64,000 nucleotides of DNA from positions 2,571 through 66,570 of the forward strand of contig JALSIC010000052.1 of the NCBI GenBank assembly GCA_026981935.1, written 5' to 3'. The notes beneath the pieces are model-generated. The model was not told where the DNA came from, did no database searches, and was given only the letters and a program-made list of their open reading frames with translations. How positions within the stretch are numbered: position 1 is the first letter of the stretch; each line of letters opens with the position of its first letter. The position numbers were made by a program, and so were the translations under genes. Source of the stretch: Gammaproteobacteria bacterium (GTDB lineage: Bacteria; Pseudomonadota; Gammaproteobacteria; SZUA-140). Of this stretch, positions 1 through 64,000 are shown piece after piece.

Positions 1-474
1 CGCCTGGTTGGCGGCATACACGATATATCCAGCCGGTTCAATTTCAAGAATGAACATGCTTTGACCGGGTAGAATCATGGAACCGCGACGATCTTGGCGG
101 TTTATCAGAACTGTATGATCGGGCGACATGCCTCTTATCGTCTCGCTCCACGCGGTGCGGCATGCCACCCGTTCTTTGAACGTTGTACGCATATGGGACA
201 GAATGATATTTCCAGCCTCACGGACATCACTCTGGTCCCTGTGATGGATCACCATGGAACCATATGCTCTTTCTACGACCTGCTGTGCCAAGTGTACTCT
301 GGTAGCCTTCAATGCAATATCAGTCAAGCGATGGACTGCCATGCCTGGCGAGACTTCAATCCATAGGCAGGCATCACCTGGAACCGGCAGAAACCCTTGA
401 GAAACAGTGGCGATATAGGCGGCCAGCTGTGGCTGGAGAGAGTCGATATATACATAGGTTCTAAGAGAAATCAT
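1..474 (-). CDS. Partial CDS (5' end in window, runs off left edge) with BMC-shell-like motifs (EutS/PduU/CsoS1D-type)
   Basis: Manual reverse-complement translation from the ATG at 472-474 gives [16 protein letters not shown]...[41 protein letters not shown]... with no stop before position 1. The segment [11 protein letters not shown]...GSMVI...DVREA resembles the BMC-domain core (D-x-A-x-K-A-A-x-V ... G-x-x-V-x-V-x-G-D-V-x-A-V). This ORF is not in the supplied track, and the plus-strand ORF 94..366 is rejected. Assignment is from memory-based similarity only. Confidence 0.3.
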
Positions 475-1522
475 GGATAGCAAAGAGATCAGTGGCTTGT
501 ATCTACAGCGTGCTGGTTTTATGCCTGGTGGACCAGTTCTGCTTTATTGTGTGGTGGTGGCAGTGAAGAAAAATAGGCTATCCGTTTCGCAATTACATGT
601 ACGCTCTTTTTTGCTTTATGCGCTGTACCGCCGTTTGCGGATTGTATGAATCTCTGATCTTCAGGCAAGGGCGCATTTTTCCATATCCAGCTTGTCTGTT
701 TTTGATAGAAAAGTCTTGATGATGTACTACTTCCTCCAAGAATAAGCTGAATACGCGGGTTTTTATTGAGAAGGCAAGACTTTTGGTGTTCAAAGCTCAT
801 TTTTTGCCTCAACATATTACTTTATAGATATTTTTTTATTTTAGAAAGCAAAATATATTGATTTGATTGATAAAATAACATTTATGGATTGTCTGGCTTT
901 GGGGGTGTGTGACTGAATTTTTGGAAATATGAAATTAAAACTTGGCACAAGATTACTCTCGTGAATGTTCGTAAATAATTGATGCTAAAATTCAAATTTA
1001 TAAATAATCATCAATATTTTGGGTAAATAAAAACAAGTCGTTTCATGCCGCCATATTTTTCATACTAAAGCACGAGGATGGATACATTATCCCTGTCGAA
1101 TTAAGCGTGATTACTGCCTAATTTGCCTTATACGACTGAGCCTGACTTATATACTGTAGAGTCTCATAGTTGAATGGACATGGTCCGACTGTTGACACGC
1201 CGGCTCGGTAGCCTGGATGAAGCGTTGCAAGAGCGCAATCCAGGAAACCAGCCAGGAAACCCCCACGCACGGATTACGTTCCACTCCATCTGGGCTACAC
1301 ATTATTGATGTGGACAATTATGAGTCCAGTAATAAGTCACATCTAATTACATGAATGACAATGTCAAATCTGGTGAAAAGGAATTTGATTGCTGAGCGGA
1401 ATGTATACAACATGGCCTATCGTAAGAGTCTGTCCCTTTTTCTGCTTTTTGCATGGGGGCAGTTATTCAGTATCTTCTCTTGCCGGTTTTCTGGACGGAT
1501 CTAAGCATTGGGTAACGCACAC

Positions 1523-3205
1523 ATGTATGAACTGATCTTCCCTATCATTGCCTTACCGTTTTTGTCAGCCATCGTGTTGCAGCTGATGGCGGATAAGATG
1601 AGGCGAAGCGTTGTATTGATCAGCGTGACTGTTGCTTGGATTACCCTTGTTCTGGCTGGATTTGCAACCTGGTCAGCGATAACTGGAGGAGGAGAGGTTC
1701 GCGAGATCGAGTTGCAGAGTGGCTGGGGAATTCTGAGGTTTGATTCTCTCGGGGTTCTGATGTGTCTGGTGATATCAGCCATCAGCCTGGTGGTCAGGAT
1801 CTATTCTCTTCGATACATGATCGAGGAGCCAGGCTATGTTCGATTTTTTACTTTGCTGGATCTGATGTCGGGCACGCTTTATCTTCTTGTGCTGTCAGGA
1901 GATCTGATAACGCTGCTTATCGCATGGCATTTAATCAGCGTGTGGTTATATTTTCTTCTGGGACATGACATGCGAAGCCAAACTGCATGGAGGTATGCAT
2001 TTTGGACCTGGATTACATATCGCATAGGGGACGTTCCACTCGTAATAGCTGCTATATTGCTTTATCAGGCATACGGCAGCTGGTCTCTGAGTACGATATT
2101 TGAAGGCCTTGCCAACCAGAACCAGATTGAAATGATCTTTTTCCTCCCTCTGCCCGAGGTGGTTGGAGGATTAATTGCGCTGTCTGCTTTTGCCCGCTCC
2201 GCGCAGTTTCTGCTTCATACTTGGCTACCTTATTCCATGGCAGGACCAACGCCGGTGTCCGCCCTCATGCACGCAGGCATTGTAAATGCTGGCGGCTTCC
2301 TCATTAACCGTTTTTCTCCTGTATTTGTGGAGACTGATCTGGTCCTTCACTGGGTATTCCTCGTTGGGTTGGTTACTGCCGTAATTGGATCTCTTCTCAT
2401 GCTTGTACAGAACGATATAAAAAAAGCATTAGGTTATTCGACAATGGGGCAGATGGGCTTCATGGTCATGGAATGCGGGCTGGGAGCATTTTCCCTGGCA
2501 GTCTTTCACCTGATCGCACATGGTTTGTTCAAGGGAACGCTTTTTCTCAGCGCTGGCGATGTAATTGGCAAGGCGCGACAGAACGATGGAGTACCTAGAG
2601 ATCAGCTCTATTCGTACATCGTTGAAAAAAACCCTGTCAAAAGCAGGATGCCTTGGCTGCTGATGGCTTTGCTTACACTATTGCTGCCGGTTACCATTTT
2701 ACTGCTGGCACATTGGATAGTGTCAGAGGACTTTTATCAGAAGCAAGGCGCCATCGTGCTCTTGTTCTTTGGCTGGGTAACTGGTGCGCAGCTTATTTTC
2801 GTGACCTATCGCATGCGTTCTCAGAATCTATGGCGTCTTTTCAGTCTAACTGTCGGTTCATTTGTTATTGTAATTGTTGGATACATATTGATAAGTCATG
2901 TCTTTGATCTGTACCTCTATCCTGATGAAGATTTCCGCAAACGCATCTATGAAGCAGCGTCAATTGACCTGCTCTGGTTCAGCATACTGATTGGTATCCT
3001 CACACTTGTAATTGTGTCAGGATGGGTTAGGACATATTACGTTGAGCGTAATTCCGGGCGACAAATGCATGAACAGATCGTTTCAAGGAAGACAACATAT
3101 GCGTTGATTGCAAACGAACTCTACATCAATGCCTTCTATGCTTATATGTCAAGAAAGATGGAAAAGCTCGCATTGCGGATTAATGCGTGGCTGAGGTGGC
3201 TATGA
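1523..3205 (+). CDS. dabB: DabB-like proton-translocating membrane subunit (NuoL/MnhA/ND5 family, PF00361)
   Basis: 565-aa polytopic membrane ORF. Motifs LIAWHLISVWLYFLLG, SAQFLLHTWLPYSMAGPTPVSALMHAGIVNAGGF, YSTMGQMGFMVMECGLG and AVFHLIAHGLFKGTLFLSAGDV match the antiporter-like NuoL/ND5 core. The ATG at 1523 is preferred over the track's TTG at 1508. Its stop overlaps the next start (TGGCTATGATATGC). Confidence 0.85.
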   Translation: MYELIFPIIALPFLSAIVLQLMADKMRRSVVLISVTVAWITLVLAGFATWSAITGGGEVREIELQSGWGILRFDSLGVLMCLVISAISLVVRIYSLRYMIEEPGYVRFFTLLDLMSGTLYLLVLSGDLITLLIAWHLISVWLYFLLGHDMRSQTAWRYAFWTWITYRIGDVPLVIAAILLYQAYGSWSLSTIFEGLANQNQIEMIFFLPLPEVVGGLIALSAFARSAQFLLHTWLPYSMAGPTPVSALMHAGIVNAGGFLINRFSPVFVETDLVLHWVFLVGLVTAVIGSLLMLVQNDIKKALGYSTMGQMGFMVMECGLGAFSLAVFHLIAHGLFKGTLFLSAGDVIGKARQNDGVPRDQLYSYIVEKNPVKSRMPWLLMALLTLLLPVTILLLAHWIVSEDFYQKQGAIVLLFFGWVTGAQLIFVTYRMRSQNLWRLFSLTVGSFVIVIVGYILISHVFDLYLYPDEDFRKRIYEAASIDLLWFSILIGILTLVIVSGWVRTYYVERNSGRQMHEQIVSRKTTYALIANELYINAFYAYMSRKMEKLALRINAWLRWL

Positions 3206-3206
3206 T

Positions 3207-3965
3207 ATGCAAAGTTTAAGCTGGCTGCTTGGGGCTTTCTTCCTTCCCTTGTTTCCAATGAGCCTGCTCTTCAGCAGGGTTTGGCAAGGCCTCGGTTCCA
3301 CCAGGATGCGTGTGCTCCTGATTTTGCTGTGGCCTCTGCCGGGGGTTTTTGTTCTGGATGCAATGGATCCTTTAATACCATCCTGGCTGGCGATATGGGC
3401 ACTGGCAACGTCCATGCTATATGGTCTTAGAGCGGTTGCCATCAAAGAGGCCAGTGTCTGGGTGGGGTATATGGCGATTTCGGCCTGGTCTTTGGGATGG
3501 TTGATTTTTGCCGTAAGCGATAATCCTGTGTCTCCGATTGCGTATGTTCTATCATTCTCGGCCTCATTTGCATTGCTGACGATGATTATCGGTGAGATAG
3601 AACATGGCTACGGTGCGGCTTATGCCGGCATTGTCACAGGGTTGGCGCAGGATCAAAAGGCACTTTCTGCATTGTTCGTCATATTTATTTTGTCAGCAAT
3701 CGCAACCCCGTTTTTCCCTACCTTTTTTGTGTTGTTGGGGAATATTGCCCAAGTCTCAGGGGTGAGGTTGTTTGCGGCTGTGATAGCAGCACTTGTATGG
3801 CTGGTATGGAGCTGGTCAGCGATGCGTCTGATTCAAGGTCTGCTGGTTGGAACATCTGGCAAAAGAGTGCCACCGCTTCTGACGAAAAGGAAAATTGCCG
3901 TTTATGGGGTTTTGGCATCCTTACTTGTTGTAAGCGCTCTTATTGATCTTGGAGGCTTAAGATGA
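3207..3965 (+). CDS. Polytopic membrane protein of unknown function, translationally coupled between dabB and dabA; possibly a degenerate antiporter-like (NuoN/M-type) fragment
   Basis: 252 aa, roughly 6-7 hydrophobic segments. The start is 1 nt after the dabB stop, and its stop overlaps the dabA start (AAGATGATT, ATGA overlap). The stretch MAISAWSLGWLIF ... TPFFPTFFVLLGNI is weakly reminiscent of the C-terminal half of PF00361 proteins. It has the same low GC as its neighbours. Confidence 0.55.
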   Translation: MQSLSWLLGAFFLPLFPMSLLFSRVWQGLGSTRMRVLLILLWPLPGVFVLDAMDPLIPSWLAIWALATSMLYGLRAVAIKEASVWVGYMAISAWSLGWLIFAVSDNPVSPIAYVLSFSASFALLTMIIGEIEHGYGAAYAGIVTGLAQDQKALSALFVIFILSAIATPFFPTFFVLLGNIAQVSGVRLFAAVIAALVWLVWSWSAMRLIQGLLVGTSGKRVPPLLTKRKIAVYGVLASLLVVSALIDLGGLR

Positions 3966-6900
3966 TTGGCGAAGGGTTAAAGGCACAGGTGAGAACCATG
4001 GTGTTTCTTGCGGGCGAGCCAATTCCAAGATTTTGGCCCATGCGCTCATTTATTCATCATAACCCTTTGCATGGCCTGGAAAAGATGAAGTTTGAACAGG
4101 CTGTAGAAAAGGGTGAGCAGCTGTTCCACGGGCGTGCCTATTTGCCAAGAGATCTGTATCAGCAATATCTCAGGGATGGAAAGATAGATGAATGTATATT
4201 GGAAGCATGCATAACCAAGTTTGCTTCCATGCAGACAAGGATTGAGGGTGTTGAACTGGAAAAATGGCTGAAGTCACTTGTTTACAGTTTTCCAAGGAAT
4301 GTCATCAGTCGTGATCACTTTATTCCGCAGTCGGTAATGAACTCAGATATCACGTCAGTTCTGCAGGGACGGTTTGTGCGGGAAGCTGCAGGGATGGATT
4401 GTGAGGAACTGACTTTGAAGCTGGAGGATGTTCTGATACATAGAGGGAGCATACAGGAAATTATCGATAAGCTTTTCGGTACTGAGCTTGCGAGTCAGTT
4501 GGATGACCTGATTGTCCGCAATTGCCTGAATTTCTTTGATGAAGGTCAGGCAGCCTGGGAGATGCCTTCCAGGGAGAATGGTTTTTTCAATGCCTGGCTG
4601 GCTGTTTTTGGAAAAAGCGGCAGTTTTATGCTCAGTAAAAGGGTATTGCAGGAAGTCTTGGAGTCTGTAACCTGCCCGGAAGAGGCAATCATATATGTCA
4701 TGCGAAATTTCAAAATCCCTGAGTCGCACTGGCAATCCTATTTTCAGCGTGAGTTGACGAGGTTACACGGATGGGCAGGTTTTATCAGGTGGCGATCAAG
4801 CGCTCTCCATTATTATTTTACGAGAAAGTACCCTGGTGACCTTGTGGATTATCTGGCAATCCGACTGATACTTTCACATGCCTTGGTCGATAAACAGGTT
4901 GCCAGTTCTATGCCGAAAAATATGGAAGATCTAAAAGGATATATTCGTGAAAATACCACCCGTGCATACCTTGCTTATCAATACCATAGCGGCAATGTCA
5001 TCCCATCTTTCGCGCATAGGATAGAAAAGGCTTTGTTTTCTGGAAAACAAACTCGAGTTGAATCGGTTGCAACAGATTATTTTCACTATGAGCGGGAGAG
5101 TATCGCGACACAACATGCACAAAATTTGAGGAGGTTATCAACATCTGTAAATGCAGAGCAACAATTATTAGCCCTTGATGCTGACGGTATAGGGAATTTG
5201 GTCAGATGCATTGAAAAATTCGAGAGACGGGAAGGACTTTATTGGCTCAAGGCGATGGAGGAAAAAGCGATTAATGAGCTATTGAGAAATATTAGCCTGA
5301 TGCCATCAAAGCAACTTGTGAACCGGAAACGTCCCTTTGTTCAAGCGATGTTCTGCATTGATACGAGGTCAGAGAGATTGCGCCGTCACTTGGAAAATGT
5401 CGGAGATTACCAGACGTTCGGCATTGCAGGTTTTTTTGGCGTACCCGTGAGTTTTATGGAGATTGATAAGGGTACGGAAGTCCATCTTTGCCCTGTATTG
5501 CTGACACCGAAAAACCTCATAATGGAGATGTCTGTTTCAGGTGTTCAGGATACCGTTGCTTTATCCATTATAGAGAAAGTTGTGCATGAACTGAAAGAAA
5601 CTGTTCTGGCGCCTTATGTGACGGTTGAAGCAATAGGGCTTTTGTTCGGTCTCGACATGTTTGGGAAAACCATGATGCCGGTTGTCTATAACAGATGGCG
5701 GACCAAACTGCATAAACACAAGCCATTTACTCATCTCCTGATCGACAAATTGAGCAGAGAGCAGGCCGATTCAATCGTTCGTGCTGTACAAAGGGCACTG
5801 ATATCAAAGGCAATCGAAATTGAGTTCAAGTTGAGTCCTGAACAAGTCAATGACGATGTGGTTCGAGAATTGCGGGAAGTCGCACTGGGCAATATAGATC
5901 ATGCTGATAGCTTTCAGAAATTATTCAATGTAGACGATGTGCGCCTGAATGAGTTCATTGAACAGCTGCGCGATGTCTATCGCGTCAACAAATCTGAGTC
6001 ACGTCACCAAATGGAACGGCTTGGCCGCATCGGCTTTACGCTTGACGAGCAAGTTACTTTCGTGTCACAGGCGCTGCAGGCAATTGGCCTGACTAAAGTC
6101 TTCTCACGATTTGTTCTTGTTGTGGGTCACGGCAGCCAGTCTCAGAACAATCCCTATGAGTCAGCTCTCGATTGCGGGGCATGCGGAGGTAATGTTGGAT
6201 TGCATAATGCGCGTATTTTTGCTGGTATGGCCAATAAACCAGCAGTAAGACAGCGTTTGCGTGCGATAGGTATCGATATACCAGATGATACTTGGTTTAT
6301 TCCAGCGCTGCATAATACCACTATCGATGAAATCATCATGTATGACCTGGACCTCGTACCCGCAACTCACCTGATCTATCTCGACCGACTCCGTCAGGGG
6401 TTGACCGCTGCCTGCCGCTTATGTGCCAAAGAGCGGATACCAGAGCTGGGGGAAGATATTTATCCTGTTTCCAATGGCGTAAGAAAGGCGATGCGTAATG
6501 CGCTGGATTGGTCTCAGGTGCGTCCAGAATGGGGGTTGTCACGCAATGCTTACTTCATTATCGGCAGGCGCGGGATGACGCGTAATATATCTCTGGAAGG
6601 GCGGGCATTCATGCATTCTTATGATTACCGTGTGGATCATAACTTGATTCTGCTCGAGAATATACTTACCGGTCCCCTTGTCGTCGCGCAATGGATCAAT
6701 ATGGAGCACTATTTTTCAGCGGTCGATAATGAGTCATATGGAAGTGGCAGTAAGGTCTATCATAATGTTGCGGGCCGATTTGGCGTGATGACAGGCAATA
6801 TTGGTGACCTGAGGACAGGCCTGCCTGCGCAGACTGTACTGATGAATGGCAAGCCTTACCATGAACCCTTGCGCTTGATGACTCTTATAGAATCACCGTT

Positions 6901-7081
6901 GGAAAGTGTGAAAACTGCCATAGGGCGGGTTGCAAGCGTCAGAAAGCTTCTGCAAAACGAGTGGATTCACATGGCAGTTGTAGATCCAATATCTGGAGGT
7001 GTATATAGATATTGTGCTGGTGATTGGAAAGCGTATGACATTGGAGATCTGCATGCAGGTCGGGAGGCAGCTGCGATATGA
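3962..7081 (+). CDS. dabA: DabA-like inorganic carbon transporter subunit (DUF2309/UPF0753, PF10070), catalytic beta-CA-like partner of DabB
   Basis: 1039 aa. The N-terminal IPRFWPMRSFIHHNPLHGLE is typical of DUF2309. MFCIDTRSE carries the Cys-x-Asp motif, and VVGHGSQSQNNPYESALDCGACGG carries a His followed by Cys 15 residues later; this matches the 4-residue metal-site pattern described for DabA. Starts and stops are coupled with the ORFs on both sides. Confidence 0.85.
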   Translation: MIGEGLKAQVRTMVFLAGEPIPRFWPMRSFIHHNPLHGLEKMKFEQAVEKGEQLFHGRAYLPRDLYQQYLRDGKIDECILEACITKFASMQTRIEGVELEKWLKSLVYSFPRNVISRDHFIPQSVMNSDITSVLQGRFVREAAGMDCEELTLKLEDVLIHRGSIQEIIDKLFGTELASQLDDLIVRNCLNFFDEGQAAWEMPSRENGFFNAWLAVFGKSGSFMLSKRVLQEVLESVTCPEEAIIYVMRNFKIPESHWQSYFQRELTRLHGWAGFIRWRSSALHYYFTRKYPGDLVDYLAIRLILSHALVDKQVASSMPKNMEDLKGYIRENTTRAYLAYQYHSGNVIPSFAHRIEKALFSGKQTRVESVATDYFHYERESIATQHAQNLRRLSTSVNAEQQLLALDADGIGNLVRCIEKFERREGLYWLKAMEEKAINELLRNISLMPSKQLVNRKRPFVQAMFCIDTRSERLRRHLENVGDYQTFGIAGFFGVPVSFMEIDKGTEVHLCPVLLTPKNLIMEMSVSGVQDTVALSIIEKVVHELKETVLAPYVTVEAIGLLFGLDMFGKTMMPVVYNRWRTKLHKHKPFTHLLIDKLSREQADSIVRAVQRALISKAIEIEFKLSPEQVNDDVVRELREVALGNIDHADSFQKLFNVDDVRLNEFIEQLRDVYRVNKSESRHQMERLGRIGFTLDEQVTFVSQALQAIGLTKVFSRFVLVVGHGSQSQNNPYESALDCGACGGNVGLHNARIFAGMANKPAVRQRLRAIGIDIPDDTWFIPALHNTTIDEIIMYDLDLVPATHLIYLDRLRQGLTAACRLCAKERIPELGEDIYPVSNGVRKAMRNALDWSQVRPEWGLSRNAYFIIGRRGMTRNISLEGRAFMHSYDYRVDHNLILLENILTGPLVVAQWINMEHYFSAVDNESYGSGSKVYHNVAGRFGVMTGNIGDLRTGLPAQTVLMNGKPYHEPLRLMTLIESPLESVKTAIGRVASVRKLLQNEWIHMAVVDPISGGVYRYCAGDWKAYDIGDLHAGREAAAI

Positions 7082-7410
7082 ATGCAATAAAGTTTAATCA
7101 CCTGAAGAAGCTTGAGATCATCCTTGAGGGTGAATATAAGGAATTCGCGATTGACTTGCTGGACAGAGTAGGCGTAAAGGGTTACAGCATCATCAATAAT
7201 CTTTCCGGAAAAGGCAGTCATGGATTTCGCGACGGGCATATCATGTTCAATGAGGATGATCTTCTGATAATGATCATCGCTGCAGTGCCCGAAAAGCTCG
7301 TTGAGCCGATATTGCAAGGATTTTCACCGTTTTTCAAAGAGCATTCTGGTGTGGTTTTCGTTTCCGACATTCAGGTTACTCGGCTTGTCAAATTTGGCGG
7401 TGACGATTGA
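7078..7410 (+). CDS. PII-like (GlnB-fold) signalling protein, translationally coupled to dabA; possibly a carboxysome-associated CPII-like bicarbonate/adenylate sensor
   Basis: 110 aa. KKLEIILEGEYKEFAIDLLDRVGVKGYSIINNLSGKGSHG ... GVVFVSDIQVTRLVKF aligns by eye with the GlnB/PII pattern (KKIEAIIKPFKLDDV...GITGMTVTEVKGFGRQKG ... GKIFVFDVARVIRI). The ATG at 7078 overlaps the dabA stop (GATATGAATG). Confidence 0.65.
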   Translation: MNAIKFNHLKKLEIILEGEYKEFAIDLLDRVGVKGYSIINNLSGKGSHGFRDGHIMFNEDDLLIMIIAAVPEKLVEPILQGFSPFFKEHSGVVFVSDIQVTRLVKFGGDD

Positions 7411-7860
7411 GTGTATGATCTGTTAGCAGGAAATCTATCTGCCCGTTCATCTTCAAATCCGTAGCCCCGCTGCACGAATTGATAAGCGCAGGCTGGGCAT
7501 GGACCATGGGCAGTACACTGACGTAAGGCGGAATCTCGGGTAAATCACGCCGCTCTCCAAATGTATCCTTTTGTTCGCAGATCTAGGCTGCACGGTGACT
7601 CTCACACAATGCGCGCGACAATTCCATTGTGTTCGGCCTCCAGGCGAGTACTAAATAATATAAGGTGCGTCATTTTTGGAGCAGCCTGTCACTGGCATGA
7701 GTGCTGAAACACCGGGAAGTGTCTAACTGATTGAAATTTATGTAGTATGCATATTGCGCGCGCGTAAAACACGTGGCAGAAGAGCTTGCGGTAGAATGAT
7801 TGCTGTGGCAGCTCGCTGCCATGGATGTGTGTTTGTTTCCAACGTCTGAATATGACGGAT
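7411..7860. other. Base-composition boundary: the AT-rich island (1..~7.4 kb) meets the GC-rich core here; intergenic, contains the palindrome TGGCAGC-TC-GCTGCCA at 7807..7822
   Basis: Visible switch from AT-rich codons and intergenic sequence to a strong G/C third-position bias downstream. No ORF with recognisable similarity lies in this region. Confidence 0.6.
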
Positions 7861-7933
7861 GTTCTTCGTTGCCGGGATTGATGGCGGACCAATAACTGGA
7901 CAGATTCAAGGACTGTATGTAGAGCGTGACGAT

Positions 7934-8410
7934 ATGACAAGATTCAACCGGCTCGGGATAGTGACGGGACTGGCATTGGCCATGGCAGGTTGTGAGCAGA
8001 TGCAAAGTGGCGCTGAGTCTGGCAGGGTCTTGTCCACGCAAAGTGGAGCGGCCATTGTCCGGAAGGATGACCCGGAACTCGTGCGCAAGGGAGAGGCGGT
8101 GTTCCTCCGGCATTGCGCCGCCTGTCATGGCCGGCAAGCCGAGGGTGCGCCGGACTGGCGTCGCCGGGGTGAGGACGGTTTTTATCCGCCGCCGCCTTTG
8201 AACGGCACTGGCCATGCCTGGCACCATCCCACGGCCATGCTGCGGGACATGATCCGCAACGGCAGCCCGCCGGGGGAGGGGCGCATGCCGGCCTGGGGCG
8301 ACAAGCTGAGTGCGGAGGAGATCGACGCCGTCATCGCCTGGTTCCAGTCGCTGTGGCCAGATGAAGTCTATGCGGCATGGTATGATCGGGAGCAGCGTTT
8401 TATGGAATAG
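7934..8410 (+). CDS. Class I c-type cytochrome (mono-haem, lipoprotein-type signal peptide)
   Basis: Single CXXCH (LRHCAACHG), a downstream Met ligand region (GRMPAWGDKLS), and signal plus lipobox LALAMAGC. The start at MTRFNRLG is preferred over the track start at 7859. Confidence 0.75.
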   Translation: MTRFNRLGIVTGLALAMAGCEQMQSGAESGRVLSTQSGAAIVRKDDPELVRKGEAVFLRHCAACHGRQAEGAPDWRRRGEDGFYPPPPLNGTGHAWHHPTAMLRDMIRNGSPPGEGRMPAWGDKLSAEEIDAVIAWFQSLWPDEVYAAWYDREQRFME

Positions 8411-8451
8411 TTCATTTATTTATCTGAATTTTTCAGGTCAGGAGGGGAAAT

Positions 8452-8856
8452 ATGTACGGTTTTCATGTCACCCTGCAGGGCGGTTTCGATGAAGTGGTCG
8501 AACGTGTGACCGCCGCGCTCCAGGAGGAGGGCTTCGGCGTGCTGACGGACATCGATGTTCAGGCGACTCTGAAAAAGAAACTGGACATAGACCGACGTCC
8601 CTATCGTATCCTGGGTGCCTGCAATCCCCCGCTGGCGCACCGTGCACTGGAAGCCGATCCCGACATCGGCCTCCTGCTGCCATGCAATGTCGTGGTGCGT
8701 GAAGAGGAGGATGGCACCGTGACCGTCGCTTTCATGGATCCTGCCGCGGTGCTGGGGCTGGTGGACAAACCCGAGGTGGCAAGCCTGGGAGAGGAAGTGC
8801 GTGCCAGGCTGTTGCGCGTGCGTGATGCCCTGAAGGACAGGCCCCGGACGTCGTGA
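8452..8856 (+). CDS. DUF302 domain protein
   Basis: 134 aa. [33 protein letters not shown]...[14 protein letters not shown] is a typical DUF302 signature. Confidence 0.7.
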
Positions 8857-8920
8857 CGGCAATCGCCGAGGATCCCTTGGATTCCTTGCGTGGCACGCAG
8901 CGCAGCACAGGCGCCTGAAC

Positions 8921-9715
8921 ATGAGCTGGTGGGGCAAGCTGTTCGGCGGCACCCTGGGCTTCGTGCTGGGAGGTCCCCTGGGAGCGCTCATCGGCGCGGC
9001 GCTGGGGCACAATTACGACGTCAAGGCGCGGCGCCTGGGCGGCCCGGAAGGCCTGGGTGGGCGGGAGCGCATCCAGATGGCCTTTTTTACGGCGACCTTC
9101 TCCATCATGGGGCACCTGGCCAAGGCGGACGGCAGGGTGTCGGAGAACGAGATCCATCTCGCCCAGGCGGTGATGGATCAGATGCAGCTCAATCCCGAGC
9201 TGGAGCGGCTGGCCAAGCAGCTCTACCGGGAAGGCAAGCAGGCGGACTTCTCCCTGGACGAGGTGCTGGACCAGTTCAAGCGCGAGTGCCGTCACCGGCG
9301 CATGTTGATGCGCATCTTTCTGGAGATCCTCATCCAGACCGCCTATGCGGATGGCGCGATGCATCCCGCCGAGCGCCAGATCCTGTTGCACATCTGCGAC
9401 CGGCTCGGGGTCTCCCGCCTGGAATTCGAGCGTCTCGAGGCCATGGTGCGCGCGGCGCAGGGTTTTGCCGGTGCCCGCGCCGGTGCTCCGCGGCGCGAGG
9501 ACGAGCTGCGGCAGGCCTATGAGATCCTGAATGTCTCTCCCGAGGCCTCCGATGCGGAGGTGAAAAAGGCCTACCGCCGCCTCATCAACCAGCACCATCC
9601 CGACAAGCTCATTGCCAAGGGTCTGCCGGAGGAGATGATGAAGCTTGCCGAGCAGAAGACCCGTGAGATCCGTCAGGCCTACGAGCGGATCCGCGAGGCG
9701 CGAGGATTCCGCTGA
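8921..9715 (+). CDS. djlA: Co-chaperone DjlA (N-terminal TM + TerB-like domain, C-terminal J domain)
   Basis: Collinear by eye with E. coli DjlA: MSWWGKLFGG...GHLAKADGRVSENEIHLAQ ... YEILNVSPEASDAEVKKAYRRLINQHHPDKLIAKGLPEEMMKLAEQKTREIRQAYERI. Confidence 0.9.
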   Translation: MSWWGKLFGGTLGFVLGGPLGALIGAALGHNYDVKARRLGGPEGLGGRERIQMAFFTATFSIMGHLAKADGRVSENEIHLAQAVMDQMQLNPELERLAKQLYREGKQADFSLDEVLDQFKRECRHRRMLMRIFLEILIQTAYADGAMHPAERQILLHICDRLGVSRLEFERLEAMVRAAQGFAGARAGAPRREDELRQAYEILNVSPEASDAEVKKAYRRLINQHHPDKLIAKGLPEEMMKLAEQKTREIRQAYERIREARGFR

Positions 9716-9848
9716 GATACCGTGCACCCGTGCGCGGGGAAAATGTGCTATATTCAGGCGGCCCTGCTCAGGAGAGAGCAGGCATTTTGCCGCCTGTGGC
9801 AGATAACCATTTGATTTTCAGACCAGAAGGATATGGAGCATAGCAGTC

Positions 9849-10481
9849 ATGGCGACGATTGCCACTCGGAGGCCAGCGATGGTGTTGTATTCCCGGCCTG
9901 AATGCCCTTTGAGCCACCGCGTACGGATCGTCCTTGCAGAAAAGAACATCGGCGCGGAGATCGTCGACGTGGATCCCGACAATCCGCCCGAGGATCTCAT
10001 CGACCTCAATACCTACGATTCCCTGCCCGTTCTGGTGGATCGTGATCTGGTCCTGTACAACTCCCAGATCATCATGGAATATCTGGACGAACGCTTTCCC
10101 CACCCCCCCCTGATGCCGGTGGATCCGGTCTCGCGGGCCCGTACGCGGATGATGTTGTACCGCATCGACGAGGACTGGTACAGGATTCTCGGCGATATCA
10201 GTGGCGAAGACGAGGCACGCGCTGCCGAGGCACGCAAGACGATCTACGAGGGCCTGATCCTCATGGCGCCCATCCTCGCCAAGAAACCCTTCTTCATGAG
10301 TGATGATTTTGCCCTGGTGGAATGCAGCCTGGCCCCCATCCTCTGGCGGCTGCCTCATTACGGGATCGAACTGCCCCCCCAGGCCAAGGCGGTGAAGCAG
10401 TATGCGCGACGCCTGTTCGAGCGGGAATCGTTTCAGGCCAGCCTCTCGGAGATCGAACGCGAGCTGGGGGCCGGCTGGTGA
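9849..10481 (+). CDS. sspA: Stringent starvation protein A (GST-like)
   Basis: MVLYSRPECPLSHRVRIVLAEKNIGAEIVDVDPDNPPEDLIDLNTYDSLPVLVDRDLVLYNSQIIMEYLDERFPHPPLMP is near-identical in pattern to E. coli SspA. Confidence 0.93.
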   Translation: MATIATRRPAMVLYSRPECPLSHRVRIVLAEKNIGAEIVDVDPDNPPEDLIDLNTYDSLPVLVDRDLVLYNSQIIMEYLDERFPHPPLMPVDPVSRARTRMMLYRIDEDWYRILGDISGEDEARAAEARKTIYEGLILMAPILAKKPFFMSDDFALVECSLAPILWRLPHYGIELPPQAKAVKQYARRLFERESFQASLSEIERELGAGW

Positions 10482-10527
10482 GACAGGCGGCGGGTTTTGC
10501 CGCGGGTTATTGCGGAGGAGAAGCGCC

Positions 10528-10932
10528 ATGGAGATGAGTTCCAGCAGGCCTTACCTGATCCGCGCCATCTACCAGTGGATCAGCGACAACGGCCTGACGC
10601 CCCATATCCTGGTGGATGCCACTGATCCCCGGGTCCAGGTGCCCGCGCGCTATGTGGAGAACGGCCGGATCGTGCTCAACATCAGCGGCCAGGCCACCAG
10701 CGGCCTGCACATCGACAACGACTGGATCATGTTCAAGGCCCGCTTCGGGGGGCAGGAAATGGAAGTCACGGTGCCCGTCGGCGCGGTCCTGGCCATTTAT
10801 GCCCGTGAGAACGGCCGCGGCATGGTACTGGAAAACGCCGATGCTTCGCCCCCGCCCGATGCGCCGCCGCCTTCGCCTCCCCCTGAGCACAAGGGCAAGA
10901 CCAGGCGGCCCTATCTCCAGGTGGTGAAATAA
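10528..10932 (+). CDS. sspB: ClpXP adaptor stringent starvation protein B
   Basis: MEMSSSRPYLIRAIYQWISDNGLTPHILVDATDPRVQVPARYVENGRIVLNIS... with a Pro/Ala-rich tail. It is preceded by GGAGGAG; the internal start is preferred over the track start at 10402. Confidence 0.9.
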   Translation: MEMSSSRPYLIRAIYQWISDNGLTPHILVDATDPRVQVPARYVENGRIVLNISGQATSGLHIDNDWIMFKARFGGQEMEVTVPVGAVLAIYARENGRGMVLENADASPPPDAPPPSPPPEHKGKTRRPYLQVVK

Positions 10933-10949
10933 GCCGTTATTTCTTTTCT

Positions 10950-11017
10950 GTCATTTCGAACCGAAGGGAGAAATCCTGTCCCGCTGCCCCGGATTTCTCG
11001 CTGCGCTCGAAATGGCG
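10950..11017. repeat. REP/MITE-like palindromic element, single copy (family also at 43262 and 48001-48403)
   Basis: GTCATTTCGAACCGAAGGGAGAAATCCTGTCCCGCTGCCCCGGATTTCTCGCTGCGCTCGAAATGGCGA. The terminal inverted repeats are GTCATTTCGA / TCGAAATGgC, with an inner inverted pair GAGAAATCC / GGATTTCTC. Confidence 0.8.
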
Positions 11018-11211
11018 AGAGGGGTAGAAATAACAGGGGGGTGGTTGAGATGACGGGGTGTGGGCGGGATGACAGGGTGCGCCCTGACGTTGGCCTCTTC
11101 CGTATCCCTTTCGGAGGAACAGTCCATGGCCGTGAACGCCTCTGCCGTGATCTGTCTTCTCGTGCAGGGTAGTGCGGCTGCGAAGAGAGATCAAGGCTGC
11201 AGAGATTAAAG

Positions 11212-12624
11212 TCACGTAGATTCCCATGGCGCCGCTTTCTGCCCTCCGGCCGCTGGCAGCATCTTGCCCGGATTGAGGATGTCCCGGGGGTCGAACAGCT
11301 GTTTGAGGCCGCGCATCAAGGCCAGCGACGTGGCATCCAGTTCGCGTGCGATGAAATCCCTCTTTTCCAGCCCCACGCCATGTTCGCCCGAGAGCGTACC
11401 GGAGAGTTCGAGCACCAGATCGAATACCGCTGCAAGGCACATGTCGGCACGGCGCATCTGGTCCGCATCGTCAGGGTCCACCAGGAGATTGACATGAATG
11501 TTGCCGTTGCCGGCATGGCCGAAGTTGACGATGGTGATGTCATGGCGGCGCGCCAGCTCCCTGAGTCCGTTGATGAACCGTGGCAGCCTGGAGACAGGCA
11601 CCACCACGTCTTCGTTGATCTTCTTTGGTGCGACGGTGCGCAGGGCCGGGGACAGGGCCTTGCGCGTCGCCCACAGGGCCTGGGCCTGTTGCGGGTCGCG
11701 GGCGGCCTGGAAATCCAGCAGTCCGTCGTTCGTCGCGGCTGCCTGGACCGCCCCGATGGCATGCTCCATTGCCACGGCGCTGCCATCCACCTCGATGATG
11801 AGCATGGCCGCAGCCCCCTGGGGAAGTGCTGTCCCTGCGTAGTGGCGGATCATGGCGATGGCCTGCCCGTCCATGAATTCCAGGGCGCAGGGTGTGACCG
11901 GCTGGCCCATGATGGCGGCGATGGCCCGGGCGGCATGATCCATGTCGGCGTAGACCGCCTGCATGGTGACCTTGGCCTCGGCGCAGGGAGTGAGCTTGAG
12001 CGTCGCCTCGGTGATCACCGCCAGGGTGCCCTCTGAGCCGATGAGCAGGCGGGTCAGGTCGTAGCCCACCACGCCCTTGGAGGTGTAGACGCCGCAGCGC
12101 AGATCCTTCCCCGTGCCTGTCACGGCCCGCAGGCCCAGGACGTTCTCCCGCGGCGTGCCGTATTTCACGGCTCGGGGACCGGCGGAGTTGTAGGCCAGGT
12201 TGCCGCCCACCGTGCAGAAGGCGGCGCTGGTGGGATCCGGCGGCCAGAACAGGCCATGCCTCGCCGCGGCGTCTTGCACAGCCTGGTTGGTCACGCCGGG
12301 TTCCACCACCATGACCCGGTTGGCCGGATCGATCTTCAAGATGCGGTCCATGCGTTCCAGGGACAGCACCAGCCCGCCGGGTGCCGGTACCGTGGCCCCC
12401 GTGGTGCCGGTGCCGCGGCCGCGGGGCACGAGCGGGGTGCGCGTCTCGTGGCACAGCGCCACCAGCGCGCGCACGGTTTCGTGACAGGTGGCGAAGGCCA
12501 CGGCGGCGGGCAGCTGCTGGCGGCGGCTGTTGTCGTAGCCATAGGGCCAGCAATCGGCGGGGTCGGTGAGGAGGTTGTCGGGCCCGACGACGGCGGCAAT
12601 GCGGGCCAGCAGCTCGGGCGACAC
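11212..12624 (-). CDS. FAD-linked oxidase (GlcD / D-lactate dehydrogenase family)
   Basis: 470 aa with an FAD-binding PCMH-type N-domain (PRGRGTGTTGA, VVEPGVTNQAVQD) and an FAD-oxidase C-terminal domain (ELSGTLSGEHGVGLEKRDF). Confidence 0.75.
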   Translation of the reverse strand: MSPELLARIAAVVGPDNLLTDPADCWPYGYDNSRRQQLPAAVAFATCHETVRALVALCHETRTPLVPRGRGTGTTGATVPAPGGLVLSLERMDRILKIDPANRVMVVEPGVTNQAVQDAAARHGLFWPPDPTSAAFCTVGGNLAYNSAGPRAVKYGTPRENVLGLRAVTGTGKDLRCGVYTSKGVVGYDLTRLLIGSEGTLAVITEATLKLTPCAEAKVTMQAVYADMDHAARAIAAIMGQPVTPCALEFMDGQAIAMIRHYAGTALPQGAAAMLIIEVDGSAVAMEHAIGAVQAAATNDGLLDFQAARDPQQAQALWATRKALSPALRTVAPKKINEDVVVPVSRLPRFINGLRELARRHDITIVNFGHAGNGNIHVNLLVDPDDADQMRRADMCLAAVFDLVLELSGTLSGEHGVGLEKRDFIARELDATSLALMRGLKQLFDPRDILNPGKMLPAAGGQKAAPWEST

Positions 12625-12627
12625 GGT

Positions 12628-13209
12628 TCAGTCCAGGTACTCGAAGACCTTGACCACCCGCTTGACGCCCTTCACCTGCTGGACCCGGCGTGCGACTTCG
12701 TCGGCCTCGCGGCGGGTCAGCAGGCCCATGAGGTAGACCACGCCATCTTCCGTCACGACCTTGACATGGATGGCATCCAGGCCCTTGCTGCCCAGCAGGG
12801 CGCTCTTGACCTTGGTCGTGATCCAGATGTCACGGTTGCGGACGGAGAAGGGGGTGGGTTCCCCGAGGGCGATCTCGTTGTGTACCCGCCGCACTTTCTC
12901 CACTTTGCGCGCCAGGGCCACGGCCCGGTCCCGCAGGGCCCTGGTCGGGGCCTGGCCCACCAGCAGTACAATGTTGTTGTAACTGACGACACCGATGTGG
13001 GCCTTGTCGCGCAGCGCTTTGTCCCTGCGGATGGCGCTGGCCACCTTGATCTCGATGTTCTGGTCTTCCACCACCGTGCCGGCGGTACGCCGGTCGTAGG
13101 CCACGGCCACCCCCGTGGCGGCGCCGGCCACGATGAGCCCTCCCGTGCAGCCCGGCAGCAGCAGGGCAATGACCAGCAGCAGAATGACGGGTCTGGAGTG
13201 AGTGTTCAT
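12628..13209 (-). CDS. dolP: BON-domain lipoprotein DolP/YraP (OsmY-like)
   Basis: Lipoprotein signal VILLLVIALLLPGC and two BON-like halves (VVSYNNIVLLVGQ..., VVTEDGVVYLMG...). Sits in the conserved lpoA-yraN-...-dolP context. The internal start MNTHSRP is preferred. Confidence 0.8.
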   Translation of the reverse strand: MNTHSRPVILLLVIALLLPGCTGGLIVAGAATGVAVAYDRRTAGTVVEDQNIEIKVASAIRRDKALRDKAHIGVVSYNNIVLLVGQAPTRALRDRAVALARKVEKVRRVHNEIALGEPTPFSVRNRDIWITTKVKSALLGSKGLDAIHVKVVTEDGVVYLMGLLTRREADEVARRVQQVKGVKRVVKVFEYLD

Positions 13210-13292
13210 GAATGCACCAAAAAGATCCAGTGAAATCGGCAAAGAATACAAGCGGTATTTTCGCGTGCGCCACACTATGCCCACGGGCGGCG

Positions 13293-13691
13293 CTAGAGGT
13301 CAAGACCGAAGGCGTCGCGGATCCATTCCAGTGTCCATTGATCGCCGTCGCCGTTCATGGCGACGACGTCGAAACGCGCAGCGCTGTCATTCCTGCCCCG
13401 GGTGAGCAGGTAATGGCGGGCCGCCTGGATGAGTTTCTGCTGTTTGCGCCGGTCCACGCTCTCGCTGGCGCTGCCGTAACGGGTGGTGCGGCGCTGGCGT
13501 ACTTCCACGAACACGAGGCAGTCACCATCGGCCATCACCAGGTCGATCTCCCCCTGGCGACAGCGATAGTTGCGGCTCAGGCAGGTCAGGCCCTGGCGAA
13601 GCAGATACCGGCAGGCTGCCTCTTCTGCGGCAGCCCCCCGTGGCTGCCCGGCCTGGCGGGATGTCTTGCGCGTGGGGTTTTCAGGTGGCAT
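13293..13691 (-). CDS. yraN: YraN-family (UPF0102) protein
   Basis: AAEEAACRYLLRQGLTCLSRNYRCRQGEIDLVMADGDCLVFVEVRQRRTTRYGSASESV is a UPF0102 signature. It lies immediately downstream of lpoA, as in E. coli and Pseudomonas. Confidence 0.8.
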   Translation of the reverse strand: MPPENPTRKTSRQAGQPRGAAAEEAACRYLLRQGLTCLSRNYRCRQGEIDLVMADGDCLVFVEVRQRRTTRYGSASESVDRRKQQKLIQAARHYLLTRGRNDSAARFDVVAMNGDGDQWTLEWIRDAFGLDL

Positions 13692-13692
13692 T

Positions 13693-15603
13693 TCAATAGG
13701 GGCGGGGGATGCCGCCGCGGAAGCGGGCCCACGCCAGTTCGCGGAAGATACGGTTGTCCCGGTCGAGATAGAGGGCGCCTGTCTGGCCGGCGAAGCGTTC
13801 GTAGCGGTAGGCGCGCAGATTGTCCAGGAAGGGGATGATGCGGTAGGCGTCCACCCCCAGTGCGTAGAAACGGGTGTACTGACCGGCCTGCTCCGGCCAC
13901 AGGCGTTCGATGGTCTTCTTCAGCGGCGGCGGATCCCCCAATACCCAGGGGATGTCGCAGAAAACGATGTCGTCCATGTCGCGGTCGGCGGCGCGGTCGC
14001 GCCGCCCTGTGAAGATGTGGGAGGTGGCATAGACGGGCAGTTGCGAGGCGTAATGGAATTTCAGCTGGGGGCGGATCAGGCGGGCCTGGCGGGGGAAGGC
14101 GCCGAGAAAGACGAAATCGGCATCGCGGCGCCGGCGGGGCTCGAACTTGAGGGATTGGCCGATGAGCTTTTCCAGTCGCCGCCGGCGTTCCAGGCTCTCG
14201 TCCAGGTTCAGCAGGGCCTGAATGGGCTGGGAGAAATCGTTGTCCCGTGGTGGATAGAACTGGACTTCCAGGAGCGTGCCGCCCAGTTCTTCCCAGGTGG
14301 CACGGAAGGCCTCCAGGAGCCGCTCGCCCCAGGGTCCTTCGGGCAGCAGGGCCAGGGCCTGGTTGTTGCCTTCCAGCCAGGCGCGTTCCGCCACCTGGCG
14401 GGCCTCGTCTTCGGGGGCCAGGCCGAACTGGAAGAGTTCCGTGGGGGGATGGCCGTCGCTGCTGTAGTTGAGGGACAGCGTGGGAACGGGCAGGCGCGGG
14501 CGACCGGCCAGTTCGTTGACGGCCTCCTTGCGCAGCGGGCCGACGATGAAATCGGCACCGTCCCGAACCGCCTGTTCATAGGCGGTCATCGCAGACGCCG
14601 CGTTGCGGCCGCTGTCGTAGATGCGGATCGTGGGGCGGTAGTCGGAGCGGCTGCGCTGGTAATGCGCGGCGAGGAAGCCGTCGCGCAGGGCCGCCGCCGC
14701 CCTGGCGGGCGGGCCCTCGTGGGGCAGCAGCAGGGCGATGGTGGCGGGGCGGCGGCGCTCTTCCAGGCGCCGGGCCAGCAGTGAATCGATGATGTCCTGC
14801 ATCGCCGGGTGCGCGGGATAACGCTTTCGCCAGGCTTCCACCTGGCGGGTCACGTCCTGGGGGTGTTCCTCGGCACGCCTGGCGATGAGGGCCAGCTCCA
14901 GCCAGCCGCTGAAGACATCGGGTGGAGGGGCCAGGCGCAATTGTTCCAGCGCTGGGGCGGACAGGCGCAGCAGTGCCTGCCAGATGCGGGTCTGGTTTTC
15001 ATGAATGCGCCGGGTGTCTTGGGCGGGCAGCAGGGGCTCCAGGATCACGCGCTCGCGGGCGGATTCCAGGAGATTGCCCGCCCTCAGGTAGGCCTGGGCG
15101 CGCAGTTCGTGGATGGCGATGGCCAGGGCGGCAGGGAGCGGCGGCTGCGCCGGGGGCAGGCCTTGCAGGTGTGACAGGGCCTGGCGGGGGCGGTTGTCCA
15201 TCAGCGCGATGCGTGCCGTGAGCAGGGCCCGCCGGGCCCTGAGCTGCGGTCCCAGGGGGGCGCCTGCGTCTTCCAACCCTTCTTTCGGGCCTTCGGCGGG
15301 CAGGGTGTCGAGGAGGCGCCGGGCCTGGTCCACATGATTGCCTGCCAGGAGTGCCTCCGCCGCGCGCAGGCGGTAGTCCAGGGCCTGCGGCGGCGTGGCC
15401 TGTTCCGCCGCTTGCAGGTAGGCTTGCGCCGCGGCCTGGAAGTCGCCCTTGTCCTGCGCCTTGCGCGCCTGGGCCGCCAGCGCGGCGGGCTCGGGTGCGG
15501 TCGGTTGCTGGGAGGGCGTGACGGCGCAGCCCGCCGCCAGCAGCAGGGACAGCCAGAAGGCATGGCGGAAGGCCGCGAAGCCGACGGTCATAGTGTGGGG
15601 CAT
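13693..15603 (-). CDS. lpoA: Penicillin-binding protein activator LpoA (N-terminal TPR + C-terminal periplasmic-binding-like domain)
   Basis: 636 aa with lipoprotein signal LLLAAGCAVTP, a TPR-like N-terminal half, and a C-terminal half resembling the Leu/Ile/Val-binding-protein fold (PTIRIYDSGRNAASAMTAYEQAVRDGADFIVGPL). Sits in the conserved position divergent from rsmI. Confidence 0.8.
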   Translation of the reverse strand: MPHTMTVGFAAFRHAFWLSLLLAAGCAVTPSQQPTAPEPAALAAQARKAQDKGDFQAAAQAYLQAAEQATPPQALDYRLRAAEALLAGNHVDQARRLLDTLPAEGPKEGLEDAGAPLGPQLRARRALLTARIALMDNRPRQALSHLQGLPPAQPPLPAALAIAIHELRAQAYLRAGNLLESARERVILEPLLPAQDTRRIHENQTRIWQALLRLSAPALEQLRLAPPPDVFSGWLELALIARRAEEHPQDVTRQVEAWRKRYPAHPAMQDIIDSLLARRLEERRRPATIALLLPHEGPPARAAAALRDGFLAAHYQRSRSDYRPTIRIYDSGRNAASAMTAYEQAVRDGADFIVGPLRKEAVNELAGRPRLPVPTLSLNYSSDGHPPTELFQFGLAPEDEARQVAERAWLEGNNQALALLPEGPWGERLLEAFRATWEELGGTLLEVQFYPPRDNDFSQPIQALLNLDESLERRRRLEKLIGQSLKFEPRRRRDADFVFLGAFPRQARLIRPQLKFHYASQLPVYATSHIFTGRRDRAADRDMDDIVFCDIPWVLGDPPPLKKTIERLWPEQAGQYTRFYALGVDAYRIIPFLDNLRAYRYERFAGQTGALYLDRDNRIFRELAWARFRGGIPRPY

Positions 15604-15621
15604 GCAAAAACGTTATGCTGG

Positions 15622-16542
15622 ATGGACAGTGGACAAGTATCGGGGCGGGACGAAACAGTGTCAATTGCAGGGCAGACCCTGTATGTGGTGGCGACACCCC
15701 TGGGGAATCTGGGCGACATCACGCATCGCGCCGTGGCGGTGCTGGCCGCGGCGGACGTGATCGCTGCCGAGGACACGCGGCACAGCCGCCGCCTGTTGCA
15801 GCATTACGGCATCACCACCCCCTGTGTCGCCCTGCACGAGCACAACGAGGCCCGCGAGGCGGCGCGGCTGGTGGCGCGGCTGCGCAAGGGAGCGGCAGTG
15901 GCCCTGATCAGCGATGCAGGCACCCCCCTGCTCAGCGACCCCGGTTACGTCCTGGTGCGCCGGGTTCAGGCGGCCGGTTTCCGGGTGGTGCCCGTGCCCG
16001 GTCCCAGCGCGCTCACGGCGGCCCTGAGCGCCGCGGGCCTGCCCACCGAGCGTTTTGCCTTCGAAGGTTTTCTGCCCGCCCGGGCTGCAGCGCGCAGGCG
16101 TCGCCTGCAGGCTTTGTGCGAGGAGACACGGACCCTGGTCTTCTACGAGGCACCGCACCGCATCCTGGCCCTGCTGCAGGATCTCGTGGCGCTGCTGGGC
16201 GCGACGCGGGAGGCGGCCCTGGCGCGGGAACTCACCAAGACCTTCGAGACCATCCACCGGGCCCCGCTCTCCGACCTGCTGGCATGGGTGACGGAAGATC
16301 CGAACCGGCAGCGCGGCGAGTTCGTGGTGCTGGTACACGGCGCCACGCCCCCGGGTGATGCGTCTCGTGAGACGGAAGTCACGGTGGACCGGAAGCGCCT
16401 GCTGGCCGTGCTGCTGGCACACATGCCGGCGAGGACCGCCGTCGCCGTGGCGGCGGAACTGACGGGCCGGCGCCGCAACCTGCTCTATGAAGAGGCGATG
16501 GCGCTGCGGGAAGGGGAGGGAGCGGGCGATGACGGCCCTTGA
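15622..16542 (+). CDS. rsmI: 16S rRNA (cytidine1402-2'-O)-methyltransferase RsmI
   Basis: GQTLYVVATPLGNLGDITHRAVAVLAAADVIAAEDTRHSRRLLQHYGI ... tetrapyrrole-methylase-like fold. The internal start MDSGQV at 15622 is preferred over the track start at 15334; it lies 18 bp from the divergent lpoA start. Confidence 0.85.
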   Translation: MDSGQVSGRDETVSIAGQTLYVVATPLGNLGDITHRAVAVLAAADVIAAEDTRHSRRLLQHYGITTPCVALHEHNEAREAARLVARLRKGAAVALISDAGTPLLSDPGYVLVRRVQAAGFRVVPVPGPSALTAALSAAGLPTERFAFEGFLPARAAARRRRLQALCEETRTLVFYEAPHRILALLQDLVALLGATREAALARELTKTFETIHRAPLSDLLAWVTEDPNRQRGEFVVLVHGATPPGDASRETEVTVDRKRLLAVLLAHMPARTAVAVAAELTGRRRNLLYEEAMALREGEGAGDDGP

Positions 16543-16575
16543 AATCCTTCCGTGCATGCTGCATCTTGAATGATG

Positions 16576-16938
16576 CGGAGTCGGCCGGGCAGTCGCTCCG
16601 CCAGCGGCGCGGCCGGTGGCGGGGAGGAAAGTCCGGGCTCCACAGGGCAGGGTGCCAGGTAACGCCTGGGCGGCGCGAGCCGACGGCCAGTGCAACAGAA
16701 AACATACCGCCACCCCGCCATTGCGGCGGGAGGTAAGGGTGAAAAGGTGCGGTAAGAGCGCACCGCGCTGGTGGTAACACCAGTGGCAGTGTAAACCCCA
16801 CCCGGAGCAAGACCAAATAGGGGAACGAGAGTGTGGCCCGCACTGTTCCCGGGTAGGTCGCTAGAGGCGTGCGGTGACGTGCGTCCCAGATGAATGACTG
16901 TCCCCGACAGAACCCGGCTTACAGGCCGGCTCCGTTTT
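16576..16938 (+). ncRNA. rnpB: RNase P RNA, bacterial type A (M1 RNA)
   Basis: Collinear with E. coli M1 RNA: GGAGGAAAGTCCGGGCTCCACAGGGCAGGGTGCCAGGTAACGCCTGGG...CAGTGCAACAGAAAACATACCGCC...GGTAAGGGTGAAAAGGTGCGGTAAGAGCGCACCGC...GGTAACA...GTAAACCCCACCCGGAGCAAGACCAAATAGGG...CCCGGGTAGGTCGCTAGAGG...CAGATGAATGACTGTCC...ACAGAACCCGGCTTACAG. The P1 strands GGAGTCGGCC / GGCCGGCTCC pair. Ends are approximate (+/-5 nt). Confidence 0.95.
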
Positions 16939-17154
16939 CATGCCGCTTTACCCCGAGACACACCTGCAGTCGCCATTCGTATGGCCGGCAGCACTGCCGG
17001 CACAGGCTTTCTTGAGACATTACTCTAAGTTCTGAAATCAACCGAATGATTTATTTGTTTTCGCTGTCTGACGGCAGGGGCTTTGTGTTGCCCTCTTCCG
17101 CCTTTGTTCGCCTAAGTTACTGTGACACAAGGGATTATGGTGGGCGAATTTTGC

Positions 17155-17215
17155 TTGACAGACCGGCAAAGCTGTATATAGTGTCGCTGAGTGGGATTTT
17201 GTGGGATTTAGTGGA
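17155..17215 (+). promoter_or_regulatory. mraZ (Pmra) promoter with MraZ operator direct repeats
   Basis: TTGACA (17155-60), a 16-nt spacer, then TATAGT (17177-82). Three direct repeats GTGGGAtttt GTGGGAttta GTGGAG follow with a 10-bp period (17191-17215), matching the TGGGN x3 MraZ-box arrangement known upstream of mraZ. Confidence 0.7.
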
Positions 17216-17241
17216 GCCATTGTGGGGGGAGGGGCGCTTTC

Positions 17242-17691
17242 TTGTTTCGCGGGGTCAACACGCTCAACCTGGACGCCAAGGGGCGTCTTGCCATACCCAC
17301 CCGGTATCGCGAGCGTCTGCGGGATGTCTGCAATGGCCGGTTGATCATCACGGTGGATACCGACCGGTGTCTGTTGCTGTATCCCCTGCCGCACTGGGAA
17401 GAGATCGAGCGCAAGCTGGTGGCCCTGCCCAACCTCGACCGGCGCGCGCGCAATCTGCAACGTCTCCTCATCGGTCATGCCACCGAGTGTGAGATGGACG
17501 GCCACGCCCGTATTCTGCTGCCGCCCCCCCTGCGCGACTATGCCGACCTGGACAAGCGCATCGTCATGATCGGTCAGGGCAACAAATTCGAGATCTGGAA
17601 TGAGCAGACCTGGAACGAACAGCGCGATCTCTGGCTGGCGGCCGAAAGCGAACAACCGCTGCCGGTGGAGCTTGACAGCCTCTCCCTGTGA
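17242..17691 (+). CDS. mraZ: Transcriptional regulator MraZ
   Basis: MFRGVNTLNLDAKGRLAIPTRYRERL...LLIGHATECEMDGHARILLPPPLRDYADLDKRIVMIGQGNKFEIW shows two MraZ repeats. Confidence 0.95.
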   Translation: MFRGVNTLNLDAKGRLAIPTRYRERLRDVCNGRLIITVDTDRCLLLYPLPHWEEIERKLVALPNLDRRARNLQRLLIGHATECEMDGHARILLPPPLRDYADLDKRIVMIGQGNKFEIWNEQTWNEQRDLWLAAESEQPLPVELDSLSL

Positions 17692-17728
17692 GACCGGCCA
17701 GTTGATGCCCCGGTCCCAGTTCCGGCCC

Positions 17729-18706
17729 ATGTCCCGATCCATGTCAGGAGGATCAGGAAGGAACGGCCATCAGCCGGTCATGCTGGCCGAAGTGCTGGAG
17801 GCCCTCGCGGTGAAGCCCGCCGGCCGCTATCTCGATGCCACGTTCGGCCGCGGTGGCCATGCCGCGGCGATTCTCGCGCGCCTGGGCACCGCGGGGCGCC
17901 TGCTGGTGATGGATCAGGATCCCGAGGCGGTGGCATCGGCGCGAGAACGCTTCGGGGACGATCCGAGGGTCGTCATCGTTCATGCCAATTTTGCCCGTCT
18001 CGAGGCGGTCGTGGCTGCCCAGGGGTGGTGTGGGTGTCTCGACGGCATCCTGCTCGATCTGGGTGTCTCCTCGCCCCAGCTGGACGACCCGCACCGGGGA
18101 TTCAGTTTTCGCCATGACGGTCCCCTGGACATGCGCATGGACACCACCGCGGGGGAGAGCGCCGCGCAATGGCTGGCGCGGGCCACGGAACGGGAGATCG
18201 CGCGGGTATTGCGGGAATATGGCGAGGAGCGCCATGCGCGGCGCATTGCCCGGGCCATCGTGGCGGCGCGGCGCGAGGCCCCCATACGCACCACGGCGCG
18301 GCTGGCGGAGGTCGTGGCCGCAGCCCATCCTGCCTGGGAAGCGGGCAGGCATCCCGCCACGCGCAGCTTCCAGGCCCTGCGCATCCACGTCAACCGGGAA
18401 CTGGAAGTGCTGCCGGAGGCGCTGGTCCAGGCGGTGCGTGTGCTGGCGCCCGGCGGACGCCTGGCAGTGATCAGTTTCCATTCCCTGGAAGACCGGATCG
18501 TGAAGCGTTACCTGCGCCGCTGTGCCCGGGGCGAGGCGCTCCCCCGTGGGATTCCTGCCAGGGAGTCCCGGCGTGATCTGACCCTGCGCCTGCTGGGCAG
18601 GGCGCGCCGCCCGGCCGCTGCGGAGGTCGCGGCCAATCCCCGTGCCCGCAGTGCCGTGCTGCGCGTGGCGGAAAGGCTGCCCACCGGGCGGCCGGACGAG
18701 GCCTGA
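17729..18706 (+). CDS. rsmH: 16S rRNA m4C1402 methyltransferase RsmH (MraW)
   Basis: HQPVMLAEVLEAL...YLDATFGRGGHAAAILARLG...DGILLDLGVSSPQLDDPHRGFSFRHDGPLDMRM is collinear with E. coli RsmH. The start is uncertain (ATG at 17729, 17741 or 17779). Confidence 0.9.
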   Translation: MSRSMSGGSGRNGHQPVMLAEVLEALAVKPAGRYLDATFGRGGHAAAILARLGTAGRLLVMDQDPEAVASARERFGDDPRVVIVHANFARLEAVVAAQGWCGCLDGILLDLGVSSPQLDDPHRGFSFRHDGPLDMRMDTTAGESAAQWLARATEREIARVLREYGEERHARRIARAIVAARREAPIRTTARLAEVVAAAHPAWEAGRHPATRSFQALRIHVNRELEVLPEALVQAVRVLAPGGRLAVISFHSLEDRIVKRYLRRCARGEALPRGIPARESRRDLTLRLLGRARRPAAAEVAANPRARSAVLRVAERLPTGRPDEA

Positions 18707-18718
18707 GCGTCGGGCATC

Positions 18719-19051
18719 ATGGACAATGCCATCCACAACAAAACAGGGGGCGGGGCAGGTGGCGCGGGGCTTGTCGTGGTGCTGGCGCTGCTGGTGCTGG
18801 CCACCGCCCTGGGCGTGGTCTACACCACCCACCACAGCCGCAAACTGTTCGTGGAATTGCAGTCCCTGCAGGCGGTGCGCGATGAACTCAACATTCAATG
18901 GGGCCGGCTCCTGCTGGAGCAGAGCACCCTGGCGACGCCGTCGCGCGTGGAGAGCATTGCCCGGCGCAAGCTGGGGATGCGGGCGCCGCAACCCGAGCAG
19001 ATCGTCATCGTCAGGCCCCGGGGGTCGGGAATTCATGAGCAGGCAGAGTGA
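18719..19051 (+). CDS. ftsL: Cell division protein FtsL
   Basis: 110 aa, single TM (LVVVLALLVLATALGVVYTT) plus coiled-coil (LFVELQSLQAVRDELNIQWGRLLLEQSTLATPSRVE). Sits between rsmH and ftsI. Confidence 0.9.
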   Translation: MDNAIHNKTGGGAGGAGLVVVLALLVLATALGVVYTTHHSRKLFVELQSLQAVRDELNIQWGRLLLEQSTLATPSRVESIARRKLGMRAPQPEQIVIVRPRGSGIHEQAE

Positions 19052-20762
19052 CAGGCCGGCGCTGATTCATCCGGCGCGGCCCCTGATTATCCTGGCCAGC
19101 CTGGGGCTGGCCGTGGTGGTGCTGGTCTGGCGGGCGGTGGATCTCCAGGTGCTGGACAAGGCGTTTCTCCAGTCGCAGGGGGATGCGCGCCACCTTCGGG
19201 TGGTGCGCATCGCCGCGCATCGCGGCATGATCACCGACCGCCATGGCCAGCCCCTGGCCATCAGTACGCCGGTGGATTCGGTCTGGGCCAATCCCCAGGT
19301 GCTGGTTGCGGCCGGTGAGCAATGGCGGCTGCTGGGGCCGGAGCTGGCCCGGCTTCTGGAGCTGGACGTGGATTATCTCTGGCAGCGGATCATGTCCCGC
19401 TCCGGGCGGGAATTCGTCTATCTCAAGCGGCATGTCCATCCCGAGCGCGCGCAGCGTATCATGGCGCTGGGCATCCCCGGCATCTCCCTGCAGCGCGAAT
19501 ACCGGCGCTACTATCCCGCCGGCGAGGTGGCCGCCCATGTGGTGGGTTTCACCAACGTGGACGACCAGGGACAGGAAGGCATCGAGCTGGCCTATGATGA
19601 CTGGTTGCGGGGGCTTCCCGGCAGCAAGCGGGTCCTGAAGGACCGCCTCGGCCACATCGTCGAGGATGTGGAGAGCATCAGCGACCCCCAGCCCGGCAAG
19701 GACCTGCGCCTGAGCCTGGATCTGCGTCTCCAGTATCTCGCCTACCGGGAACTGAAGACCGCCGTGCGCCTGCACCGGGCCCGCGCGGCGTCGGCCCTGA
19801 TCCTCGATGCCCGCAGCGGCGAGGTGCTGGCCATGGTGAACCAGCCGGCCTACAATCCCAACAGGCGCGAGGGCCTGCGCAGCGAGCGCTATCGCAACCG
19901 GGCGGTGACCGATGTCTTCGAGCCCGGCTCCACCGTCAAGCCCTTTACCGTGGCCGCGGCCCTGGAGGCGGGCCGGTTTCGTCCTGACACCCGCATCGAC
20001 ACGGCGCCGGGTTATTTCCGGGTCGGTCGCAACACCATTCGCGACGTGGTCAATTACGGCCGTATCGACGTGACCACCGTGATCCAGAAGTCGAGCAACG
20101 TGGGTGCCAGCAAGATCGCCCTGGCACTGCCGGCAGAACGGTTGTGGGGGATCTTCTCCGGGGTCGGTTTCGGCTCGCTCACGGGGAGCGGTTTTCCCGG
20201 CGAAGTGAGCGGCCTGCTCACCGATTACTGGCGCTGGCACGACATCGAGCGCGCGACCCTGGCTTTCGGCTACGGGCTGTCGGTGACCGCCCTGCAACTG
20301 GCCCAGGCCTATGCCGTGCTCGCCGCTGACGGTCACCTGCGGCCGGTGAGTTTTCTCGCCCTGCAGGAACCGCCGCCCGGCAGGCAGGTGATGGCCGCCG
20401 CGACCGCCCGCCAGGTGGTGGCCATGATGGAGTCCGTGGTCACGCGCCAGGGCACGGGTCATCTGGCGCGGGTGCGGGGTTATCGCGTGGCGGGCAAGAC
20501 CGGCACGGTGCAGAAGAGCGGTCGCGACGGCTATTCCGATGAGCGTTACGTGTCCCTGTTCGCGGGCGTGGCGCCGGCGAGCGACCCCGGGCTGGTGATG
20601 GTGGTGGTGATCGACGAGCCCCGGGGCGGGGAATACTACGGTGGTCGCGTGGCGGCGCCGGTGTTCGCCAATGTCATGACCGGCGCCCTGCGGCTGCTGG
20701 GCATTGCGCCGGACGATGTGCCGGCTGCGCGCCACCGGGTGGCCGTGGCGGAGGTGATGTGA
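19035..20762 (+). CDS. ftsI: Peptidoglycan D,D-transpeptidase FtsI (PBP3)
   Basis: Starts MSRQSDRPALIHPARPLIILASLGLAV, overlapping the ftsL end by 17 nt. Contains an STVK active-site motif (GSTVKPFTV), SSN (KSSNVGASK) and KTGT (AGKTGTVQK). The longer track ORF from 18642 is rejected. Confidence 0.93.
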   Translation: MSRQSDRPALIHPARPLIILASLGLAVVVLVWRAVDLQVLDKAFLQSQGDARHLRVVRIAAHRGMITDRHGQPLAISTPVDSVWANPQVLVAAGEQWRLLGPELARLLELDVDYLWQRIMSRSGREFVYLKRHVHPERAQRIMALGIPGISLQREYRRYYPAGEVAAHVVGFTNVDDQGQEGIELAYDDWLRGLPGSKRVLKDRLGHIVEDVESISDPQPGKDLRLSLDLRLQYLAYRELKTAVRLHRARAASALILDARSGEVLAMVNQPAYNPNRREGLRSERYRNRAVTDVFEPGSTVKPFTVAAALEAGRFRPDTRIDTAPGYFRVGRNTIRDVVNYGRIDVTTVIQKSSNVGASKIALALPAERLWGIFSGVGFGSLTGSGFPGEVSGLLTDYWRWHDIERATLAFGYGLSVTALQLAQAYAVLAADGHLRPVSFLALQEPPPGRQVMAAATARQVVAMMESVVTRQGTGHLARVRGYRVAGKTGTVQKSGRDGYSDERYVSLFAGVAPASDPGLVMVVVIDEPRGGEYYGGRVAAPVFANVMTGALRLLGIAPDDVPAARHRVAVAEVM

Positions 20763-20797
20763 GCGCGATGCCGGAGATGCCGGAGGAGGGGAGGGCC

Positions 20798-22345
20798 ATG
20801 CGGCTGAGCCGCCTGCTGGCGGGCCTGGCCGAGGTGCCTGCCGGGGACGACCGCGTCGTCTCCGGCGTCGTGGCGGACAGCCGGCGGGTGCGCCCGGGGG
20901 ATCTTTTCCTGGCCTGTGCGGGACGGCGCCGCCACGGCGCCGAGTTCATCGCCCGGGCCGTGGCGGCCGGGGCGGCGGCGGTGGTCTGCGAGGTGGATGA
21001 AGGCGCGGACGGCGCGAGGCGATTGTCCTTGAGAGAGGGTGTGCCGGTGATTGCCGTGTCCGCGCCGCCGGATGCCGGCGGTGGCATCGCGGCCGAGATC
21101 GCGGCGCGTTTTCATGGCCGGCCGGCGGATGCGCTGGAGGTGGTGGGCGTCACGGGCACCAACGGCAAGAGTTCCTGTTGCCATTATCTGGCCCAGTGCC
21201 TGGAAGCATCGGGCAGTGCCTGCGGGCTGGTGGGCACACTGGGGCATGGCCGGCACGGGGCACTGCATCCCGCCACTCACACCACGCCCGATGCCGTGAC
21301 CCTGCAGGCGCTGCTCGCGGAATTGCGCGACGAGGGTTGTACCCACGTGGCGATGGAGGTGTCTTCCCATGCCCTCGATCAGGGGCGCGTGACGGGCGTG
21401 CGCTTTGCAGGGGGGCTGTTCACCAATCTCAGCCGGGATCATCTGGATTATCACGGGAGCATGACGCACTACGCCCGCAGCAAGGCGCGCCTGTTCCGGT
21501 CTTCCGGCCTGCGTTATGCCGCCCTCAATGCCGACGACCCCGCCCATCGGACCATGCTGGCGGCGTTGCCGGCCAGTACGGAACTGGGTACGGAACTGGC
21601 GCTCTACGGGTTCGGGCCGGATCTGGCGGCGACGGTGCGAGGTCGTGGCATCGGTCGGGATGCACGCTGGCTGCAGGGGCATGTGCTGGCGGCAGGTCCG
21701 GCGGGCCTGCATCTGGCCGTGGCGGGCAGCTGGGGTGCGGGCGAGCTGCGCAGCGCCCTGCTGGGCCGGTTCAATGCCGGCAATCTGCTGGCGAGCCTCG
21801 CCGTGTTGCTGCTCATGGGGCTGCCGCTTGCCGATGCGCTGGCCGGGCTTGCGCGGGTGAGGGCGGTTCCCGGGCGCATGGAACGCTTCGGCGGGCACGG
21901 CGGGCGGCCGCTGGTCATCGTGGACTACGCCCATACGCCGGCGGCCCTGGCCGCGGTGCTGGAAAGCCTGAAAGCGTTCTGCCGGGGACGGCTGTGGTGC
22001 GTGTTCGGCTGCGGCGGCGGGCGGGACCGTGGCAAGCGCGGGCAGATGGGCGGAATCGCCGAACGTCTCGCGGACCGCGTGGTGGTGACCGACGACAATC
22101 CCCGCGACGAGGATCCTGAGGCCATCGTCGCGGAGATCCTGGCGGGCATGCGGCGTCCTGCAGCGGCAGAGGTGCTGCATGACCGCGCGGCGGCCATTGC
22201 GTACGCCGTGGGCCAGGCGGACGCGCAGGACATCGTGCTCGTGGCCGGCAAGGGGCACGAGGATTATCAACTGGTGCAGGGCCGGCGCCTGCCATTCAGC
22301 GATCGCCAGCATGTCGCCCTGCTGGTGGGGGAGGCAGCGACATGA
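20798..22345 (+). CDS. murE: UDP-MurNAc-tripeptide synthetase MurE
   Basis: VTGTNGKSS P-loop; ...DYAHTPAALAAVLESL; Mur ligase fold. The ATG at 20798 is preceded by GAGGAGGGGAGGG. The alternative GTG at 20759 overlaps the ftsI stop. Confidence 0.92.
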   Translation: MRLSRLLAGLAEVPAGDDRVVSGVVADSRRVRPGDLFLACAGRRRHGAEFIARAVAAGAAAVVCEVDEGADGARRLSLREGVPVIAVSAPPDAGGGIAAEIAARFHGRPADALEVVGVTGTNGKSSCCHYLAQCLEASGSACGLVGTLGHGRHGALHPATHTTPDAVTLQALLAELRDEGCTHVAMEVSSHALDQGRVTGVRFAGGLFTNLSRDHLDYHGSMTHYARSKARLFRSSGLRYAALNADDPAHRTMLAALPASTELGTELALYGFGPDLAATVRGRGIGRDARWLQGHVLAAGPAGLHLAVAGSWGAGELRSALLGRFNAGNLLASLAVLLLMGLPLADALAGLARVRAVPGRMERFGGHGGRPLVIVDYAHTPAALAAVLESLKAFCRGRLWCVFGCGGGRDRGKRGQMGGIAERLADRVVVTDDNPRDEDPEAIVAEILAGMRRPAAAEVLHDRAAAIAYAVGQADAQDIVLVAGKGHEDYQLVQGRRLPFSDRQHVALLVGEAAT

Positions 22346-23796
22346 ACATGCAGACACGGACATGGACGATGCGCCTGTCGGATCTGGCGACCCACCTGGG
22401 CGGGCGGCTCCATGGCGAGGATATCGCCTTCGATACGGTGAGTACCGACACCCGCCGTCTGCAGCCGGGCGATCTGTTCGTCGCCCTGCGGGGCCCCCGT
22501 TTCGATGCCCATGATTTTCTCGCCCGGGCGCGGGAAGGCGGTGCCTGCGCCGCCCTGGTGCAGCGCCCCATGCCCGTGGACCTGCCCCAGGTCGTGGTGG
22601 AGGATACACGTCTTGCGCTGGGACGCCTGGCGGCCGCGTGGCGGGCGCGTTTCTCGGGACCCGTCGTGGCGGTCACCGGCAGCAACGGCAAGACCACCGT
22701 CAAGGAAATGGTGTCCACCATTCTTGCGCTGCGGGGGCCGGGGCTCGTGACCCGCGGCAATTACAACAACGACATCGGCATGCCCCTGACCCTGCTCCGC
22801 CTGCAGCCCGTGCATCGCTATGCGGTGATCGAAATGGGTGCCAGCAAGCCCGGTGACATCGATTACCTGACCCATATCGCCCGTCCCTCGGTGGCCCTCA
22901 TCACCAATGCGGCGCCGGCCCATCTGGAAGGGCTGGGCGACATCGCCGGCGTGGCCCGCACCAAGGGGGAGATCTTCGACGGCCTGGGGCCCGGAGGCAC
23001 CGCGGTGATCAACAACGACGATCCCCGCAACGGGGTGTGGCGCGTCATGACGGGGGGGCGCCCCCGCCTCAGCTTCGGTATCCGCAACAAGGCGGATTTC
23101 CGCGCCACGCAACTGGAAGTCAACAGCGACTGCGGCTGCTCTTTCCTTCTCCATACACCGGTGGGCAGCCTCCCCGTCCACCTGCGTCTCGCAGGAAGGC
23201 ACAACGTCATGAACGCGCTGGCCGCCGCGGCCGCCGCCTTTGCCGTGGGCGCCTCTCCCGAGGAGATCCGTGTGGGACTGGAGAAGATGCGACCGGTGAA
23301 GGGACGCCTGGAATTCAAGTCGGGTCGCGGGGCGTTGCGGGTGATCGATGACACCTACAATGCCAATCCCGGCTCGGTGCGCGCCGCACTGGAGGTCCTC
23401 GTGGCGGCCGGGGGTGACGGCCAGAAGGTGCTGGTGCTGGGCGACATGGGCGAACTGGGCAATGCCTCTCAGGCCCTGCACGAGCAGGTGGGGCGCCAGG
23501 CGCGCATGGTGGGCGTGGACCGGGTCTATGCGGTGGGCGAGTGTGCCTGTATCACCGCGGGGGCCTTCGGCAAGGGGGCGCGTCATTTCGGTGATCAGTC
23601 CTCGCTCATCGAGGCCCTGCTGGAGGACTACGACGGCATGGTGGGCGTTGCGGTGACCATGCTCGTCAAGGGATCGCGCAGCATGGCCATGGAGCGTGTG
23701 GTGGAGGCCCTGGTGCCGCAGACCGATGTCGCGGCCCGGGGTGAGGGCGCCCTGTCCGGCGATGGCCGTGATCCGCGTCCAGGCGGGGAGGGTTGA
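22342..23796 (+). CDS. murF: UDP-MurNAc-pentapeptide synthetase MurF
   Basis: VTGSNGKTTVKEM P-loop; RVIDDTYNANPGSVRAAL. ATGA overlap with the murE stop. Confidence 0.93.
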   Translation: MNMQTRTWTMRLSDLATHLGGRLHGEDIAFDTVSTDTRRLQPGDLFVALRGPRFDAHDFLARAREGGACAALVQRPMPVDLPQVVVEDTRLALGRLAAAWRARFSGPVVAVTGSNGKTTVKEMVSTILALRGPGLVTRGNYNNDIGMPLTLLRLQPVHRYAVIEMGASKPGDIDYLTHIARPSVALITNAAPAHLEGLGDIAGVARTKGEIFDGLGPGGTAVINNDDPRNGVWRVMTGGRPRLSFGIRNKADFRATQLEVNSDCGCSFLLHTPVGSLPVHLRLAGRHNVMNALAAAAAAFAVGASPEEIRVGLEKMRPVKGRLEFKSGRGALRVIDDTYNANPGSVRAALEVLVAAGGDGQKVLVLGDMGELGNASQALHEQVGRQARMVGVDRVYAVGECACITAGAFGKGARHFGDQSSLIEALLEDYDGMVGVAVTMLVKGSRSMAMERVVEALVPQTDVAARGEGALSGDGRDPRPGGEG

Positions 23797-23802
23797 CCGC
23801 GC

Positions 23803-24885
23803 ATGCTGCTCTATCTCACCGAATACCTGGCCCAGTTTCACAGCGGTTTCAACGTCTTCCAGTATCTCACCCTGCGCGCCATCCTGGGTGCGCTCACCGC
23901 GCTGGTGATCTCCTTCATGGTGGGTCCTTTTCTGATCCGCAAGCTGAGCACCTACCAGATCGGCCAGCAGGTGCGGGCCGATGGTCCCCGGAGCCACCTC
24001 AGCAAGGCGGGGACCCCCACCATGGGCGGGGCGCTCATCCTGGTGGCCATCGCCACCAGCACCCTGTTGTGGGCCGATCTTTCCAATCGCCACATCTGGG
24101 TGGTGCTGGCGGTGACCCTGGTCTTCGGCCTCATCGGCTGGGTGGACGATTACAAGAAGCTCGTCCTGAAGGATTCCCGCGGGCTTTCGGCGGGGAAGAA
24201 GTTTTTCTGGCAGTCCGTGGCGGGGCTGGGCGCGGCCGGGTATCTCTATGCCACCGCCCAGTCGCCCATCGAGACCCAGCTCATCGTGCCTTTCTTCAAG
24301 GACGTGGCCATCACCCTGGGCTGGCTGTTCATTCCGCTGGCCTATTTCGTCATCGTGGGCACCAGCAACGCGGTCAACCTCACCGACGGCCTGGACGGCC
24401 TGGCCATTCTCCCGGCGGTGATGGTGGGAGGCGCCCTGGGCATCATCGCCTATGCCACGGGGCACGCGCGTTTCTCCGAGTACCTGGGCATTCCCTATGT
24501 GCCGGGCGTGGGCGAGGTGGTGGTGTTTTGCGGGGCGCTCGTGGGATCAGGGCTGGGTTTTCTCTGGTTCAACACCCACCCCGCCCAGGTCTTCATGGGC
24601 GACGTGGGCGCCCTGGCGCTGGGGGCGGCGCTGGGCGTGATCGCAGTGATCGTGCGCCAGGAGATCGTGCTGTTCGTCATGGGCGGGGTGTTCGTCATGG
24701 AAACCCTGTCGGTGATCATCCAGGTGGTGTCTTACAAGCTCACCGGCCGGCGTATCTTCCGCATGGCGCCCCTGCATCATCATTTCGAACTCAAGGGCTG
24801 GCCCGAACCCCGGGTCATCGTGCGGTTCTGGATCATCACGGTGATCCTCGTCCTCATCGGCCTGGCGACCCTGAAGATCAGATGA
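23803..24885 (+). CDS. mraY: Phospho-MurNAc-pentapeptide translocase MraY
   Basis: [34 protein letters not shown]...[14 protein letters not shown]...HHHFEL; canonical MraY. Confidence 0.95.
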
Positions 24886-26297
24886 GCATGGCGGTCATGG
24901 CAATGCAGACACCCACACCGGCAAGGGACGCGCAATGGCGGGAGCGCCTGGGGCTGTCGGGGCCGATCCTGGTCGCCGGACTGGGCCGCACGGGTCTTTC
25001 CTGCGCCCGTTTTCTCCACGGCCTGGGCCTGGCGGTGAAGGTGGCCGACAGCCGCCGCGAGCCGCCGGCGCTGGCTGCGCTGCGCCAGGCCCTGCCGGAC
25101 GTACCCGTCTGTCTCGGGGATTTGTCCGAGACGGCGCTGGAGGACTGCGCAGCGGTGGTGCTGAGTCCGGGCATCGCCCTCGAACATCCCTTCGTCCGGG
25201 CGGCGCGTCGCCGGGGCCTTGCGGTGCTGGGCGACGTGGAGCTGTTCGCCCGCTGCGTCCACGCGCCGGTGATCGCCATCACGGGTTCCAACGGCAAGAG
25301 CACGGTCACCGCCCTGCTGGGGGAGATGGCGCGCGAGGCCGGGCGCCGGGTCGCCGTGGGGGGCAATATCGGCACGCCGGTGCTGGACCTGCTCCAGGTC
25401 CCTCCCCCCGATTGCTACGTCCTCGAACTGTCCAGTTATCAGCTGGAGACCACCTGTTCCCTGGACGCGGCGGCGGCGACGGTGCTCAATCTCAGTCCCG
25501 ATCATCTGGACCGCCACGGTGACCTGGAGCGCTATGGCATGCTCAAGGCCCGCATCCATCGCGGCGGGGGCTGCGTGGTATGGAACCGCGACGAGGCCTT
25601 TCTGGCCGGTATCCTGCGCGCGACCTGCCTGGGTGGAGACCGCCCGACCGTCTCCTTCGGCAGCGATGCGCCGCCGGGCCCCGCCGATTACGGCCTGTGC
25701 CGGCGCGGCGGGGCCCTGTGGCTGATGCGCGGCGACGCAGCGCTCATTGCGGCCGCGGATCTCGCGCTCGCGGGGGAGCACAACCTGCTCAATGCCCTCG
25801 CGGCCCTGGCCCTGGGCGAGGCCGCGGGCCTGGCACAGGCCCCCATGCTGGCGGTATTGCGGCGTTTCGCGGGGCTGCCGCATCGCATGGAGCGGGTGGC
25901 CAGCCAGGATGGGGTGAGCTGGTACAACGACTCCAAGGCCACCAACGTGGGCGCCACCCTGGCTGCCCTGCGGGGGCTGCCGGGTCCCGTGGTGCTCATC
26001 GCCGGGGGCGAGGGCAAGGGCGCCGATTTCTCGCCCCTGCGGGGGACGGTGGCGGGGAAGGTGCGCGCCCTCGTGCTCCTGGGCCGCGATGCGCCCCGGC
26101 TTGCCCGTACCCTGGGGGACCTCGTGCCGGTGCAGTGTGTGGCGGACATGGATGAGGCGGTGTCTGCGGCCCGGCGGCTGGCACGCCCGGGAGATCAGGT
26201 GCTGCTCTCGCCGGCCTGCGCGAGCCTGGACATGTTCGCCGGCTACGAGGCCCGGGGCGATGCCTTTCGCACCGCCGTGAGGAGGTTTCTCTCATGA
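24882..26297 (+). CDS. murD: UDP-MurNAc-L-Ala--D-Glu ligase MurD
   Basis: [17 protein letters not shown]...[18 protein letters not shown]...[14 protein letters not shown] overlap with the mraY stop. Has ~25 extra N-terminal residues relative to E. coli, so the true start may be downstream. Confidence 0.9.
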
Positions 26298-27469
26298 GTC
26301 GCGCCGAGGCCGTACGTCATCCCGCGCGTCACCATGGCGCCTCTCCCTGGCCGGGTGACACCGGGTTGTGGCTGGCCGCCGCGACACTCTTCGTGCTGGG
26401 GCTGGTGATGGTGGGGTCGGCGTCCGTGGGGATCGCCGAGCGCCAGTACGGCCAGCCTTTCCATTTTCTGCTGCGCCAGCTCGCCTATGCCGGTGTCGCC
26501 CTGGCGTTCGCCTACGGGGCATTGCGTGTGCCGCTGGCGGCGTGGGAGCGGGCCGGGGGAGGCTTGCTGCTCCTGGGCATGGCCCTGTTGCTGCTGGTGC
26601 TGTTGCCGGGGATCGGGCGGGAGGTCAACGGCAGTGCCCGCTGGCTGCCCCTCGGGCCTTTCAATCTGCAGCCCTCGGAATTGATGAAGCTCTTCATGGT
26701 GCTGTACCTGGCCGGCTACCTGGTGCGCCGCCGCGAGGAGGTGCGCAATGCCGTGCGGGGCTTTGCCAAGCCCATGCTGATCCTGGCACTGGTGTCCCTG
26801 CTGCTGCTGCTGGAGCCCGATTTCGGTGCCGCGGCGGTGCTCATGGCCACGGCCATGGGCCTGCTCTTCCTGGGCGGCGTGCGCTGGTGGCAGTTCGCCC
26901 TGCTGTTCCTGGGCGTGGCCGCGGCCCTGGCGGCCCTGGCGGTTTCGTCGCCCTACCGCCTGGAGCGCATCACTGCCTTTCTCGATCCCTGGGCCGATCC
27001 CTTCGCCAGCGGTTTTCAGCTTACCCAGGCGCTCATCGCCTTCGGTCGCGGAGAGTGGTTCGGCGTGGGGCTGGGCAACAGCATCCAGAAGCTGTTCTAC
27101 CTGCCCGAGGCCCATACCGATTTCCTGTACGCGGTGCTGGCCGAGGAACTGGGGCTGGCCGGTGCCCTGCTGGTGCTGGCCTTGTTCGTGGTGATCGTGT
27201 GGCGGGCCTTTGTCGTGGCCCGCCGGGCGGAGCGGGCGGGCATGGCGTTCGCCGCCTATGTCGCCTACGGCGGCGGCATCTGGCTGGGGGTTCAGGCCTT
27301 CGTCAACATGGGGGTGAACATGGGCATCCTGCCCACCAAGGGCCTCACCCTGCCCCTCATGAGTTACGGCGGCAGCAGCCTGGTGGTGTCCTGCGTCATG
27401 GTGGCCCTGCTGCAGCGCGTCGCCATGGAGGTGGCGGCGCGGGAAGGCGCGGGAGGACGGCGGCGATGA
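26294..27469 (+). CDS. ftsW: Peptidoglycan glycosyltransferase / lipid II flippase FtsW
   Basis: 10-TM SEDS-family pattern (GSASVGIA..., LQPSELMKLFMVLYLAGYL, FLPEAHTDFLYAVLAEELG, SYGGSSLV). Confidence 0.93.
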   Translation: MSRAEAVRHPARHHGASPWPGDTGLWLAAATLFVLGLVMVGSASVGIAERQYGQPFHFLLRQLAYAGVALAFAYGALRVPLAAWERAGGGLLLLGMALLLLVLLPGIGREVNGSARWLPLGPFNLQPSELMKLFMVLYLAGYLVRRREEVRNAVRGFAKPMLILALVSLLLLLEPDFGAAAVLMATAMGLLFLGGVRWWQFALLFLGVAAALAALAVSSPYRLERITAFLDPWADPFASGFQLTQALIAFGRGEWFGVGLGNSIQKLFYLPEAHTDFLYAVLAEELGLAGALLVLALFVVIVWRAFVVARRAERAGMAFAAYVAYGGGIWLGVQAFVNMGVNMGILPTKGLTLPLMSYGGSSLVVSCVMVALLQRVAMEVAAREGAGGRRR

Positions 27470-28656
27470 CGGCGCGCATTCTCATCATGGCGGGCGGGAC
27501 CGGCGGGCATGTGTTTCCGGCCCTGGCGGTGGCGGATGCGCTGCGTGCGGCGGGTGCCGAGGTGCACTGGCTGGGCACGCGGCGCGGCCTGGAGGCGCGC
27601 CTCGTGCCCGCCACGGGCATTCCCCTGGCCACCCTCGCGGTGACCGGCCTGCGGGGCAAGGGGGCCGGGGCCTGGCTGCTCGCGCCCTTGCGCCTGGGGT
27701 GGGCCCTGCTCCAGGCCCTGGCAGTGATCCTGCGCTTTCGCCCCATGGCGGTGCTGGGCATGGGCGGTTTTGCCGCCGGTCCCGGCGGCCTCATGGCCTG
27801 GCTGCTGCGCCTGCCCCTGCTGATTCACGAGCAGAATGCCGTGCCCGGGACGACCAACCGCCTTCTGAGCCGCCTGGCCGACCGCGTGATGGTGGGTTTC
27901 CCGGAGGCTTTTGCCGGGCGGCGCGGTGTGGTGGTGACGGGCAATCCGGTGCGCGCGGCCATCGCCGCATTGCCGCCGCCGGCGACGCGCCTTGCCGGCC
28001 GGGAGGGTCCCCTGCGCCTGCTGGTGATCGGCGGCAGCCAGGGCGCGCGGGCGCTCAACGAGGCCCTGCCCGCCGCGGTGGCGGCCTTGCCGGCGGCCTT
28101 GCGTCCCCGGCTGCACCATCAGACGGGCGCCCGTGCCGAGGCGGCGGTGCGCGCGGCCTATGCGAAGGCGGGCGTCACCCAGGCGCGGGTGGAGGCCTTC
28201 GTCGAGGACATGGCCGGGGCCTATGCCTGGGCCGACCTGGTCATCTGCCGCGCCGGGGCGCTCACCCTGGCGGAACTGACGGCCGCGGGCTGCGCCGCCG
28301 TCCTGGTGCCCTTTCCCCATGCGGTGGACGATCACCAGACCCGCAATGCCCGGCATCTGGAGGCCGCGGGGGCGGCCCTGCTGGTGGCGGAGGACGAGGC
28401 GCTGGCCGCGCGCCTGGCGGCCATCCTGCGGGAATTCGCCACATCGGCGGAAGATGCCGCTGGGGAGCCGGCAGGGAATCCGGTCTCTGATGCGCAGGAG
28501 ACGGTCCCGGGAGAGACAGCTTCAGGAGAGACCGTTTCAGGGGCGGAACCCGACCGCAGGCGCCTGCTGGCGATGGCGCAGGCGGCACACGGCCTGGCCC
28601 GGCCGGATGCGGCGGAGGCGGTGGCCCGATTGTGCCTGGAGGCGGCCCATGGTTGA
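27466..28656 (+). CDS. murG: Lipid II synthase MurG (with ~40-aa acidic/Ser-Thr C-terminal extension)
   Basis: [22 protein letters not shown]...[17 protein letters not shown]...[19 protein letters not shown] overlap with the ftsW stop. The C-terminal [30 protein letters not shown] is extra relative to E. coli. Confidence 0.92.
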
Positions 28657-30139
28657 GCCCACGCGCGAACGGGATCATGGGGCGCCGGCTGGCGAAGGGC
28701 GGGCGATGGCGCTCGATGGCCGGCGTTTCCAGGACCTGTGGATGGGCCGGGTGCGGCACATCCATTTCGTTGGCATCGGCGGCGCCGGGATGGGGGGCAT
28801 CGCCGAGGTGCTGTGCAACCTGGGTTATCGCGTCAGTGGCTCGGACCTGGGGGAAAACGCCATGACCCGCCATCTGGCGGCGCTGGGGGTCGCGGTGCAG
28901 GTGGGTCACGACGCGAGCCATGTGCAAGGCTGTGACGTGGTGGTGCGGTCTTCCGCGGTGGGTGACGACAATCCCGAGATCCGCGCGGCCCTGCGCCGGC
29001 GCATCCCCGTGGTGCCCCGCGCCGAGATGCTGGCGGAACTCATGCGCTTCCGTTACGGCGTGGCCGTGGCCGGCACCCACGGCAAGACCACGGTGACCAG
29101 CCTGGTGGCCTCCCTGCTTGCCGAGGGCGGTCTCGATCCCACATTCGTCATCGGCGGCCGCCTCAACCGCAGCGGCGGCAACGCCCGCCTGGGGACGGGG
29201 CGTTTTCTCGTCGCCGAGGCCGACGAGAGCGATGCGTCCTTCCTGTACCTCCAGCCCATGATGGCGGTGGTGACCAATATCGATGCCGATCACATGGCCA
29301 CCTACGACAACGATTTCGACCGTCTGCGCCGCACCTTCGTGGACTTCATTCATCATCTGCCTTTCTATGGCCTGGCGGTGGTGTGCCTGGACGACCCGGT
29401 GGTGCGGGAACTGCTGCCCCGGCTCTCCCGGCCGCTGCTCACCTACGGTTTCTCCGCCCAGGCCGATGTGCGGGCGCAGGCCGTGGAGTGCGCGGGCCTG
29501 CGCAGCCGTTTCCGCGTCGCGCGCCCGGACCGCGAGGACTGGCTGGAGGTGGAACTCAACCTCGCCGGCCGGCACAACGTCTGCAATGCCCTGGCGGCCA
29601 TCGCCGTGGCCCACGAGCTGGGCGTTGCCGACGAGGACATCCGCCGCGGCCTGCGCCATTTCCAGGGAATTGCGCGGCGCTTCCAGTGTCATGGCGAAGT
29701 GGCGCTGGCGGGGCGGCGGGTGCTGTTCGTCGACGACTATGGACATCACCCGCGGGAGATCGAGGCGGTGGTGGCGGCACTCCGGGAGGGCTGGCCGGGG
29801 CGGCGGCTGGTGATGGTCTTTCAGCCCCACCGCTACAGCCGCACCCGGGACCTGTTCGACGATTTCGTGCGCGTCCTGGGGCAGGCGGACCTGCTGATCT
29901 TGCTGCCCGTCTACGCGGCGGGCGAGCGTCCCCTGGCAGGGGCCGATACCCATGCCCTGGCACGGACCATCCGCCTGCGGGGCGGCGAGCCGGTGTACGT
30001 GGAGGAAGCACCGGAGCTGGTGGCGGTCTTGCGCAGCCAGTTGCGCGACGGTGACCTGCTCCTGACCCTGGGGGCAGGAGACATCGGGGCACTGGCCGCC
30101 CGGCTCCCGGCCCTGCTGGCGGCGGAGGGAGAGGCATGA
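28649..30139 (+). CDS. murC: UDP-MurNAc--L-Ala ligase MurC
   Basis: [22 protein letters not shown]...[16 protein letters not shown]...[15 protein letters not shown]. Alternative start at 28706 ([11 protein letters not shown]). The longer track ORF from 28319 is rejected. Confidence 0.92.
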
Positions 30140-31035
30140 TGGGCGGCGCCGCACCGGTCGCCTGGCGGGGCGAGCTGCGCCGCGAAGAGCCCCTGGCGCG
30201 CCATACGTCCTGGCGCGTGGGCGGGCCGGCGGAGCGTTTCTATCGCCCCCTGGACCTGGACGATCTGGCGGCCTTTCTGGCCTCGCTGCCACCGGAGGAG
30301 CCGGTCTTTTGGCTGGGGCTGGGGAGCAATCTGCTGGTGCGCGACGGCGGCATTCGCGGCACGGTGATCTGTACCAGCGGGATGCGCCAGGGCCTGAGGC
30401 GCCTGGACGCCACCCGCCTGTACGCCGAGGCCGGGGTGCCCTGTGCCAGGGTGGCCCGTTTCAGCGCCCGGTGCGGGCTCGCCGGCGCGGAGTTCCTGGT
30501 GGGCATTCCCGGCACCCTGGGCGGGGCCCTCGCCATGAACGCGGGCGCCTTCGGCGGTGAGACCTGGGCGCGGGTCGCGGCCGTGGAGACGCTGGACCGC
30601 CAGGGCCGGCGCCGGCGCCGCCAGCCCGGCGAGTACGTGGTGGGTTACCGGGAGGTGCGGGGTCCCGAAGGGGAGTGGTTCGTGGCGGCGGAACTGGCCC
30701 TCGAGGAAGACGATCCGGCGGCCGTCCAGGCCCGGCTCAAGGCATTGCTCGCGCGCCGGGGCAGCACCCAGCCCACGGGACAGCCCAGTGGCGGTTCGGT
30801 TTTCCGCAATCCGCCCGGCGATCACGCCGGCCGGCTCATCGAGGCCTGCGGTCTCAAGGGGCACGCCGTGGGCGGTGCCCGGGTTTCGGAGAAACATGCC
30901 AATTTCATCATCAACGACGGCACGGCCACGGCCCGCGACATCGAGCGGCTCATCGAATATGTGGCCGAGACGGTGGCGCGCCGCCAGGGCGTGCACCTGG
31001 TACCCGAGGTCCACATCGTGGGAGCGGCGGCATGA
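30136..31035 (+). CDS. murB: UDP-N-acetylenolpyruvoylglucosamine reductase MurB
   Basis: [16 protein letters not shown]...[21 protein letters not shown]...[25 protein letters not shown]. Confidence 0.93.
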
Positions 31036-32036
31036 ACGCGGCGAGGGATGCAGCGGTCTTCGGCCGGGTGGCCGTGCTCATGGGCGGCCGCGCAGCGGAG
31101 CGGGAGATTTCCCTGCGCAGCGGCGCGGCGGTGCTGGCGGCCCTGCAGCGCCAGGGGGTGGATGCGGCGGGCATCGACACCGGCCGGGCGGGAGGCGCTG
31201 CAATCCTGCGCGAGCTGATGGCGGGCGGTTTCGACCGGGCCTTTGTCGTGCTGCACGGGCGGGGCGGCGAGGACGGGGTCATCCAGGGTGCCCTGGAGAC
31301 CATCGGCCTGCCCTATACCGGCAGCGGCGTGCTGGCCTCGGCGCTGAGCATGGACAAGCTGCGCAGCAAGCAGCTCTGGCAGGGCGTGGGCCTTCCCACG
31401 CCGCCCTTTGCCGCCGTCCGCGACAAATCATCCCTGGAGAAGGCCATGGCCCGGGTGGGCCTGCCCGCCATTGTCAAGCCCGTCCACGAGGGCTCCAGCC
31501 TGGGCATGAGCCGCGTGACGGCGCCCGGGGAGCTGCTGGCGGCCTGGCGGGCGGCGCGGGCGCTGGACGACGAAGTGCTGCTGGAACGCTGGGTGACGGG
31601 CAGGGAGTACACGGTGGCCGTCCTGGGGGCGGAGGCCCTGCCGCCGATCCGCATCGAGACCCCGCGGGGCTTTTATGACTATGCAGCCAAGTACGAGGCG
31701 GACGATACCCGCTTCCACTGTCCTTGCGGCCTGCCCGGCGAGGAGGAAGGGGCATTGCGGACCCTGGCGCTGGATGCGTTCCGGGCCCTGGGATGCCGGG
31801 GCTGGGGGCGGGTGGATCTCATCTGTGACGAGCAGGGCCGGCCCTGGCTCATCGAGGTGAATACCGTGCCGGGCATGACGGACCACAGCCTGGTGCCCAG
31901 GGCCGCGCGGGCGGCGGGCATGGATTTCGACGAACTGGTCTGGCGCATCCTGGAACAGAGTCTGGAACAGGGTCCAGAACAGAATCTGGAACAGAATGGG
32001 GGACAGGCTATGTCAGGGGAGGGGCCGACATCATGA
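31032..32036 (+). CDS. ddl: D-alanine--D-alanine ligase
   Basis: GRVAVLMGGRAAEREISLRSG...FVVLHGRGGEDGVIQGALETIGLPYTGSGVLASALSMDK...EVNTVPGMTDHSLVP. ATGA overlap with murB. Has a low-complexity C-terminal tail (EQSLEQGPEQNLEQNGG). Confidence 0.92.
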   Translation: MNAARDAAVFGRVAVLMGGRAAEREISLRSGAAVLAALQRQGVDAAGIDTGRAGGAAILRELMAGGFDRAFVVLHGRGGEDGVIQGALETIGLPYTGSGVLASALSMDKLRSKQLWQGVGLPTPPFAAVRDKSSLEKAMARVGLPAIVKPVHEGSSLGMSRVTAPGELLAAWRAARALDDEVLLERWVTGREYTVAVLGAEALPPIRIETPRGFYDYAAKYEADDTRFHCPCGLPGEEEGALRTLALDAFRALGCRGWGRVDLICDEQGRPWLIEVNTVPGMTDHSLVPRAARAAGMDFDELVWRILEQSLEQGPEQNLEQNGGQAMSGEGPTS

Positions 32037-32938
32037 AGCGTCGTCGAGGCAGGCCGGCACGTCAGGCGGTGCGCCGTCCCCAGGGCGGGATGCCGGCCCG
32101 CCGCGGCCCCGGACGGCGCCTGATACTGGCCCTGCTCCTCATGACGACACTCGGCAGTGGGGGTGCTGCCTGGTGGTTCTGGTCGGGATCCTGGCAGGGT
32201 GGTGGAGAGAGGCCGGTCCTGGCGTCCCTCGCGCGGCTGGAAAAGACGGTGGCGTTTCCCTTCCGCCAGATCAAGGTGGTGGGGCCCATGCGCCGGGTGA
32301 GCCCCGCCCGGGTGCGCGACATCGTGGCGCCGTTTGCTGCCCGCGGCTTCTTCGCCACGGACGTCTCCGCCATCCGTCGCGCCCTGCGTGCCCTGCCCTG
32401 GGTGGACACTGTCACGGTGCGGCGGGTCTGGCCCGACCTGCTGCAGATCACCCTCGTGGAACAGGAGGCCGTCGCCCGCTGGGGGGCGCATGCCCTGCTC
32501 AATGCGCGCGGCGAGGTCTTCACGCCGGCGCCGGAAGTCCTGTCCCGGCCGCCCCTGTCCCGCCTGCCGCTGCTTCAGGGGCCGTCGGGCAGCGCGCCGC
32601 AGATGCTCGCCCGGTACCGTGCCATGAGGGCGCGACTCGAACCGCTGGGCCTGGGGCTTGCGACCCTCACCCTGGAACAGCGTCGTTCGTGGTGGGCGCG
32701 CCTGGACAACGGGATCACCCTGGCCCTGGGCAAGACGGCGCCGGAGCAGCGGCTGGCCCGCTTCGCGCGCTATTACCCGCGTCTGATGGAGGGCGCCCGG
32801 CAGGCGGGGGGCGAGGGGGCGGGGCGGCTCATCGAGGCGGTGGATCTGCGCTATGCCAACGGTTTCGTCGTGCGTTGGCGGAAGGATCATGAGACGGCAC
32901 GGACGGGCTTGTGGGACCAGAGGCAGGAGACGACCTGA
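32033..32938 (+). CDS. ftsQ: Cell division protein FtsQ
   Basis: Single TM (LILALLLMTTLG) and a POTRA-like segment (FRQIKVVGPMRRVSPARVRDIVAPFAARGFFATDVSAIRRAL...WPDLLQITLVEQEAVARW). Confidence 0.9.
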   Translation: MKRRRGRPARQAVRRPQGGMPARRGPGRRLILALLLMTTLGSGGAAWWFWSGSWQGGGERPVLASLARLEKTVAFPFRQIKVVGPMRRVSPARVRDIVAPFAARGFFATDVSAIRRALRALPWVDTVTVRRVWPDLLQITLVEQEAVARWGAHALLNARGEVFTPAPEVLSRPPLSRLPLLQGPSGSAPQMLARYRAMRARLEPLGLGLATLTLEQRRSWWARLDNGITLALGKTAPEQRLARFARYYPRLMEGARQAGGEGAGRLIEAVDLRYANGFVVRWRKDHETARTGLWDQRQETT

Positions 32939-32941
32939 ACA

Positions 32942-34177
32942 ATGCCAAAAAAAGAGGAAAAAGATCTGATCGTCGGCCTGGACATCGGCACCTCCAAGGT
33001 GGTGGCCATCGTGGGCGAGGTGACCGAGGAGAACCGGGTGGAGATCGTGGGGATCGGCAGCCATCCTTCACGGGGGCTGAAGAAGGGCGTGGTGGTCAAC
33101 ATCGAGTCCACGGTACAGTCCATCCAGCGTGCCGTGGAGGAGGCCGAACTCATGGCCGGCTGCGAGATCCACTCGGTCTACACGGGCATTGCCGGCAGCC
33201 ACATCCGCAGCCTCAATTCCACGGGCATCGTGGCCATCCGCGACGAGGAGGTGACACCCAGCGACGTGGAGCGGGTGATCGATGCGGCCCGGGCGGTGGC
33301 CATTCCCGCCGACCAGCGCATTCTCCACGTCCTGCCCCAGGAATTCATCATCGACAACCAGGAAGGGATCATGGAACCGGTGGGGATCTCGGGCGTGCGC
33401 CTCGAGGCCAAGGTCCATCTGGTGACCGGCGCCGTGAGCGCCGCGCAGAACATCACCAAGTGCGTCCGCCGCTGTGGCCTGGAGGTGGACGACATCATCC
33501 TGGAGCAGCTTGCCTCCAGCTATGCCGTGCTCACCGAGGACGAAAAGGGGCTGGGGGTGTGCCTCGTGGATATCGGCGGTGGCACCACGGACATCGCCGT
33601 GTTCACCGAGGGCTCCATCCGCCATACCGCGGTGATTCCCATTGCCGGCGACCAGGTGACCAACGACATCGCCGTGGCCCTGCGCACGCCCACCCATCAT
33701 GCGGAGGAGATCAAGATCAAGTTCGGTTGCGCGCTGGCCCAGCTGGCCAATCCCGACGACACCATCGAGGTGCCGGGCGTGGGCGACCGGCCGCCGCGGC
33801 GCCTGGCACGCCAGACCCTGGCGGAAGTGGTGGAGCCCCGCTACGAGGAGTTGTTCACCCTGATCCAGGCCGAGCTGCGGCGCAGCGGTTTCGAGGACCT
33901 GGTGGCGGCGGGGGTGGTGATGACCGGCGGCAGTTCCAAGATGGAGGGTGTCATCGAGCTGGCGGAGGAGGTCTTTCACATGCCGGTGCGCCTGGGTCTG
34001 CCGCAGAACATTTCCGGCCTGGCGGAGGTGGTGCGCAACCCCATTCACGCCACCGGCGTGGGCCTGCTGCTCTACGGGTTCCAGCAGCGGGATGTCAAAA
34101 AACCCCAACCAAGAACGGGAGGTGGATTCAAGGGGATCTGGGAAAGAATGAAAAGCTGGTTTCAAGGCAATTTCTGA
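32942..34177 (+). CDS. ftsA: Cell division protein FtsA
   Basis: LIVGLDIGTSKVVAIVGE...GVCLVDIGGGTTDIAVF...; actin-fold ATPase. Confidence 0.95.
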   Translation: MPKKEEKDLIVGLDIGTSKVVAIVGEVTEENRVEIVGIGSHPSRGLKKGVVVNIESTVQSIQRAVEEAELMAGCEIHSVYTGIAGSHIRSLNSTGIVAIRDEEVTPSDVERVIDAARAVAIPADQRILHVLPQEFIIDNQEGIMEPVGISGVRLEAKVHLVTGAVSAAQNITKCVRRCGLEVDDIILEQLASSYAVLTEDEKGLGVCLVDIGGGTTDIAVFTEGSIRHTAVIPIAGDQVTNDIAVALRTPTHHAEEIKIKFGCALAQLANPDDTIEVPGVGDRPPRRLARQTLAEVVEPRYEELFTLIQAELRRSGFEDLVAAGVVMTGGSSKMEGVIELAEEVFHMPVRLGLPQNISGLAEVVRNPIHATGVGLLLYGFQQRDVKKPQPRTGGGFKGIWERMKSWFQGNF

Positions 34178-34231
34178 CCACTGAGGGCAAATCAGACGGG
34201 TGATTCACAAAGGAGAAAAAGGAGGAGCGAG

Positions 34232-35389
34232 ATGTTTGAACTGATGGATTCATACACGCAGAACGCGGTGATCAAGGTGATCGGCATCGGCGGCGGCGGG
34301 GGCAACGCCGTGGAGCACATGGTGGCGGCCAATATCGACGGCGTGGATTTCATCTGCGCCAACACCGATGCCCAGGCGCTCAAGAATTCCTCGGCGCGCA
34401 CCACCCTGCAGCTGGGCTGCAATATCACCAAGGGGCTGGGCGCGGGCGCCAATCCGGACATCGGACGCCAGGCCGCGCTGGAGGACCGGGAACGCATCAT
34501 GGAAGTGCTGGATGGGGCCGACATGGTGTTCATCACCGCCGGCATGGGAGGCGGCACCGGCACCGGCGGCGTGCCCGTGGTGGCCAAGATCGCCAAGGAA
34601 ATGGGCATCCTGACGGTGGCGGTGGTGACCAAGCCTTTTCCCTTCGAGGGCAGGAGGCGCATGGAAATCGCAGAGAACGGGATCAAGGAACTGGGAGAGT
34701 ATGTCGATTCCCTGATCACCATTCCCAACGAGAAGCTGCTGCTGGTGCTGGGCAAGACCATCTCCCTGCTGGATGCCTTCAAGGCCGCCAACAACGTGCT
34801 GCTGGGTGCCGTGCAGGGCATTGCCGAACTCATCACCCGGCCCGGCCTCATCAACGTGGACTTTGCCGATGTGCGCACGGTGATGGCGGAGATGGGGATG
34901 GCCATGATGGGCTCGGGCTCCGAACGGGGCGAGAACCGGGCGCGCGAGGCGGCGGAGGCGGCCATCAACAGTCCCTTGCTGGAGGACGTGGACCTGGCCG
35001 GCGCCCATGGCATCCTGGTGAACATCACCGCCGGCATGGACCTGTCCATCGGCGAGTTCGAGGAAGTGGGCAACACGGTCAAGGAGTTCGCCTCGGACGA
35101 TGCCACCGTCGTGGTGGGGACGGTGATCGACCCCGACATGAGCGACGAGTTGCGGGTGACGGTGGTGGCCACCGGCCTGGGCCGCGAGCGCGCGCCCGAG
35201 CGCGAGAAGCCCATGGAAATCGTGCCCAAGAAGGTGGTGGCCGGCGGTGGCGGCGAGATCGACTATGCGGGACTGGAACGCCCCACGGTGATCCGCAACC
35301 AGAAGGCCGTCGATCCCAACACCCTCCAGGAGGGCACCAATCTGGACTTTCTCGATGTGCCGGCCTTCCTGCGTCGCCAGGCGGATTGA
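34232..35389 (+). CDS. ftsZ: Cell division GTPase FtsZ
   Basis: [17 protein letters not shown]...GGGTGTGG (tubulin signature)...[11 protein letters not shown]. The C-terminal [14 protein letters not shown] is the FtsA/ZipA-binding tail. Confidence 0.97.
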
Positions 35390-35783
35390 GGCGCGGGGCG
35401 GTCTCTTCAGGGTCGGGGAGTGCCGGCCGCTAATTTCAGGGCGTGGCGGATAGCCGGTCCTGCGAAAGGGTCCTGGCGCTTCGGCCCGGATGGCCGCCAG
35501 GGGGTGCGGAAGGCGTGTAACGGCATGAAGATTCAAGATTTTCATGCCGGGGCAGTCGAAGTTATGGATCATCCATGGAGATGTGACGGCATTCCTGGGC
35601 AGCATGGGGGGGCTGTGCTAAGATGCGCGCGGTCTGCGGGCAATGTTGTCCTCGATGCGACGGGCAGGCGGCGGACCGCCACCGCGGGGGGCGGCATGCG
35701 TGCGTGGCGCGTGTGTCCGCATTCCTCACTGGCCTCACAGGGTTTCCTGCTGGGTTCAATACTGGGTTCAATACTGGGCAGGC

Positions 35784-36698
35784 ATGACGAGACAGCGTAC
35801 CTTGAAAAATCCCATCCGGGCGAGAGGCCGCGGCCTGCGCGTGAGGCGCCGGATTCACCTGACCCTGCTGCCGGCGCCTGCGGATACCGGCATCGTGTTC
35901 CGCCGGGTAGACCTGCCGGGCAGGCCCAGGATTCCCGTCTGCCCGGGCAATTTGGATCCGGCCGAGTCCCGTCTGACCCTGAGATCCCCGGCCGCCGGAG
36001 GGAATGCGAGCGTGACGGGGGTGGAACATCTGCTGTCGGCCTTCGCCGGGCTGGGGGTGGACAACGTCTGCATCGAAACCGATGCGCCGGAGCTGCCCGT
36101 CATGGATGGCAGTGCCGGGCCCTTCGTCTTTCTGGTTCAGGCGGCGGGCATCACCGAGCTTGCGGCGGCGAGGCGCTTCATACGCCTGCGCCGGCGGGTG
36201 GAGGTGGCGCTGGGCCGGAGCTGGGTGCGCCTCGAACCCTATGACGGCTTCAAGGCCTCGGTCACCCTGGGCCCGGATCATCCCGGTTGCGAGGGCCAGC
36301 CGCAGGCCGTGAGCATCGATTTTTCCACGGCTTCCTTCATCAAGGAAATCAGCCGGGCACGCAATTTACTCGGCACGGCCCCCGCCGCCCCTGGGGCCGG
36401 CGCGGCTGCCTGCGCCGCAGGGCGGGACGACGATGCGGGAAGCGGCATGCGGCGCGAGACGGCACCCGGGGGTGAGGGGCCGCGTTATCGTGATGAATTC
36501 GTCAAGCACAAGCTGCTGGATGCCATCGGTGATCTCTATCTCCTGGGTCATCCCCTGATGGCGGCCTACAGTGCCTATCAGGCCGGCCACGCCCTCAACA
36601 GGCGTCTGCTGGATACCCTGCAGGCCAATCCCGAGACCTGGGAGAGCGTGATCTTCGATGGGGCCGCGGCGGTGGATCTGCGCCGGGCCGGTTCCTGA
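35784..36698 (+). CDS. lpxC: UDP-3-O-acyl-GlcNAc deacetylase LpxC (with a divergent low-complexity 40-aa segment)
   Basis: MTRQRTLKNPIRARGRGLRVRRRIHLTLLPAPADTGIVFRRVDL...TGVEHLLSAFAGLGVDNVCIETDAPELPVMDGSAGPFVF...EFVKHKLLDAIGDLYLLGH...SGHALN is collinear with the Pseudomonas/E. coli LpxC I recall. The Zn-ligand motifs (HKxxD, E-H) are present. The start at 35784 is preferred over the track start at 35643. Confidence 0.88.
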   Translation: MTRQRTLKNPIRARGRGLRVRRRIHLTLLPAPADTGIVFRRVDLPGRPRIPVCPGNLDPAESRLTLRSPAAGGNASVTGVEHLLSAFAGLGVDNVCIETDAPELPVMDGSAGPFVFLVQAAGITELAAARRFIRLRRRVEVALGRSWVRLEPYDGFKASVTLGPDHPGCEGQPQAVSIDFSTASFIKEISRARNLLGTAPAAPGAGAAACAAGRDDDAGSGMRRETAPGGEGPRYRDEFVKHKLLDAIGDLYLLGHPLMAAYSAYQAGHALNRRLLDTLQANPETWESVIFDGAAAVDLRRAGS

Positions 36699-36708
36699 GG
36701 CGGCCGCC

Positions 36709-37239
36709 TCAGGATGCCGGATTCCGGGATTTTCTGGCCCCGTGGCGTGCAAGCCGCTGCAGCGACTGGCGCAGATCGGGGTCTTCAATACCCTCGGCCA
36801 GCGAGGCGATGAGGGCAGCCGTCCGGGGCGTCATGCGCAGCGGCAACAGGGGCGCGGTGGCCCGGCGGGACGGTGTGTCGGGTCCATGGCAGGCCGGTGC
36901 CTGGGGGGCTGTTTTCACCTGGATGCGCGCCAGGCCGGGCAGTCCTTCCCGGGTCCGCAGGCGTTCCAGGAGCGCAGGCACCTGGTAGCGGAGCAGGGTG
37001 CCCCAGACGGGCGAGTCGGCCTGCAGTACGAGTGCCTGCTCGCGCAGGTTGGCCACCCGGCAGTGATCCCGCAGCGGTGCCGGAAGATGCTTGCGCACCT
37101 TGGCGTCGAGTTGCTTTAATCGCTCGACATGCCGGGCCAGTCGCTGGAGGGGGTCGCTGTCTCCCAGCAGCTGGTGCAAGGGTCTGGCGGTGTGCATGAA
37201 ACTTGCCTGTATAATGTGCCCGACGGGGGCCGGGGACAA
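36709..37239 (-). CDS. DUF721 domain protein (DciA-like family)
   Basis: HCRVANLREQALVLQADSPVWGTLLRYQVPALLERLR fits the DUF721 pattern. Position between lpxC and the M23 peptidase/secA matches the Pseudomonas hypothetical gene there. The start may be the internal Met at ~37197. Confidence 0.5.
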   Translation of the reverse strand: MSPAPVGHIIQASFMHTARPLHQLLGDSDPLQRLARHVERLKQLDAKVRKHLPAPLRDHCRVANLREQALVLQADSPVWGTLLRYQVPALLERLRTREGLPGLARIQVKTAPQAPACHGPDTPSRRATAPLLPLRMTPRTAALIASLAEGIEDPDLRQSLQRLARHGARKSRNPAS

Positions 37240-37373
37240 AGCCCATGAGTTGCGTAGCCCGGATGAAGCGAAGCGGAATCCGGGATGAATTCCTCAGCCA
37301 GGAGACCCGAAAATCGGGTACGCTGCAAAATAACATAATACGAAAGCCGCTGCACTGACACGACGAGCCGGAC

Positions 37374-38294
37374 ATGAACATCATCTTTCTGACCAAGAAC
37401 AGCCGCTCAGCCCGCAGTCTCACCCTGGGACACGGGCGTTCCCTCCTGCTGGTGGGGGCCGTGCTGATCCTGTTGCCTGCCCTGGCCCTGCTGGCGGGCT
37501 ATGGGCTGGGACAGTACCGGGCGGAACGGCAGCTCCTGCCCCGGGAGTGGGCGGCGGAGATGCAGCGCCAGCGCGAGGAGATCCAGCAGCTGGCCAGCAA
37601 GGCCCGGCAGGACATGAACGGCCTGGCGGTGAGGCTGGGGCAGCTTCAGGCCCAGGCAGTGCGCCTCAATGCCCTGGGCCAGCGCCTGGTGGAACTGGGC
37701 AGGCTGGACAAGGACGAGTTCGATTTCACCGCCCTGCCCGCCCAGGGAGGGCCTGCGGCCGCCACCCAGGACGGCCGGCCCATCGAGCCACCGGATTTCC
37801 TGCGTGCCCTGGAGGCGCTGGCTGCCGAACTCAGCGACCGGGAACGCAAACTCCAGGCCATGGAAGCCATTTTCATGAACCGCGGCCTGCAGGAGGAGGT
37901 GCTCCCCGCCGGCCGGCCCATCCGGCGGGGCTGGATTTCCTCGTACTTCGGCATGCGCACCGACCCTTTCACCGGTCTGCGCGAGTTTCACAAGGGTATG
38001 GATTTCGCGGGCAAGCAGGGCAGCGAGGTGATCGCGGTGGCCAGCGGCGTGGTGACCTGGGCTGGTGACCGGTATGGCTACGGCCGGCTGGTGGAAATCA
38101 ATCATGGCAATGGTTATGTGACCCGTTATGGTCACAACAAGGAATTGCGCGTCAAGGTGGGCGACGTGGTGGAAAAGGGCCAGGTGATCGCGCTCATGGG
38201 CAGCAGCGGCCGTTCCACGGGCCCCCATGTCCATTTCGAGGTGCACTACAAGGGCAAGCCCGTCAATCCGGCGCGCTACCTCACCCGCCGCTGA
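37374..38294 (+). CDS. M23-family peptidase (EnvC/NlpD-like murein hydrolase or activator) with N-terminal TM and coiled-coil
   Basis: LytM/M23 C-terminal domain (HKGMDFAGKQGSEVIAVASGVV...GRLVEINHGNGYVTRYGHN...GSSGRSTGPHVHFEVHYKGKPVNP), preceded by a TM and a coiled-coil (QREEIQQLASKARQDMNGLAVRLGQLQAQA). Confidence 0.88.
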   Translation: MNIIFLTKNSRSARSLTLGHGRSLLLVGAVLILLPALALLAGYGLGQYRAERQLLPREWAAEMQRQREEIQQLASKARQDMNGLAVRLGQLQAQAVRLNALGQRLVELGRLDKDEFDFTALPAQGGPAAATQDGRPIEPPDFLRALEALAAELSDRERKLQAMEAIFMNRGLQEEVLPAGRPIRRGWISSYFGMRTDPFTGLREFHKGMDFAGKQGSEVIAVASGVVTWAGDRYGYGRLVEINHGNGYVTRYGHNKELRVKVGDVVEKGQVIALMGSSGRSTGPHVHFEVHYKGKPVNPARYLTRR

Positions 38295-38364
38295 GGGACA
38301 GCCGGGCCTTGGAGGTGCAGGAGGGAGATGCAGGGAGGCATTGGCAATATTCCCCGTCATCCCC

Positions 38365-38412
38365 ATATCCTACATGGCCCATATCTTACATGGCCCCTAT
38401 TTCACATGGCCC
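38365..38412 (+). repeat. 16-bp direct repeat x3 (ATATCCTACATGGCCC / ATATCTTACATGGCCC / CTATTTCACATGGCCC) upstream of secA
   Basis: Three contiguous 16-bp units sharing the core ACATGGCCC, 113 bp upstream of the secA ATG. There is no secM-like ORF between them. Confidence 0.8.
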
Positions 38413-38524
38413 GTGTTCCTGCGGCAGGTTTCCTGCAATCGTGTCCCGCGGTCCTGTCAAGGCAAGCGGGCAGGTATTATAATGGCCTACTTTTATCATC
38501 CCTGATCTGAACAAGACATTCCCG

Positions 38525-41224
<2,700 letters not shown>

Positions 41225-41315
41225 AGAACCCTGTCCTGGCTGATGCTGCGGCCTTGCGCCTCGCTCAGCCTGTCTGCCTGTCCTGCTGTCAGGCCGCCTG
41301 CCCGGCACCGCGCAC

Positions 41316-42548
41316 ATGGCCGTCGGATTGAGTGCGCCTGTCGGGCTGCTGCCGGTGGCAGGAGTACGCCTGGGCGCCACCGCGGCCGGTATCAGAACGG
41401 GTACCGGTAAAGGCGGCGAGGCGGATCTGGCGCTCCTGGAGATCGCGCCGGGCAGCACCGTGGCGGCGGTCTTCACGCGCAATGCCTTCTGCGCGGCACC
41501 CGTGATTCTGGCCCGGCGCCATCTGGCCCGGTGCGCTCCCCGCTATTTTCTGGTCAATGCCGGCAATGCCAACGCGGGCACGGGGGAGGCGGGTCTCGCC
41601 GACGCCCGGGCCTGTTGCGAGGCCGTGGCAACGGCCGCGAACTGTCCCGTCGAGGCCGTCCTGCCATTTTCCACGGGGGTGATCGGCGAGCGCCTGCCGG
41701 TGGATGAGATGAGGGCGGCCATCCCCGGGCTGGTGGCAGGTCTTGCACCCGACGGCTGGGCGCAGGCGGCCCGGGCCATCATGACCACGGATACCGTGCC
41801 CAAGGGGTGCTCGCGCCGCATTACGGTGGACGGGCGGGACGTGACGCTCACCGGCATCGCCAAGGGTTCGGGCATGATCTGTCCCGACATGGCCACCATG
41901 CTGGCTTTCATCGCCACCGACGCCGCGGCGGCCCCCGATTTTCTCCAGCAGTGCCTGCATCGGGCTGTCGCCCGCAGCTTCAACTGCATCACGGTGGACG
42001 GCGACACCTCCACCAACGATGCCTGTGTCCTGGCGGCCACCGGTGCCGGTGAGGCGCCGCCCCTCGATCAGGCTTCTTCATCCGGCGCAGCCGCCTTCGA
42101 GGCCGCGCTGACGGATCTCTGCGTGGCGCTGGCCCAGGCCATCGTGCGCGATGGCGAGGGGGCGACCAGGTTCATCACTGTCGAGGTGTGTGGCGGGCGT
42201 GACGAAGCGGAATGCCGCCAGGTCGCCTACACAGTCGCCCATTCGCCCCTGGTGAAGACCGCCTGCTTCGCCGGGGATCCCAACTGGGGGCGCATCCTCG
42301 CCGCCGTGGGCCGGGCGGGGCTCGAGGGCCTGGAGGTGGGGGGGATCGACATCTTTCTGGATGGGGTCTGCATCGTGCGCGGCGGCGCCCGCGCGCCGGA
42401 ATATACCGAGGCGCAAGGCGTGGCGGCCATGGCCGGCGAGGAGATCCGGATCCGCATCGATCTGGGACGGGGGCAGGCGCAGGGCCAGGTCTGGACCTGC
42501 GACCTGTCTTGTGACTACGTGCGCATCAATGCCGAATACCGGACCTGA
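41316..42548 (+). CDS. argJ: Bifunctional glutamate N-acetyltransferase / ornithine acetyltransferase ArgJ
   Basis: ...[25 protein letters not shown] (autoprocessing ATML site with Thr nucleophile)...; follows secA as in Pseudomonas. Confidence 0.9.
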
Positions 42549-42558
42549 TTCCCCATTG

Positions 42559-42584
42559 AAAAACCCGCCAATGGCGGGTTTTTC
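42559..42584. terminator. Bidirectional rho-independent terminator shared by argJ (+) and rpmG (-)
   Basis: AAAAA-CCCGCC-AAT-GGCGGG-TTTTT: a GC hairpin flanked by an A-run on one side and a T-run on the other, between two convergent genes. Confidence 0.8.
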
Positions 42585-42607
42585 AATGGGGTTGTTGAGG
42601 TCCGGGC

Positions 42608-42763
42608 TTACTTGATCTTGGCTTCCTTGTAGATGACGTGCCTGCGCACCACCGGGTCGTATTTCTTGATCTCCATTTTCTCGGGCATGGTGCGCTTGTT
42701 CTTGTCGGTGGTGTAGAAATGTCCCGTTCCGGCCGTGGAAACCAGCCTGATTTTTTCTCTCAT
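42608..42763 (-). CDS. rpmG: 50S ribosomal protein L33
   Basis: Manual translation of the minus strand gives [51 protein letters not shown] (51 aa). It is below the 60-aa track cut-off. Confidence 0.93.
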
Positions 42764-42773
42764 GACGGCCTCC

Positions 42774-43010
42774 TCACACCTTCTCGCCGCGCTTGCGCAT
42801 GTCGGCGAGGACCTGGTCGATGCCCAGCTTGTCGATGATACGCATGCCCTTGGCGCTGACCCGCAGCCTGACCCAGCGGTTCTCGCTCGCCACCCAGAAG
42901 CGGTGGGTGGAGAGATTGGGCAGAAAACGCCGCCTGGTCTTGTTGTTGGCGTGGGACACGTTGTTGCCCGTCATGGGCCGCTTGCCCGTCACCTGGCATA
43001 CCCTGGACAT
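42774..43010 (-). CDS. rpmB: 50S ribosomal protein L28
   Basis: [33 protein letters not shown]...[30 protein letters not shown] is near-identical to E. coli RpmB. Confidence 0.97.
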
Positions 43011-43261
43011 GGTGAATCCTCCAACTGGAAATCGGCAAAACGCGTTTTATACCAGAACGTGACACCGCTGACAAGGCAGCAGGTCTGAGATCTCATGATT
43101 GAAGGGACGCGATGGGTTGTGGGCATGGAGTAGGCAGCCTGAATGAATATTTACGGGACTGGCAGGGTATCCGGAAAGTCAGCGGCCATCCCTGCCTCCA
43201 TGCTGCCATTTCGATCGCCCATTTTGTCGCTTTGACCCCCTGTGTGCCACGTTACTTTCGT

Positions 43262-43389
43262 GTCATTTCGACCGAAGGAAGGAATCCTGTCCCGCTGCTT
43301 CAAGATTTCTCGCTGCGCTCGAAATGACAGGTGCTGCATCGAAATGACAGGTATTGCATCGAAATGACAAGGTACTGCATTGAAATGGC
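43262..43389. repeat. REP/MITE-like palindromic element (one full copy 43262-43328) followed by three ~20-bp tandem partial units (GCATCGAAATGACAGGTNNT)
   Basis: GTCATTTCGACCGAAGGAAGGAATCCTGTCCCGCTGCTTCAAGATTTCTCGCTGCGCTCGAAATGAC, then AGGTGCTGCATCGAAATGAC / AGGTATTGCATCGAAATGAC / AAGGTACTGCATTGAAATGGC. Same family as 10950 and 48001-48403. Confidence 0.8.
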
Positions 43390-43437
43390 AAAGTATCGAG
43401 GCGCCATGGATCAACTGGATAAGAGGGGCAAGAAGCG

Positions 43438-44067
43438 CTACGGTGAGGCCTTCGTTGAGGCTGGATCGATCTCAGGGTTGTCTGCGGGCAGGCGTTGCCA
43501 GACACGCCGCTTGTTGAGATAGAGCAGAAAGGTGAGCAGCACGAGATAGGCGAGGACATAGCGGCCCAGGCGATGCCGCTCCTCCGCCCGCGGATCGGCC
43601 GCCCAGGCGAGGAACAGGGCCACTTCCCGTGCCGTCCTGTCCACGGCCGCCTGGTTGCCGGGACTGGAGCTGCCCAGGGCATCGGGCATCTTGATGCCGG
43701 GGAAGAGCCGGTTGTCCACGCGGCCTTCCGGCGTGGTGTAGAAACTGGTGAGCAGGGTATAGACGTAGGCCGGCCCGCCTTCCCGCGCCTTGGCGATGAG
43801 AAACAGGCCCAGCCCGTAGAGATCTTTGATGGTGTAGTAGGGATGGAAGGGGATCTGTGCCGATTTCGGCAGGTCGATGCCGGTGGGGTTGCTGCTCTTC
43901 ACGTAGTGCAGGGCGACCAGGTGCATGAAGACCATTGCGAAGATGATGAAAGGGAACAGGAAGTGCAGCACGAAGAAACGGTTCAGGGTGGCATCGCCGA
44001 TGGCGTAGTCGCCACGCAGCCACAGCACCACCTCGTCGCCGATGAAGGGGGTGGCGCATTCTCTCAC
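43438..44067 (-). pseudogene. Remnant in-frame fusion of a cytochrome b fragment (central region) with a cytochrome c1 fragment (C-terminal region); bc1-complex gene debris
   Basis: The N-terminal 90 aa (DATLNRFFVLHFLFPFIIFAMVFMHLVALHYVKSSNPTGIDLPKSAQIPFHPYYTIKDLYGL) match the bH/bL second-His-pair region of cytochrome b. The rest (IAKAREGGPAYVYTLLTSFYTTPEGRVDNRLFPGIKMPDA...VALFLAWAADPRAEERHRLGRYVLAYLVLLTFLLYLNKRRVW) matches the cytochrome c1 C-terminus including the TM anchor. The cyt b N-terminal third, the c1 CXXCH haem site and any Rieske gene are absent. The ORF starts exactly at the radC stop. Confidence 0.75.
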
Positions 44068-44738
44068 AGCAGGCCGCGGCTGGCGAGGGAAACCGTTTCG
44101 CCGTCGCCGATGATGAGGTGATCCAGGACGCGGATGTCCACCAGGGCCAGGGCATCGCGCAGGCGCCGGGTCAGGGCCAGGTCCGCCTGACTGGGCTCCG
44201 CCACGCCGGATGGATGGTTGTGCGCCAGGATCACCGCCGCGGCATTGGCCGCCAGCGCCTCTTTGACCACTTCCCGGGGATGGACGCTGGCGCCGTTGAT
44301 GGTGCCGCGAAAGAGTTCGTTGAAGGACAGCACCTGGTGACGGTTGTCCAGGAACAGGCAGCCGAAGACCTCGTAGGGGCGGTGGCGCAGAAGCGCGGTG
44401 AGATAGGCGGCGCTCTCGCCGGGATCGCGCAGGGGCTGGCCGCGCTGCAGGGTTTCGGCCAGGTGGCGCCGGCTCATTTCCAGCACGGCCTGAAGGAGCG
44501 CATACTTGGCCTTTCCCAGGCCGGGGCTGCGGCAGAAACGGGCCTGTTCCGCCTCCAGCAAGGGGCGCAGGCCGCCGAATTCGTGCAACAGCTCCCGGGC
44601 CAGGTCCACGGCGGTGCGGCCCCGGCAGCCGGTGCGCAGGAAGATGGCCAGCAGTTCGGCATCGGAGAGCGCGGCAGGACCGCGCGCCAGGAGTTTCTCC
44701 CGCGGACGTTCCGCCGCGGGCCAGTCGGTGATGGGCAT
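44064..44738 (-). CDS. radC: RadC-family JAB/MPN-domain protein
   Basis: [11 protein letters not shown]...[12 protein letters not shown]...[41 protein letters not shown]. The start at MPITDW is preferred over the track start at 44876. Confidence 0.9.
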
Positions 44739-44833
44739 GGTGACCTCCTTGTCAGGGCCGGCGCGGTCTCTGCCTTGCGCCGGCGTGGTATATTGCCCGT
44801 TTCGCGGGGCAGGTGAGGCCATTGTGCAGGGTG

Positions 44834-46096
44834 ATGAAAGACGAAGCAAACGAAGCAGACGAAGCAAACGAAGCAAACAGGGAGCGCCTGAGGGGCAAGC
44901 GCATCCTGCTCGGGGTCACGGGGAGCATCGCCGCCTACAAGAGCGCCGAGCTGGTGCGCCTGCTGCGCGCCGCCGGCGCCGAGGTGCAGGTGGTGTTGAG
45001 TCGTGGCGGCTCGGCCTTCATCACGCCGCTCACCTTGCAGGCGCTTTCGGGCAGGCCCGTGCGACACCAGCACCTGGATCCCGACAGCGAGGCGGCCATG
45101 GGACACATCGAGCTGGCGCGCTGGGCCGATGTCGTCCTGGTGGCGCCGGCCAGCGCCGATTTCCTCGCCCGCCTGGCCCAGGGCCGGGCGGACGACCTGC
45201 TGGCGGCCGTGTGCCTGGCCAGCGAGTCCCCCCTCGCGGTGGCGCCCGCCATGAACCGCCAGATGTGGGAGCAGCCCGCCACCCGGGAGAATCTGGCGTG
45301 CCTTGCGGCACGCGGCGTGAGCGTGTTCGGGCCGGAGAGCGGCGAACAGGCCTGCGGCGAGGTGGGGGAGGGACGCATGCGCGAGCCCGCGATGCTGGCG
45401 GCGGATCTGGCGGGCCTGTTCGAAAGCGGTGTCCTGCAGGGAGTGCGGGTGCTGGTGAACGCCGGCCCTACCCGCGAGCCCCTGGATCCGGTGCGTTTTC
45501 TCTCCAACCGCAGCTCCGGCAGGATGGGCTATGCCCTGGCCCGCGCGGCGCAGGAGGCCGGCGCCGCCGTGACCCTGGTGTCGGGGCCGGTGGCGCTCAG
45601 TCCCCCGGAACGGGTCGTCTGCCAGCGCGTGGAGACGGCGGAAGAGATGCGCGCCGCGGTGCTGGACGCCGCCGGTGTCGCGGATCTGTTCATCGCCGCC
45701 GCGGCCGTGGCCGATTACCGGCCGCGCCAGGTCGCAGGTGACAAGCTCAAGAAGTCGTCGCCGCGGCTGACCCTGGAACTGGAGCGCACGCCGGACATCC
45801 TGGCGGAAGTGGCTGCCCTGGCGGCCCCGCCCTTTACCGTGGGTTTTGCCGCCGAGACCACGAATGTGGAACACTATGCGCGCGCCAAGCTTGCGGCCAA
45901 GGGTCTCGATCTCATCGTCGCCAACCAGGTGGGCGGAACGCAGGGCGGGTTCGAAGCGCAGGACAATGCGGTGACGGTCTATTGGCCGGGTGGCGCGAAG
46001 TCCTTTCCGCTGATGGCCAAGGACAAGCTGGCGCGGCTTCTGGTGACATTGATCGCAGAGAGATACCATGCAAAAAATCCAGCTCAAGATTCTTGA
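44834..46096 (+). CDS. coaBC: Bifunctional phosphopantothenoylcysteine decarboxylase / phosphopantothenate-cysteine ligase CoaBC, with an N-terminal (E-A-N/D) repeat encoded by a 9-bp tandem repeat
   Basis: [36 protein letters not shown]...[36 protein letters not shown]...[27 protein letters not shown] is collinear with E. coli Dfp. The N-terminus [15 protein letters not shown] is encoded by ACGAAGCAA x4 (44841-44876). Confidence 0.9.
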
Positions 46097-46523
46097 TCCC
46101 CGGCTGGGCCGGGAGCTGCCCCTGCCCCGCTATGCCACCGACGGGGCCGCCGGCATGGACCTGCGGGCCTGTCTGGACGGGCCCCTGGTGCTCGCTCCCG
46201 GTGAGTCGGCACTCATTCCCACGGGACTGGCCATCCACATCGCCGATCCCGGGCTGGCGGCGGTGATCCTGCCCCGCTCGGGCCTGGGGCACAAGCACGG
46301 CATCGTCCTGGGCAACCTGGTGGGCCTGATCGATTCGGATTACCAGGGCCAGGTCCTCGTCTCCTGCTGGAACCGGGGCGAGGCCCCCTTTACCATTGAG
46401 GTGGGCGAGCGCATCGCGCAGATGGTGTTCGTGCCGGTGGTGCAGGCGGATTTCGAGATCGTCGAGGAATTCGCGGCCAGCCGGCGCGGCGCCGGGGGAT
46501 TCGGCCACACCGGCCGTCATTGA
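46068..46523 (+). CDS. dut: dUTP diphosphatase
   Basis: [16 protein letters not shown]...[27 protein letters not shown]... shows the canonical dUTPase motifs. Overlaps the coaBC end. Confidence 0.95.
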
Positions 46524-46579
46524 GTCTTGCCGATCCGGGTTGCGCGTTTGACGTTTCCGAAAAAGAGAAGGAGTGCACC

Positions 46580-47968
46580 GTGAATTCCCAGCTGCCGGAC
46601 ATCCCGTCGTCCATCTTCAAGGCCTACGACATTCGTGGCATCGTGGGCGAGACCCTCACCCCGGATATCGTCCGGTGCATCGGCCAGGCCATCGGGAGTG
46701 TCGCCGCGGCGCGTGGTCAGGCCGCGGTGGCCGTGGCGCGCGACGGGCGCCTGTCGGGTCCCGAGTTCGTCGCCGCGCTCGGCGACGGACTGCAGGCCGC
46801 CGGCCGCCGGGTCATCGATCTGGGCAGGGTGCCCACGCCGGTGCTCTATTTCGCCACGCACGAGCTGGACACCCGCTCCGGTGTCATGGTGACGGGCAGC
46901 CACAACCCGCCGGCGTACAACGGCTTCAAGATCGTGGTGGACGGCGAGACACTCTCCGGCGAGGCCATCCAGGACCTGCGGCGCCGGATCCTGGCGTCCG
47001 ACTACGTCACGGGGCAGGGCAGCCACGAGACCGAGGAGATCCTGCCCCGTTATCTTGCGCGCATCACGGGTGACGTGCGGCTGGCCAGGCCCCTCAAGGT
47101 GGTGGTGGACTGTGGCAACGGCGTCGCCGGCGCGGCAGCGCCCGCCCTGCTGCGCCGGCTGGGCTGCGAGGTCAGCGAGCTGTTCTGCACCGTGGACGGC
47201 CATTTTCCCAACCACCACCCCGACCCCAGCCAGACGGAGAATCTCGCCGACCTCATCGATGCAGTACGAAGGGAGGGTGCCGATGTGGGCCTGGCCTTCG
47301 ACGGCGATGGCGACCGCCTCGGCGTGGTGGATGCCACGGGGCGCATCATCTGGCCGGACCGCCAGATGATGCTCTATGCCGCCGACATTCTCTCCCGGCA
47401 TCCCGGGGCGGAGATCATCTACGACGTGAAATGTTCCCGCCACCTGGGCCGGGTGATCGAGGAGCACGGCGGCCGGCCGCTCATGTGGCGTACCGGCCAT
47501 TCCCTCATCAAGGCCAAGATGCGGGAAGACGGCGCCCTGCTGGCCGGCGAGATGAGCGGCCACATCTTCTTCAAGGAGCGCTGGTACGGTTTCGACGACG
47601 CCCTGTATGCGGCGGCGCGCCTGCTGGAGATTCTCGCCCGGGAAGCGCGTCCGCCCGCCGCGGTGTTCGCGGATCTGCCCGACGCCGTATCCACGCCGGA
47701 GCTGCGGGTGGAGATGGCCGAGGGGGAGCATTTCCGCTTCATGGAGCGCTTCGCCGCGGCGGCGCATTTTCCCGGTGCGCGGCTTTCCACCATCGACGGC
47801 ATCCGCGCCGATTTCGCTGACGGCTGGGGCCTGATCCGGCCCTCCAATACCACGCCCTGCCTCATCATCCGCTTCGAGGCCGACGACGAAGCCGCCCTGG
47901 CGCGCATCCAGACCTTGTTTCGCAAGGCCATCCTGGCCCTCGAGCCCGGCCTGCAATTGCCTTTCTGA
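46580..47968 (+). CDS. algC: Phosphomannomutase / phosphoglucomutase (AlgC-type)
   Basis: IFKAYDIRGIVGETLTPDIV...GVMVTGSHNPPAYNGFKIV (active-site Ser)...DGDGDRLGVVD...GEMSGHIFF is collinear with P. aeruginosa AlgC. GTG start at 46580, 8 nt after AGAAGGAG, giving MNSQLPDIPSSIF. The track start at 46520 would add ~20 unlikely residues overlapping dut. Confidence 0.9.
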   Translation: MNSQLPDIPSSIFKAYDIRGIVGETLTPDIVRCIGQAIGSVAAARGQAAVAVARDGRLSGPEFVAALGDGLQAAGRRVIDLGRVPTPVLYFATHELDTRSGVMVTGSHNPPAYNGFKIVVDGETLSGEAIQDLRRRILASDYVTGQGSHETEEILPRYLARITGDVRLARPLKVVVDCGNGVAGAAAPALLRRLGCEVSELFCTVDGHFPNHHPDPSQTENLADLIDAVRREGADVGLAFDGDGDRLGVVDATGRIIWPDRQMMLYAADILSRHPGAEIIYDVKCSRHLGRVIEEHGGRPLMWRTGHSLIKAKMREDGALLAGEMSGHIFFKERWYGFDDALYAAARLLEILAREARPPAAVFADLPDAVSTPELRVEMAEGEHFRFMERFAAAAHFPGARLSTIDGIRADFADGWGLIRPSNTTPCLIIRFEADDEAALARIQTLFRKAILALEPGLQLPF

Positions 47969-48000
47969 GGTCCCCGCCAGCGCCTCGGCCATAGTGCCTT

Positions 48001-48403
48001 GTCATTGCGGCCGAACCTCCCTCTCATTTCGACCTCACTCCCTTGTCATTTCGACCGCAGGGAGAAATCCTGTGCCGGTGACCCAAGATTCCTCGCTGCG
48101 CTCGGAATGACAAAAAAGGGGGAATGACAAAGAAGTGTCATTTCGCCCGCAGGGAGAAATCCTGTGCCGGTGACCCAAGATTCCTCGCTGCACTCGGAAT
48201 GACAAAAAAGATGGAAAGAATTGTCATTTCGACCGAAGGAAGAAATCCTGCCCACCGTCCCAGGATTCCTCGCTGCGCTCGGAATGACAAAAAAGATGGA
48301 AAGAATTGTCATTTCGACCGAAGGGAGAAATCCTGCCCACCGTCCCAGGATTCCTCGCTGCGCTCGGAATGACAGGGATACTGTCATTCCTCGCTGCGCT
48401 CGT
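48001..48403. repeat. Tandem array of REP/MITE-like palindromic elements: 4 full ~67-bp copies (48044-48110, 48136-48202, 48222-48289, 48308-48374) plus partial copies at each end, separated by near-identical 19-25-bp A-rich linkers
   Basis: Unit: GTCATTTCGACCG(A/C)AGGGAGAAATCCTG - 12 nt - (CC)AGGATTCCTCGCTGCGCTCGGAATGAC. The arms form an imperfect ~28-bp inverted repeat. Copies 1/2 are nearly identical to each other, as are copies 3/4; the linkers are AAAAAAGATGGAAAGAATT. Period 86-92 bp. Confidence 0.85.
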
Positions 48404-49349
48404 CAGTGTCCCCCGGGGCGCGATAGGCGCCCCGCACCTTCATGATCTCCTTGGGCCAGCGGCGCTTGGTGCATTGCCACTGTCCGGGACGGGCGCGGAT
48501 GAGGTCGGCGATGGCCCGGTTCATGGCGGCGGTGATTTCCTCGAGGCTCTTGTGCGCCTCCCCCGGGGCGTGGACGGCCGGGTGGATGACACTGCGAAAG
48601 CGCGCGTCTCCCAGGCGCTCGGTGTGCACGGGGACGATGGCGCAGTCGAATCTGCGCGCCAGCCAGGCGGGCAGCGGGGTGGTCGCGGCCGGCGCCCCGG
48701 CGAAGGGGACGGAGAGGCCGTCGTCGATGCGCACGTCCACGTGCAGGCCCACGGAGCGGCCCTGCTTCAGGCTGGCAATGAGGCGCCTCAGGGCGTTTTC
48801 CTTGGGGATGAGCGTTTGTCCCAGTGCCGTTCTCCGGGCCGCGACCAGCCGTTCCAGGCCGGGATTGACCTGCGGGTTGTAGACCAGGTCCACAGGATAA
48901 CCCAGGGAATGGATGGCATAGCCGGAGAGTTCCCAGTTGCCCAGGTGGGGCGCCACGAAGACACAGGGCCGTTTGCGGGCCAGGAAATCGGGATCCCGGT
49001 TTTCGCACACGACCTCCAGGGAGGCGAACTCACAGTCGGGATCGATGATGGCGGCGAAGTGGGGGAATTCCGCCAGCGAGGCGCCCAGGTTGCCCCAGAC
49101 GGCGCGGGCCAGGGCGGTGATTTCGGCTTCGTCCCTCTCCGGACACAGCATGCGCAGATTGGCCAGCACGTGGCGGTGCTTGCGGCTGCGGGGGCCGAGG
49201 GTTTCCAGCAGCCGGCGCCCGAAACGGGAGGCGCGCGCCGGGGACAGGCGGCCGGAAAGCCACCAGAAGGCCTTGAGCAGCATGACCTGTTGCCGCCACG
49301 ACCAGGGCGGGCGCGCCGGGGGGGCGTGTTGCCTGGTTTTCCCGTCCAC
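48384..49349 (-). CDS. Lipid A biosynthesis acyltransferase, LpxL/LpxM (HtrB/MsbB) family, paralog 1
   Basis: ...RHVLANLRMLCPERDEAEITALARAVWGNLGASLAEFPHF...CVFVAPHLGNWELSG...VDLVYNPQVNPGLERLV...GRSVGLHVDVR...RPGQWQCTKRRWPKE. GTG start at 49349, chosen by alignment with paralog 2; the track start at 49610 overlaps paralog 2. The last 5 codons and the stop lie in a REP-element arm. Confidence 0.8.
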   Translation of the reverse strand: MDGKTRQHAPPARPPWSWRQQVMLLKAFWWLSGRLSPARASRFGRRLLETLGPRSRKHRHVLANLRMLCPERDEAEITALARAVWGNLGASLAEFPHFAAIIDPDCEFASLEVVCENRDPDFLARKRPCVFVAPHLGNWELSGYAIHSLGYPVDLVYNPQVNPGLERLVAARRTALGQTLIPKENALRRLIASLKQGRSVGLHVDVRIDDGLSVPFAGAPAATTPLPAWLARRFDCAIVPVHTERLGDARFRSVIHPAVHAPGEAHKSLEEITAAMNRAIADLIRARPGQWQCTKRRWPKEIMKVRGAYRAPGDTDERSEE

Positions 49350-49354
49350 GTCGT

Positions 49355-51467
<2,113 letters not shown>

Positions 51468-51516
51468 TGCGCATCACCCCGGCCGCATCTTCCGCCGTAT
51501 GCCGGGCTGCCCAGTT

Positions 51517-51557
51517 GAGCTGGTGGTGAGCTGGTGGTGAGCTGGGGGTGAGCTGAG
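51517..51557 (+). repeat. 11-bp tandem repeat (GAGCTGGTGGT x3, then GAGCTGGGGGT, then a partial unit) ending 3 nt before the tauE/safE-like start codon
   Basis: GAGCTGGTGGTGAGCTGGTGGTGAGCTGGGGGTGAGCTGAG; contiguous and intergenic. Confidence 0.85.
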
Positions 51558-51559
51558 TC

Positions 51560-52327
51560 TTGGATGATCAGGACTACTGGTTGGACCAGCTGCTGCTGTT
51601 CTTCATCTCTCTGCTGGCCAATGTCTTTTCCGCCTTCTCAGGGGGCGGTGCCGGGCTGATCCAGCTGCCGGCCCTGATCCTGCTGGGGCTGCCTTTCGCC
51701 CTGGCGCTGGCCACCCACAAGGTGGCCTCCGTGGCCCTGGGCGTGGGCGCGACCCTGCGTTATCTCAAGTCGGATGTCCTGGAGCGCCGCTTTGCGCTGT
51801 TCATTCTCGCCTGTGGCCTGCCCGGCGTCGTGCTGGGTGCGAGTCTCATTCTGCAGGTGCCGGGACGGGCGGCGGAAGTGGCCCTGGGGCTGCTCACCAT
51901 GGGGCTGGGCGTGTACTCATGGCGGCGCCGGGAACTGGGCCAGGAATACCGCCCGGCGCGGCGCGACCGACGCGGTTTCGCGACGGGCGGCGCGGTGCTG
52001 TTCGTCATCGGCGTGCTCAACGGCTCCCTCACCTCCGGAACCGGCCTGTTCGTCACCCTCTGGCTGGTGGGCTGGTTCGGCCTGGATTACAAGCGGGCCG
52101 TGGCCTATACCCTCATCCTGGTGGGATTGTTCTGGAACGGCAGCGGCGCCGTCACCCTGGGCGTGCAGGGCGGCATCCAGTGGGACTGGCTGCCCGCCCT
52201 GCTGCTGGGCTCGGTGCTGGGCGGCTACATGGGTGCCCATCTCGCCATCGTCAAGGGCAGCCGCCTCATCAAGCGGGCCTTCGAGCTGGTGACCGTGCTG
52301 GTGGGGTTGAAACTGATTCTGGGGTGA
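51560..52327 (+). CDS. TauE/SafE (DUF81) family membrane exporter
   Basis: 255 aa, 7-8 TM with internal duplication (GGGAGLIQLPALILLGLPFALALATHKVASVALGVGA... / ...TGLFVTLWLVGWFGLDYKRAVAYTLILVGLF). Confidence 0.8.
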   Translation: MDDQDYWLDQLLLFFISLLANVFSAFSGGGAGLIQLPALILLGLPFALALATHKVASVALGVGATLRYLKSDVLERRFALFILACGLPGVVLGASLILQVPGRAAEVALGLLTMGLGVYSWRRRELGQEYRPARRDRRGFATGGAVLFVIGVLNGSLTSGTGLFVTLWLVGWFGLDYKRAVAYTLILVGLFWNGSGAVTLGVQGGIQWDWLPALLLGSVLGGYMGAHLAIVKGSRLIKRAFELVTVLVGLKLILG

Positions 52328-52332
52328 GGCGC

Positions 52333-52358
52333 GCCGAGTTACGCTCGGCAATTTGTTT
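52333..52358 (+). terminator. Rho-independent terminator after the tauE/safE-like gene
   Basis: GCCGAG-TTACG-CTCGGC followed by AATTTGTTTGG. Confidence 0.6.
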
Positions 52359-52400
52359 GGCTGCAAACCGGTGATCCCGCGCATCACTACTGTGCACCCG

Positions 52401-53072
52401 CTATCCATCATCCCCCGATACCGCGCCGTAGCGCGCCTGGTAGGCGCGCACCTTTTCCAGATGCGCGGCCAGGTCCGGTTTTTCCTCCAGATAGTGGATC
52501 AGCGTATCCAGGCCGGCGATGCTCACCACGGGCACACCGAAGGCTTCCTCGATTTCCTGGACGGCGGATCGCGTGCCGGTACCCCGTTCCTGGCGGTCCA
52601 GCGAGATGGCGACCCCTGCCAGGCAGGCGCCCGCGGTCTCGATGAGGGCGGCGGATTCGCGTACCGAGGTACCGGCGGAAATCACATCGTCGATCACCAG
52701 CACCCGGCCTTGCAGCGGCGCGCCCACGATGATGCCGCCCTCGCCGTGGCGCTTGGCTTCCTTGCGGTTGAAGGCATAGGGCAGATTGCGGCCGTGATGC
52801 TCCTGCAGGGCGATGGCGGCGGCCACTGCCAGAGGGATGCCCTTGTAGGCGGGACCGAAAAGCATGTCGAATTGCAGGCCGGCCTTTTTCTCCGCCTCCA
52901 CGATGGCGGCGGCATAGTAACGGCCCAGCAGGGCCGCGGCGCGTCCGTCGTTGAAGCGGCCGCTGTTGAAGAAATAAGGGCTGACCCGCCCCGACTTGAG
53001 TGTGAACTCGCCGAAGCGCAGCACCTCGTATGCCAGGGCGAGATCCAGGAATTCGCGCTGATAGTCTTTCAT
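52401..53072 (-). CDS. pyrE: Orotate phosphoribosyltransferase
   Basis: [38 protein letters not shown]...[13 protein letters not shown] (PRPP-binding motif) is collinear with E. coli PyrE. Confidence 0.95.
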
Positions 53073-53153
53073 GATTCCTTCCAGGCCATGGGAGAAGGCC
53101 GCATTGTAACGGGCAGGACGTTTCGGCGGAACCGGGTCGATGATAAGCAGCCC

Positions 53154-54065
53154 TCAACGCTCTGTCCTCTGTCCTCTGTCCTCTGTCCTCTGTTCCACCA
53201 GCCCCAGCAGATATTGCCCGTAGCCGTTGTTCTGCATGGGCTCGGCGAGGCGACGGACCTGGGCCGCATCGATGTAGCCCATGCGATAGGCGATTTCTTC
53301 GGGGCAGGCGATCTTGAGCCCCTGGCGTTGTTCGATGATCTCGATGAAGGCGGCGGCCTGTTGCAGGGACTCGTGGGTGCCGGTGTCCAGCCAGGCCGTG
53401 CCGCGGCCCATGCGTTCGACGCGGAGCTGGCCTCGCGCCAGGTAGGCGAGGTTGACGTCCGTGATTTCCAGCTCGCCGCGTGCCGAAGGCGTGAGGCGGC
53501 GGGCGATGTCCACGACCTGGTTGTCATAGAAATAGAGTCCCGTGACGGCGTAATGGGAGCGGGGCCTGGCCGGTTTTTCCTCCAGGCCCACGGCCTGGCC
53601 CGCGGCATCGAATTCCACCACGCCGTAGCGTTCCGGGTTCTTGACGTAATAGCCGAATATGGTCGCCCCTTTTTCGTGTGCCGCCGCGGCCTGCAGGCTG
53701 CGAGCCAGTCCGTGGCCATAGAAGATGTTGTCCCCCAGCACCAGGGTGACGGGGTCCGGGCCGATGAAGTCGGCACCGATGAGAAAGGCTTCGGCCAGGC
53801 CGTTGGGCCGGGGTTGCGGGGCATAGTGAAACGCCAGTCCCCACTGCCTGCCATCGCCCAGCAGCTCGCGAAAGCGCGGCAGGTCCTGGGGCGTGGAGAT
53901 GACGAGAATATCGCGGATGCCCGCCAGCATGAGCGTGGAGAGGGGGTAATAGATCATGGGCTTGTCGTACACCGGCAGGAGCTGCTTGCTCAGCACCCGG
54001 GTGAGGGGGTAGAGGCGGGTGCCCGAGCCCCCGGCCAGGATGATGCCCTTGCGCGTGGCGCTCAT
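53154..54065 (-). CDS. rfbA: Glucose-1-phosphate thymidylyltransferase RmlA/RfbA (C-terminal tail encoded by a 7-bp tandem repeat)
   Basis: [56 protein letters not shown]... The C-terminal ...[13 protein letters not shown] is encoded on the minus strand by GGACAGA units (CTCTGTC on the plus strand). Confidence 0.93.
53159..53188. repeat. 7-bp tandem repeat (CTCTGTC on plus / GGACAGA on minus, >=3-4 units then CTCTGTT) inside the 3' end of rfbA
   Basis: The read sequence is GCTCTGTCCTCTGTCCTCTGTCCTCTGTTCC. My manual count (3 full units) and the frame implied by the ORF-track translation (4 units) differ by one unit, so the copy number should be recounted computationally. Confidence 0.7.
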
Positions 54066-55177
54066 TGTCGGCCCTCGCCTGCCCGGTGTTTTTTCCCGAG
54101 TCCCAGGCGCTCGCCCCGGTAGGCGCCGGATGTGACGCGTTCACACCAGTCGCGGTGGTCCAGGTACCATTGCACGGTCTTGCGCAGACCGCTGTCGAAG
54201 GTTTCTTCCGGGCGCCAGCCCAGCTCGCGCTGGATCTTGCCGGCATCGATGGCATAACGCCGGTCATGGCCGGGACGGTCGGTCACAAAGCGGATCAGGC
54301 GCCGGTAGGGGCCCGCCGGGTCGGGGGCCAGTTCGTCCAGCAGGGTGCAGAGTGTGGTGACCACGGTGAGGTTGGTCTGCTCGTTGTGGCCGCCGATGTT
54401 GTACACCTCGCCCGGGCGTCCCGCCGCGAGTACCCGGCAGATGGCCCGGCAGTGGTCGATGACATAGAGCCAGTCGCGGACATGGCCGCCGTCGCCGTAG
54501 ACGGGCAGGGGTTTTCCCGCCAGGGCGCTGAGTATGGTGAGGGGGATGAGCTTTTCCGGAAACTGGTAAGGCCCGTAGTTGTTGGAGCAGTTGGTGGTCA
54601 GCACCGGCAGGCCGTAGGTATGGAAATAGGCCCGTACCAGATGATCGGAAGCGGCCTTGGAGGCGGCGTAGGGCGAGTTGGGGGCATAGGCTGTCTGTTC
54701 GGTGAAATAGCCCGTTTCCCCCAGGCTGCCGTAGACCTCGTCGGTGGAGACGTGGAGAAAGCGGAAACGCGCCTGTTCTTCCGGCGGCAGGCCTTCCCAG
54801 TGAGCGCGCGCCGCCTCCAGCAGTTCGAAGGTGCCCACGACATTGGTGTGGATGAAATCCCCGGGCGCGTCGATGGAGCGGTCCACGTGGGATTCGGCGG
54901 CGAAATGGATGATGGCGCAAGGACGGTGTTCCGCCAGGAGGCAGCGCACCAGGGCCCGGTCACGGATGTCACCGCGGACGAAAACATGACGGGGGTCTTC
55001 CAGTACCGGTGCCAGCGTGTCCAGATTGCCGGCATAGGTCAGGGCGTCCAGGTTGACGACCTGGATGTCGGCCTCCCGCTGGAGCAGGTCCAGGACGAAA
55101 TTGGCGCCGATGAAACCGGCGCCGCCGGTGACCAGGAGCGTCCGGTCTCCAGGCTTGCGTTCAGGGGTGAAAGACAT
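54062..55177 (-). CDS. rfbB: dTDP-glucose 4,6-dehydratase RmlB/RfbB
   Basis: [15 protein letters not shown]...[49 protein letters not shown] (catalytic YxxxK). Overlaps the rfbA start by 4 nt. Confidence 0.93.
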
Positions 55178-55402
55178 GGATCGGGAGAGGGCGTGGATTC
55201 TTCAGGAAGGGGCGATACCGTCCCATAGTCTCTGCGCCTGATCGTTCCCTGGATAGGGTCTGAAATCTGTCCTGGGTTGCCAGGGGGCATATGGACGCCC
55301 GTGAGATATTGGAGAAGAATCCAGCCATTTTGCAATTTCCAGGAAGAAACGATATCATCACCGGTTCTTTGCTGCAATCCAAGCCTACAGAGAGTCAGAT
55401 TT

Positions 55403-55621
55403 ATGCCGCATGTACGTTTGAGAGAAAACGAGCCCTTTGAAGTTGCCCTGCGGCGCTTCAAGCGCATCTGCGAGAAGACCGGCGTGCTGTCCGAGATCCG
55501 CCGGCGTGAGTATTATGAAAAGCCCACCGCGGTGCGCAAGCGCAAGCAGGCGGCCGCCATCAAGCGCCAGCAGAAGCGCACCATGATGGAGAAGAACCGC
55601 CTGTTGCGGGCCCATTATTGA
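55403..55621 (+). CDS. rpsU: 30S ribosomal protein S21
   Basis: [59 protein letters not shown]. The track ORF from 55277 is rejected. Confidence 0.95.
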
Positions 55622-55648
55622 TTCAAGTTTGTTTGTTCGCGCAGAGGT

Positions 55649-55720
55649 GGATCCCGGTAGCCGGACCCCGGTAGCCGGATCCCAGTAGCCGGATCCCAGT
55701 AGCCGGATCCCAGTAGCCGG
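55649..55720 (+). repeat. 14-bp tandem repeat x5 (GGATCCCGGTAGCC / GGACCCCGGTAGCC / GGATCCCAGTAGCC x3) between rpsU and the yqeY-like gene
   Basis: Five contiguous units starting 28 nt after the rpsU stop and ending ~23 nt before the next ATG. Confidence 0.85.
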
Positions 55721-55742
55721 ACAGGGGCCGGAACCCCGAGAG

Positions 55743-56192
55743 ATGGCAGAACAGCTCAAACAACGCATCCAGGACGACATGAAGGCCGCCATGCGGGCCA
55801 AGGACAGCCAGCGCCTGGGCGTGATCCGCATGATCATGGCGGCCATCAAGCAGCGCGAAGTGGATGAGCGCCACACCCTCGACGACAGCCAGATCCTGGC
55901 GGTGCTGGACAAGATGCTCAAGCAGCGCCGCGATGCCCTGGCCCAGTTTCAGGCCGCCGGGCGCGAGGATCTGGTGGCCAGGGAGTCCTTCGAAATCGAA
56001 CTCCTCCAGCGCTATCTGCCCCCGCCTCTGAGCGAGGCGGAACTGGATGCGCTCATCGACGAGGCCATCCGGAGCGCGGGTGCCAGCGGTCCCCGTGACA
56101 TGGGCAAGGTGATGGGGCAGCTCAAGCCCCGCATCCAGGGGCGCGCCGATATGGGCGCCGTGAGCGCCCGCGTGAAGCAGCGCCTGGGGTAG
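55743..56192 (+). CDS. GatB/YqeY-domain protein
   Basis: MAEQLKQRIQDDMKAAMRAKDSQRLGVIRMIMAAIKQREVDE...MGKVMGQLKPRIQGRADMGAVSARVKQRL. Sits between rpsU and dnaG, as in Pseudomonas. Confidence 0.88.
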   Translation: MAEQLKQRIQDDMKAAMRAKDSQRLGVIRMIMAAIKQREVDERHTLDDSQILAVLDKMLKQRRDALAQFQAAGREDLVARESFEIELLQRYLPPPLSEAELDALIDEAIRSAGASGPRDMGKVMGQLKPRIQGRADMGAVSARVKQRLG

Positions 56193-56259
56193 ACCGGACG
56201 ACAGGTTTCAGGTATCGGATGTCAGATGTCATGACGACTTCTGATATCTGAACGCTGTA

Positions 56260-58002
56260 ATGGCCGGCCGCATTCCCCAGCAGTTCATCGACGATCTCAT
56301 CAGCCGCGTCGATATCGTCGAAGTGATCGACGCCCGCATCCCCTTGCGCAAGGCGGGTCGGGAGTATGTGGCGCGCTGCCCTTTCCACGATGAAAAGACC
56401 CCCTCTTTCACCGTCAGTCCCGAAAAGCAGTTCTATCATTGTTTTGGTTGCGGTGCCCACGGCACTGCCATCGGGTTTCTCATGGCCTACGAGCACATGG
56501 AATTTCCCGAAGCCGTGGAGATGCTGGCGGCCCGCGTGGGACTGGAGGTGCCGCACAGCCAGGCTGCGGCGCCGGCGCGCAGCGGGCCCGACCTCTATGG
56601 CGTGCTCCAGGCGGCTGCGGACTGGTACCGACGCCAGCTTCGCGAGCACCCGGGGCGCGAGGCGGCCGTCGCCTATCTCAAGCGTCGGGGCGTGCGTGGC
56701 GAGATCGCAGCCGAGTTCGGCCTGGGTTATGCGCCCCCCGGCTGGGATCACCTGCTTCCGGCACTCGGCGCCCCGCACAGGCCCGCCCTGCTCGCGGCCG
56801 GCCTGCTGATCGAAAAGGAGAGCGGCGGGCACTACGATCGCTTTCGCGAGCGCATCATGTTTCCTATCCGGGATCAGAGAGGCCGGGTGATCGCCTTCGG
56901 CGGGCGGGTGCTGGGAGAGGGGACACCCAAATATCTCAACTCACCGGAGACGCCGGTTTTTCACAAGGGGCGCGAACTCTATGGCCTCTACGAGGCGCGT
57001 CAGGCCGTGCGCCACCTTGAGAGGCTGCTCGTGGTGGAGGGCTACATGGATGTGATCATGCTGGCCTGTCACGGCATTCGCTATGCCTGTGCCACCCTGG
57101 GCACGGCCACCACCACGACGCATATCCAGCGCCTTTTCCGGCTGGTGCCCGAGGTCGTGTTCTGTTTCGACGGCGACCGTGCCGGGCGGGAGGCGGCCTG
57201 GCGTGCCCTTGAGAATGCCCTGCCCTTGATGGGGGAAGGGCGCCAGGCCCGTTTCATGTTCCTGCCCGAAGGCGAGGACCCGGATAGCGTGGTGCGTCGG
57301 GAAAATCAAGCAGGTTTCGAGGTGCGGATTGCCAACGCCGTCACACTTTCCGCCTTTTTCTATGACCATCTCTGCGCCCAGGTCGATATAAGCAGTATCG
57401 ACGGACGGGCGCGGCTGGTGGAACTTGCCCGGCCCTATTTGTCTAAATTACCCCGCGGGGTCTTCCGGCACATGATGACCCAGCGCCTCGCGGAGCTGGC
57501 GCGCATGGAGGGCACGGCCCTTGCCGCCCTGCTGGAAGGAAAGGAGGCCGAAGGGCGGGGCGGCGCGGCAGCGGGACCGGCATCATCGCAGCGGGGCCGG
57601 GAACTGTCCCTGGTGCGACGCGCCATCACGCTGCTGCTGCATCAGCCGGGTCTGGCAGCAGACGCGGGCGATCCGGGGCGTTTCCGCGCCCTGGATCAGC
57701 CGGGCATGGAATTGTTGATCGAAATGCTTGAATTATTGCAGAAAAACCCTCATTTCAACACGGGAACCCTGCTGGAGCATTGGCGGGAGCACCGCTACGG
57801 CAAGCACCTGGCACGGCTCGCCCAAGCGCCCGAGCCCCTGGGGGCGGCCGAGGTGGCACGGGAATTCACGGATGTTTTGCGCGGGCTGGACCGCCAGCGC
57901 CTGAGCCGGGAGATCGAGATCCTCTCGGCCAAGGCCGACCTGGACACCGCGGGCAAACAACGGCTCAGGGCGCTGCTGGAGGAAAAAAAGAATTTCGACT
58001 GA
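56260..58002 (+). CDS. dnaG: DNA primase
   Basis: Zinc ribbon CPFHDEKTPSFTVSPEKQFYHCFGCGAHG; TOPRIM (VVEGYMDVIMLACHG...FDGDRAGREAA). Confidence 0.96.
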   Translation: MAGRIPQQFIDDLISRVDIVEVIDARIPLRKAGREYVARCPFHDEKTPSFTVSPEKQFYHCFGCGAHGTAIGFLMAYEHMEFPEAVEMLAARVGLEVPHSQAAAPARSGPDLYGVLQAAADWYRRQLREHPGREAAVAYLKRRGVRGEIAAEFGLGYAPPGWDHLLPALGAPHRPALLAAGLLIEKESGGHYDRFRERIMFPIRDQRGRVIAFGGRVLGEGTPKYLNSPETPVFHKGRELYGLYEARQAVRHLERLLVVEGYMDVIMLACHGIRYACATLGTATTTTHIQRLFRLVPEVVFCFDGDRAGREAAWRALENALPLMGEGRQARFMFLPEGEDPDSVVRRENQAGFEVRIANAVTLSAFFYDHLCAQVDISSIDGRARLVELARPYLSKLPRGVFRHMMTQRLAELARMEGTALAALLEGKEAEGRGGAAAGPASSQRGRELSLVRRAITLLLHQPGLAADAGDPGRFRALDQPGMELLIEMLELLQKNPHFNTGTLLEHWREHRYGKHLARLAQAPEPLGAAEVAREFTDVLRGLDRQRLSREIEILSAKADLDTAGKQRLRALLEEKKNFD

Positions 58003-58095
58003 CGGCCGCTATACAGGGTTCACAAGTCCCGCCGGCCTGATATAGAATGACCAGTTATTTTTTTGGAATGAACCGCTTAAGGGGTAGGAAGGTAA

Positions 58096-59901
<1,806 letters not shown>

Positions 59902-59910
59902 TGCCAACAA

Positions 59911-59948
59911 GCACGCGGCCCCCACTGCGGGGGCCGCGTGCTTGCTTG
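59911..59948 (+). terminator. Rho-independent terminator after rpoD
   Basis: GCACGCGGCCCCC-ACTG-CGGGGGCCGCGTGC followed by TTGCTTG. Confidence 0.75.
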
Positions 59949-60022
59949 CGCCTTGATCACCGGCTTAGCCTGCCCGCTTGCTAGCCCCTGGTGGAAAACT
60001 GCTAGAATAGCCCCTGCTTTCA

Positions 60023-60099
<77 letters not shown>

Positions 60100-60158
60100 T
60101 CTTGCTGATCTATTGTTTCCTGCATCCCCTGATCAATCCTGTCCACAAGGCGCGGGGA

Positions 60159-60434
60159 ATGGCCATGCCTGTCGGATCCTGCGGTGAGGTGGTATCGCTC
60201 ACGGACCTCAAGACCAATCCGGGCCGGGTGGTGAAACACACCGCCGAGACCCACCGGCCCGTGCTGGTCACCCGCCGCGGGCGGGGCGTGGCCGTGGTGC
60301 AGTCGGTAACGGAATTCGAGACCGCCGAGGAGGAGCGCGCCTTCATGCGCGCCGTGGTGGTGGGCCTGGCCGATCTGGATGCGGGACGCGAAGTCAGTCT
60401 GGCGGAGGCCCGGGCACGGCTCGGCCTGAAATAG
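60159..60434 (+). CDS. Phd/YefM-type antitoxin (apparently orphan: no cognate toxin downstream)
   Basis: VVSLTDLKTNPGRVVKHTAETHRPVLVTRRGRGVAVVQSVTEFETAEEE fits the Phd/YefM N-terminal fold pattern. The start at MAMPVGS (ATG 60159) is preferred over the track start at 60066. Only 73 bp follow before the convergent YgiT-type gene. Confidence 0.5.
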   Translation: MAMPVGSCGEVVSLTDLKTNPGRVVKHTAETHRPVLVTRRGRGVAVVQSVTEFETAEEERAFMRAVVVGLADLDAGREVSLAEARARLGLK

Positions 60435-60507
60435 CCCTGTGCCGACCCCGCCGTCACATAAGGTGGGTAGCGCCGGCCGCCCCAAGTTGAGGTCACAAAA
60501 TGTGATC

Positions 60508-60729
60508 TCAAGCCGCATAACGCAGGATTTCCAGCTCCGCCGATTCATCCACGCCCTTCAACATTTCTTCTACGCGCGACATGACCCGATCTTCCAGCAG
60601 ATACTCTCCGCATTGGCTGCATTGCAATACCGGGAGCTCCTTGAAGATGACGATGCGCCTGGCATCGAGCTTGAAGGGCAAATCGGATGTAGTGGCGACG
60701 AATTCACCCTCGCAAACGTGACATTTCAT
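60508..60729 (-). CDS. YgiT-type zinc-finger protein (MqsA-N-like), putative antitoxin partner of the upstream DUF4258 gene
   Basis: MKCHVCEGEFVATTSDLPFKLDARRIVIFKELPVLQCSQCGEYLLED: two CxxC pairs with YgiT-type spacing. ATGA overlap with the upstream DUF4258 ORF. Confidence 0.7.
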   Translation of the reverse strand: MKCHVCEGEFVATTSDLPFKLDARRIVIFKELPVLQCSQCGEYLLEDRVMSRVEEMLKGVDESAELEILRYAA

Positions 60730-61064
60730 GGCCTTTTTCTCCTCTTTAAATCGGCTTCCCAGGTCGAGGGATCGGGCCGATAGACAGTGATGATCCGCAC
60801 GTTGTCTTCCTCTTTGTCCAGTGCGAACAGTATGTGGATGATTTCCTCCTCATGCCTGGCATAAACTAGGCAACTGGGCAGATACCGGCTGGCTTGGCTC
60901 TCCGGGTAATGCTCCAGGATTTCATAGGTGGCCACGTTTTCCGTGACCATGTGCCGGCTGACCGCCCGTTGTTGCAGCCGAATGTTTGCATGATAGGTCC
61001 GGAACAGCTTGCCTTCCCGGACGTAGCGTTGGATAAATAACAAGTCAGAAGGCTGTTCATCCAT
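60726..61064 (-). CDS. DUF4258 domain protein (putative toxin of a DUF4258/YgiT pair)
   Basis: MDEQPSDLLFIQRYVREGKLFRTYHANIRLQQRAVSRHMVTENVATYEILEHYPESQASRYLPSCLVYARHEEEIIHILFALDKEEDNVRIITVYRPDPSTWEADLKRRKRP; start at the internal Met (track start 61145 rejected). Confidence 0.65.
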   Translation of the reverse strand: MDEQPSDLLFIQRYVREGKLFRTYHANIRLQQRAVSRHMVTENVATYEILEHYPESQASRYLPSCLVYARHEEEIIHILFALDKEEDNVRIITVYRPDPSTWEADLKRRKRP

Positions 61065-62149
61065 AAACCTGCTCTCCGAACCCCAGCTCCGCCAGATTCC
61101 TGGTGATGACCTCGTCCAGCCGCCGTGCCTCGGCCACCTGCTCACACCGCTGGGCGGTGAGCCGCTTCATCTTTTCATCAAAAGGTTCGCCGTCGTCTTC
61201 CTGCTTTTCCGTGCCCACGTAGCGATCAGGGGTGAGCGCGTGGCCGTGCTTGCGGATCTCACCCTCGCCGGACTGGTTGGAACTCATGGAGCCGTTGGCC
61301 AGCACGAAGCCGGCGGTGCCGGTGGGGGCCAGGTGGTGGATGATGTGCTGCACCCAGGCGAAGTTGGCGTTGCCCTTGGGCGGGGTGCCGTATTTCCAGC
61401 GGGGATCATCCTTCAGGCGCTCGTGCCCCAGTCGCTGACGTTGAAGGACGGATTGGCCAGGATGAATTCCACCGACTGTACGAACATGCCGGAGGAGCCG
61501 CAGCAGGGATCGTAAACCCGGCCCTGGTAGGGCTCCAGCATCTCCACCAGCAGCTTGACCACGCAGCGGGGCGTGTAGAACTCGCCGCCCTTTTTGCCCT
61601 CGGCGCTGGCGAACTGGGAGAGGAATACTCATAGACCCGGCCCAGCACGTCTTTGGAGCGGGCCTCCTCGTCGCTCCACCTTGATGTTGCTGATGAGGTC
61701 GATGAGCTGGCCCAGCCGCGTCTTGTCCAGCGCCGGGCGGGCGTAGTCCTTGGGCAGCACGCCTTGAGGCTGGGGTTGTCCCGCTCAATGGCGGACATGG
61801 CGTCGTCCACGAGCTGGCCGATGGTGGGCTGCCTGGCCTGTGACTTCAGGTGCGCCCAGCGCGCCTCGGGTGGCACCCAGAGGATGTTCTGGGCGCGGTA
61901 CTCGTCCGGATCCTCGGGGTCGGCGTCCTGGTCGCGCTCGGCCTCGAGCCGCGCGTGTGTCTCCTCGAAGGCGTCGGAGATGTACTTGAGGAAGATCAGC
62001 CCCAGGACGACGTGCTTGTACTCGGCCGCGTCCATGGAGCCGCGCAGGGCATCGGCCATCTGCCAGAGCTGGGCCTCGTAGCCGACGTTGGCGCCGTTGT
62101 TGGTCTTGCTTGCCGTTTTCTTCCTGGTCGTCTTCTTTTTTCCTGCCAT
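61057..62149 (-). pseudogene. hsdM: Decayed type I restriction-modification methyltransferase gene (hsdM): multiple frameshifts plus an internal deletion
   Basis: The N-terminal HsdM-N reading (MAGKKKT...[39 protein letters not shown]...[11 protein letters not shown]) breaks at CTCAAGG-CGTG (a G-run one shorter than needed). Frame is restored by an inserted A in AAGGTGGAGCGAC (...[16 protein letters not shown]), then lost again at TATTCC (a T-run one short). The C-terminal reading (..[86 protein letters not shown]...) is in a third frame. It jumps from the GEGEIRK motif straight to the (E)EIRKHGH..TPGRYVG tail, implying that ~100 codons were lost between two EIRK-encoding repeats. Confidence 0.8.
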
Positions 62150-62153
62150 GTCC

Positions 62154-62654
62154 TTAGCCGTTTGCCGCTGGTTTCAGTTGTTGCTGTTTTTCCCGCAAGT
62201 GGCTGAGGCTGCGCCACCGACCGGATTCGTTATCGTAATATTCCCAGAATTTCCAGCCGTTTGCCTGGTTTTTTGTGATGGCGCGGGCTGCCTTGGACGG
62301 GGAGTCGTAGGCCTTCTGGTTGAACCATACCTTGCCGCCCCGCACCTCGGCCTCGTAGTCGCGGGCCAGATAGTGAGCGCGCAGGCGGGTTCCGTTGGGG
62401 ATTCGACCGCCCCGGCAGTAGAGGAACCCGCTGGTCTCAGTCAATGGGCGTCTCACCATGGCCGGGGTGACATCCTCCATTTCCTGCTCGGCAACTTCCC
62501 CGTAGATCTCCCGCAAGGCCTCAAACTGCTCATCGGACATGGACACCAGATGGTAGGGCGTATTCCACAGGCCACGGGGTGTCAGGTCCTCGATGGCGGC
62601 GCCCATCTGGAGCAGGGGGGTGAGTCTGTTCTCGTGGAGGCAGATGATTTTCAT
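62154..62654 (-). CDS. Hypothetical protein upstream of the hsdM remnant (possible DUF4357-like C-terminal region)
   Basis: 166 aa. A good sigma-70 promoter (TTGACA-17-TATTCT) and AGGAG lie upstream. The C-terminal ...[37 protein letters not shown] resembles tails seen on R-M-associated GIY-YIG/DUF4357 proteins; family assignment is tentative. Confidence 0.4.
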
Positions 62655-63344
62655 AGCAACTCATGAAGCGAAAAACTCCTATTTAGAGAATAAGAGCGCA
62701 CAAGGTCGCTGTCAAGGTCCGATGTGGGAACCTGATGCTGCATTCAAATATTAGAAACAAATACAGAAAAATGGGATTTCGGCAAGGATACCCATACAAC
62801 GTATGCCGAGGCGACGAATGCGTTGGCGGGATTCAGGCTGTCGGGTGTTTTCCAGTCTATATCATCAGTTCCGTGTCTCGAATACTGGCTTCTTCTGCAT
62901 TTCACATACACCACCCGGCCATATAATCCCTCTGGCGGGAGGAGTGCTTGTGATTGCCTGATCGGCGAGCTGCGAAACTATATGCCCGGGCCTACCATCT
63001 CGATGAGTTGTTGCAGAAACTGCTGGCCAACCCACGATCGACATCCTCGATGCCGCTAATACTGGTGGGGATCGCCAGGACTTCCTGAAGCGCAGGGACT
63101 TTCGACAGAATATCCAGGTTGGCGCGCTGCATTGCGCCTCGGGGTACCGGGTACGCCGTGCGGCGTTCTCGGCAACGACCCGCCCAGCCCCAGCAAGCTG
63201 GAAGCTGTATGCTGGGGTATAAAGTCATTCGCGGCCCTAAAGCTGGGTGTTCTTTCGCTAGTGATCCTTGGTGAAGCGTTATTATTTGGACAGGATTACA
63301 CTTATGTGCCACACTATACAGTCATATGGCATGAGGTTACTCTG

Positions 63345-63608
63345 ATGGCATCATCTGACAATGAGGTACAGGTCGGCGCCCAGGGCCGGGTGGTCATCCC
63401 GGCGGCGTTGCGCAAGGCCTTGAAATTAAAGCCCGGAGACCGGCTGGTGGCCCGAAAGGTCGGTGAGAGCCTGGTACTTGAGCGCCGGGAGACCGTGGAG
63501 AAGCGGTTGCGCGAGCGGTTTCGGCACATACCCGGGGACGTCAGTCTGGTGGATGAGCTGATCGCTGAGCGACGGGCCGAGGCGGCTGGTGAGGACGGGG
63601 CCCCGTGA
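63345..63608 (+). CDS. vapB: AbrB/MazE/SpoVT-type antitoxin VapB
   Basis: MASSDNEVQVGAQGRVVIPAALRKALKLKPGDRLVARKVGESLVLE shows the SpoVT/AbrB swapped-hairpin motif. GAGGT lies 9 nt upstream of the ATG at 63345. The track ORF from 63132 is rejected. Confidence 0.8.
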   Translation: MASSDNEVQVGAQGRVVIPAALRKALKLKPGDRLVARKVGESLVLERRETVEKRLRERFRHIPGDVSLVDELIAERRAEAAGEDGAP

Positions 63609-63985
63609 GCGTCGTGCTCGATGCCTCGGCCCTGCTGGCCTTCCTGCACGAGGAGCCGGGGGGGGAGGCGGTGTCCCCGGCCCTGGAGGGGGCCCGTGTT
63701 TCAGCCGTGAACTGGTCCGAGGTGCTGCAGAAATCTCTGCAACGCAAGGTGGATATCGAAGGGATGCAGCAGGAGTTCATCGAGGTCGGGGTGACCTTCG
63801 AGCCTTTCACACCGCAGCAGGCGGAAACTGCCGCGCGCCTCTGGTCCCGGACCAGGAATCACGGGTTGTCCCTGGCGGATCGCGCCTGTCTGGCATTGGC
63901 GATGGACAAGGCGCTGCCGGTGCTGACTGCGGACAGGGCGTGGGCGGCCCTCGGTCTGGATCTTGAGATCCAGGTGCTACGATGA
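63605..63985 (+). CDS. vapC: PIN-domain ribonuclease toxin VapC
   Basis: MSVVLDASALLAFLHEEPG...AVNWSEVLQK...LSLADRACLALAMDKALPVLTADRAWAAL matches the PIN acidic residue pattern (D6, E.., D.., D..). GTGA start/stop overlap with vapB. Confidence 0.85.
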   Translation: MSVVLDASALLAFLHEEPGGEAVSPALEGARVSAVNWSEVLQKSLQRKVDIEGMQQEFIEVGVTFEPFTPQQAETAARLWSRTRNHGLSLADRACLALAMDKALPVLTADRAWAALGLDLEIQVLR

Positions 63986-64000
63986 GGAGCTGATGGCGAA

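What the first reader, a model, noticed from the sequence alone, without database searches (positions are those of the whole stretch)
3207..3965. Extra 252-aa polytopic membrane protein wedged between dabB and dabA
Canonical DAB/MpsAB operons are two-gene (NuoL-like + DUF2309). Here a third hydrophobic ORF is tightly coupled on both sides (1-nt gap upstream, ATGA overlap downstream), so it is almost certainly co-expressed and stoichiometric with the complex. Parts of it (MAISAWSLGWLIF ... TPFFPTFFVLLGNI) faintly resemble the distal half of antiporter-like PF00361 subunits. It could be a second, truncated proton-channel half (a NuoM/N-like remnant), analogous to the NdhD/NdhF pairing in cyanobacterial CO2-uptake NDH-1 complexes. 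I do not recognise it as a named family.
Basis: inference. Interest (0 to 1): 0.7.

Follow-up and report, generated by a model that had tools for sequence, protein, structure and literature searches.

The report
DabC, third subunit of DAB1
The extra membrane protein between dabB and dabA is real, but it is DabC, the already described third subunit of DAB1-type CO2-uptake complexes: a half-size relative of the complex I subunit NuoM that has lost its proton-pumping residues, so the finding is ordinary.

Summary
ORF 3207-3965 (+, 252 aa) starts 1 nt after the dabB stop and overlaps dabA by ATGA. Each junction has a Shine-Dalgarno-like motif, and the gene is under purifying selection (dN/dS 0.155).

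It is not an unknown insert. It belongs to a ~250-aa family with no Pfam or NCBIfam model. In all 84 loci examined, the family member sits in a fixed cassette: dabB, this gene, long-form dabA (~1040 aa), CPII-type P-II.

The literature calls this gene DabC:
- In 2018 it was noted as an unknown protein between DabA1 and DabB1 in the 3-gene DAB1 cluster of H. neapolitanus (hneap_0908).
- A 2026 cryo-EM preprint on the Thermocrinis albus DabA/DabB/DabC heterotrimer describes it as about half of NuoM, lacking proton-pathway residues, and required in vivo.
- That preprint lists Nitrococcus mobilis as DabC-positive. Its gene (my locus L067) matches the window ORF at E 1e-36.

My own tests agree. Foldseek top hits are all NuoM/ND4/MrpD/NdhD-type subunits (query TM-score 0.8-0.86). 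A family profile aligns to T. thermophilus Nqo13 residues 199-446 (TM7-14, E 6e-8). The Nqo13 TM7 Lys, TM8 Lys and TM12 Glu correspond to Phe, Gln/Leu and no acidic residue.

The "second proton channel" idea and the "unnamed family" claim are not supported. Interest is low.

The parts
1..474 (-). 5' part (first 158 codons) of a 204-aa CsoS1D-like carboxysome shell gene, cut by the window edge. It marks the alpha-carboxysome locus next to the DAB1 operon.
   Evidence: Contig L086 is identical to window 1-11529 and carries the full gene, with precomputed PF27545 CsoS1D_N. My own hmmscan of the 158-aa fragment found no family. In the 83% relative L087 the full cso operon lies upstream.
1523..3205 (+). 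dabB1: NuoL-like proton-translocating membrane subunit, 560 aa from ATG 1523. The mechanical ORF starts at TTG 1508.
   Evidence: PF00361 E 1.1e-48 and PF00662 E 1e-10. NCBIfam NuoL-type hits fall below the equivalog cut-offs. Called as 560 aa in L086.
3193..3199 (+). Shine-Dalgarno-like GAGGTGG, 7 nt before the dabC start and inside the 3' end of dabB.
   Evidence: Read directly from the sequence.
3207..3965 (+). dabC: 252-aa, 8-TM membrane subunit homologous to TM7-TM14 of NuoM-type antiporter-like subunits. This is the flagged feature.
3951..3955 (+). Shine-Dalgarno-like GGAGG, 6 nt before the dabA start and inside the 3' end of dabC.
   Evidence: Read directly from the sequence.
3962..7081 (+). 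dabA1: long-form (1039 aa) cytosolic beta-carbonic-anhydrase-like subunit.
   Evidence: PF10070 DabA E 2.7e-252. DabA2 structure 9rd0_A matches at E 1.7e-98, with extra sequence in the window protein between the aligned blocks (316-454 and 522-683).
7078..7410 (+). CPII-type P-II protein (110 aa), overlapping the dabA stop by 4 nt.
   Evidence: PF00543 E 4.5e-19. PDB 5d4n/5d4l match at E ~7e-49. It follows dabA in all 75 loci where the contig extends far enough.

Best explanation
ORF 3207-3965 is dabC, the small third membrane subunit of a DAB1-type (three-subunit DAC) vectorial CO2-hydrating complex. The operon is dabB1-dabC-dabA1-CPII and lies beside an alpha-carboxysome locus.

Shown here:
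- DabC is an 8-helix protein homologous to TM7-TM14 of NuoM/ND4-type antiporter-like subunits.
- It retains both discontinuous helices: FLPLFP, equivalent to TM7, and ATPxFPxFF, equivalent to TM12.
- It has non-ionisable residues at the positions of the Lys/His/Glu residues that carry protons in NuoM.
- Its conserved charged residues (R28, R35, R75, R80, E/D81, R134, R152, R207, D224 in the family) lie in alternate loops, which the positive-inside rule places in the cytoplasm.

Inferred, with support from the T. albus cryo-EM preprint: DabC does not pump. It packs against DabB the way NuoM packs against NuoL. Together with DabB it provides the cytoplasmic membrane-surface platform on which long-form DabA sits. 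It is therefore a required structural or allosteric subunit of the complex. In that complex, proton flow through DabB drives one-way CO2 hydration at the buried Zn site of DabA, feeding bicarbonate to the carboxysome.
For: Position and coupling.

Family and synteny:
- 18 close homologues and 113 cluster-level homologues, almost all ~250 aa.
- In all 84 loci the homologue lies directly before a ~1020-1040-aa DabA. It lies directly after DabB in 82 loci; the other two contigs begin at dabC. P-II follows in 75/75 assessable loci.
- The same cassette occurs in the Aquificae member Hydrogenivirga.

Link to published DabC:
- Nitrococcus mobilis Nb-231 is listed as 'DabC present: yes', with DabA A4BLJ5 and DabB A4BLJ3. 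Its gene in L067 matches the window ORF at 36% identity, E 1e-36.
- hneap_0908 lies between hneap_0907 (DabA1) and hneap_0909 (DabB1).
- DAB1 was described as a 3-gene cluster downstream of the carboxysome operon, with DabA1 1046 aa and DabB1 559 aa. The window proteins are 1039 and 560 aa.
- The preprint reports a heterotrimer and describes DabC as half of NuoM, with hydrophobic pathway residues, no water chain, and delta-dabC non-functional.

Fold: AF2 pLDDT 89.7. The top 50 Foldseek PDB hits are all antiporter-like subunits, with query TM-score 0.68-0.86 and target TM-score 0.26-0.49.

Sequence: the A2 profile matches M. smegmatis NuoM at E 5.3e-8 and Nqo13 at E 6.4e-8, aligned 7-244 to 199-446.

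Residues: K204 aligns to F12 (F in 57/77 family members). K235 aligns to position 44 (Q 38, L 21). H292 aligns to position 93 (A 36). E377 falls in an insertion.

Topology: mean K+R is 2.06, 0.88, 2.43 and 1.60 in odd loops, against 0.05-0.39 in even loops and termini.

Selection: dN/dS 0.155.

Mass: DabA + DabB + DabC is 209 kDa, against the ~200 kDa T. albus complex.
Against: - I could not compare the window ORF directly with the Hneap_0908 or T. albus DabC sequences. They were not retrievable and the DAB1 coordinates are not in the PDB copy. The link therefore runs through N. mobilis, Aquificae relatives and synteny.
- The non-pumping role rests on alignment to NuoM and on a preprint, not on an assay of this protein.
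- The window's DabC and its 83% relative have replaced several near-invariant loop residues (P151K, R152A, R134G, D224L, R28G). Its DabA interface may therefore differ from the family norm.
- Its dN/dS is the highest of the four genes.
Confidence: 0.9

Rival explanations
1. One reading: DabC is an active second proton half-channel. It would work with DabB the way NdhD works with NdhF or NuoM with NuoL, adding a second proton per cycle.
For: It has a true antiporter-like fold and keeps both discontinuous helices. Gln at the TM8-Lys position in 38/77 members and near-invariant S19, Y72 and S92 are polar residues in the membrane. The gene is required for function according to the literature.
Against: No Lys, Glu or His sits at any of the four mapped pathway positions. 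The window protein has F12, L44, A93 and L176. TM4-6, which carry the TM5 Glu and form the first half-channel, are absent. All family-wide conserved charges lie in loops. The preprint saw no water chain in T. albus DabC.
Confidence: 0.05
2. DabC is a hydrophobic gas conduit. The de-charged remnant of the proton channel would guide CO2 from the membrane or periplasm towards the buried DabA active site, as proposed for NdhF3 in cyanobacterial NDH-1MS/CupA.
For: Channel-lining charges are replaced by Phe, Leu and Trp, and the aromatic residues are unusually conserved (W42, W64, W85, W98, W198, W201, W203, F12, F16, F173). The NdhF3 precedent is summarised.
Against: The preprint places substrate entry and product exit channels in DabA conformers and assigns DabC a structural or allosteric role. 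Two-subunit DAB2 complexes take up CO2 without DabC.
Confidence: 0.04
3. It is the detached C-terminal part of a split dabB (gene fission), or a generic permease inserted by chance.
For: It lies immediately after dabB with a 1-nt gap. The preprint's table marks Aquificae DabC as 'fused'.
Against: DabB is complete on its own: PF00361 covers profile positions 1-286 of 294, and it is 560 aa like DabB1 and DabB2. DabC therefore duplicates TM7-14 rather than completing DabB. hhalign of the family against the window's DabB finds nothing (E 0.46). The fixed position in 80 species-level genomes from Gammaproteobacteria, Verrucomicrobiota, Zetaproteobacteria, Aquificae and Campylobacterota excludes a chance insertion.
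Confidence: 0.01

Closest known systems
DabC of DAB1 complexes (Halothiobacillus neapolitanus hneap_0908; Thermocrinis albus DabC, cryo-EM preprint 10.64898/2026.05.01.722082). Also called the third subunit of three-subunit DACs.
   Same: It lies between dabB and long-form dabA, next to a carboxysome locus. It is ~250 aa, polytopic, with no Pfam family. It has a half-NuoM fold and hydrophobic residues at the proton-pathway positions. It is homologous (E 1e-36) to the N. mobilis gene that the preprint counts as DabC. The predicted complex mass is ~209 kDa against ~200 kDa.
   Different: It shares only 34-47% identity with other family members, apart from one 83% relative. Its lineage has replaced several near-invariant cytoplasmic-loop residues (P151K, R152A, R134G, D224L). 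Direct comparison with the two experimentally studied DabC sequences was not possible.
NuoM / ND4 / Nqo13 (also NuoN, NuoL, MrpD, NdhD): PF00361 antiporter-like subunits of complex I and Mrp.
   Same: It shares the fold of TM7-TM14, including both discontinuous helices. Profile E is 5e-8 to 6e-8 against solved NuoM chains, and query TM-score is 0.8-0.86.
   Different: It is half the length (8 TM rather than 14) and lacks TM1-6. It does not hit PF00361 at E <= 1. The TM7 Lys, TM8 Lys, TM10 His and TM12 Glu are not conserved. By sequence it cannot be assigned to M rather than L or N.
NdhD3/NdhF3/CupA (NDH-1MS) cyanobacterial CO2-uptake module.
   Same: In both, a pair of antiporter-like membrane proteins carries a cytoplasmic CO2-hydrating protein. 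6tjv_D and 6tjv_F are among the Foldseek hits.
   Different: NdhD3 is a full-length subunit with its charges intact, inside a redox-driven NDH-1 complex. DabC is a de-charged half subunit in a redox-independent three-protein complex driven by the proton motive force. CupA and DabA are unrelated folds, according to the preprint's description.
DAB2 / MpsAB two-subunit complexes (H. neapolitanus DabA2B2, PDB 9rd0; S. aureus MpsAB).
   Same: They share the DabA (PF10070) plus DabB (PF00361) core. The window's DabA matches 9rd0_A at E 1.7e-98.
   Different: They have no DabC and a shorter DabA (827-870 aa). The window's DabA has ~70 and ~86 extra residues between the aligned blocks. Any relation to S. 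aureus MpsC was not tested.

Membership tests
DabC (third subunit of DAB1 / three-subunit DAC) | Encoded in one operon with dabB (PF00361) and long-form dabA (PF10070), between the two. | tested here: met
   1-nt gap and ATGA overlap. Pfam of the neighbours. Same order in 84/84 loci.
DabC (third subunit of DAB1 / three-subunit DAC) | Sequence homology to genes that the literature counts as DabC. | tested here: met
   The N. mobilis Nb-231 locus L067 matches at 36% identity, E 1e-36, and is listed as 'DabC present: yes' in Suppl. Table 6. Aquificae homologues P0089/P0130 (E 3e-12) and P0101 (E 2.8e-9) sit in the same cassette.
DabC (third subunit of DAB1 / three-subunit DAC) | Direct similarity to the two experimentally studied proteins (Hneap_0908, T. 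albus DabC). | not testable with these tools
   Neither sequence was retrievable. The DAB1 structure is not in the PDB copy. The single genome-collection scan kept only the best 80 loci.
DabC (third subunit of DAB1 / three-subunit DAC) | Small (~250 aa) polytopic membrane protein with no Pfam family. | tested here: met
   252 aa, GRAVY 1.10. No Pfam or NCBIfam hit at E <= 1. 8 TM segments in the AF2 model.
DabC (third subunit of DAB1 / three-subunit DAC) | About half of NuoM in size, with helices that align structurally to NuoM. | tested here: met
   Foldseek query TM-score 0.8-0.86 and target TM-score ~0.45 to ND4/NuoM chains. The profile aligns to Nqo13 residues 199-446. Its placement next to DabB could not be tested.
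DabC (third subunit of DAB1 / three-subunit DAC) | Proton-pathway residues of NuoM replaced by hydrophobic ones. | tested here: met
   Window residues F12, L44, A93 and L176. Family counts: F 57/77 at position 12; Q 38 and L 21 at position 44; A 36 at position 93.
DabC (third subunit of DAB1 / three-subunit DAC) | Physically part of a DabA/DabB/DabC heterotrimer and required for CO2 uptake. | not testable with these tools
   Known only from the literature for T. albus and H. neapolitanus. Needs purification or CAfree complementation.
PF00361 antiporter-like subunits (NuoL/M/N, MrpA/D, NdhD/F) | Matches the Pfam PF00361 model above its gathering score. | tested here: not met
   No Pfam hit even at E <= 1.
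PF00361 antiporter-like subunits (NuoL/M/N, MrpA/D, NdhD/F) | 14-TM core with two inverted 5-TM repeats (TM4-8 and TM9-13). | tested here: not met
   Only the equivalent of TM7-TM14 is present.
PF00361 antiporter-like subunits (NuoL/M/N, MrpA/D, NdhD/F) | Conserved TM5 Glu, TM7 Lys, TM8 Lys and TM12 Glu/Lys forming the proton path. | tested here: not met
   The TM5 region is absent. The other positions are non-ionisable.
PF00361 antiporter-like subunits (NuoL/M/N, MrpA/D, NdhD/F) | Remote homology in sequence and fold. | tested here: met
   Profile against PDB gives E 5.3e-8 to 1e-5 for many NuoM/ND4/ND5/MrpD chains. Foldseek gives 102 hits at E <= 1e-3, and the top 50 are all of this superfamily.
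CPII (carboxysome-associated P-II) for the downstream gene 7078-7410 | Close sequence similarity to the solved CPII-type P-II proteins, and a position next to DAB genes. | tested here: met
   5d4n and 5d4l match at E ~7e-49 over residues 1-106. It follows dabA in 75/75 assessable loci. That 5d4n is the Thiomonas CPII of Wheatley et al. 2016 is from my own knowledge.

The most novel reading that the evidence does not exclude
DabC is not merely a scaffold. In this reading, its de-charged, aromatic-lined remnant of the antiporter half-channel would be a dedicated hydrophobic CO2 path or gate. That path would be specific to DAB1 complexes and would deliver CO2 to long-form DabA, analogous to the proposed NdhF3 gas channel. 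The loop changes specific to the window's lineage (P151K, R152A, R134G, D224L) would then mark a retuned DabA/CPII interface.
Probability: 0.05. Interest if true: 0.5.

Novelty: already known. Interest (0 to 1): 0.12.

Why it matters
DAB complexes are the main CO2-uptake engines of chemoautotroph carbon-concentrating mechanisms and are candidates for engineering CO2 fixation. It matters in practice that the three-gene DAB1 form needs DabC, because a two-gene transplant of this operon would probably fail.

For this window, the value of the result is annotation:
- An unannotated hypothetical protein can be named dabC.
- The operon can be named dabB1-dabC-dabA1-CPII.
- The locus can be recognised as part of a low-GC carboxysome/DAB1 island in a high-GC chromosome.

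The result adds an independent sequence-level confirmation of the preprint's statement that the NuoM proton-pathway residues are lost, across 77 family members. It also provides a synteny survey covering 80 species. It does not reveal a new kind of system.

Tried and rejected
- The search for related loci with the 77-sequence alignment A2 failed because no stretch was conserved enough. It was repeated with A1.
- a profile search of the 5.8-billion-protein database with A2 returned only 11 proteins because of the candidate cap, and none were named. It did not retrieve H. neapolitanus or T. albus DabC.
- a literature search with poorly chosen terms returned noise.
- Schmid et al. 2021 (J Bacteriol, PMC8570276), the paper on three-subunit DACs, is not held. 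It is cited only through reference lists and through the preprint's statement.
- a malformed search term.
- hhalign of the family against the window's own DabB gave E 0.46, so there is no detectable closer kinship to DabB than to other antiporter-like subunits.
- hmmscan of the truncated CsoS1D-like fragment found nothing. Its identity rests on the precomputed hit for the full gene in the identical contig L086.
- promoter and terminator scans gave counts at or below shuffle expectation, so they are not informative.
- Considered and rejected: chance ORF, generic inserted permease, and split dabB. The reasons are given under the rival explanations.

Full report
**Observation**

The ORF exists exactly as described.
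- ATG is at 3207 and the TGA stop ends at 3965, giving 252 codons.
- The upstream gene (1508/1523-3205) ends with TGA at 3203-3205, one base before the start codon.
- The downstream gene starts with ATG at 3962, so ATGA is shared.
- GAGGTGG (3193-3199) and GGAGG (3951-3955) are well placed as ribosome-binding sites.

Pfam identifies the neighbours:
- upstream, a NuoL-like PF00361/PF00662 protein;
- downstream, DabA (PF10070, E 2.7e-252, 1039 aa);
- after DabA, overlapping by 4 nt, a 110-aa P-II protein.

The 252-aa protein matches no Pfam or NCBIfam model even at E <= 1.

**It is a real, conserved gene**

- A word-indexed search found 18 relatives.
- An exhaustive phmmer search of 1.84 billion cluster representatives found 113, nearly all about 250 aa.
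- Against the closest relative (83% identity, locus L087) dS is 0.63 and dN/dS is 0.155. That is purifying selection, somewhat weaker than on dabB (0.074), dabA (0.097) and the P-II gene (0.008).

**Context survey**

I collected loci from three sources:
- three Thioalkalivibrio contigs and one MAG;
- 80 species-representative genomes, the best of 196 confirmed matches;
- later, a Hydrogenivirga (Aquificae) contig.

tblastn with the four window proteins gave these results:
- In all 84 loci held at that point, the homologue lies directly upstream of a DabA match spanning about 3.0-3.1 kb.
- It lies directly downstream of DabB in 82. The two exceptions are contigs that begin at dabC.
- A P-II gene follows DabA in all 75 loci where the contig continues. 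The nine without it all end inside or at the end of dabA.

The hosts are mostly sulfur- or nitrite-oxidising Gammaproteobacteria: Thioalkalivibrio, Thiohalophilus, Thiogranum, Nitrococcus, Candidatus Thiodiazotropha, Chromatiales and Acidiferrobacterales. Verrucomicrobiota, a zetaproteobacterium, Aquificae and Sulfurimonas also occur.

**What the literature already says**

[quoted passage not shown] - A 2026 preprint (10.64898/2026.05.01.722082) names the protein DabC and solves the Thermocrinis albus DabA/DabB/DabC heterotrimer at 2.13 A. It states that:
  - DabC distinguishes DAB1 from DAB2 operons;
  - it belongs to no Pfam family;
[quoted passage not shown] - it has hydrophobic residues where NuoM has its proton-pathway residues, and shows no water chain;
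- Its Supplementary Table 6 lists Nitrococcus mobilis Nb-231 (DabA A4BLJ5, DabB A4BLJ3) as 'DabC present: yes'. That locus is my L067. Its gene between DabB and DabA matches the window ORF at 36% identity, E 1e-36. This ties the window ORF to what the field calls DabC.

I could not obtain the Hneap_0908 or T. albus sequences themselves for a direct alignment.

**Independent tests of the fold**

- AlphaFold2 on the 18-sequence alignment gave a confident all-helical model, with pLDDT 89.7 and pTM 0.88.
- Foldseek against the PDB gave 102 hits at E <= 1e-3. The top 50 are all antiporter-like subunits: ND4/NuoM, NuoN, ND5, MrpD, NdhD/F, HycC and MbsH. Query TM-scores are mostly 0.8-0.86 but target TM-scores only about 0.4-0.49, so the whole of DabC equals about half of the target.
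- A profile of 77 family members hits solved NuoM chains by sequence alone: M. smegmatis NuoM at E 5.3e-8 and T. thermophilus Nqo13 at E 6.4e-8. The Nqo13 alignment runs from profile position 7 to 244 against residues 199-446 of 469, which is TM7 to TM14.
- The invariant N-terminal 'FLPLFP' aligns to the 'KTPLFPLH' break of TM7.

**Is it a proton channel?**

In the Nqo13 alignment:
- K204 (TM7) falls on position 12. This is Phe in the window and in 57 of 77 family members, and never charged.
- K235 (TM8) falls on position 44, which is Leu here. The family has Gln 38, Leu 21, Val 6.
- H292 (TM10) falls on position 93, which is Ala here and in 36 of 77 members.
- E377 (TM12) falls in an insertion relative to the family profile. 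The neighbouring positions 175-177 are aliphatic.
- The TM5 Glu has no counterpart because TM1-6 are missing.

The family's conserved charged positions (28, 35, 75, 80, 81, 134, 152, 207, 224) all lie in alternate loops or at helix ends. Those loops are K/R-rich (means 2.06, 0.88, 2.43, 1.60). The other loops and both termini are not (0.05-0.39).

By the positive-inside rule, and by the known periplasmic N-terminus and odd-numbered orientation of TM7 in NuoM (my own knowledge), the topology is N-out/C-out. The conserved loops then face the cytoplasm, where DabA sits. The longest is the motif RFGAAYxGLxxGLAxxxPR between the equivalents of TM11 and TM12.

This supports a docking or allosteric role rather than a pumping role, in agreement with the preprint. 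That last step is inference.

**Other rivals**

- DabB is complete by itself (PF00361 profile positions 1-286 of 294; 560 aa), so DabC is not its missing C-terminus.
- hhalign of the family against the window's DabB finds nothing.
- A hydrophobic CO2-conduit role cannot be excluded with these tools. However, DAB2 works without DabC, and the preprint locates the substrate channels in DabA.

**The rest of the operon**

- The window's DabA aligns to H. neapolitanus DabA2 (9rd0_A) in blocks: 186-316, 454-522 and 683-1027. There are roughly 70 and 86 extra residues in the two gaps, consistent with the long DabA1 form.
- The P-II protein is a close match (E ~7e-49) to the solved P-II entries 5d4n and 5d4l. 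To my knowledge these are the carboxysome-associated CPII proteins.
- DabA + DabB + DabC sum to 209 kDa, comparable with the ~200 kDa T. albus complex.

**Wider context**

- The window starts inside a CsoS1D-like shell gene.
- In the 83% relative, the full alpha-carboxysome operon lies just upstream: CsoS2, CsoSCA, CsoS4A/B, CsoS1 and CsoS1D.
- The DAB1 region is 44-49% GC, while everything from about position 7950 onward is 58-72% GC. That high-GC part is core chromosome: cytochrome c, DUF302, DjlA, the dcw cluster, dnaG, rpoD and tRNA-Met.
- The same GC step occurs in the relative, so it reflects an island rather than a mis-assembly.

**Verdict**

But the object is DabC of a DAB1 operon, which is already described, named, shown to be required and structurally resolved. 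The proposed second proton channel is contradicted both by the family's residue pattern and by the published structure. Novelty: already known. Interest: low.

Noticed in passing
window 1-7900 versus 7950-64000; also L087 1-14000 versus 15000-20759: There is a sharp GC step. The CsoS1D fragment, the DAB1 operon and CPII are 44-49% GC, while the adjoining core chromosome (dcw cluster, dnaG, rpoD) is 58-72% GC. The same step occurs in an 83%-related genome, where the whole alpha-carboxysome operon is on the low-GC side. This suggests a horizontally acquired carboxysome/DAB1 island. No tRNA or integrase was seen at the right-hand junction.
   Followed up: partly
window 3207-3965, residues 28, 134, 151, 152, 224: The window's DabC and its 83% relative P0002 replace family-wide near-invariant loop residues. 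P151 (74/77) is K, R152 is A, R134 is G, D224 (73/77) is L and R28 is G. DabC also has the highest dN/dS of the four operon genes. The cytoplasmic interface in this lineage may be retuned or relaxed.
   Followed up: partly
window 7078-7410: The P-II gene overlapping the dabA stop is a close match to solved P-II entries 5d4n/5d4l (E ~7e-49). It is the most constrained gene of the operon (dN/dS 0.008) and follows dabA in 75/75 assessable DabC-containing loci. In practice the conserved unit is a four-gene cassette.
   Followed up: partly
L030, L077, L013: tblastn hits for DabB and/or DabA extend well beyond the DAB1 cassette in these loci. This suggests a second DAB locus (possibly of DAB2 type) close by in some genomes.
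   Followed up: no
L085 5361-7750 (Hydrogenivirga): The DAB1 preprint's table marks Aquificae DabC as 'fused'. In this Aquificae contig, dabB and dabC are called as separate ORFs overlapping by 10 nt. Whether the fusion in T. albus and relatives is real, an annotation effect or a frameshift was not examined.
   Followed up: no
window 519-815 (-): A 98-aa ORF (called as 93 aa in L086) lies between the CsoS1D-like gene and dabB and has no Pfam match. It is not called in the 83% relative L087.
   Followed up: no
window 3962-7081, residues 316-454 and 522-683: Relative to DabA2 (9rd0_A), the window's long-form DabA carries about 70 and 86 extra residues between conserved blocks. The second segment overlaps in numbering the 'elbow' and flexible 'arm' described for T. 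albus DabA1. These segments are candidates for DAB1-specific contacts.
   Followed up: no

Follow-up and report, generated by a model that had tools for sequence, protein, structure and literature searches.

An ftsZ-linked LpxC orthologue with a predicted disordered linker in place of Insert II in a gammaproteobacterial lineage

The lpxC gene and its replaced segment

At the end of the dcw cluster, directly on the 3' side of ftsZ and thus at the position typical of Gammaproteobacteria, the window (a stretch of 64,000 nucleotides from the gammaproteobacterial assembly GCA_026981935.1, contig JALSIC010000052.1) carries an lpxC gene. LpxC performs the committed step of lipid A synthesis and has long been worked on as a target for antibiotics. 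The gene order murD...ftsA-ftsZ-lpxC-dciA-M23-secA is found in the window and in every relative examined. The pet operon (cytochrome bc1) near lpxC is visibly broken. The features on which the description rests are:

34232..35389, plus strand: ftsZ, which marks the canonical dcw-cluster site of lpxC and serves as a rate yardstick
35784..36698, plus strand: lpxC coding sequence, 304 aa from an ATG start (ORF and translation, Pfam PF03331, TIGR00325, AlphaFold2 model)
36363..36485, plus strand: replaced segment, lpxC codons 194-234, an Ala/Gly/Pro-rich linker, predicted to be disordered and apparently unconstrained

Public gene callers place the start of lpxC at a TTG at codon 7, and a promoter and terminator scan around the gene returned no consensus matches. 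The protein passes the family threshold of PF03331 with 239.5 bits against a cut-off of 27 (E 5.9e-71), and with 223.3 bits it also exceeds the TIGR00325 equivalog cut-off of 187.25; canonical relatives score 319-391. The AlphaFold2 model has a mean pLDDT of 81, with 237 of the 304 residues at 70 or above and 185 at 90 or above, and the well-predicted residues lie almost entirely outside residues 196-234 and the tail. With canonical LpxC (E. coli and P. aeruginosa; PDB 4MDT, 3P3E, 2VES) the protein shares membership of both families, the site after ftsZ and a predicted beta-alpha-alpha-beta fold, the best Foldseek matches of the predicted structure being P. aeruginosa LpxC (TM 0.81, E 3e-36).

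The 123-bp segment reads NLLGTAPAAPGAGAAACAAGRDDDAGSGMRRETAPGGEGPR. It stands in place of Thr191, of Insert II (E. coli Phe192-Ala215, as defined in PMC13492277) and of the strand-turn-strand that follows (Ile216-Arg230). An earlier note on this DNA had described a replacement of about 40 residues rich in Ala, Gly and Pro, and it is real: aligned with P. aeruginosa LpxC the segment has zero identities, while both flanks are highly conserved. Among 70 homologues, the window residue is common to 18% of sequences per segment column, against 70% per column for canonical pairs, and positional similarity to the family is significant at the edges only. The spacing from SRAR to [YF]xDEF is nevertheless 41 aa, compared with 40 aa in 112 of 120 homologues. 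The same note had suggested that the region might be disordered, and the prediction agrees, with a pLDDT of about 30 and no secondary structure (below 50 across residues 196-234); in a canonical control from the same alignment this region reaches 70-76 and forms strand-helix-strand. The beta-alpha-beta module that builds the hydrophobic acyl-chain tunnel (Phe192-Ala215) is absent from the model. Judged by alignment and model together, Insert II and the adjoining hairpin are destroyed, and what remains is an apparently unconstrained linker of predicted disorder. GC content is 79% and flat over codon positions (GC1/2/3 of.83/.78/.76). The linker appears to evolve at about the neutral rate, and to have drifted towards GC-rich Ala, Gly, Pro and Arg codons.

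Reality, constraint and origin of the segment

Identical or near-identical segments are present in L083 (ENA ERZ27262642), L085 (GCA_054019195.1), L081/L084 (GCA_054017855.1) and L082 (Logan SRR33956856), and also in cluster members from JGI/IMG and Logan; no fewer than five assemblies, independent of one another and from different samples, carry one. The GC content, and the fact that out-of-frame GC-rich DNA gives an Ala/Gly/Pro/Arg-rich peptide like this one, might raise the suspicion of faulty assembly or sequencing, or of two frameshift errors that compensate each other. Against such an artefact stand the recurrence across assemblies, the diverged version in the sister genome (15 substitutions, no indels), and the failure of any alternative frame, forward or reverse, to fit the canonical or nearest-relative segment. 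The artefact reading is already effectively refuted, and its probability is negligible. The earlier note had treated the segment as a possible assembly anomaly; its own refuting test was run, and since four other assemblies and the 91%-identical sister share the segment, it is a lineage trait. In the ftsZ-linked lpxC orthologue these 123 bp are genuine and shared at genus level.

Rates within the lineage were measured against this sister genome, L084. Fifteen of the 123 segment nucleotides differ (12%, for a gene dS of 0.17), giving 13 non-synonymous and 2 synonymous changes, whereas the conserved parts of the gene have 7 and 25 (Fisher p = 6e-5). The non-synonymous excess of the segment over neutrality is not significant (p = 0.17). 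For lpxC as a whole dN/dS is 0.25, but the conserved parts taken by themselves give 0.088; all three changes in codons 235-295 are synonymous. There are zero indels over the 915 bp, and the open reading frame is intact and equal in length in four sequence variants. The rest of LpxC, comprising the two-domain fold, the zinc site and the acid/base pair, is by these counts still under purifying selection. This selection post-dates the decay, because the window and L084 lineages both carry the decayed segment.

These figures bear directly on whether lpxC could be a decaying pseudogene whose frame persists since stops are rare in 68% GC DNA. Long spurious ORFs are indeed frequent in the window, LpxC is strongly accelerated in the clade, and the broken pet operon nearby means that the lineage does lose genes. 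Yet neither a broken frame nor a dN/dS near 1 over the whole gene is found; outside the segment dN/dS has stayed at about 0.09-0.14 since the L084 split, like that of neighbouring housekeeping genes, the two lineages differ by no indel, and the catalytic residues are all intact beside 41 randomised codons. Decay of this kind is very unlikely.

How the segment arose can be narrowed down. When all six frames of the window and sister DNA were searched by hmmsearch with a canonical-segment profile, the gene frame alone matched, at the edges, and Smith-Waterman alignment of the three forward frames to the segments of P0002-4 gave no signal beyond the in-frame edges. A compensated frameshift or small inversion was rejected, since no frame, forward or reverse, restores the canonical or nearest-relative segment. 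The earlier note had likewise dismissed a compensated frameshift; this holds insofar as no frame is still readable, but an origin by indels or replacement is likelier than point drift alone. At the nucleotide level the interior resembles that of the next relative, L095, no more than shuffled sequence does (z 0.25-0.43), although substitution alone would leave about 65% identity (dS about 0.35-0.95). In-place decay by substitution only was judged insufficient on this ground, and the missing similarity makes indels or replacement likelier than point-mutation drift alone. The segment thus probably arose via indels or replacement, in an event that is itself no longer readable.

In-frame palindromic mobile elements occur in Rickettsia. 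The segment might similarly be a foreign insertion, or serve at the nucleic-acid level as an mRNA hairpin or antisense gene. In the window a long hairpin is predicted for it (-76.9 kcal/mol, with z about -2.4, range -2.3 to -2.5), which the sister genome fails to preserve (z +1.2): of the predicted pairs, eight are hit by nine substitutions and all eight are broken in the sister, with one substitution (G-U) keeping its pair. Substitutions cluster at codon position 2 and one antisense frame has an apparent dN/dS of 0.24; against an antisense gene, no ORF of 40 aa or more is listed at the segment, and the forward alternative frame has stops. MITE-like repeats are present in the window, but neither the window nor any fetched locus holds a second copy of the segment, nor is there a tandem repeat, and an Rfam search gave no match in lpxC. 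A structured RNA or palindromic mobile element was rejected, there being no other copy, no hairpin in the sister and no Rfam family; all these possibilities together are extremely unlikely.

Substrate contacts, relatives and recurrence

The changes extend beyond the segment. The further features of the protein, aligned with E. coli LpxC, are:

35823..35858, plus strand: codons 14-25, RGRGLRVRRRIH, an Arg-rich patch replacing the conserved TGVGLH(S/T)GEKVY, with His19 changed to Arg (alignments)
35916..36017, plus strand: codons 45-78, the Insert I region, which diverges from the family consensus and exceeds it by 4 residues
36024..36029, plus strand: Glu81-His82, which keep the general base (E. 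coli Glu78) and a zinc ligand (E. coli His79)
36219..36221, plus strand: Ser146, at the position of E. coli Lys143, which is Lys in 189 of 196 other LpxCs
36270..36275, plus strand: Gly163-Pro164, at the position of E. coli Asp160-Phe161, with Phe in 195 of 196 other LpxCs
36507..36533, plus strand: HKLLDAIGD, whose His242, Lys243, Asp246 and Asp250 are equivalent to E. coli His238, Lys239, Asp242 and Asp246, all kept
36579..36590, plus strand: QAGH, with Gln266 replacing E. coli Lys262 and His269 keeping the general acid His265

Residue roles are taken from PMC6286764, PMC13342928 and PMC13492277 and are given from here on in E. coli numbering. The zinc ligands His79, His238 and Asp242 and the catalytic Glu78 (for Glu78 and His79, see PMC6286764), His265 and Asp246 are all present in the window protein and in P0001. 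The protein is therefore no pseudoenzyme in the sense of a fold retained under selection after loss of catalytic or metal residues. The earlier note was right that the zinc ligands are intact, although the His of (S/A)GHALN that it counted among them is the general acid His265. It had also described the start of the gene as intact, which does not hold: the GLH(S/T)GEK motif reads GLRVRRR here, and the His19 that is thereby lost is kept in 195 of 196 other LpxCs.

The substrate contacts have fared differently. In E. coli, Lys143 makes a water-mediated contact to pyrophosphate (PMC13342928), and Asp160-Phe161 hydrogen bond to uracil and stack on it (PMC6286764). Seven contact residues are replaced in the window protein (His19Arg, Lys143Ser, Phe161Pro, Thr191Asn, Phe192Leu, Phe194Thr and Lys262Gln), each of which has its canonical form in 187-196 of the 196 other LpxCs (at least 95%); position 262 is Lys or Arg in 195 of them, and His265 is found in all 196. 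Among the set tested (these seven and Lys239), Lys239 is the only contact kept, and the protein does not retain the substrate-contact residues that characterise LpxC. By alignment, then, nearly all residues that contact UDP-3-O-acyl-GlcNAc in E. coli LpxC are replaced. Some of the altered regions are themselves conserved within the lineage: against the sister genome, codons 14-25 show three synonymous changes and one non-synonymous, and the Insert I region has a dN/dS of 0.18 (pLDDT 81-86). The segment, which the earlier note had singled out as the anomaly, is the most visible part of a wider apparent loss of substrate contacts, which also takes in the longer Insert I, the replacement of Lys143, Phe161 and Lys262, and a clade-wide acceleration of LpxC.

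This acceleration is seen in comparison with the nearest relatives. The FtsA, FtsZ and SecA of L095 (P0004, GCA_964425105.1) are 95%, 91% and 89% identical to those of the window, but its LpxC only 58%; dN is 0.34 and dN/dS 0.36, against 0.06-0.18 in neighbouring genes. Likewise, window and L087 have FtsZ identities of 0.85-0.90 and an LpxC identity of 0.48, whereas canonical genome pairs with an FtsZ-core identity of 0.85-1.0 have LpxC identities of 0.83-0.92, with a minimum of 0.71. LpxC is thus out of line with its housekeeping neighbours, and on these comparisons it evolves abnormally fast throughout the window clade.

The clade also holds what look like intermediates. P0004 has the same synteny as the window from the dcw cluster to coaBC, and shares with it Thr191Asn and the loss of Lys143. 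Unlike the window protein, P0002-P0004 keep His19 (Tyr in P0003), Phe161, Lys262 and the GGT(V/L)DNTVLVD..GVLNEDGLR part, so that within the segment the Insert II helix alone is changed, being 3-4 residues shorter and variable. This semi-canonical LpxC looks like an intermediate state, and with L095 still semi-canonical as the next relative, the replaced segment is a shallow trait. A second relative of the clade, P0125, appears to have lost Insert II on its own account, and has a truncated segment, D242A (a zinc ligand) and K239R. Within one clade the forms grade from canonical through a shortened helix (P0004) and a randomised segment (window) to truncation of the segment together with zinc-ligand loss (P0125). 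The window and P0125 have His19Arg and Lys262Gln in common despite the branching of L095 between the two; either the changes occurred in parallel, or gene and species trees disagree.

Twelve further LpxC-like representatives deviate in this region (P0125, P0136, P0139, P0143, P0145, P0148, P0161, P0169, P0170, P0179, P0185 and P0207). In ten of them it is reduced to 12-29 aa; P0136 and P0148 retain the T191-F194 edge around a replaced 31-aa interior. Lys143 is absent in 11 of the 12 and Phe161 in 10, and none has Lys262 (two have Arg). All seven of those whose context was examined reside at the ftsZ-lpxC-dciA locus. As in the window protein, the fold residues are kept, Insert II is truncated or replaced, and Lys143, Phe161 and Lys262 are replaced in almost all; unlike the full-length window protein, most are shortened in the region (12-31 aa). 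Several have moreover lost zinc or catalytic residues (E78S in P0136; E78S, H79P and D242S in P0161), of which none is lost in the window protein, and P0125, P0136, P0161, P0169, P0170 and P0207 do qualify as pseudoenzymes. In a tree of FtsZ and SecA, the further degenerate proteins fall in at least two separate groups, from at least two gammaproteobacterial lineages; this is a neighbour-joining tree of two proteins without bootstrap, and the claim of independent origins rests on it. Loss of Insert II is on this evidence recurrent among uncultured bacteria, affecting the window clade and at least one other gammaproteobacterial lineage at the same locus, where lpxC evolves far faster than the neighbouring genes.

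What the altered protein may do

The window contains other genes of envelope synthesis:

48384..50284, minus strand: a tandem pair (49355..50284 and 48384..49283) of PF03279 genes, the lipid A late acyltransferase family (Pfam and NCBIfam matches)

Both are intact, their NCBIfam and Pfam matches all being under the equivalog cut-offs; against the sister genome they have dN/dS values of 0.18 and 0.15, and one of their orthologues, from Thiogranum longum, bears the name 'KDO2-lipid IV(A) lauroyltransferase'. The rmlA and rmlB genes of the window are also intact and constrained. Together these genes would suit a cell that still makes LPS and so requires LpxC activity, a suggestive but not decisive pointer. 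A database search for a second canonical lpxC, with the nearest canonical relative's LpxC as query, returned only metagenome proteins not attributable to a genome.

With the segment real, the rest of the protein constrained and the loss recurrent, we favour the view that function has shifted from that of canonical, tunnel-dependent LpxC, at a probability of about 0.62. The constraint to bind the canonical substrate via a closed acyl tunnel would have been lifted in these lineages, and the window lineage would have gone through a burst of LpxC change before settling under new constraints. The window protein is probably not a textbook LpxC; most likely it would be a zinc hydrolase whose recognition of the substrate is altered or much weakened, or a protein kept for a second role. 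The altered substrate or inhibitor interactions proposed in the earlier note are the natural reading, since the acyl-chain tunnel appears to have been removed. All seven zinc and catalytic residues are intact and Lys239 is retained, so that lipid A deacetylation in an open groove would be possible.

The protein could instead still be the cell's sole and fully functional LpxC, with a dispensable tunnel: an open groove, or the membrane, would then accommodate the acyl chain, and phosphate would be bound by the new Arg-rich patch RGRGLRVRRR instead. The canonical locus after ftsZ, the retained zinc and catalytic residues and Lys239 under strong purifying selection, the score above the TIGR00325 equivalog cut-off, the intact PF03279 and rmlAB genes, and the preservation of the five Arg of the N-terminal patch through synonymous changes all speak for it. 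It has to contend, however, with the disappearance of seven contact residues of at least 95% conservation along with Insert II, and with the later loss of Asp242 and Lys239 in the close relative P0125 and of Glu78 and His79 in other lineages. Such losses would not be tolerable if the locus had to supply LpxC activity in those lineages. We consider full function rather doubtful.

More specific than the favoured functional shift, and advanced only tentatively, is the idea that the ftsZ-linked LpxC has a second, non-canonical role without need for the UDP-acyl-GlcNAc pocket. Where deacetylation has been lost, or comes from another source (an lpxC not linked to this locus, or some enzyme not yet known), the protein would persist as a zinc hydrolase without a tunnel and, in certain lineages, as a pseudoenzyme. 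If true, the LpxC-derived proteins of free-living and symbiotic Gammaproteobacteria would include a recurrent class not described before, and these lineages would have outer membranes without lipid A or an LpxC-independent lipid A route. In a literature search, neither LpxC without Insert II nor LpxC pseudoenzymes turned up as the subject of a paper, and no paper was found to name these metagenome-assembled genomes.

Set against canonical LpxC, the window protein shows no ordered Insert II tunnel, seven replaced contacts, an altered Insert I and a rate far above the family norm, and it retains His79, His238, Asp242, Glu78, His265, Asp246 and Lys239. A precedent in the same pathway is LpxH2, which does not complement an lpxH deletion and in which the sequence of the LpxH substrate-binding cap is reported not to be conserved (PMC6286764). 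LpxH2 is however a separate paralogue that can coexist with LpxH, whereas here the orthologue at the ancestral locus is itself altered. A route by which the constraint on LpxC could be lifted is offered by Caulobacter crescentus, which survives without LpxC given anionic sphingolipids and inactivation of fur (PMC9393093). That case is a laboratory genotype of an alphaproteobacterium, and nothing in the present analysis points to sphingolipids or lipid A loss in the window lineage.

The Insert II tunnel is the binding site of most LpxC inhibitors (PMC13492277, PMC13342928). Loss of this tunnel and of the UDP contacts in natural orthologues, at the ancestral locus and under purifying selection, is unexpected. 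The tunnel may be less indispensable than thought, which would bear on resistance and on enzyme mechanism. A second function of LpxC may maintain the protein, which would bear on the coupling of envelope synthesis to cell division. Finally, lipid A may have been dispensed with or rerouted in these bacteria, and this would bear on the evolution of the outer membrane.

The aberrant stretch of lpxC and the rest of the protein

The earlier note had described a divergent segment of 40 residues in the LpxC encoded here, within the following features:

35784..36698, +: lpxC, 304 aa, directly 3' of ftsZ
36363..36485, +: aberrant stretch, exactly codons 194-234 of lpxC

The product matches Pfam LpxC (E 5.9e-71) and the solved LpxC enzymes of P. 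aeruginosa (E ~1e-77) and E. coli (E ~1e-67). Alignment with the P. aeruginosa enzyme gives zero identity over codons 194-234, with strongly conserved flanks on both sides, and the residues shared per column (70 homologues) amount to 18% for the window LpxC versus 70% for canonical sequences, which confirms the divergence. Of 120 homologues, 112 have 40 residues between SRAR and [YF]xDEF; the window LpxC has 41. The stretch corresponds to Thr191, all of Insert II (Phe192-Ala215), and the 15 residues Ile216-Arg230 (E. coli numbering). Insert II is the beta-alpha-beta motif that builds most of the LpxC acyl-chain tunnel (PMC13492277). At the other end of the gene, public gene calls use the TTG of codon 7 (35802; 298 aa) rather than the ATG at 35784. 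From this upstream ATG the protein begins MTRQRTLKN, in agreement with the family N-terminus MI(K/R)QRTLKN and conserved across all relatives. A direct repeat of 12 bp, CTGGGTTCAATA, is present at 35749-35783 as two full copies and the beginning of a third; it ends 4 bases 5' of the ATG and is kept in the sister genome (L081) and in an NCBI MAG (L085). The ftsZ-lpxC spacer (394 bp) is 91% conserved overall, and a promoter scan found no consensus promoter in this region.

The stretch is not an artefact. Assembly error in this GC-rich region is countered by the recurrence of the window LpxC, exact or with 1-2 residue differences, in independent ENA, NCBI, JGI/IMG, and Logan sources. The lpxC nucleotides of an ENA assembly (L083, ERZ27262642) are identical, and those of the NCBI MAG (GCA_054019195.1) differ at 6 positions. 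LpxC of the sister genome (L081/L084, GCA_054017855.1; also L082, from a Logan run) is 91% identical and carries the aberrant stretch at equal length, without indels and with 15 substitutions inside it. The segment is thus a lineage-fixed trait and not a one-off anomaly. The claim that neither alternative frame restores the canonical sequence holds, as no non-gene frame, forward or reverse, matches the profile of the canonical segment. Several other candidates were rejected. For an overlapping gene there is no ORF, and stops interrupt the alternative frames; for a repeat or mobile element, neither a second copy of the stretch nor a tandem repeat is present. An mRNA hairpin predicted in the window (z about -2.4) is not kept in the sister genome (z +1.2), in which each of the eight substituted pairs is broken and the sole pair-keeping substitution is a G-U change. 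No known RNA families were found in lpxC. A plain pseudogene was dismissed with the frame intact and dN/dS low.

Elsewhere in the protein, Glu78, His79, His238, Lys239, Asp242, Asp246, and His265 are retained, while His19, Lys143, Phe161, Thr191, Phe192, Phe194, and Lys262 are replaced, each of them being found in 187-196 of 196 other LpxCs. In LpxC, Phe161 provides stacking for the uracil, Lys143 reaches the pyrophosphate via water, the glucosamine lies over a patch made by Phe192 and Phe194, and the acyl chain is held in the Insert II channel (PMC6286764, PMC13342928). Insert I is also altered and 4 residues longer. Thus the catalytic centre is kept and the substrate pocket is not, and the stretch is only the most conspicuous piece of a wider change in LpxC.

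The AlphaFold2 model has a confident LpxC fold except for residues 196-234 and the C-terminal tail (294-304), and its best structural matches are LpxC structures (TM 0.81). Residues 196-234 have a pLDDT of about 30 and no secondary structure, whereas in the model of a canonical relative, built from that same alignment, the equivalent region forms a strand-helix-strand (pLDDT 70-76). Disorder, one of the options considered in the earlier note, is thus what the model predicts for this region. Between the window and the sister genome there are 13 non-synonymous and 2 synonymous changes in the stretch, against 7 and 25 in the conserved parts of lpxC (dN/dS 0.088; Fisher p = 6e-5 for the contrast). 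The non-synonymous excess of the stretch over neutrality is not significant (p = 0.17), and 15 of its 123 nucleotides differ (12%), near the whole-gene dS of 0.17. GC contents at codon positions 1/2/3 are.83/.78/.76 in the stretch,.69/.51/.80 in the remaining lpxC, and.71/.45/.86 in neighbouring genes. We take the stretch to be a disordered linker free of constraint, and its Ala/Gly/Pro/Arg richness to be the expected product of drift in a GC-rich genome. Since both lineages carry the decayed stretch, the purifying selection measured between them post-dates the decay, and the window LpxC is therefore still a useful protein.

Relatives of the window LpxC and origin of the stretch

Searched exhaustively with HMMER, 1.84 billion representatives yielded nothing above 50% identity outside the protein's own cluster. 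A canonical Insert II is missing as well from many of the best matches, which are LpxC-like proteins. In a table of twelve such relatives, the Thr191-Arg230 region is shortened to 12-31 residues or replaced; nearly all lack Lys143, Phe161, and Lys262, and several also lack catalytic residues. All seven degenerate LpxCs whose genomic context was looked up lie in an ftsA-ftsZ-lpxC-dciA locus, as in the window. Housekeeping proteins order the window clade as ((window, L084), L095), L087. L095 (GCA_964425105.1; LpxC protein P0004) has identical synteny and is 95% identical in FtsA, 91% in FtsZ, and 89% in SecA, but only 58% in LpxC, which keeps the GGTVDNTVLVD..GVLNEDGLR half of the segment and has a shortened, variable helix. 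In the outgroup L087, the LpxC region (protein P0125) is cut to 22 residues, with D242A and K239R. Among 66 canonical genomes, pairs as close in FtsZ show LpxC identities of 0.83-0.92 (minimum 0.71), so LpxC is strongly accelerated in the window clade. Between the window and L095, LpxC has a dN of 0.34 and a dN/dS of 0.36, against 0.06-0.18 in neighbouring genes.

Insert II was apparently lost completely twice within the window clade, and a further loss, in a distinct Pseudomonadales-like group (L090, L091, L092), is indicated by an FtsZ+SecA neighbour-joining tree without bootstrap values. One more degenerate case, P0143, lies on a 509-kb contig of an AT-rich genome whose gene order is very reduced. 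L090 and L091 (JGI contigs Ga0450804_3229775 and Ga0604623_0000016) read ftsW-murC-ftsQ, with murG, murB, and ddl absent at the locus; the AT-rich L099/L100, also with degenerate LpxC, have the order gyrB-ftsA-ftsZ-lpxC-dciA-secA. These reduced dcw clusters suggest that LpxC decay accompanies a wider loss of envelope genes.

With dS between the window and L095 at about 0.35-0.95, point substitution only since the split should have left roughly 65% nucleotide identity (our own estimate from the dS data). The stretch aligns with L095 at its edges only, its interior scores like shuffled sequence, and none of its reading frames resembles the segment in the nearest relatives' LpxC (P0002-4). It is also 15 nt longer than in L095. 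Given this missing similarity and added length, indels or some replacement event probably contributed to the stretch. Alternatively, the LpxC tree may differ from the species tree, which would also account for the His19Arg and Lys262Gln changes common to the window and P0125.

Other features of the window

Further features, some of which bear on lipid A, are:

1508-3205, +: DabB-like proton-antiporter subunit
3962-7081, +: DabA (E 2.7e-252)
16577-16937, +: RNase P RNA, class A (333 bits)
46520-47968: phosphomannomutase-type gene
48384-50284, -: two tandem PF03279 genes (lipid A late acyltransferase family), neither reaching any NCBIfam equivalog cut-off
53157-55177, -: rmlA and rmlB homologues, beyond the PF03279 pair
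60023-60096, +: tRNA gene (one)

The DabB-like gene, a 252-aa ORF without Pfam match in the Dab region (1508-7081, +), and DabA make up an inorganic-carbon uptake module, in keeping with an autotrophic lifestyle; the ORFs of this region failed the GC3-minus-GC2 filter for likely genes, which the window's other genes passed. The frame of ddl (31032-32036) stops 12 nt before the point reached in the sister genome, probably through an indel near the 3' end, and its dN/dS of 0.36 is the highest among neighbouring genes in a crude, ungapped comparison. The cytochrome bc1 (pet) operon is broken differently among close relatives (window 43438-44067, -; L084 7045-9487; L095 17157-19668). In the window and L083, two deletions have left a 209-aa ORF in which an internal part of cytochrome b is fused with the cytochrome c1 C-terminus; in L084, cytochromes b and c1 are intact and the Rieske gene stops after 70 aa; in L095, all three genes are intact. 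The deletions are recent, given the dN/dS of about 0.05 in the retained pieces. A family of MITE-like repeats, about 85 nt long and with inverted ends TGTCATTTCGA...TCGGAATGACA, has one copy between the pet remnant and rpmB (43261-43344) and four more in tandem past the 3' end of the second acyltransferase gene (48044-48343), with a copy in L084 too. At the window's end (60066-63605) is a patchwork of small genes with Phd/YefM and MazE antitoxin domains, a RAMA-domain protein, and an N6 DNA methylase fragment (profile positions 141-200 only), which resembles the remains of a defence or mobile island beside the tRNA gene.

Lipid A context and functional meaning

In its predicted structure, the window LpxC is a stable protein with the LpxC fold and an intact zinc centre, without an ordered tunnel and with almost no canonical substrate contacts. 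Sequence comparison shows a surge of change and then purifying selection at an ordinary level, with relatives that have gone further by losing catalytic residues. The requirement for binding UDP-3-O-acyl-GlcNAc in the canonical manner would have been lifted in these lineages, and the window protein today would be either an enzyme whose specificity is altered or weakened, or a protein retained for another role. It may also still be the working LpxC, since the two intact acyltransferase-family genes (dN/dS 0.15-0.18) and the full-length rmlA and rmlB fit continued LPS synthesis. A search for a second lpxC, seeded with the nearest canonical LpxC, yielded nothing attributable. In two hydrothermal MAGs not linked to the window clade, a fully canonical lpxC lies not by ftsZ but at a non-dcw locus, flanked by pyrD and an MgtC/DUF4010 gene (L001 3001-3912; L002 2174-3080), so an unlinked lpxC is possible in some Gammaproteobacteria. 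We found no literature on LpxC pseudoenzymes or on LpxC without Insert II. There are two partial precedents: LpxC is conditionally dispensable in Caulobacter (PMC9393093), and LpxH2, a homologue of the lipid A enzyme LpxH, fails to complement an lpxH deletion and reportedly does not conserve the sequence of the LpxH substrate-binding cap (PMC6286764).

The window LpxC is real, lineage-fixed, and tunnel-less, and belongs to a recurrent, so far undescribed pattern. The target site of LpxC inhibitors, and a substrate module presumed essential, appear dispensable in nature.

Follow-up and report, generated by a model that had tools for sequence, protein, structure and literature searches.

Proteobacterial petABC (fbcFBC) is the closest described system to the locus discussed here. 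A functional operon of this type includes a Rieske gene (petA), a gene for an eight-helix cytochrome b with the histidine pairs of helices B and D and the PEWY motif (petB), and a gene for a cytochrome c1 with a signal peptide and a CXXCH motif (petC). The variant of concern encodes a short (~230 aa) monohaem c1, which is also found in Gallionellaceae, Ferriphaselus, and uncultured Gammaproteobacteria. Natural full-length fusions of cytochrome b and cytochrome c1 are known as well, namely those of the Bradyrhizobium FbcH type. A third point of reference is the spontaneous deletion between short direct repeats, known from the classical deletion spectrum of Escherichia coli lacI and explained by RecA-independent slippage.

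The window, i.e., the whole stretch of 64,000 nucleotides analysed here, carries between rpmB and radC a minus-strand ORF of 209 aa with a GTG start, in which a middle part of cytochrome b is joined in frame to the C-terminal part of cytochrome c1. This ORF, referred to as the remnant, is very probably a young, non-functional leftover of the petABC operon of its clade, cut down in place by two deletions between short direct repeats. Its halves are orthologous pieces of petB and petC at the same radC–rpmB position as the operon of the relatives, whereas petA, PetB residues 1–157 and 245–406, and PetC residues 1–111 are missing. The coordinates of the features are collected in Table 1. The main comparison is with a sister species represented by the NCBI contig JBPMAG010000021.1 (L001), which was reached through its complete 231-aa PetC (P0002).

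Table 1. Features of the remnant, its flanks, and the sspAB region in the window.
Feature	Position	Strand	Basis
petB'-'petC remnant, 209-aa fusion ORF	43438..44067	-	ORF listing, Pfam, structures, L001 alignment
petB-derived segment, 264 bp, 94.3% identical to L001 9253-9516	43794..44057	-	L001 alignment
petC-derived segment including stop codon	43438..43800	-	Pfam, structures, c1 alignment
Junction 1, single kept copy of the 8-bp direct repeat GCGCCACC	44050..44057	-	L001 alignment
Junction 2, single kept copy of the 7-bp direct repeat CTCATCG	43794..43800	-	L001 alignment
radC, 224 aa, intact; TGA overlaps the remnant GTG	44064..44738	-	ORF listing
rpmB (L28), conserved neighbour downstream of petC in the clade	42774..43010	-	ORF listing, relatives
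rpmG (L33)	42608..42763	-	ORF listing, L001
REP-like palindromic element, petC–rpmB spacer	43256..43328	.	REP search, L001 comparison
20-bp tandem repeat, 3.4 copies, TCGAAATGACAGGTACTGCA	43319..43387	.	repeat search
REP-like core 3' of sspB, ~90% identical to the 43304 copy	10992..11016	+	REP search
sspA (9849-10481) and sspB (10528-10932)	9849..10932	+	gene identification

The composition of the remnant can be read residue by residue. Codons 1–4 derive from the spacer between radC and petA, as seen in the alignment to L001, amino acids 5–92 correspond to PetB residues ~158–244, and amino acids 93–209 correspond to PetC residues ~112–231. Pfam profiles match above their curated cut-offs, specifically Cytochrome_B at amino acids 5–55 (E 6e-15), Cytochrom_B_N_2 at amino acids 5–91 (E 7e-14), and Cytochrom_C1 at amino acids 88–192, covering profile positions 102–218/219 (E 6e-22). 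In comparisons with solved structures, amino acids 5–91 align to cytochrome b residues ~152–238 with a best E of 1e-25, and amino acids 88–194 align to cytochrome c1 residues ~113–231 with an E of 3e-12. These matches are far beyond chance, and they answer the question, raised in an earlier note on this DNA, of whether a computed alignment would find any similarity to cytochrome b and c1. The c1 part is 98% identical at the protein level to the PetC of L001, and the b part differs from the PetB of L001 at 2 of 87 residues.

Judged by the solved structures, the cytochrome b part spans the cd loop, helix D with two haem-ligand histidines, the de loop with the motif PFHPYYTIKD, and the start of helix E; all but the first of these elements were also assigned to the petB-derived segment itself. 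The petC-derived segment retains the axial-methionine motif KMPD, the motif FLAWAADP, and the C-terminal membrane anchor, as established by alignment with 13 c1 homologues. In the same alignment, the c1 signal peptide and the CXXCH motif (CVSCH in L001) are missing from the remnant. According to Pfam, structures, and alignments, the remnant also contains neither the cytochrome b N-terminus nor the haem histidines of helix B nor the PEWY motif of the Qo site. A Rieske gene with the cluster motifs CTHLGC and CPCHGS was not found between radC and the remnant ORF, the intact petA genes of two relatives (L084 and L086) serving as comparison. The set of parts that makes up a functional petABC is thus not present, and the remnant product cannot form a bc1 complex, because it offers only one of the two histidine helices and no Qo site, Rieske protein, c1 signal peptide, or CXXCH. 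Of the cofactor sites that bc1 chemistry requires, it would have no more than half of the b-haem ligands. The earlier note had described the ORF as an in-frame cytochrome b/c1 fusion and as debris of a bc1 operon that lacks precisely the cytochrome b N-terminus, the CXXCH of c1, and the Rieske gene; the ORF listing, Pfam, the solved structures, the c1 alignment, and the operons of relatives at the same site all agree with this description.

The order of the domains, cytochrome b followed by c1 in one frame, is shared with the FbcH-type fusions. However, both domains are complete in those proteins, which are 570–731 aa long, whereas the remnant has 209 aa, skips ~270 residues between its b and c1 parts relative to the long natural fusions, and matches them in separate stretches. 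Natural fusions matched in this way among 1.84 billion representatives are P0232 (686 aa), P0243 (731 aa), P0254 (570 aa), and P0317 (612 aa), and full-length b-c1 fusions of 570–731 aa are the only proteins matched in more than one stretch (two or three). The earlier note had considered that the ORF might align over its full length to a known fused family, of which it is not a member. In searches of 5.8 billion clustered proteins, 1.84 billion representatives, and 80 metagenome loci, the only full-length match to the remnant was the remnant itself. Two metagenome loci that appeared to span both parts, L110 and L117, were rejected, as they are normal petABC operons, and all petB and petC matches of the protein-based metagenome scan were ordinary genes, separate from each other. 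A protein of 636 aa from a Gammaproteobacteria MAG (P0421) is 74% identical to the PetB of L001 and has both cytochrome b and cytochrome c1 complete within a single ORF, so this bc1 subfamily, too, includes natural full-length fusions.

The neighbourhood of the remnant reveals the native site of the operon. The gene order in L001 is coaBC, radC, petA', petB (406 aa), petC (231 aa), rpmB, rpmG, argJ, and secA, and the order coaBC-radC-petA-petB-petC-rpmB-rpmG-argJ-secA is common to all clade relatives (L001 and L083–L087). In L086 and L087, which represent a fourth species beside those of the window, L001, and L083–L085, the operon between radC and rpmB is fully intact, with a petA of 183 aa, a petB of 410 aa, and a petC of 231 aa. 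In the more distant metagenome contigs L091 and L144, petABC is likewise located directly upstream of rpmB-rpmG. Because the clade relatives and the distant contigs keep this order, petABC is native to the radC–rpmB site and nothing was inserted there. The proposal of the earlier note that a fragment had been inserted between rpmB and radC is accordingly not borne out; compared with L001, the operon at its native position has suffered two internal deletions. Outside the clade, the nearest petB genes are 68–73% identical (Chromatiaceae MAG, Gallionella, and Ferrovaceae; the best in the genome-contig scan reached 73%), and neither radC/rpmB nor sspAB adjoins them. A further contig from Logan, L172, stops inside radC, short of junction 1. 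A tandem repeat with a 9-bp unit, ACGAAGCAA, occupies 44841-44878 in the divergent region between radC and coaBC, where the coaBC ORF has its 5' end. The window has 4.2 copies of the unit and L001 fewer, so that relatives differ in copy number.

The earlier note had proposed the alignment with a close relative as a way of reconstructing the rearrangement, and L001 is the relative compared here. It is collinear with the window over ~19 kb (window ~33430-52285) at 93–94% nucleotide identity, and the alignment contains only two large gaps, both within the pet operon. These gaps correspond to clean deletions of 1075 bp and 824 bp in the window, each located between short direct repeats of which one copy is kept. 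The 8-bp repeat GCGCCACC is found in L001 at 8178, 14 nt past the radC stop, and at 9253, in petB codons 157–159. The 1075 bp between these copies that are missing from the window contain the pet promoter region, the whole of petA, and petB codons 1–157. The 7-bp repeat CTCATCG is found in L001 at 9510, in petB codons 243–245, and at 10334, from petC codon 112 onward, its copies sitting within an imperfect repeat with 14 of 17 positions identical. Here, the missing 824 bp contain petB codons 245–406 and petC codons 1–111. In the 2.3 kb of L001 between 8100 and 10400, each repeat motif occurs exactly twice, namely at the deletion end points. The petB and petC pieces are joined in phase because the two lie in different frames and 824 equals 2 modulo 3; the prior for such an in-frame outcome of the second deletion is about 1 in 3.

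These junctions are of the kind known from lacI, as the intact allele has the same flanking repeat of 7–8 bp and exactly one copy is left after the deletion. There is no difference in kind, except that two events have taken place in one operon and that the second happened to be in phase. Three signs by which a pseudogene formed by deletion between short direct repeats is recognised are found, namely an intact orthologue at the same position in relatives, a flanking repeat with one copy kept, and a second assembly with the same allele. In the proposed course of events, a first deletion between the GCGCCACC copies would have taken the spacer from 14 nt past the radC stop together with petA and the 5' part of petB, and a second deletion between the CTCATCG copies would have taken the rest of petB and the 5' part of petC, joining the two frames by chance. 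Replication slippage or illegitimate recombination between the direct repeats would account for both steps; we infer this mechanism as well as the order of the two deletions. The long ORF would then be a by-product of the deletions, and the remnant is probably without function or expression. The event is ordinary in kind and provides a new instance of a pseudogene formed at short direct repeats.

As the window is a metagenome contig, the reading has to be considered that the true genome contains an intact petABC which was collapsed in the assembly or during library preparation. A second assembly is available for comparison, since the 60-kb contig k141_464805 (L170) of ENA ERZ27262642 carries the identical 630-bp ORF between radC and rpmB. 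It is 99.94% identical to the window, and its 11 mismatches and 1 gap in 20,675 bp all lie outside the two junctions, which are identical. Repeats of 7–8 bp are far shorter than any assembler k-mer and cannot mislead an assembler working at k=141; the allele is therefore regarded as real and not as an assembly artefact. An artefact would also require two separate collapses within 2.5 kb. In its favour, a contig of the same species from GCA_054019195.1 (L169), 99.25% identical over 19.5 kb, ends exactly at window position 43800, which points to an ambiguity in the assembly graph. Taken together, a collapsed intact operon is hardly credible. The two assemblies with the remnant allele may derive from related samples.

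The end of L169 is informative in another respect. Position 43800 is the end of the junction-2 repeat and the last base that deleted and undeleted sequences have in common, which suggests that the contig ends at a branch of the assembly graph and that both continuations were present in that sample. This in turn suggests that deleted and undeleted alleles, or sister species, co-occur there. As a hint only, drawn from this one contig end, the deletion may still be segregating in the species of the window. A homologue search found no intact PetB of this species, and the L001 PetB is alone in its 90%-identity cluster.

The second assembly also bears on a separate region of the window. Crude ORF picking yields two long ORFs of 589 and 387 aa at 52353-55228 without a Pfam match. 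In the gene calls of L170 and L171, a contig 99.94% identical to the window, the opposite strand of this region encodes genes with Pribosyltran, NTP_transferase, and epimerase domains, and the two ORFs are probably a wrong ORF choice.

A different origin of the remnant had been suggested in the earlier note, in which REP-mediated recombination split an ancestral petABC-sspAB block and left a fragment between rpmB and radC. Similar REP-like copies are indeed present 3' of sspB (10992) and 3' of the remnant (43304), and sspAB is preceded by unrelated genes as stated, namely a DjlA-like TerB+DnaJ gene, a DUF302 gene, a c-type cytochrome gene, and the P-II and DabA genes, without petABC. The adjacency of petABC and sspAB is real in other Gamma- and Betaproteobacteria, where it was found in 9 of 80 genome loci, including Methylophaga, Thiobacillus, and Thiodiazotropha. 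However, it is not the arrangement of this clade, being seen neither in the window's clade nor in its closest petB relatives, and with petABC at the radC–rpmB site in all clade relatives, one of them with a fully intact operon, the break-up of an ancestral block finds no footing. The REP-like element starts ~110 bp after the stop codon of the remnant and is located outside both junctions, which lie in coding sequence at 7–8 bp repeats and not at REPs; a REP-mediated break-up is not supported here. In L001 two copies of the element follow the intact petC, while it is absent from the petC–rpmB spacer of L084 and L086; it predates the deletions. A REP-mediated origin is consequently the least probable of the readings discussed, close to dismissal, and sspAB plays no part in the deletion events.

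The REP-like core itself is not limited to these two places. Matches are located at 10992-11016 and 43304-43328, and eight more occur at 48045-48373, with 0 expected in shuffled sequences. The eight matches form four head-to-head pairs in one intergenic region. Beside the remnant, the 20-bp tandem repeat seems to have developed from the REP-like element's right arm. Rfam assigned no RNA family to the spacer between rpmB and the remnant.

Further features lie elsewhere in the window. The genes upstream of sspAB include, at 1508-7410, a DAB-type module for inorganic-carbon uptake, consisting of a dabB-like gene with a Proton_antipo_M domain, a 252-aa ORF without a Pfam match, dabA, and a gene for a P-II protein. 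The third-position GC of this module is clearly below that of the rest of the window, and the module may have been acquired horizontally. Its genes hint at a putative autotrophic lifestyle. Towards the other end, at 60023-63985, a tRNA gene (60023-60096) is followed by a 247-aa ORF with the N-terminal domain of HsdM only, an ORF with a RAMA domain, and a MazE-like ORF, an arrangement that looks like an integrated island with another truncated gene.

The age of the deletions can be estimated from the substitutions that separate the window from L001. The petB piece shows 13 synonymous and 2 non-synonymous changes (dN/dS 0.042), and the petC piece 14 synonymous and 3 non-synonymous changes (dN/dS 0.071). 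Between the same two sequences, dN/dS is 0.03 for secA, 0.056 for ftsZ, and 0.096 for radC. As the values of the pet pieces resemble those of these genes, almost all of the divergence predates the inactivation, which makes the deletions recent. This comparison takes the 93–94% identical sister species as a stand-in for the ancestor of the window lineage, and a low dN/dS of the fragment would also be expected if the fragment were still under selection.

Continued selection would be expected if the fusion were a functional new gene, i.e., a small membrane protein composed of helix D of cytochrome b and the C-terminal domain and anchor of c1, produced in coupling with radC. Its role might be to modulate another bc1 complex or to join it as a dominant-negative partner. 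No stop codon interrupts the frame between the radC stop and the native petC stop, and, as the earlier note had seen, the ORF begins on the stop codon of radC, the GTG at 44067-44065 overlapping the TGA at 44066-44064. This GTGA overlap could permit translational coupling to radC, by which a small membrane protein could be made. Nevertheless, the in-frame join has a prior of about 1 in 3, as given above, the GTG is merely the first in-frame start after the upstream stop, and in L001 the same GTG opens a meaningless ORF of 68 codons. The few non-synonymous changes since the split from L001 and a GC3 of 0.83, typical of coding sequence, would fit a functional gene, but low dN/dS and high GC3 are also what a fragment inherits from recently functional parent genes. 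Furthermore, a haem c site, the second histidine pair, a signal peptide, and an evident Shine-Dalgarno sequence are all absent from the remnant, and no homologue of the same architecture was found among the 1.84 billion representatives. A promoter scan of 42500-45100 found no sigma-70-like promoter, the native pet promoter region falls inside the first deletion, and a terminator scan placed the terminator-like sites near the remnant at chance level. We consider a functional new gene very unlikely.

The remaining relatives show that the pet operon has been damaged more than once. In L001, petA (8254-8783) is destroyed, as ~260 bp of antisense IS256/Mutator transposase sequence, from the 5' end of that gene (PF00872, E 6e-7), take the place of codons ~70–165. 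What is left of petA is codons 1–69, which encode the TAT-signal/TM part, and the final 14 codons; the cluster motifs of the Rieske protein have been lost, whereas petB and petC are undamaged. This structure is taken from a single assembly. The replaced Rieske domain of L001 raises the possibility that an IS256-family element had first entered petA in the lineage of the window as well and that its later excision, or a deletion adjacent to it, took petA and the 5' part of petB. In the window, however, no IS256 or other IS sequence is left, and junction 1 is a clean join at an 8-bp direct repeat. That petB and petC have a low dN/dS in the comparison of the two species also speaks against an ancestral knockout of petA. 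An IS-mediated first deletion is therefore regarded as unlikely, and simple deletion between the GCGCCACC copies is retained as the explanation of junction 1.

A third lesion affects L083–L085. In these contigs, a deletion of 1 nt in the PFYAILR codons of petB (~9635) splits the gene into ORFs of 301 and 111 aa, and the frame reads through cleanly when one base is restored. The three assemblies or strains are 99.7–99.8% identical, with 15–41 differences in 15–20 kb. As the frameshift is common to three assemblies that differ from each other, it is real and fixed in this species. In comparisons across species, dN/dS amounts to 0.12–0.16 for petB, 0.27–0.31 for petC, and 0.25 for petA. The values of argJ and coaBC are at least as high, which indicates that in every lineage the operon was still working, under purifying selection, until a short time ago.

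The remnant and the pseudogenes of the sister species, i.e., the petA::IS256 fragment of L001 and the petB frameshift of L083–L085, thus share the locus, the operon, and a recent age. Their molecular lesions differ, and they are independent for this reason. Three independent recent lesions suggest that, in this sub-clade, selection on complex III has been relaxed or reversed. Whether the remnant can be seen as a snapshot of a parallel, ongoing loss of bc1 in a small clade of uncultured Gammaproteobacteria is a more tentative matter; we regard this as possible, though somewhat less probable than its opposite.

The remnant alone matters little. It illustrates that two deletions at short repeats can yield a plausible chimeric ORF, which gene callers annotate as a cytochrome b + c1 protein; a pseudogene flag would be the proper annotation. 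Provided that the lesions are real, it is only recently that complex III became unnecessary for this lineage or a disadvantage to it. Another quinol:cytochrome c oxidoreductase may have taken its place, or the niche may have changed. If the genomes of this clade contained no second bc1 and no alternative complex III, the clade would represent a natural case of respiratory-chain remodelling in progress.
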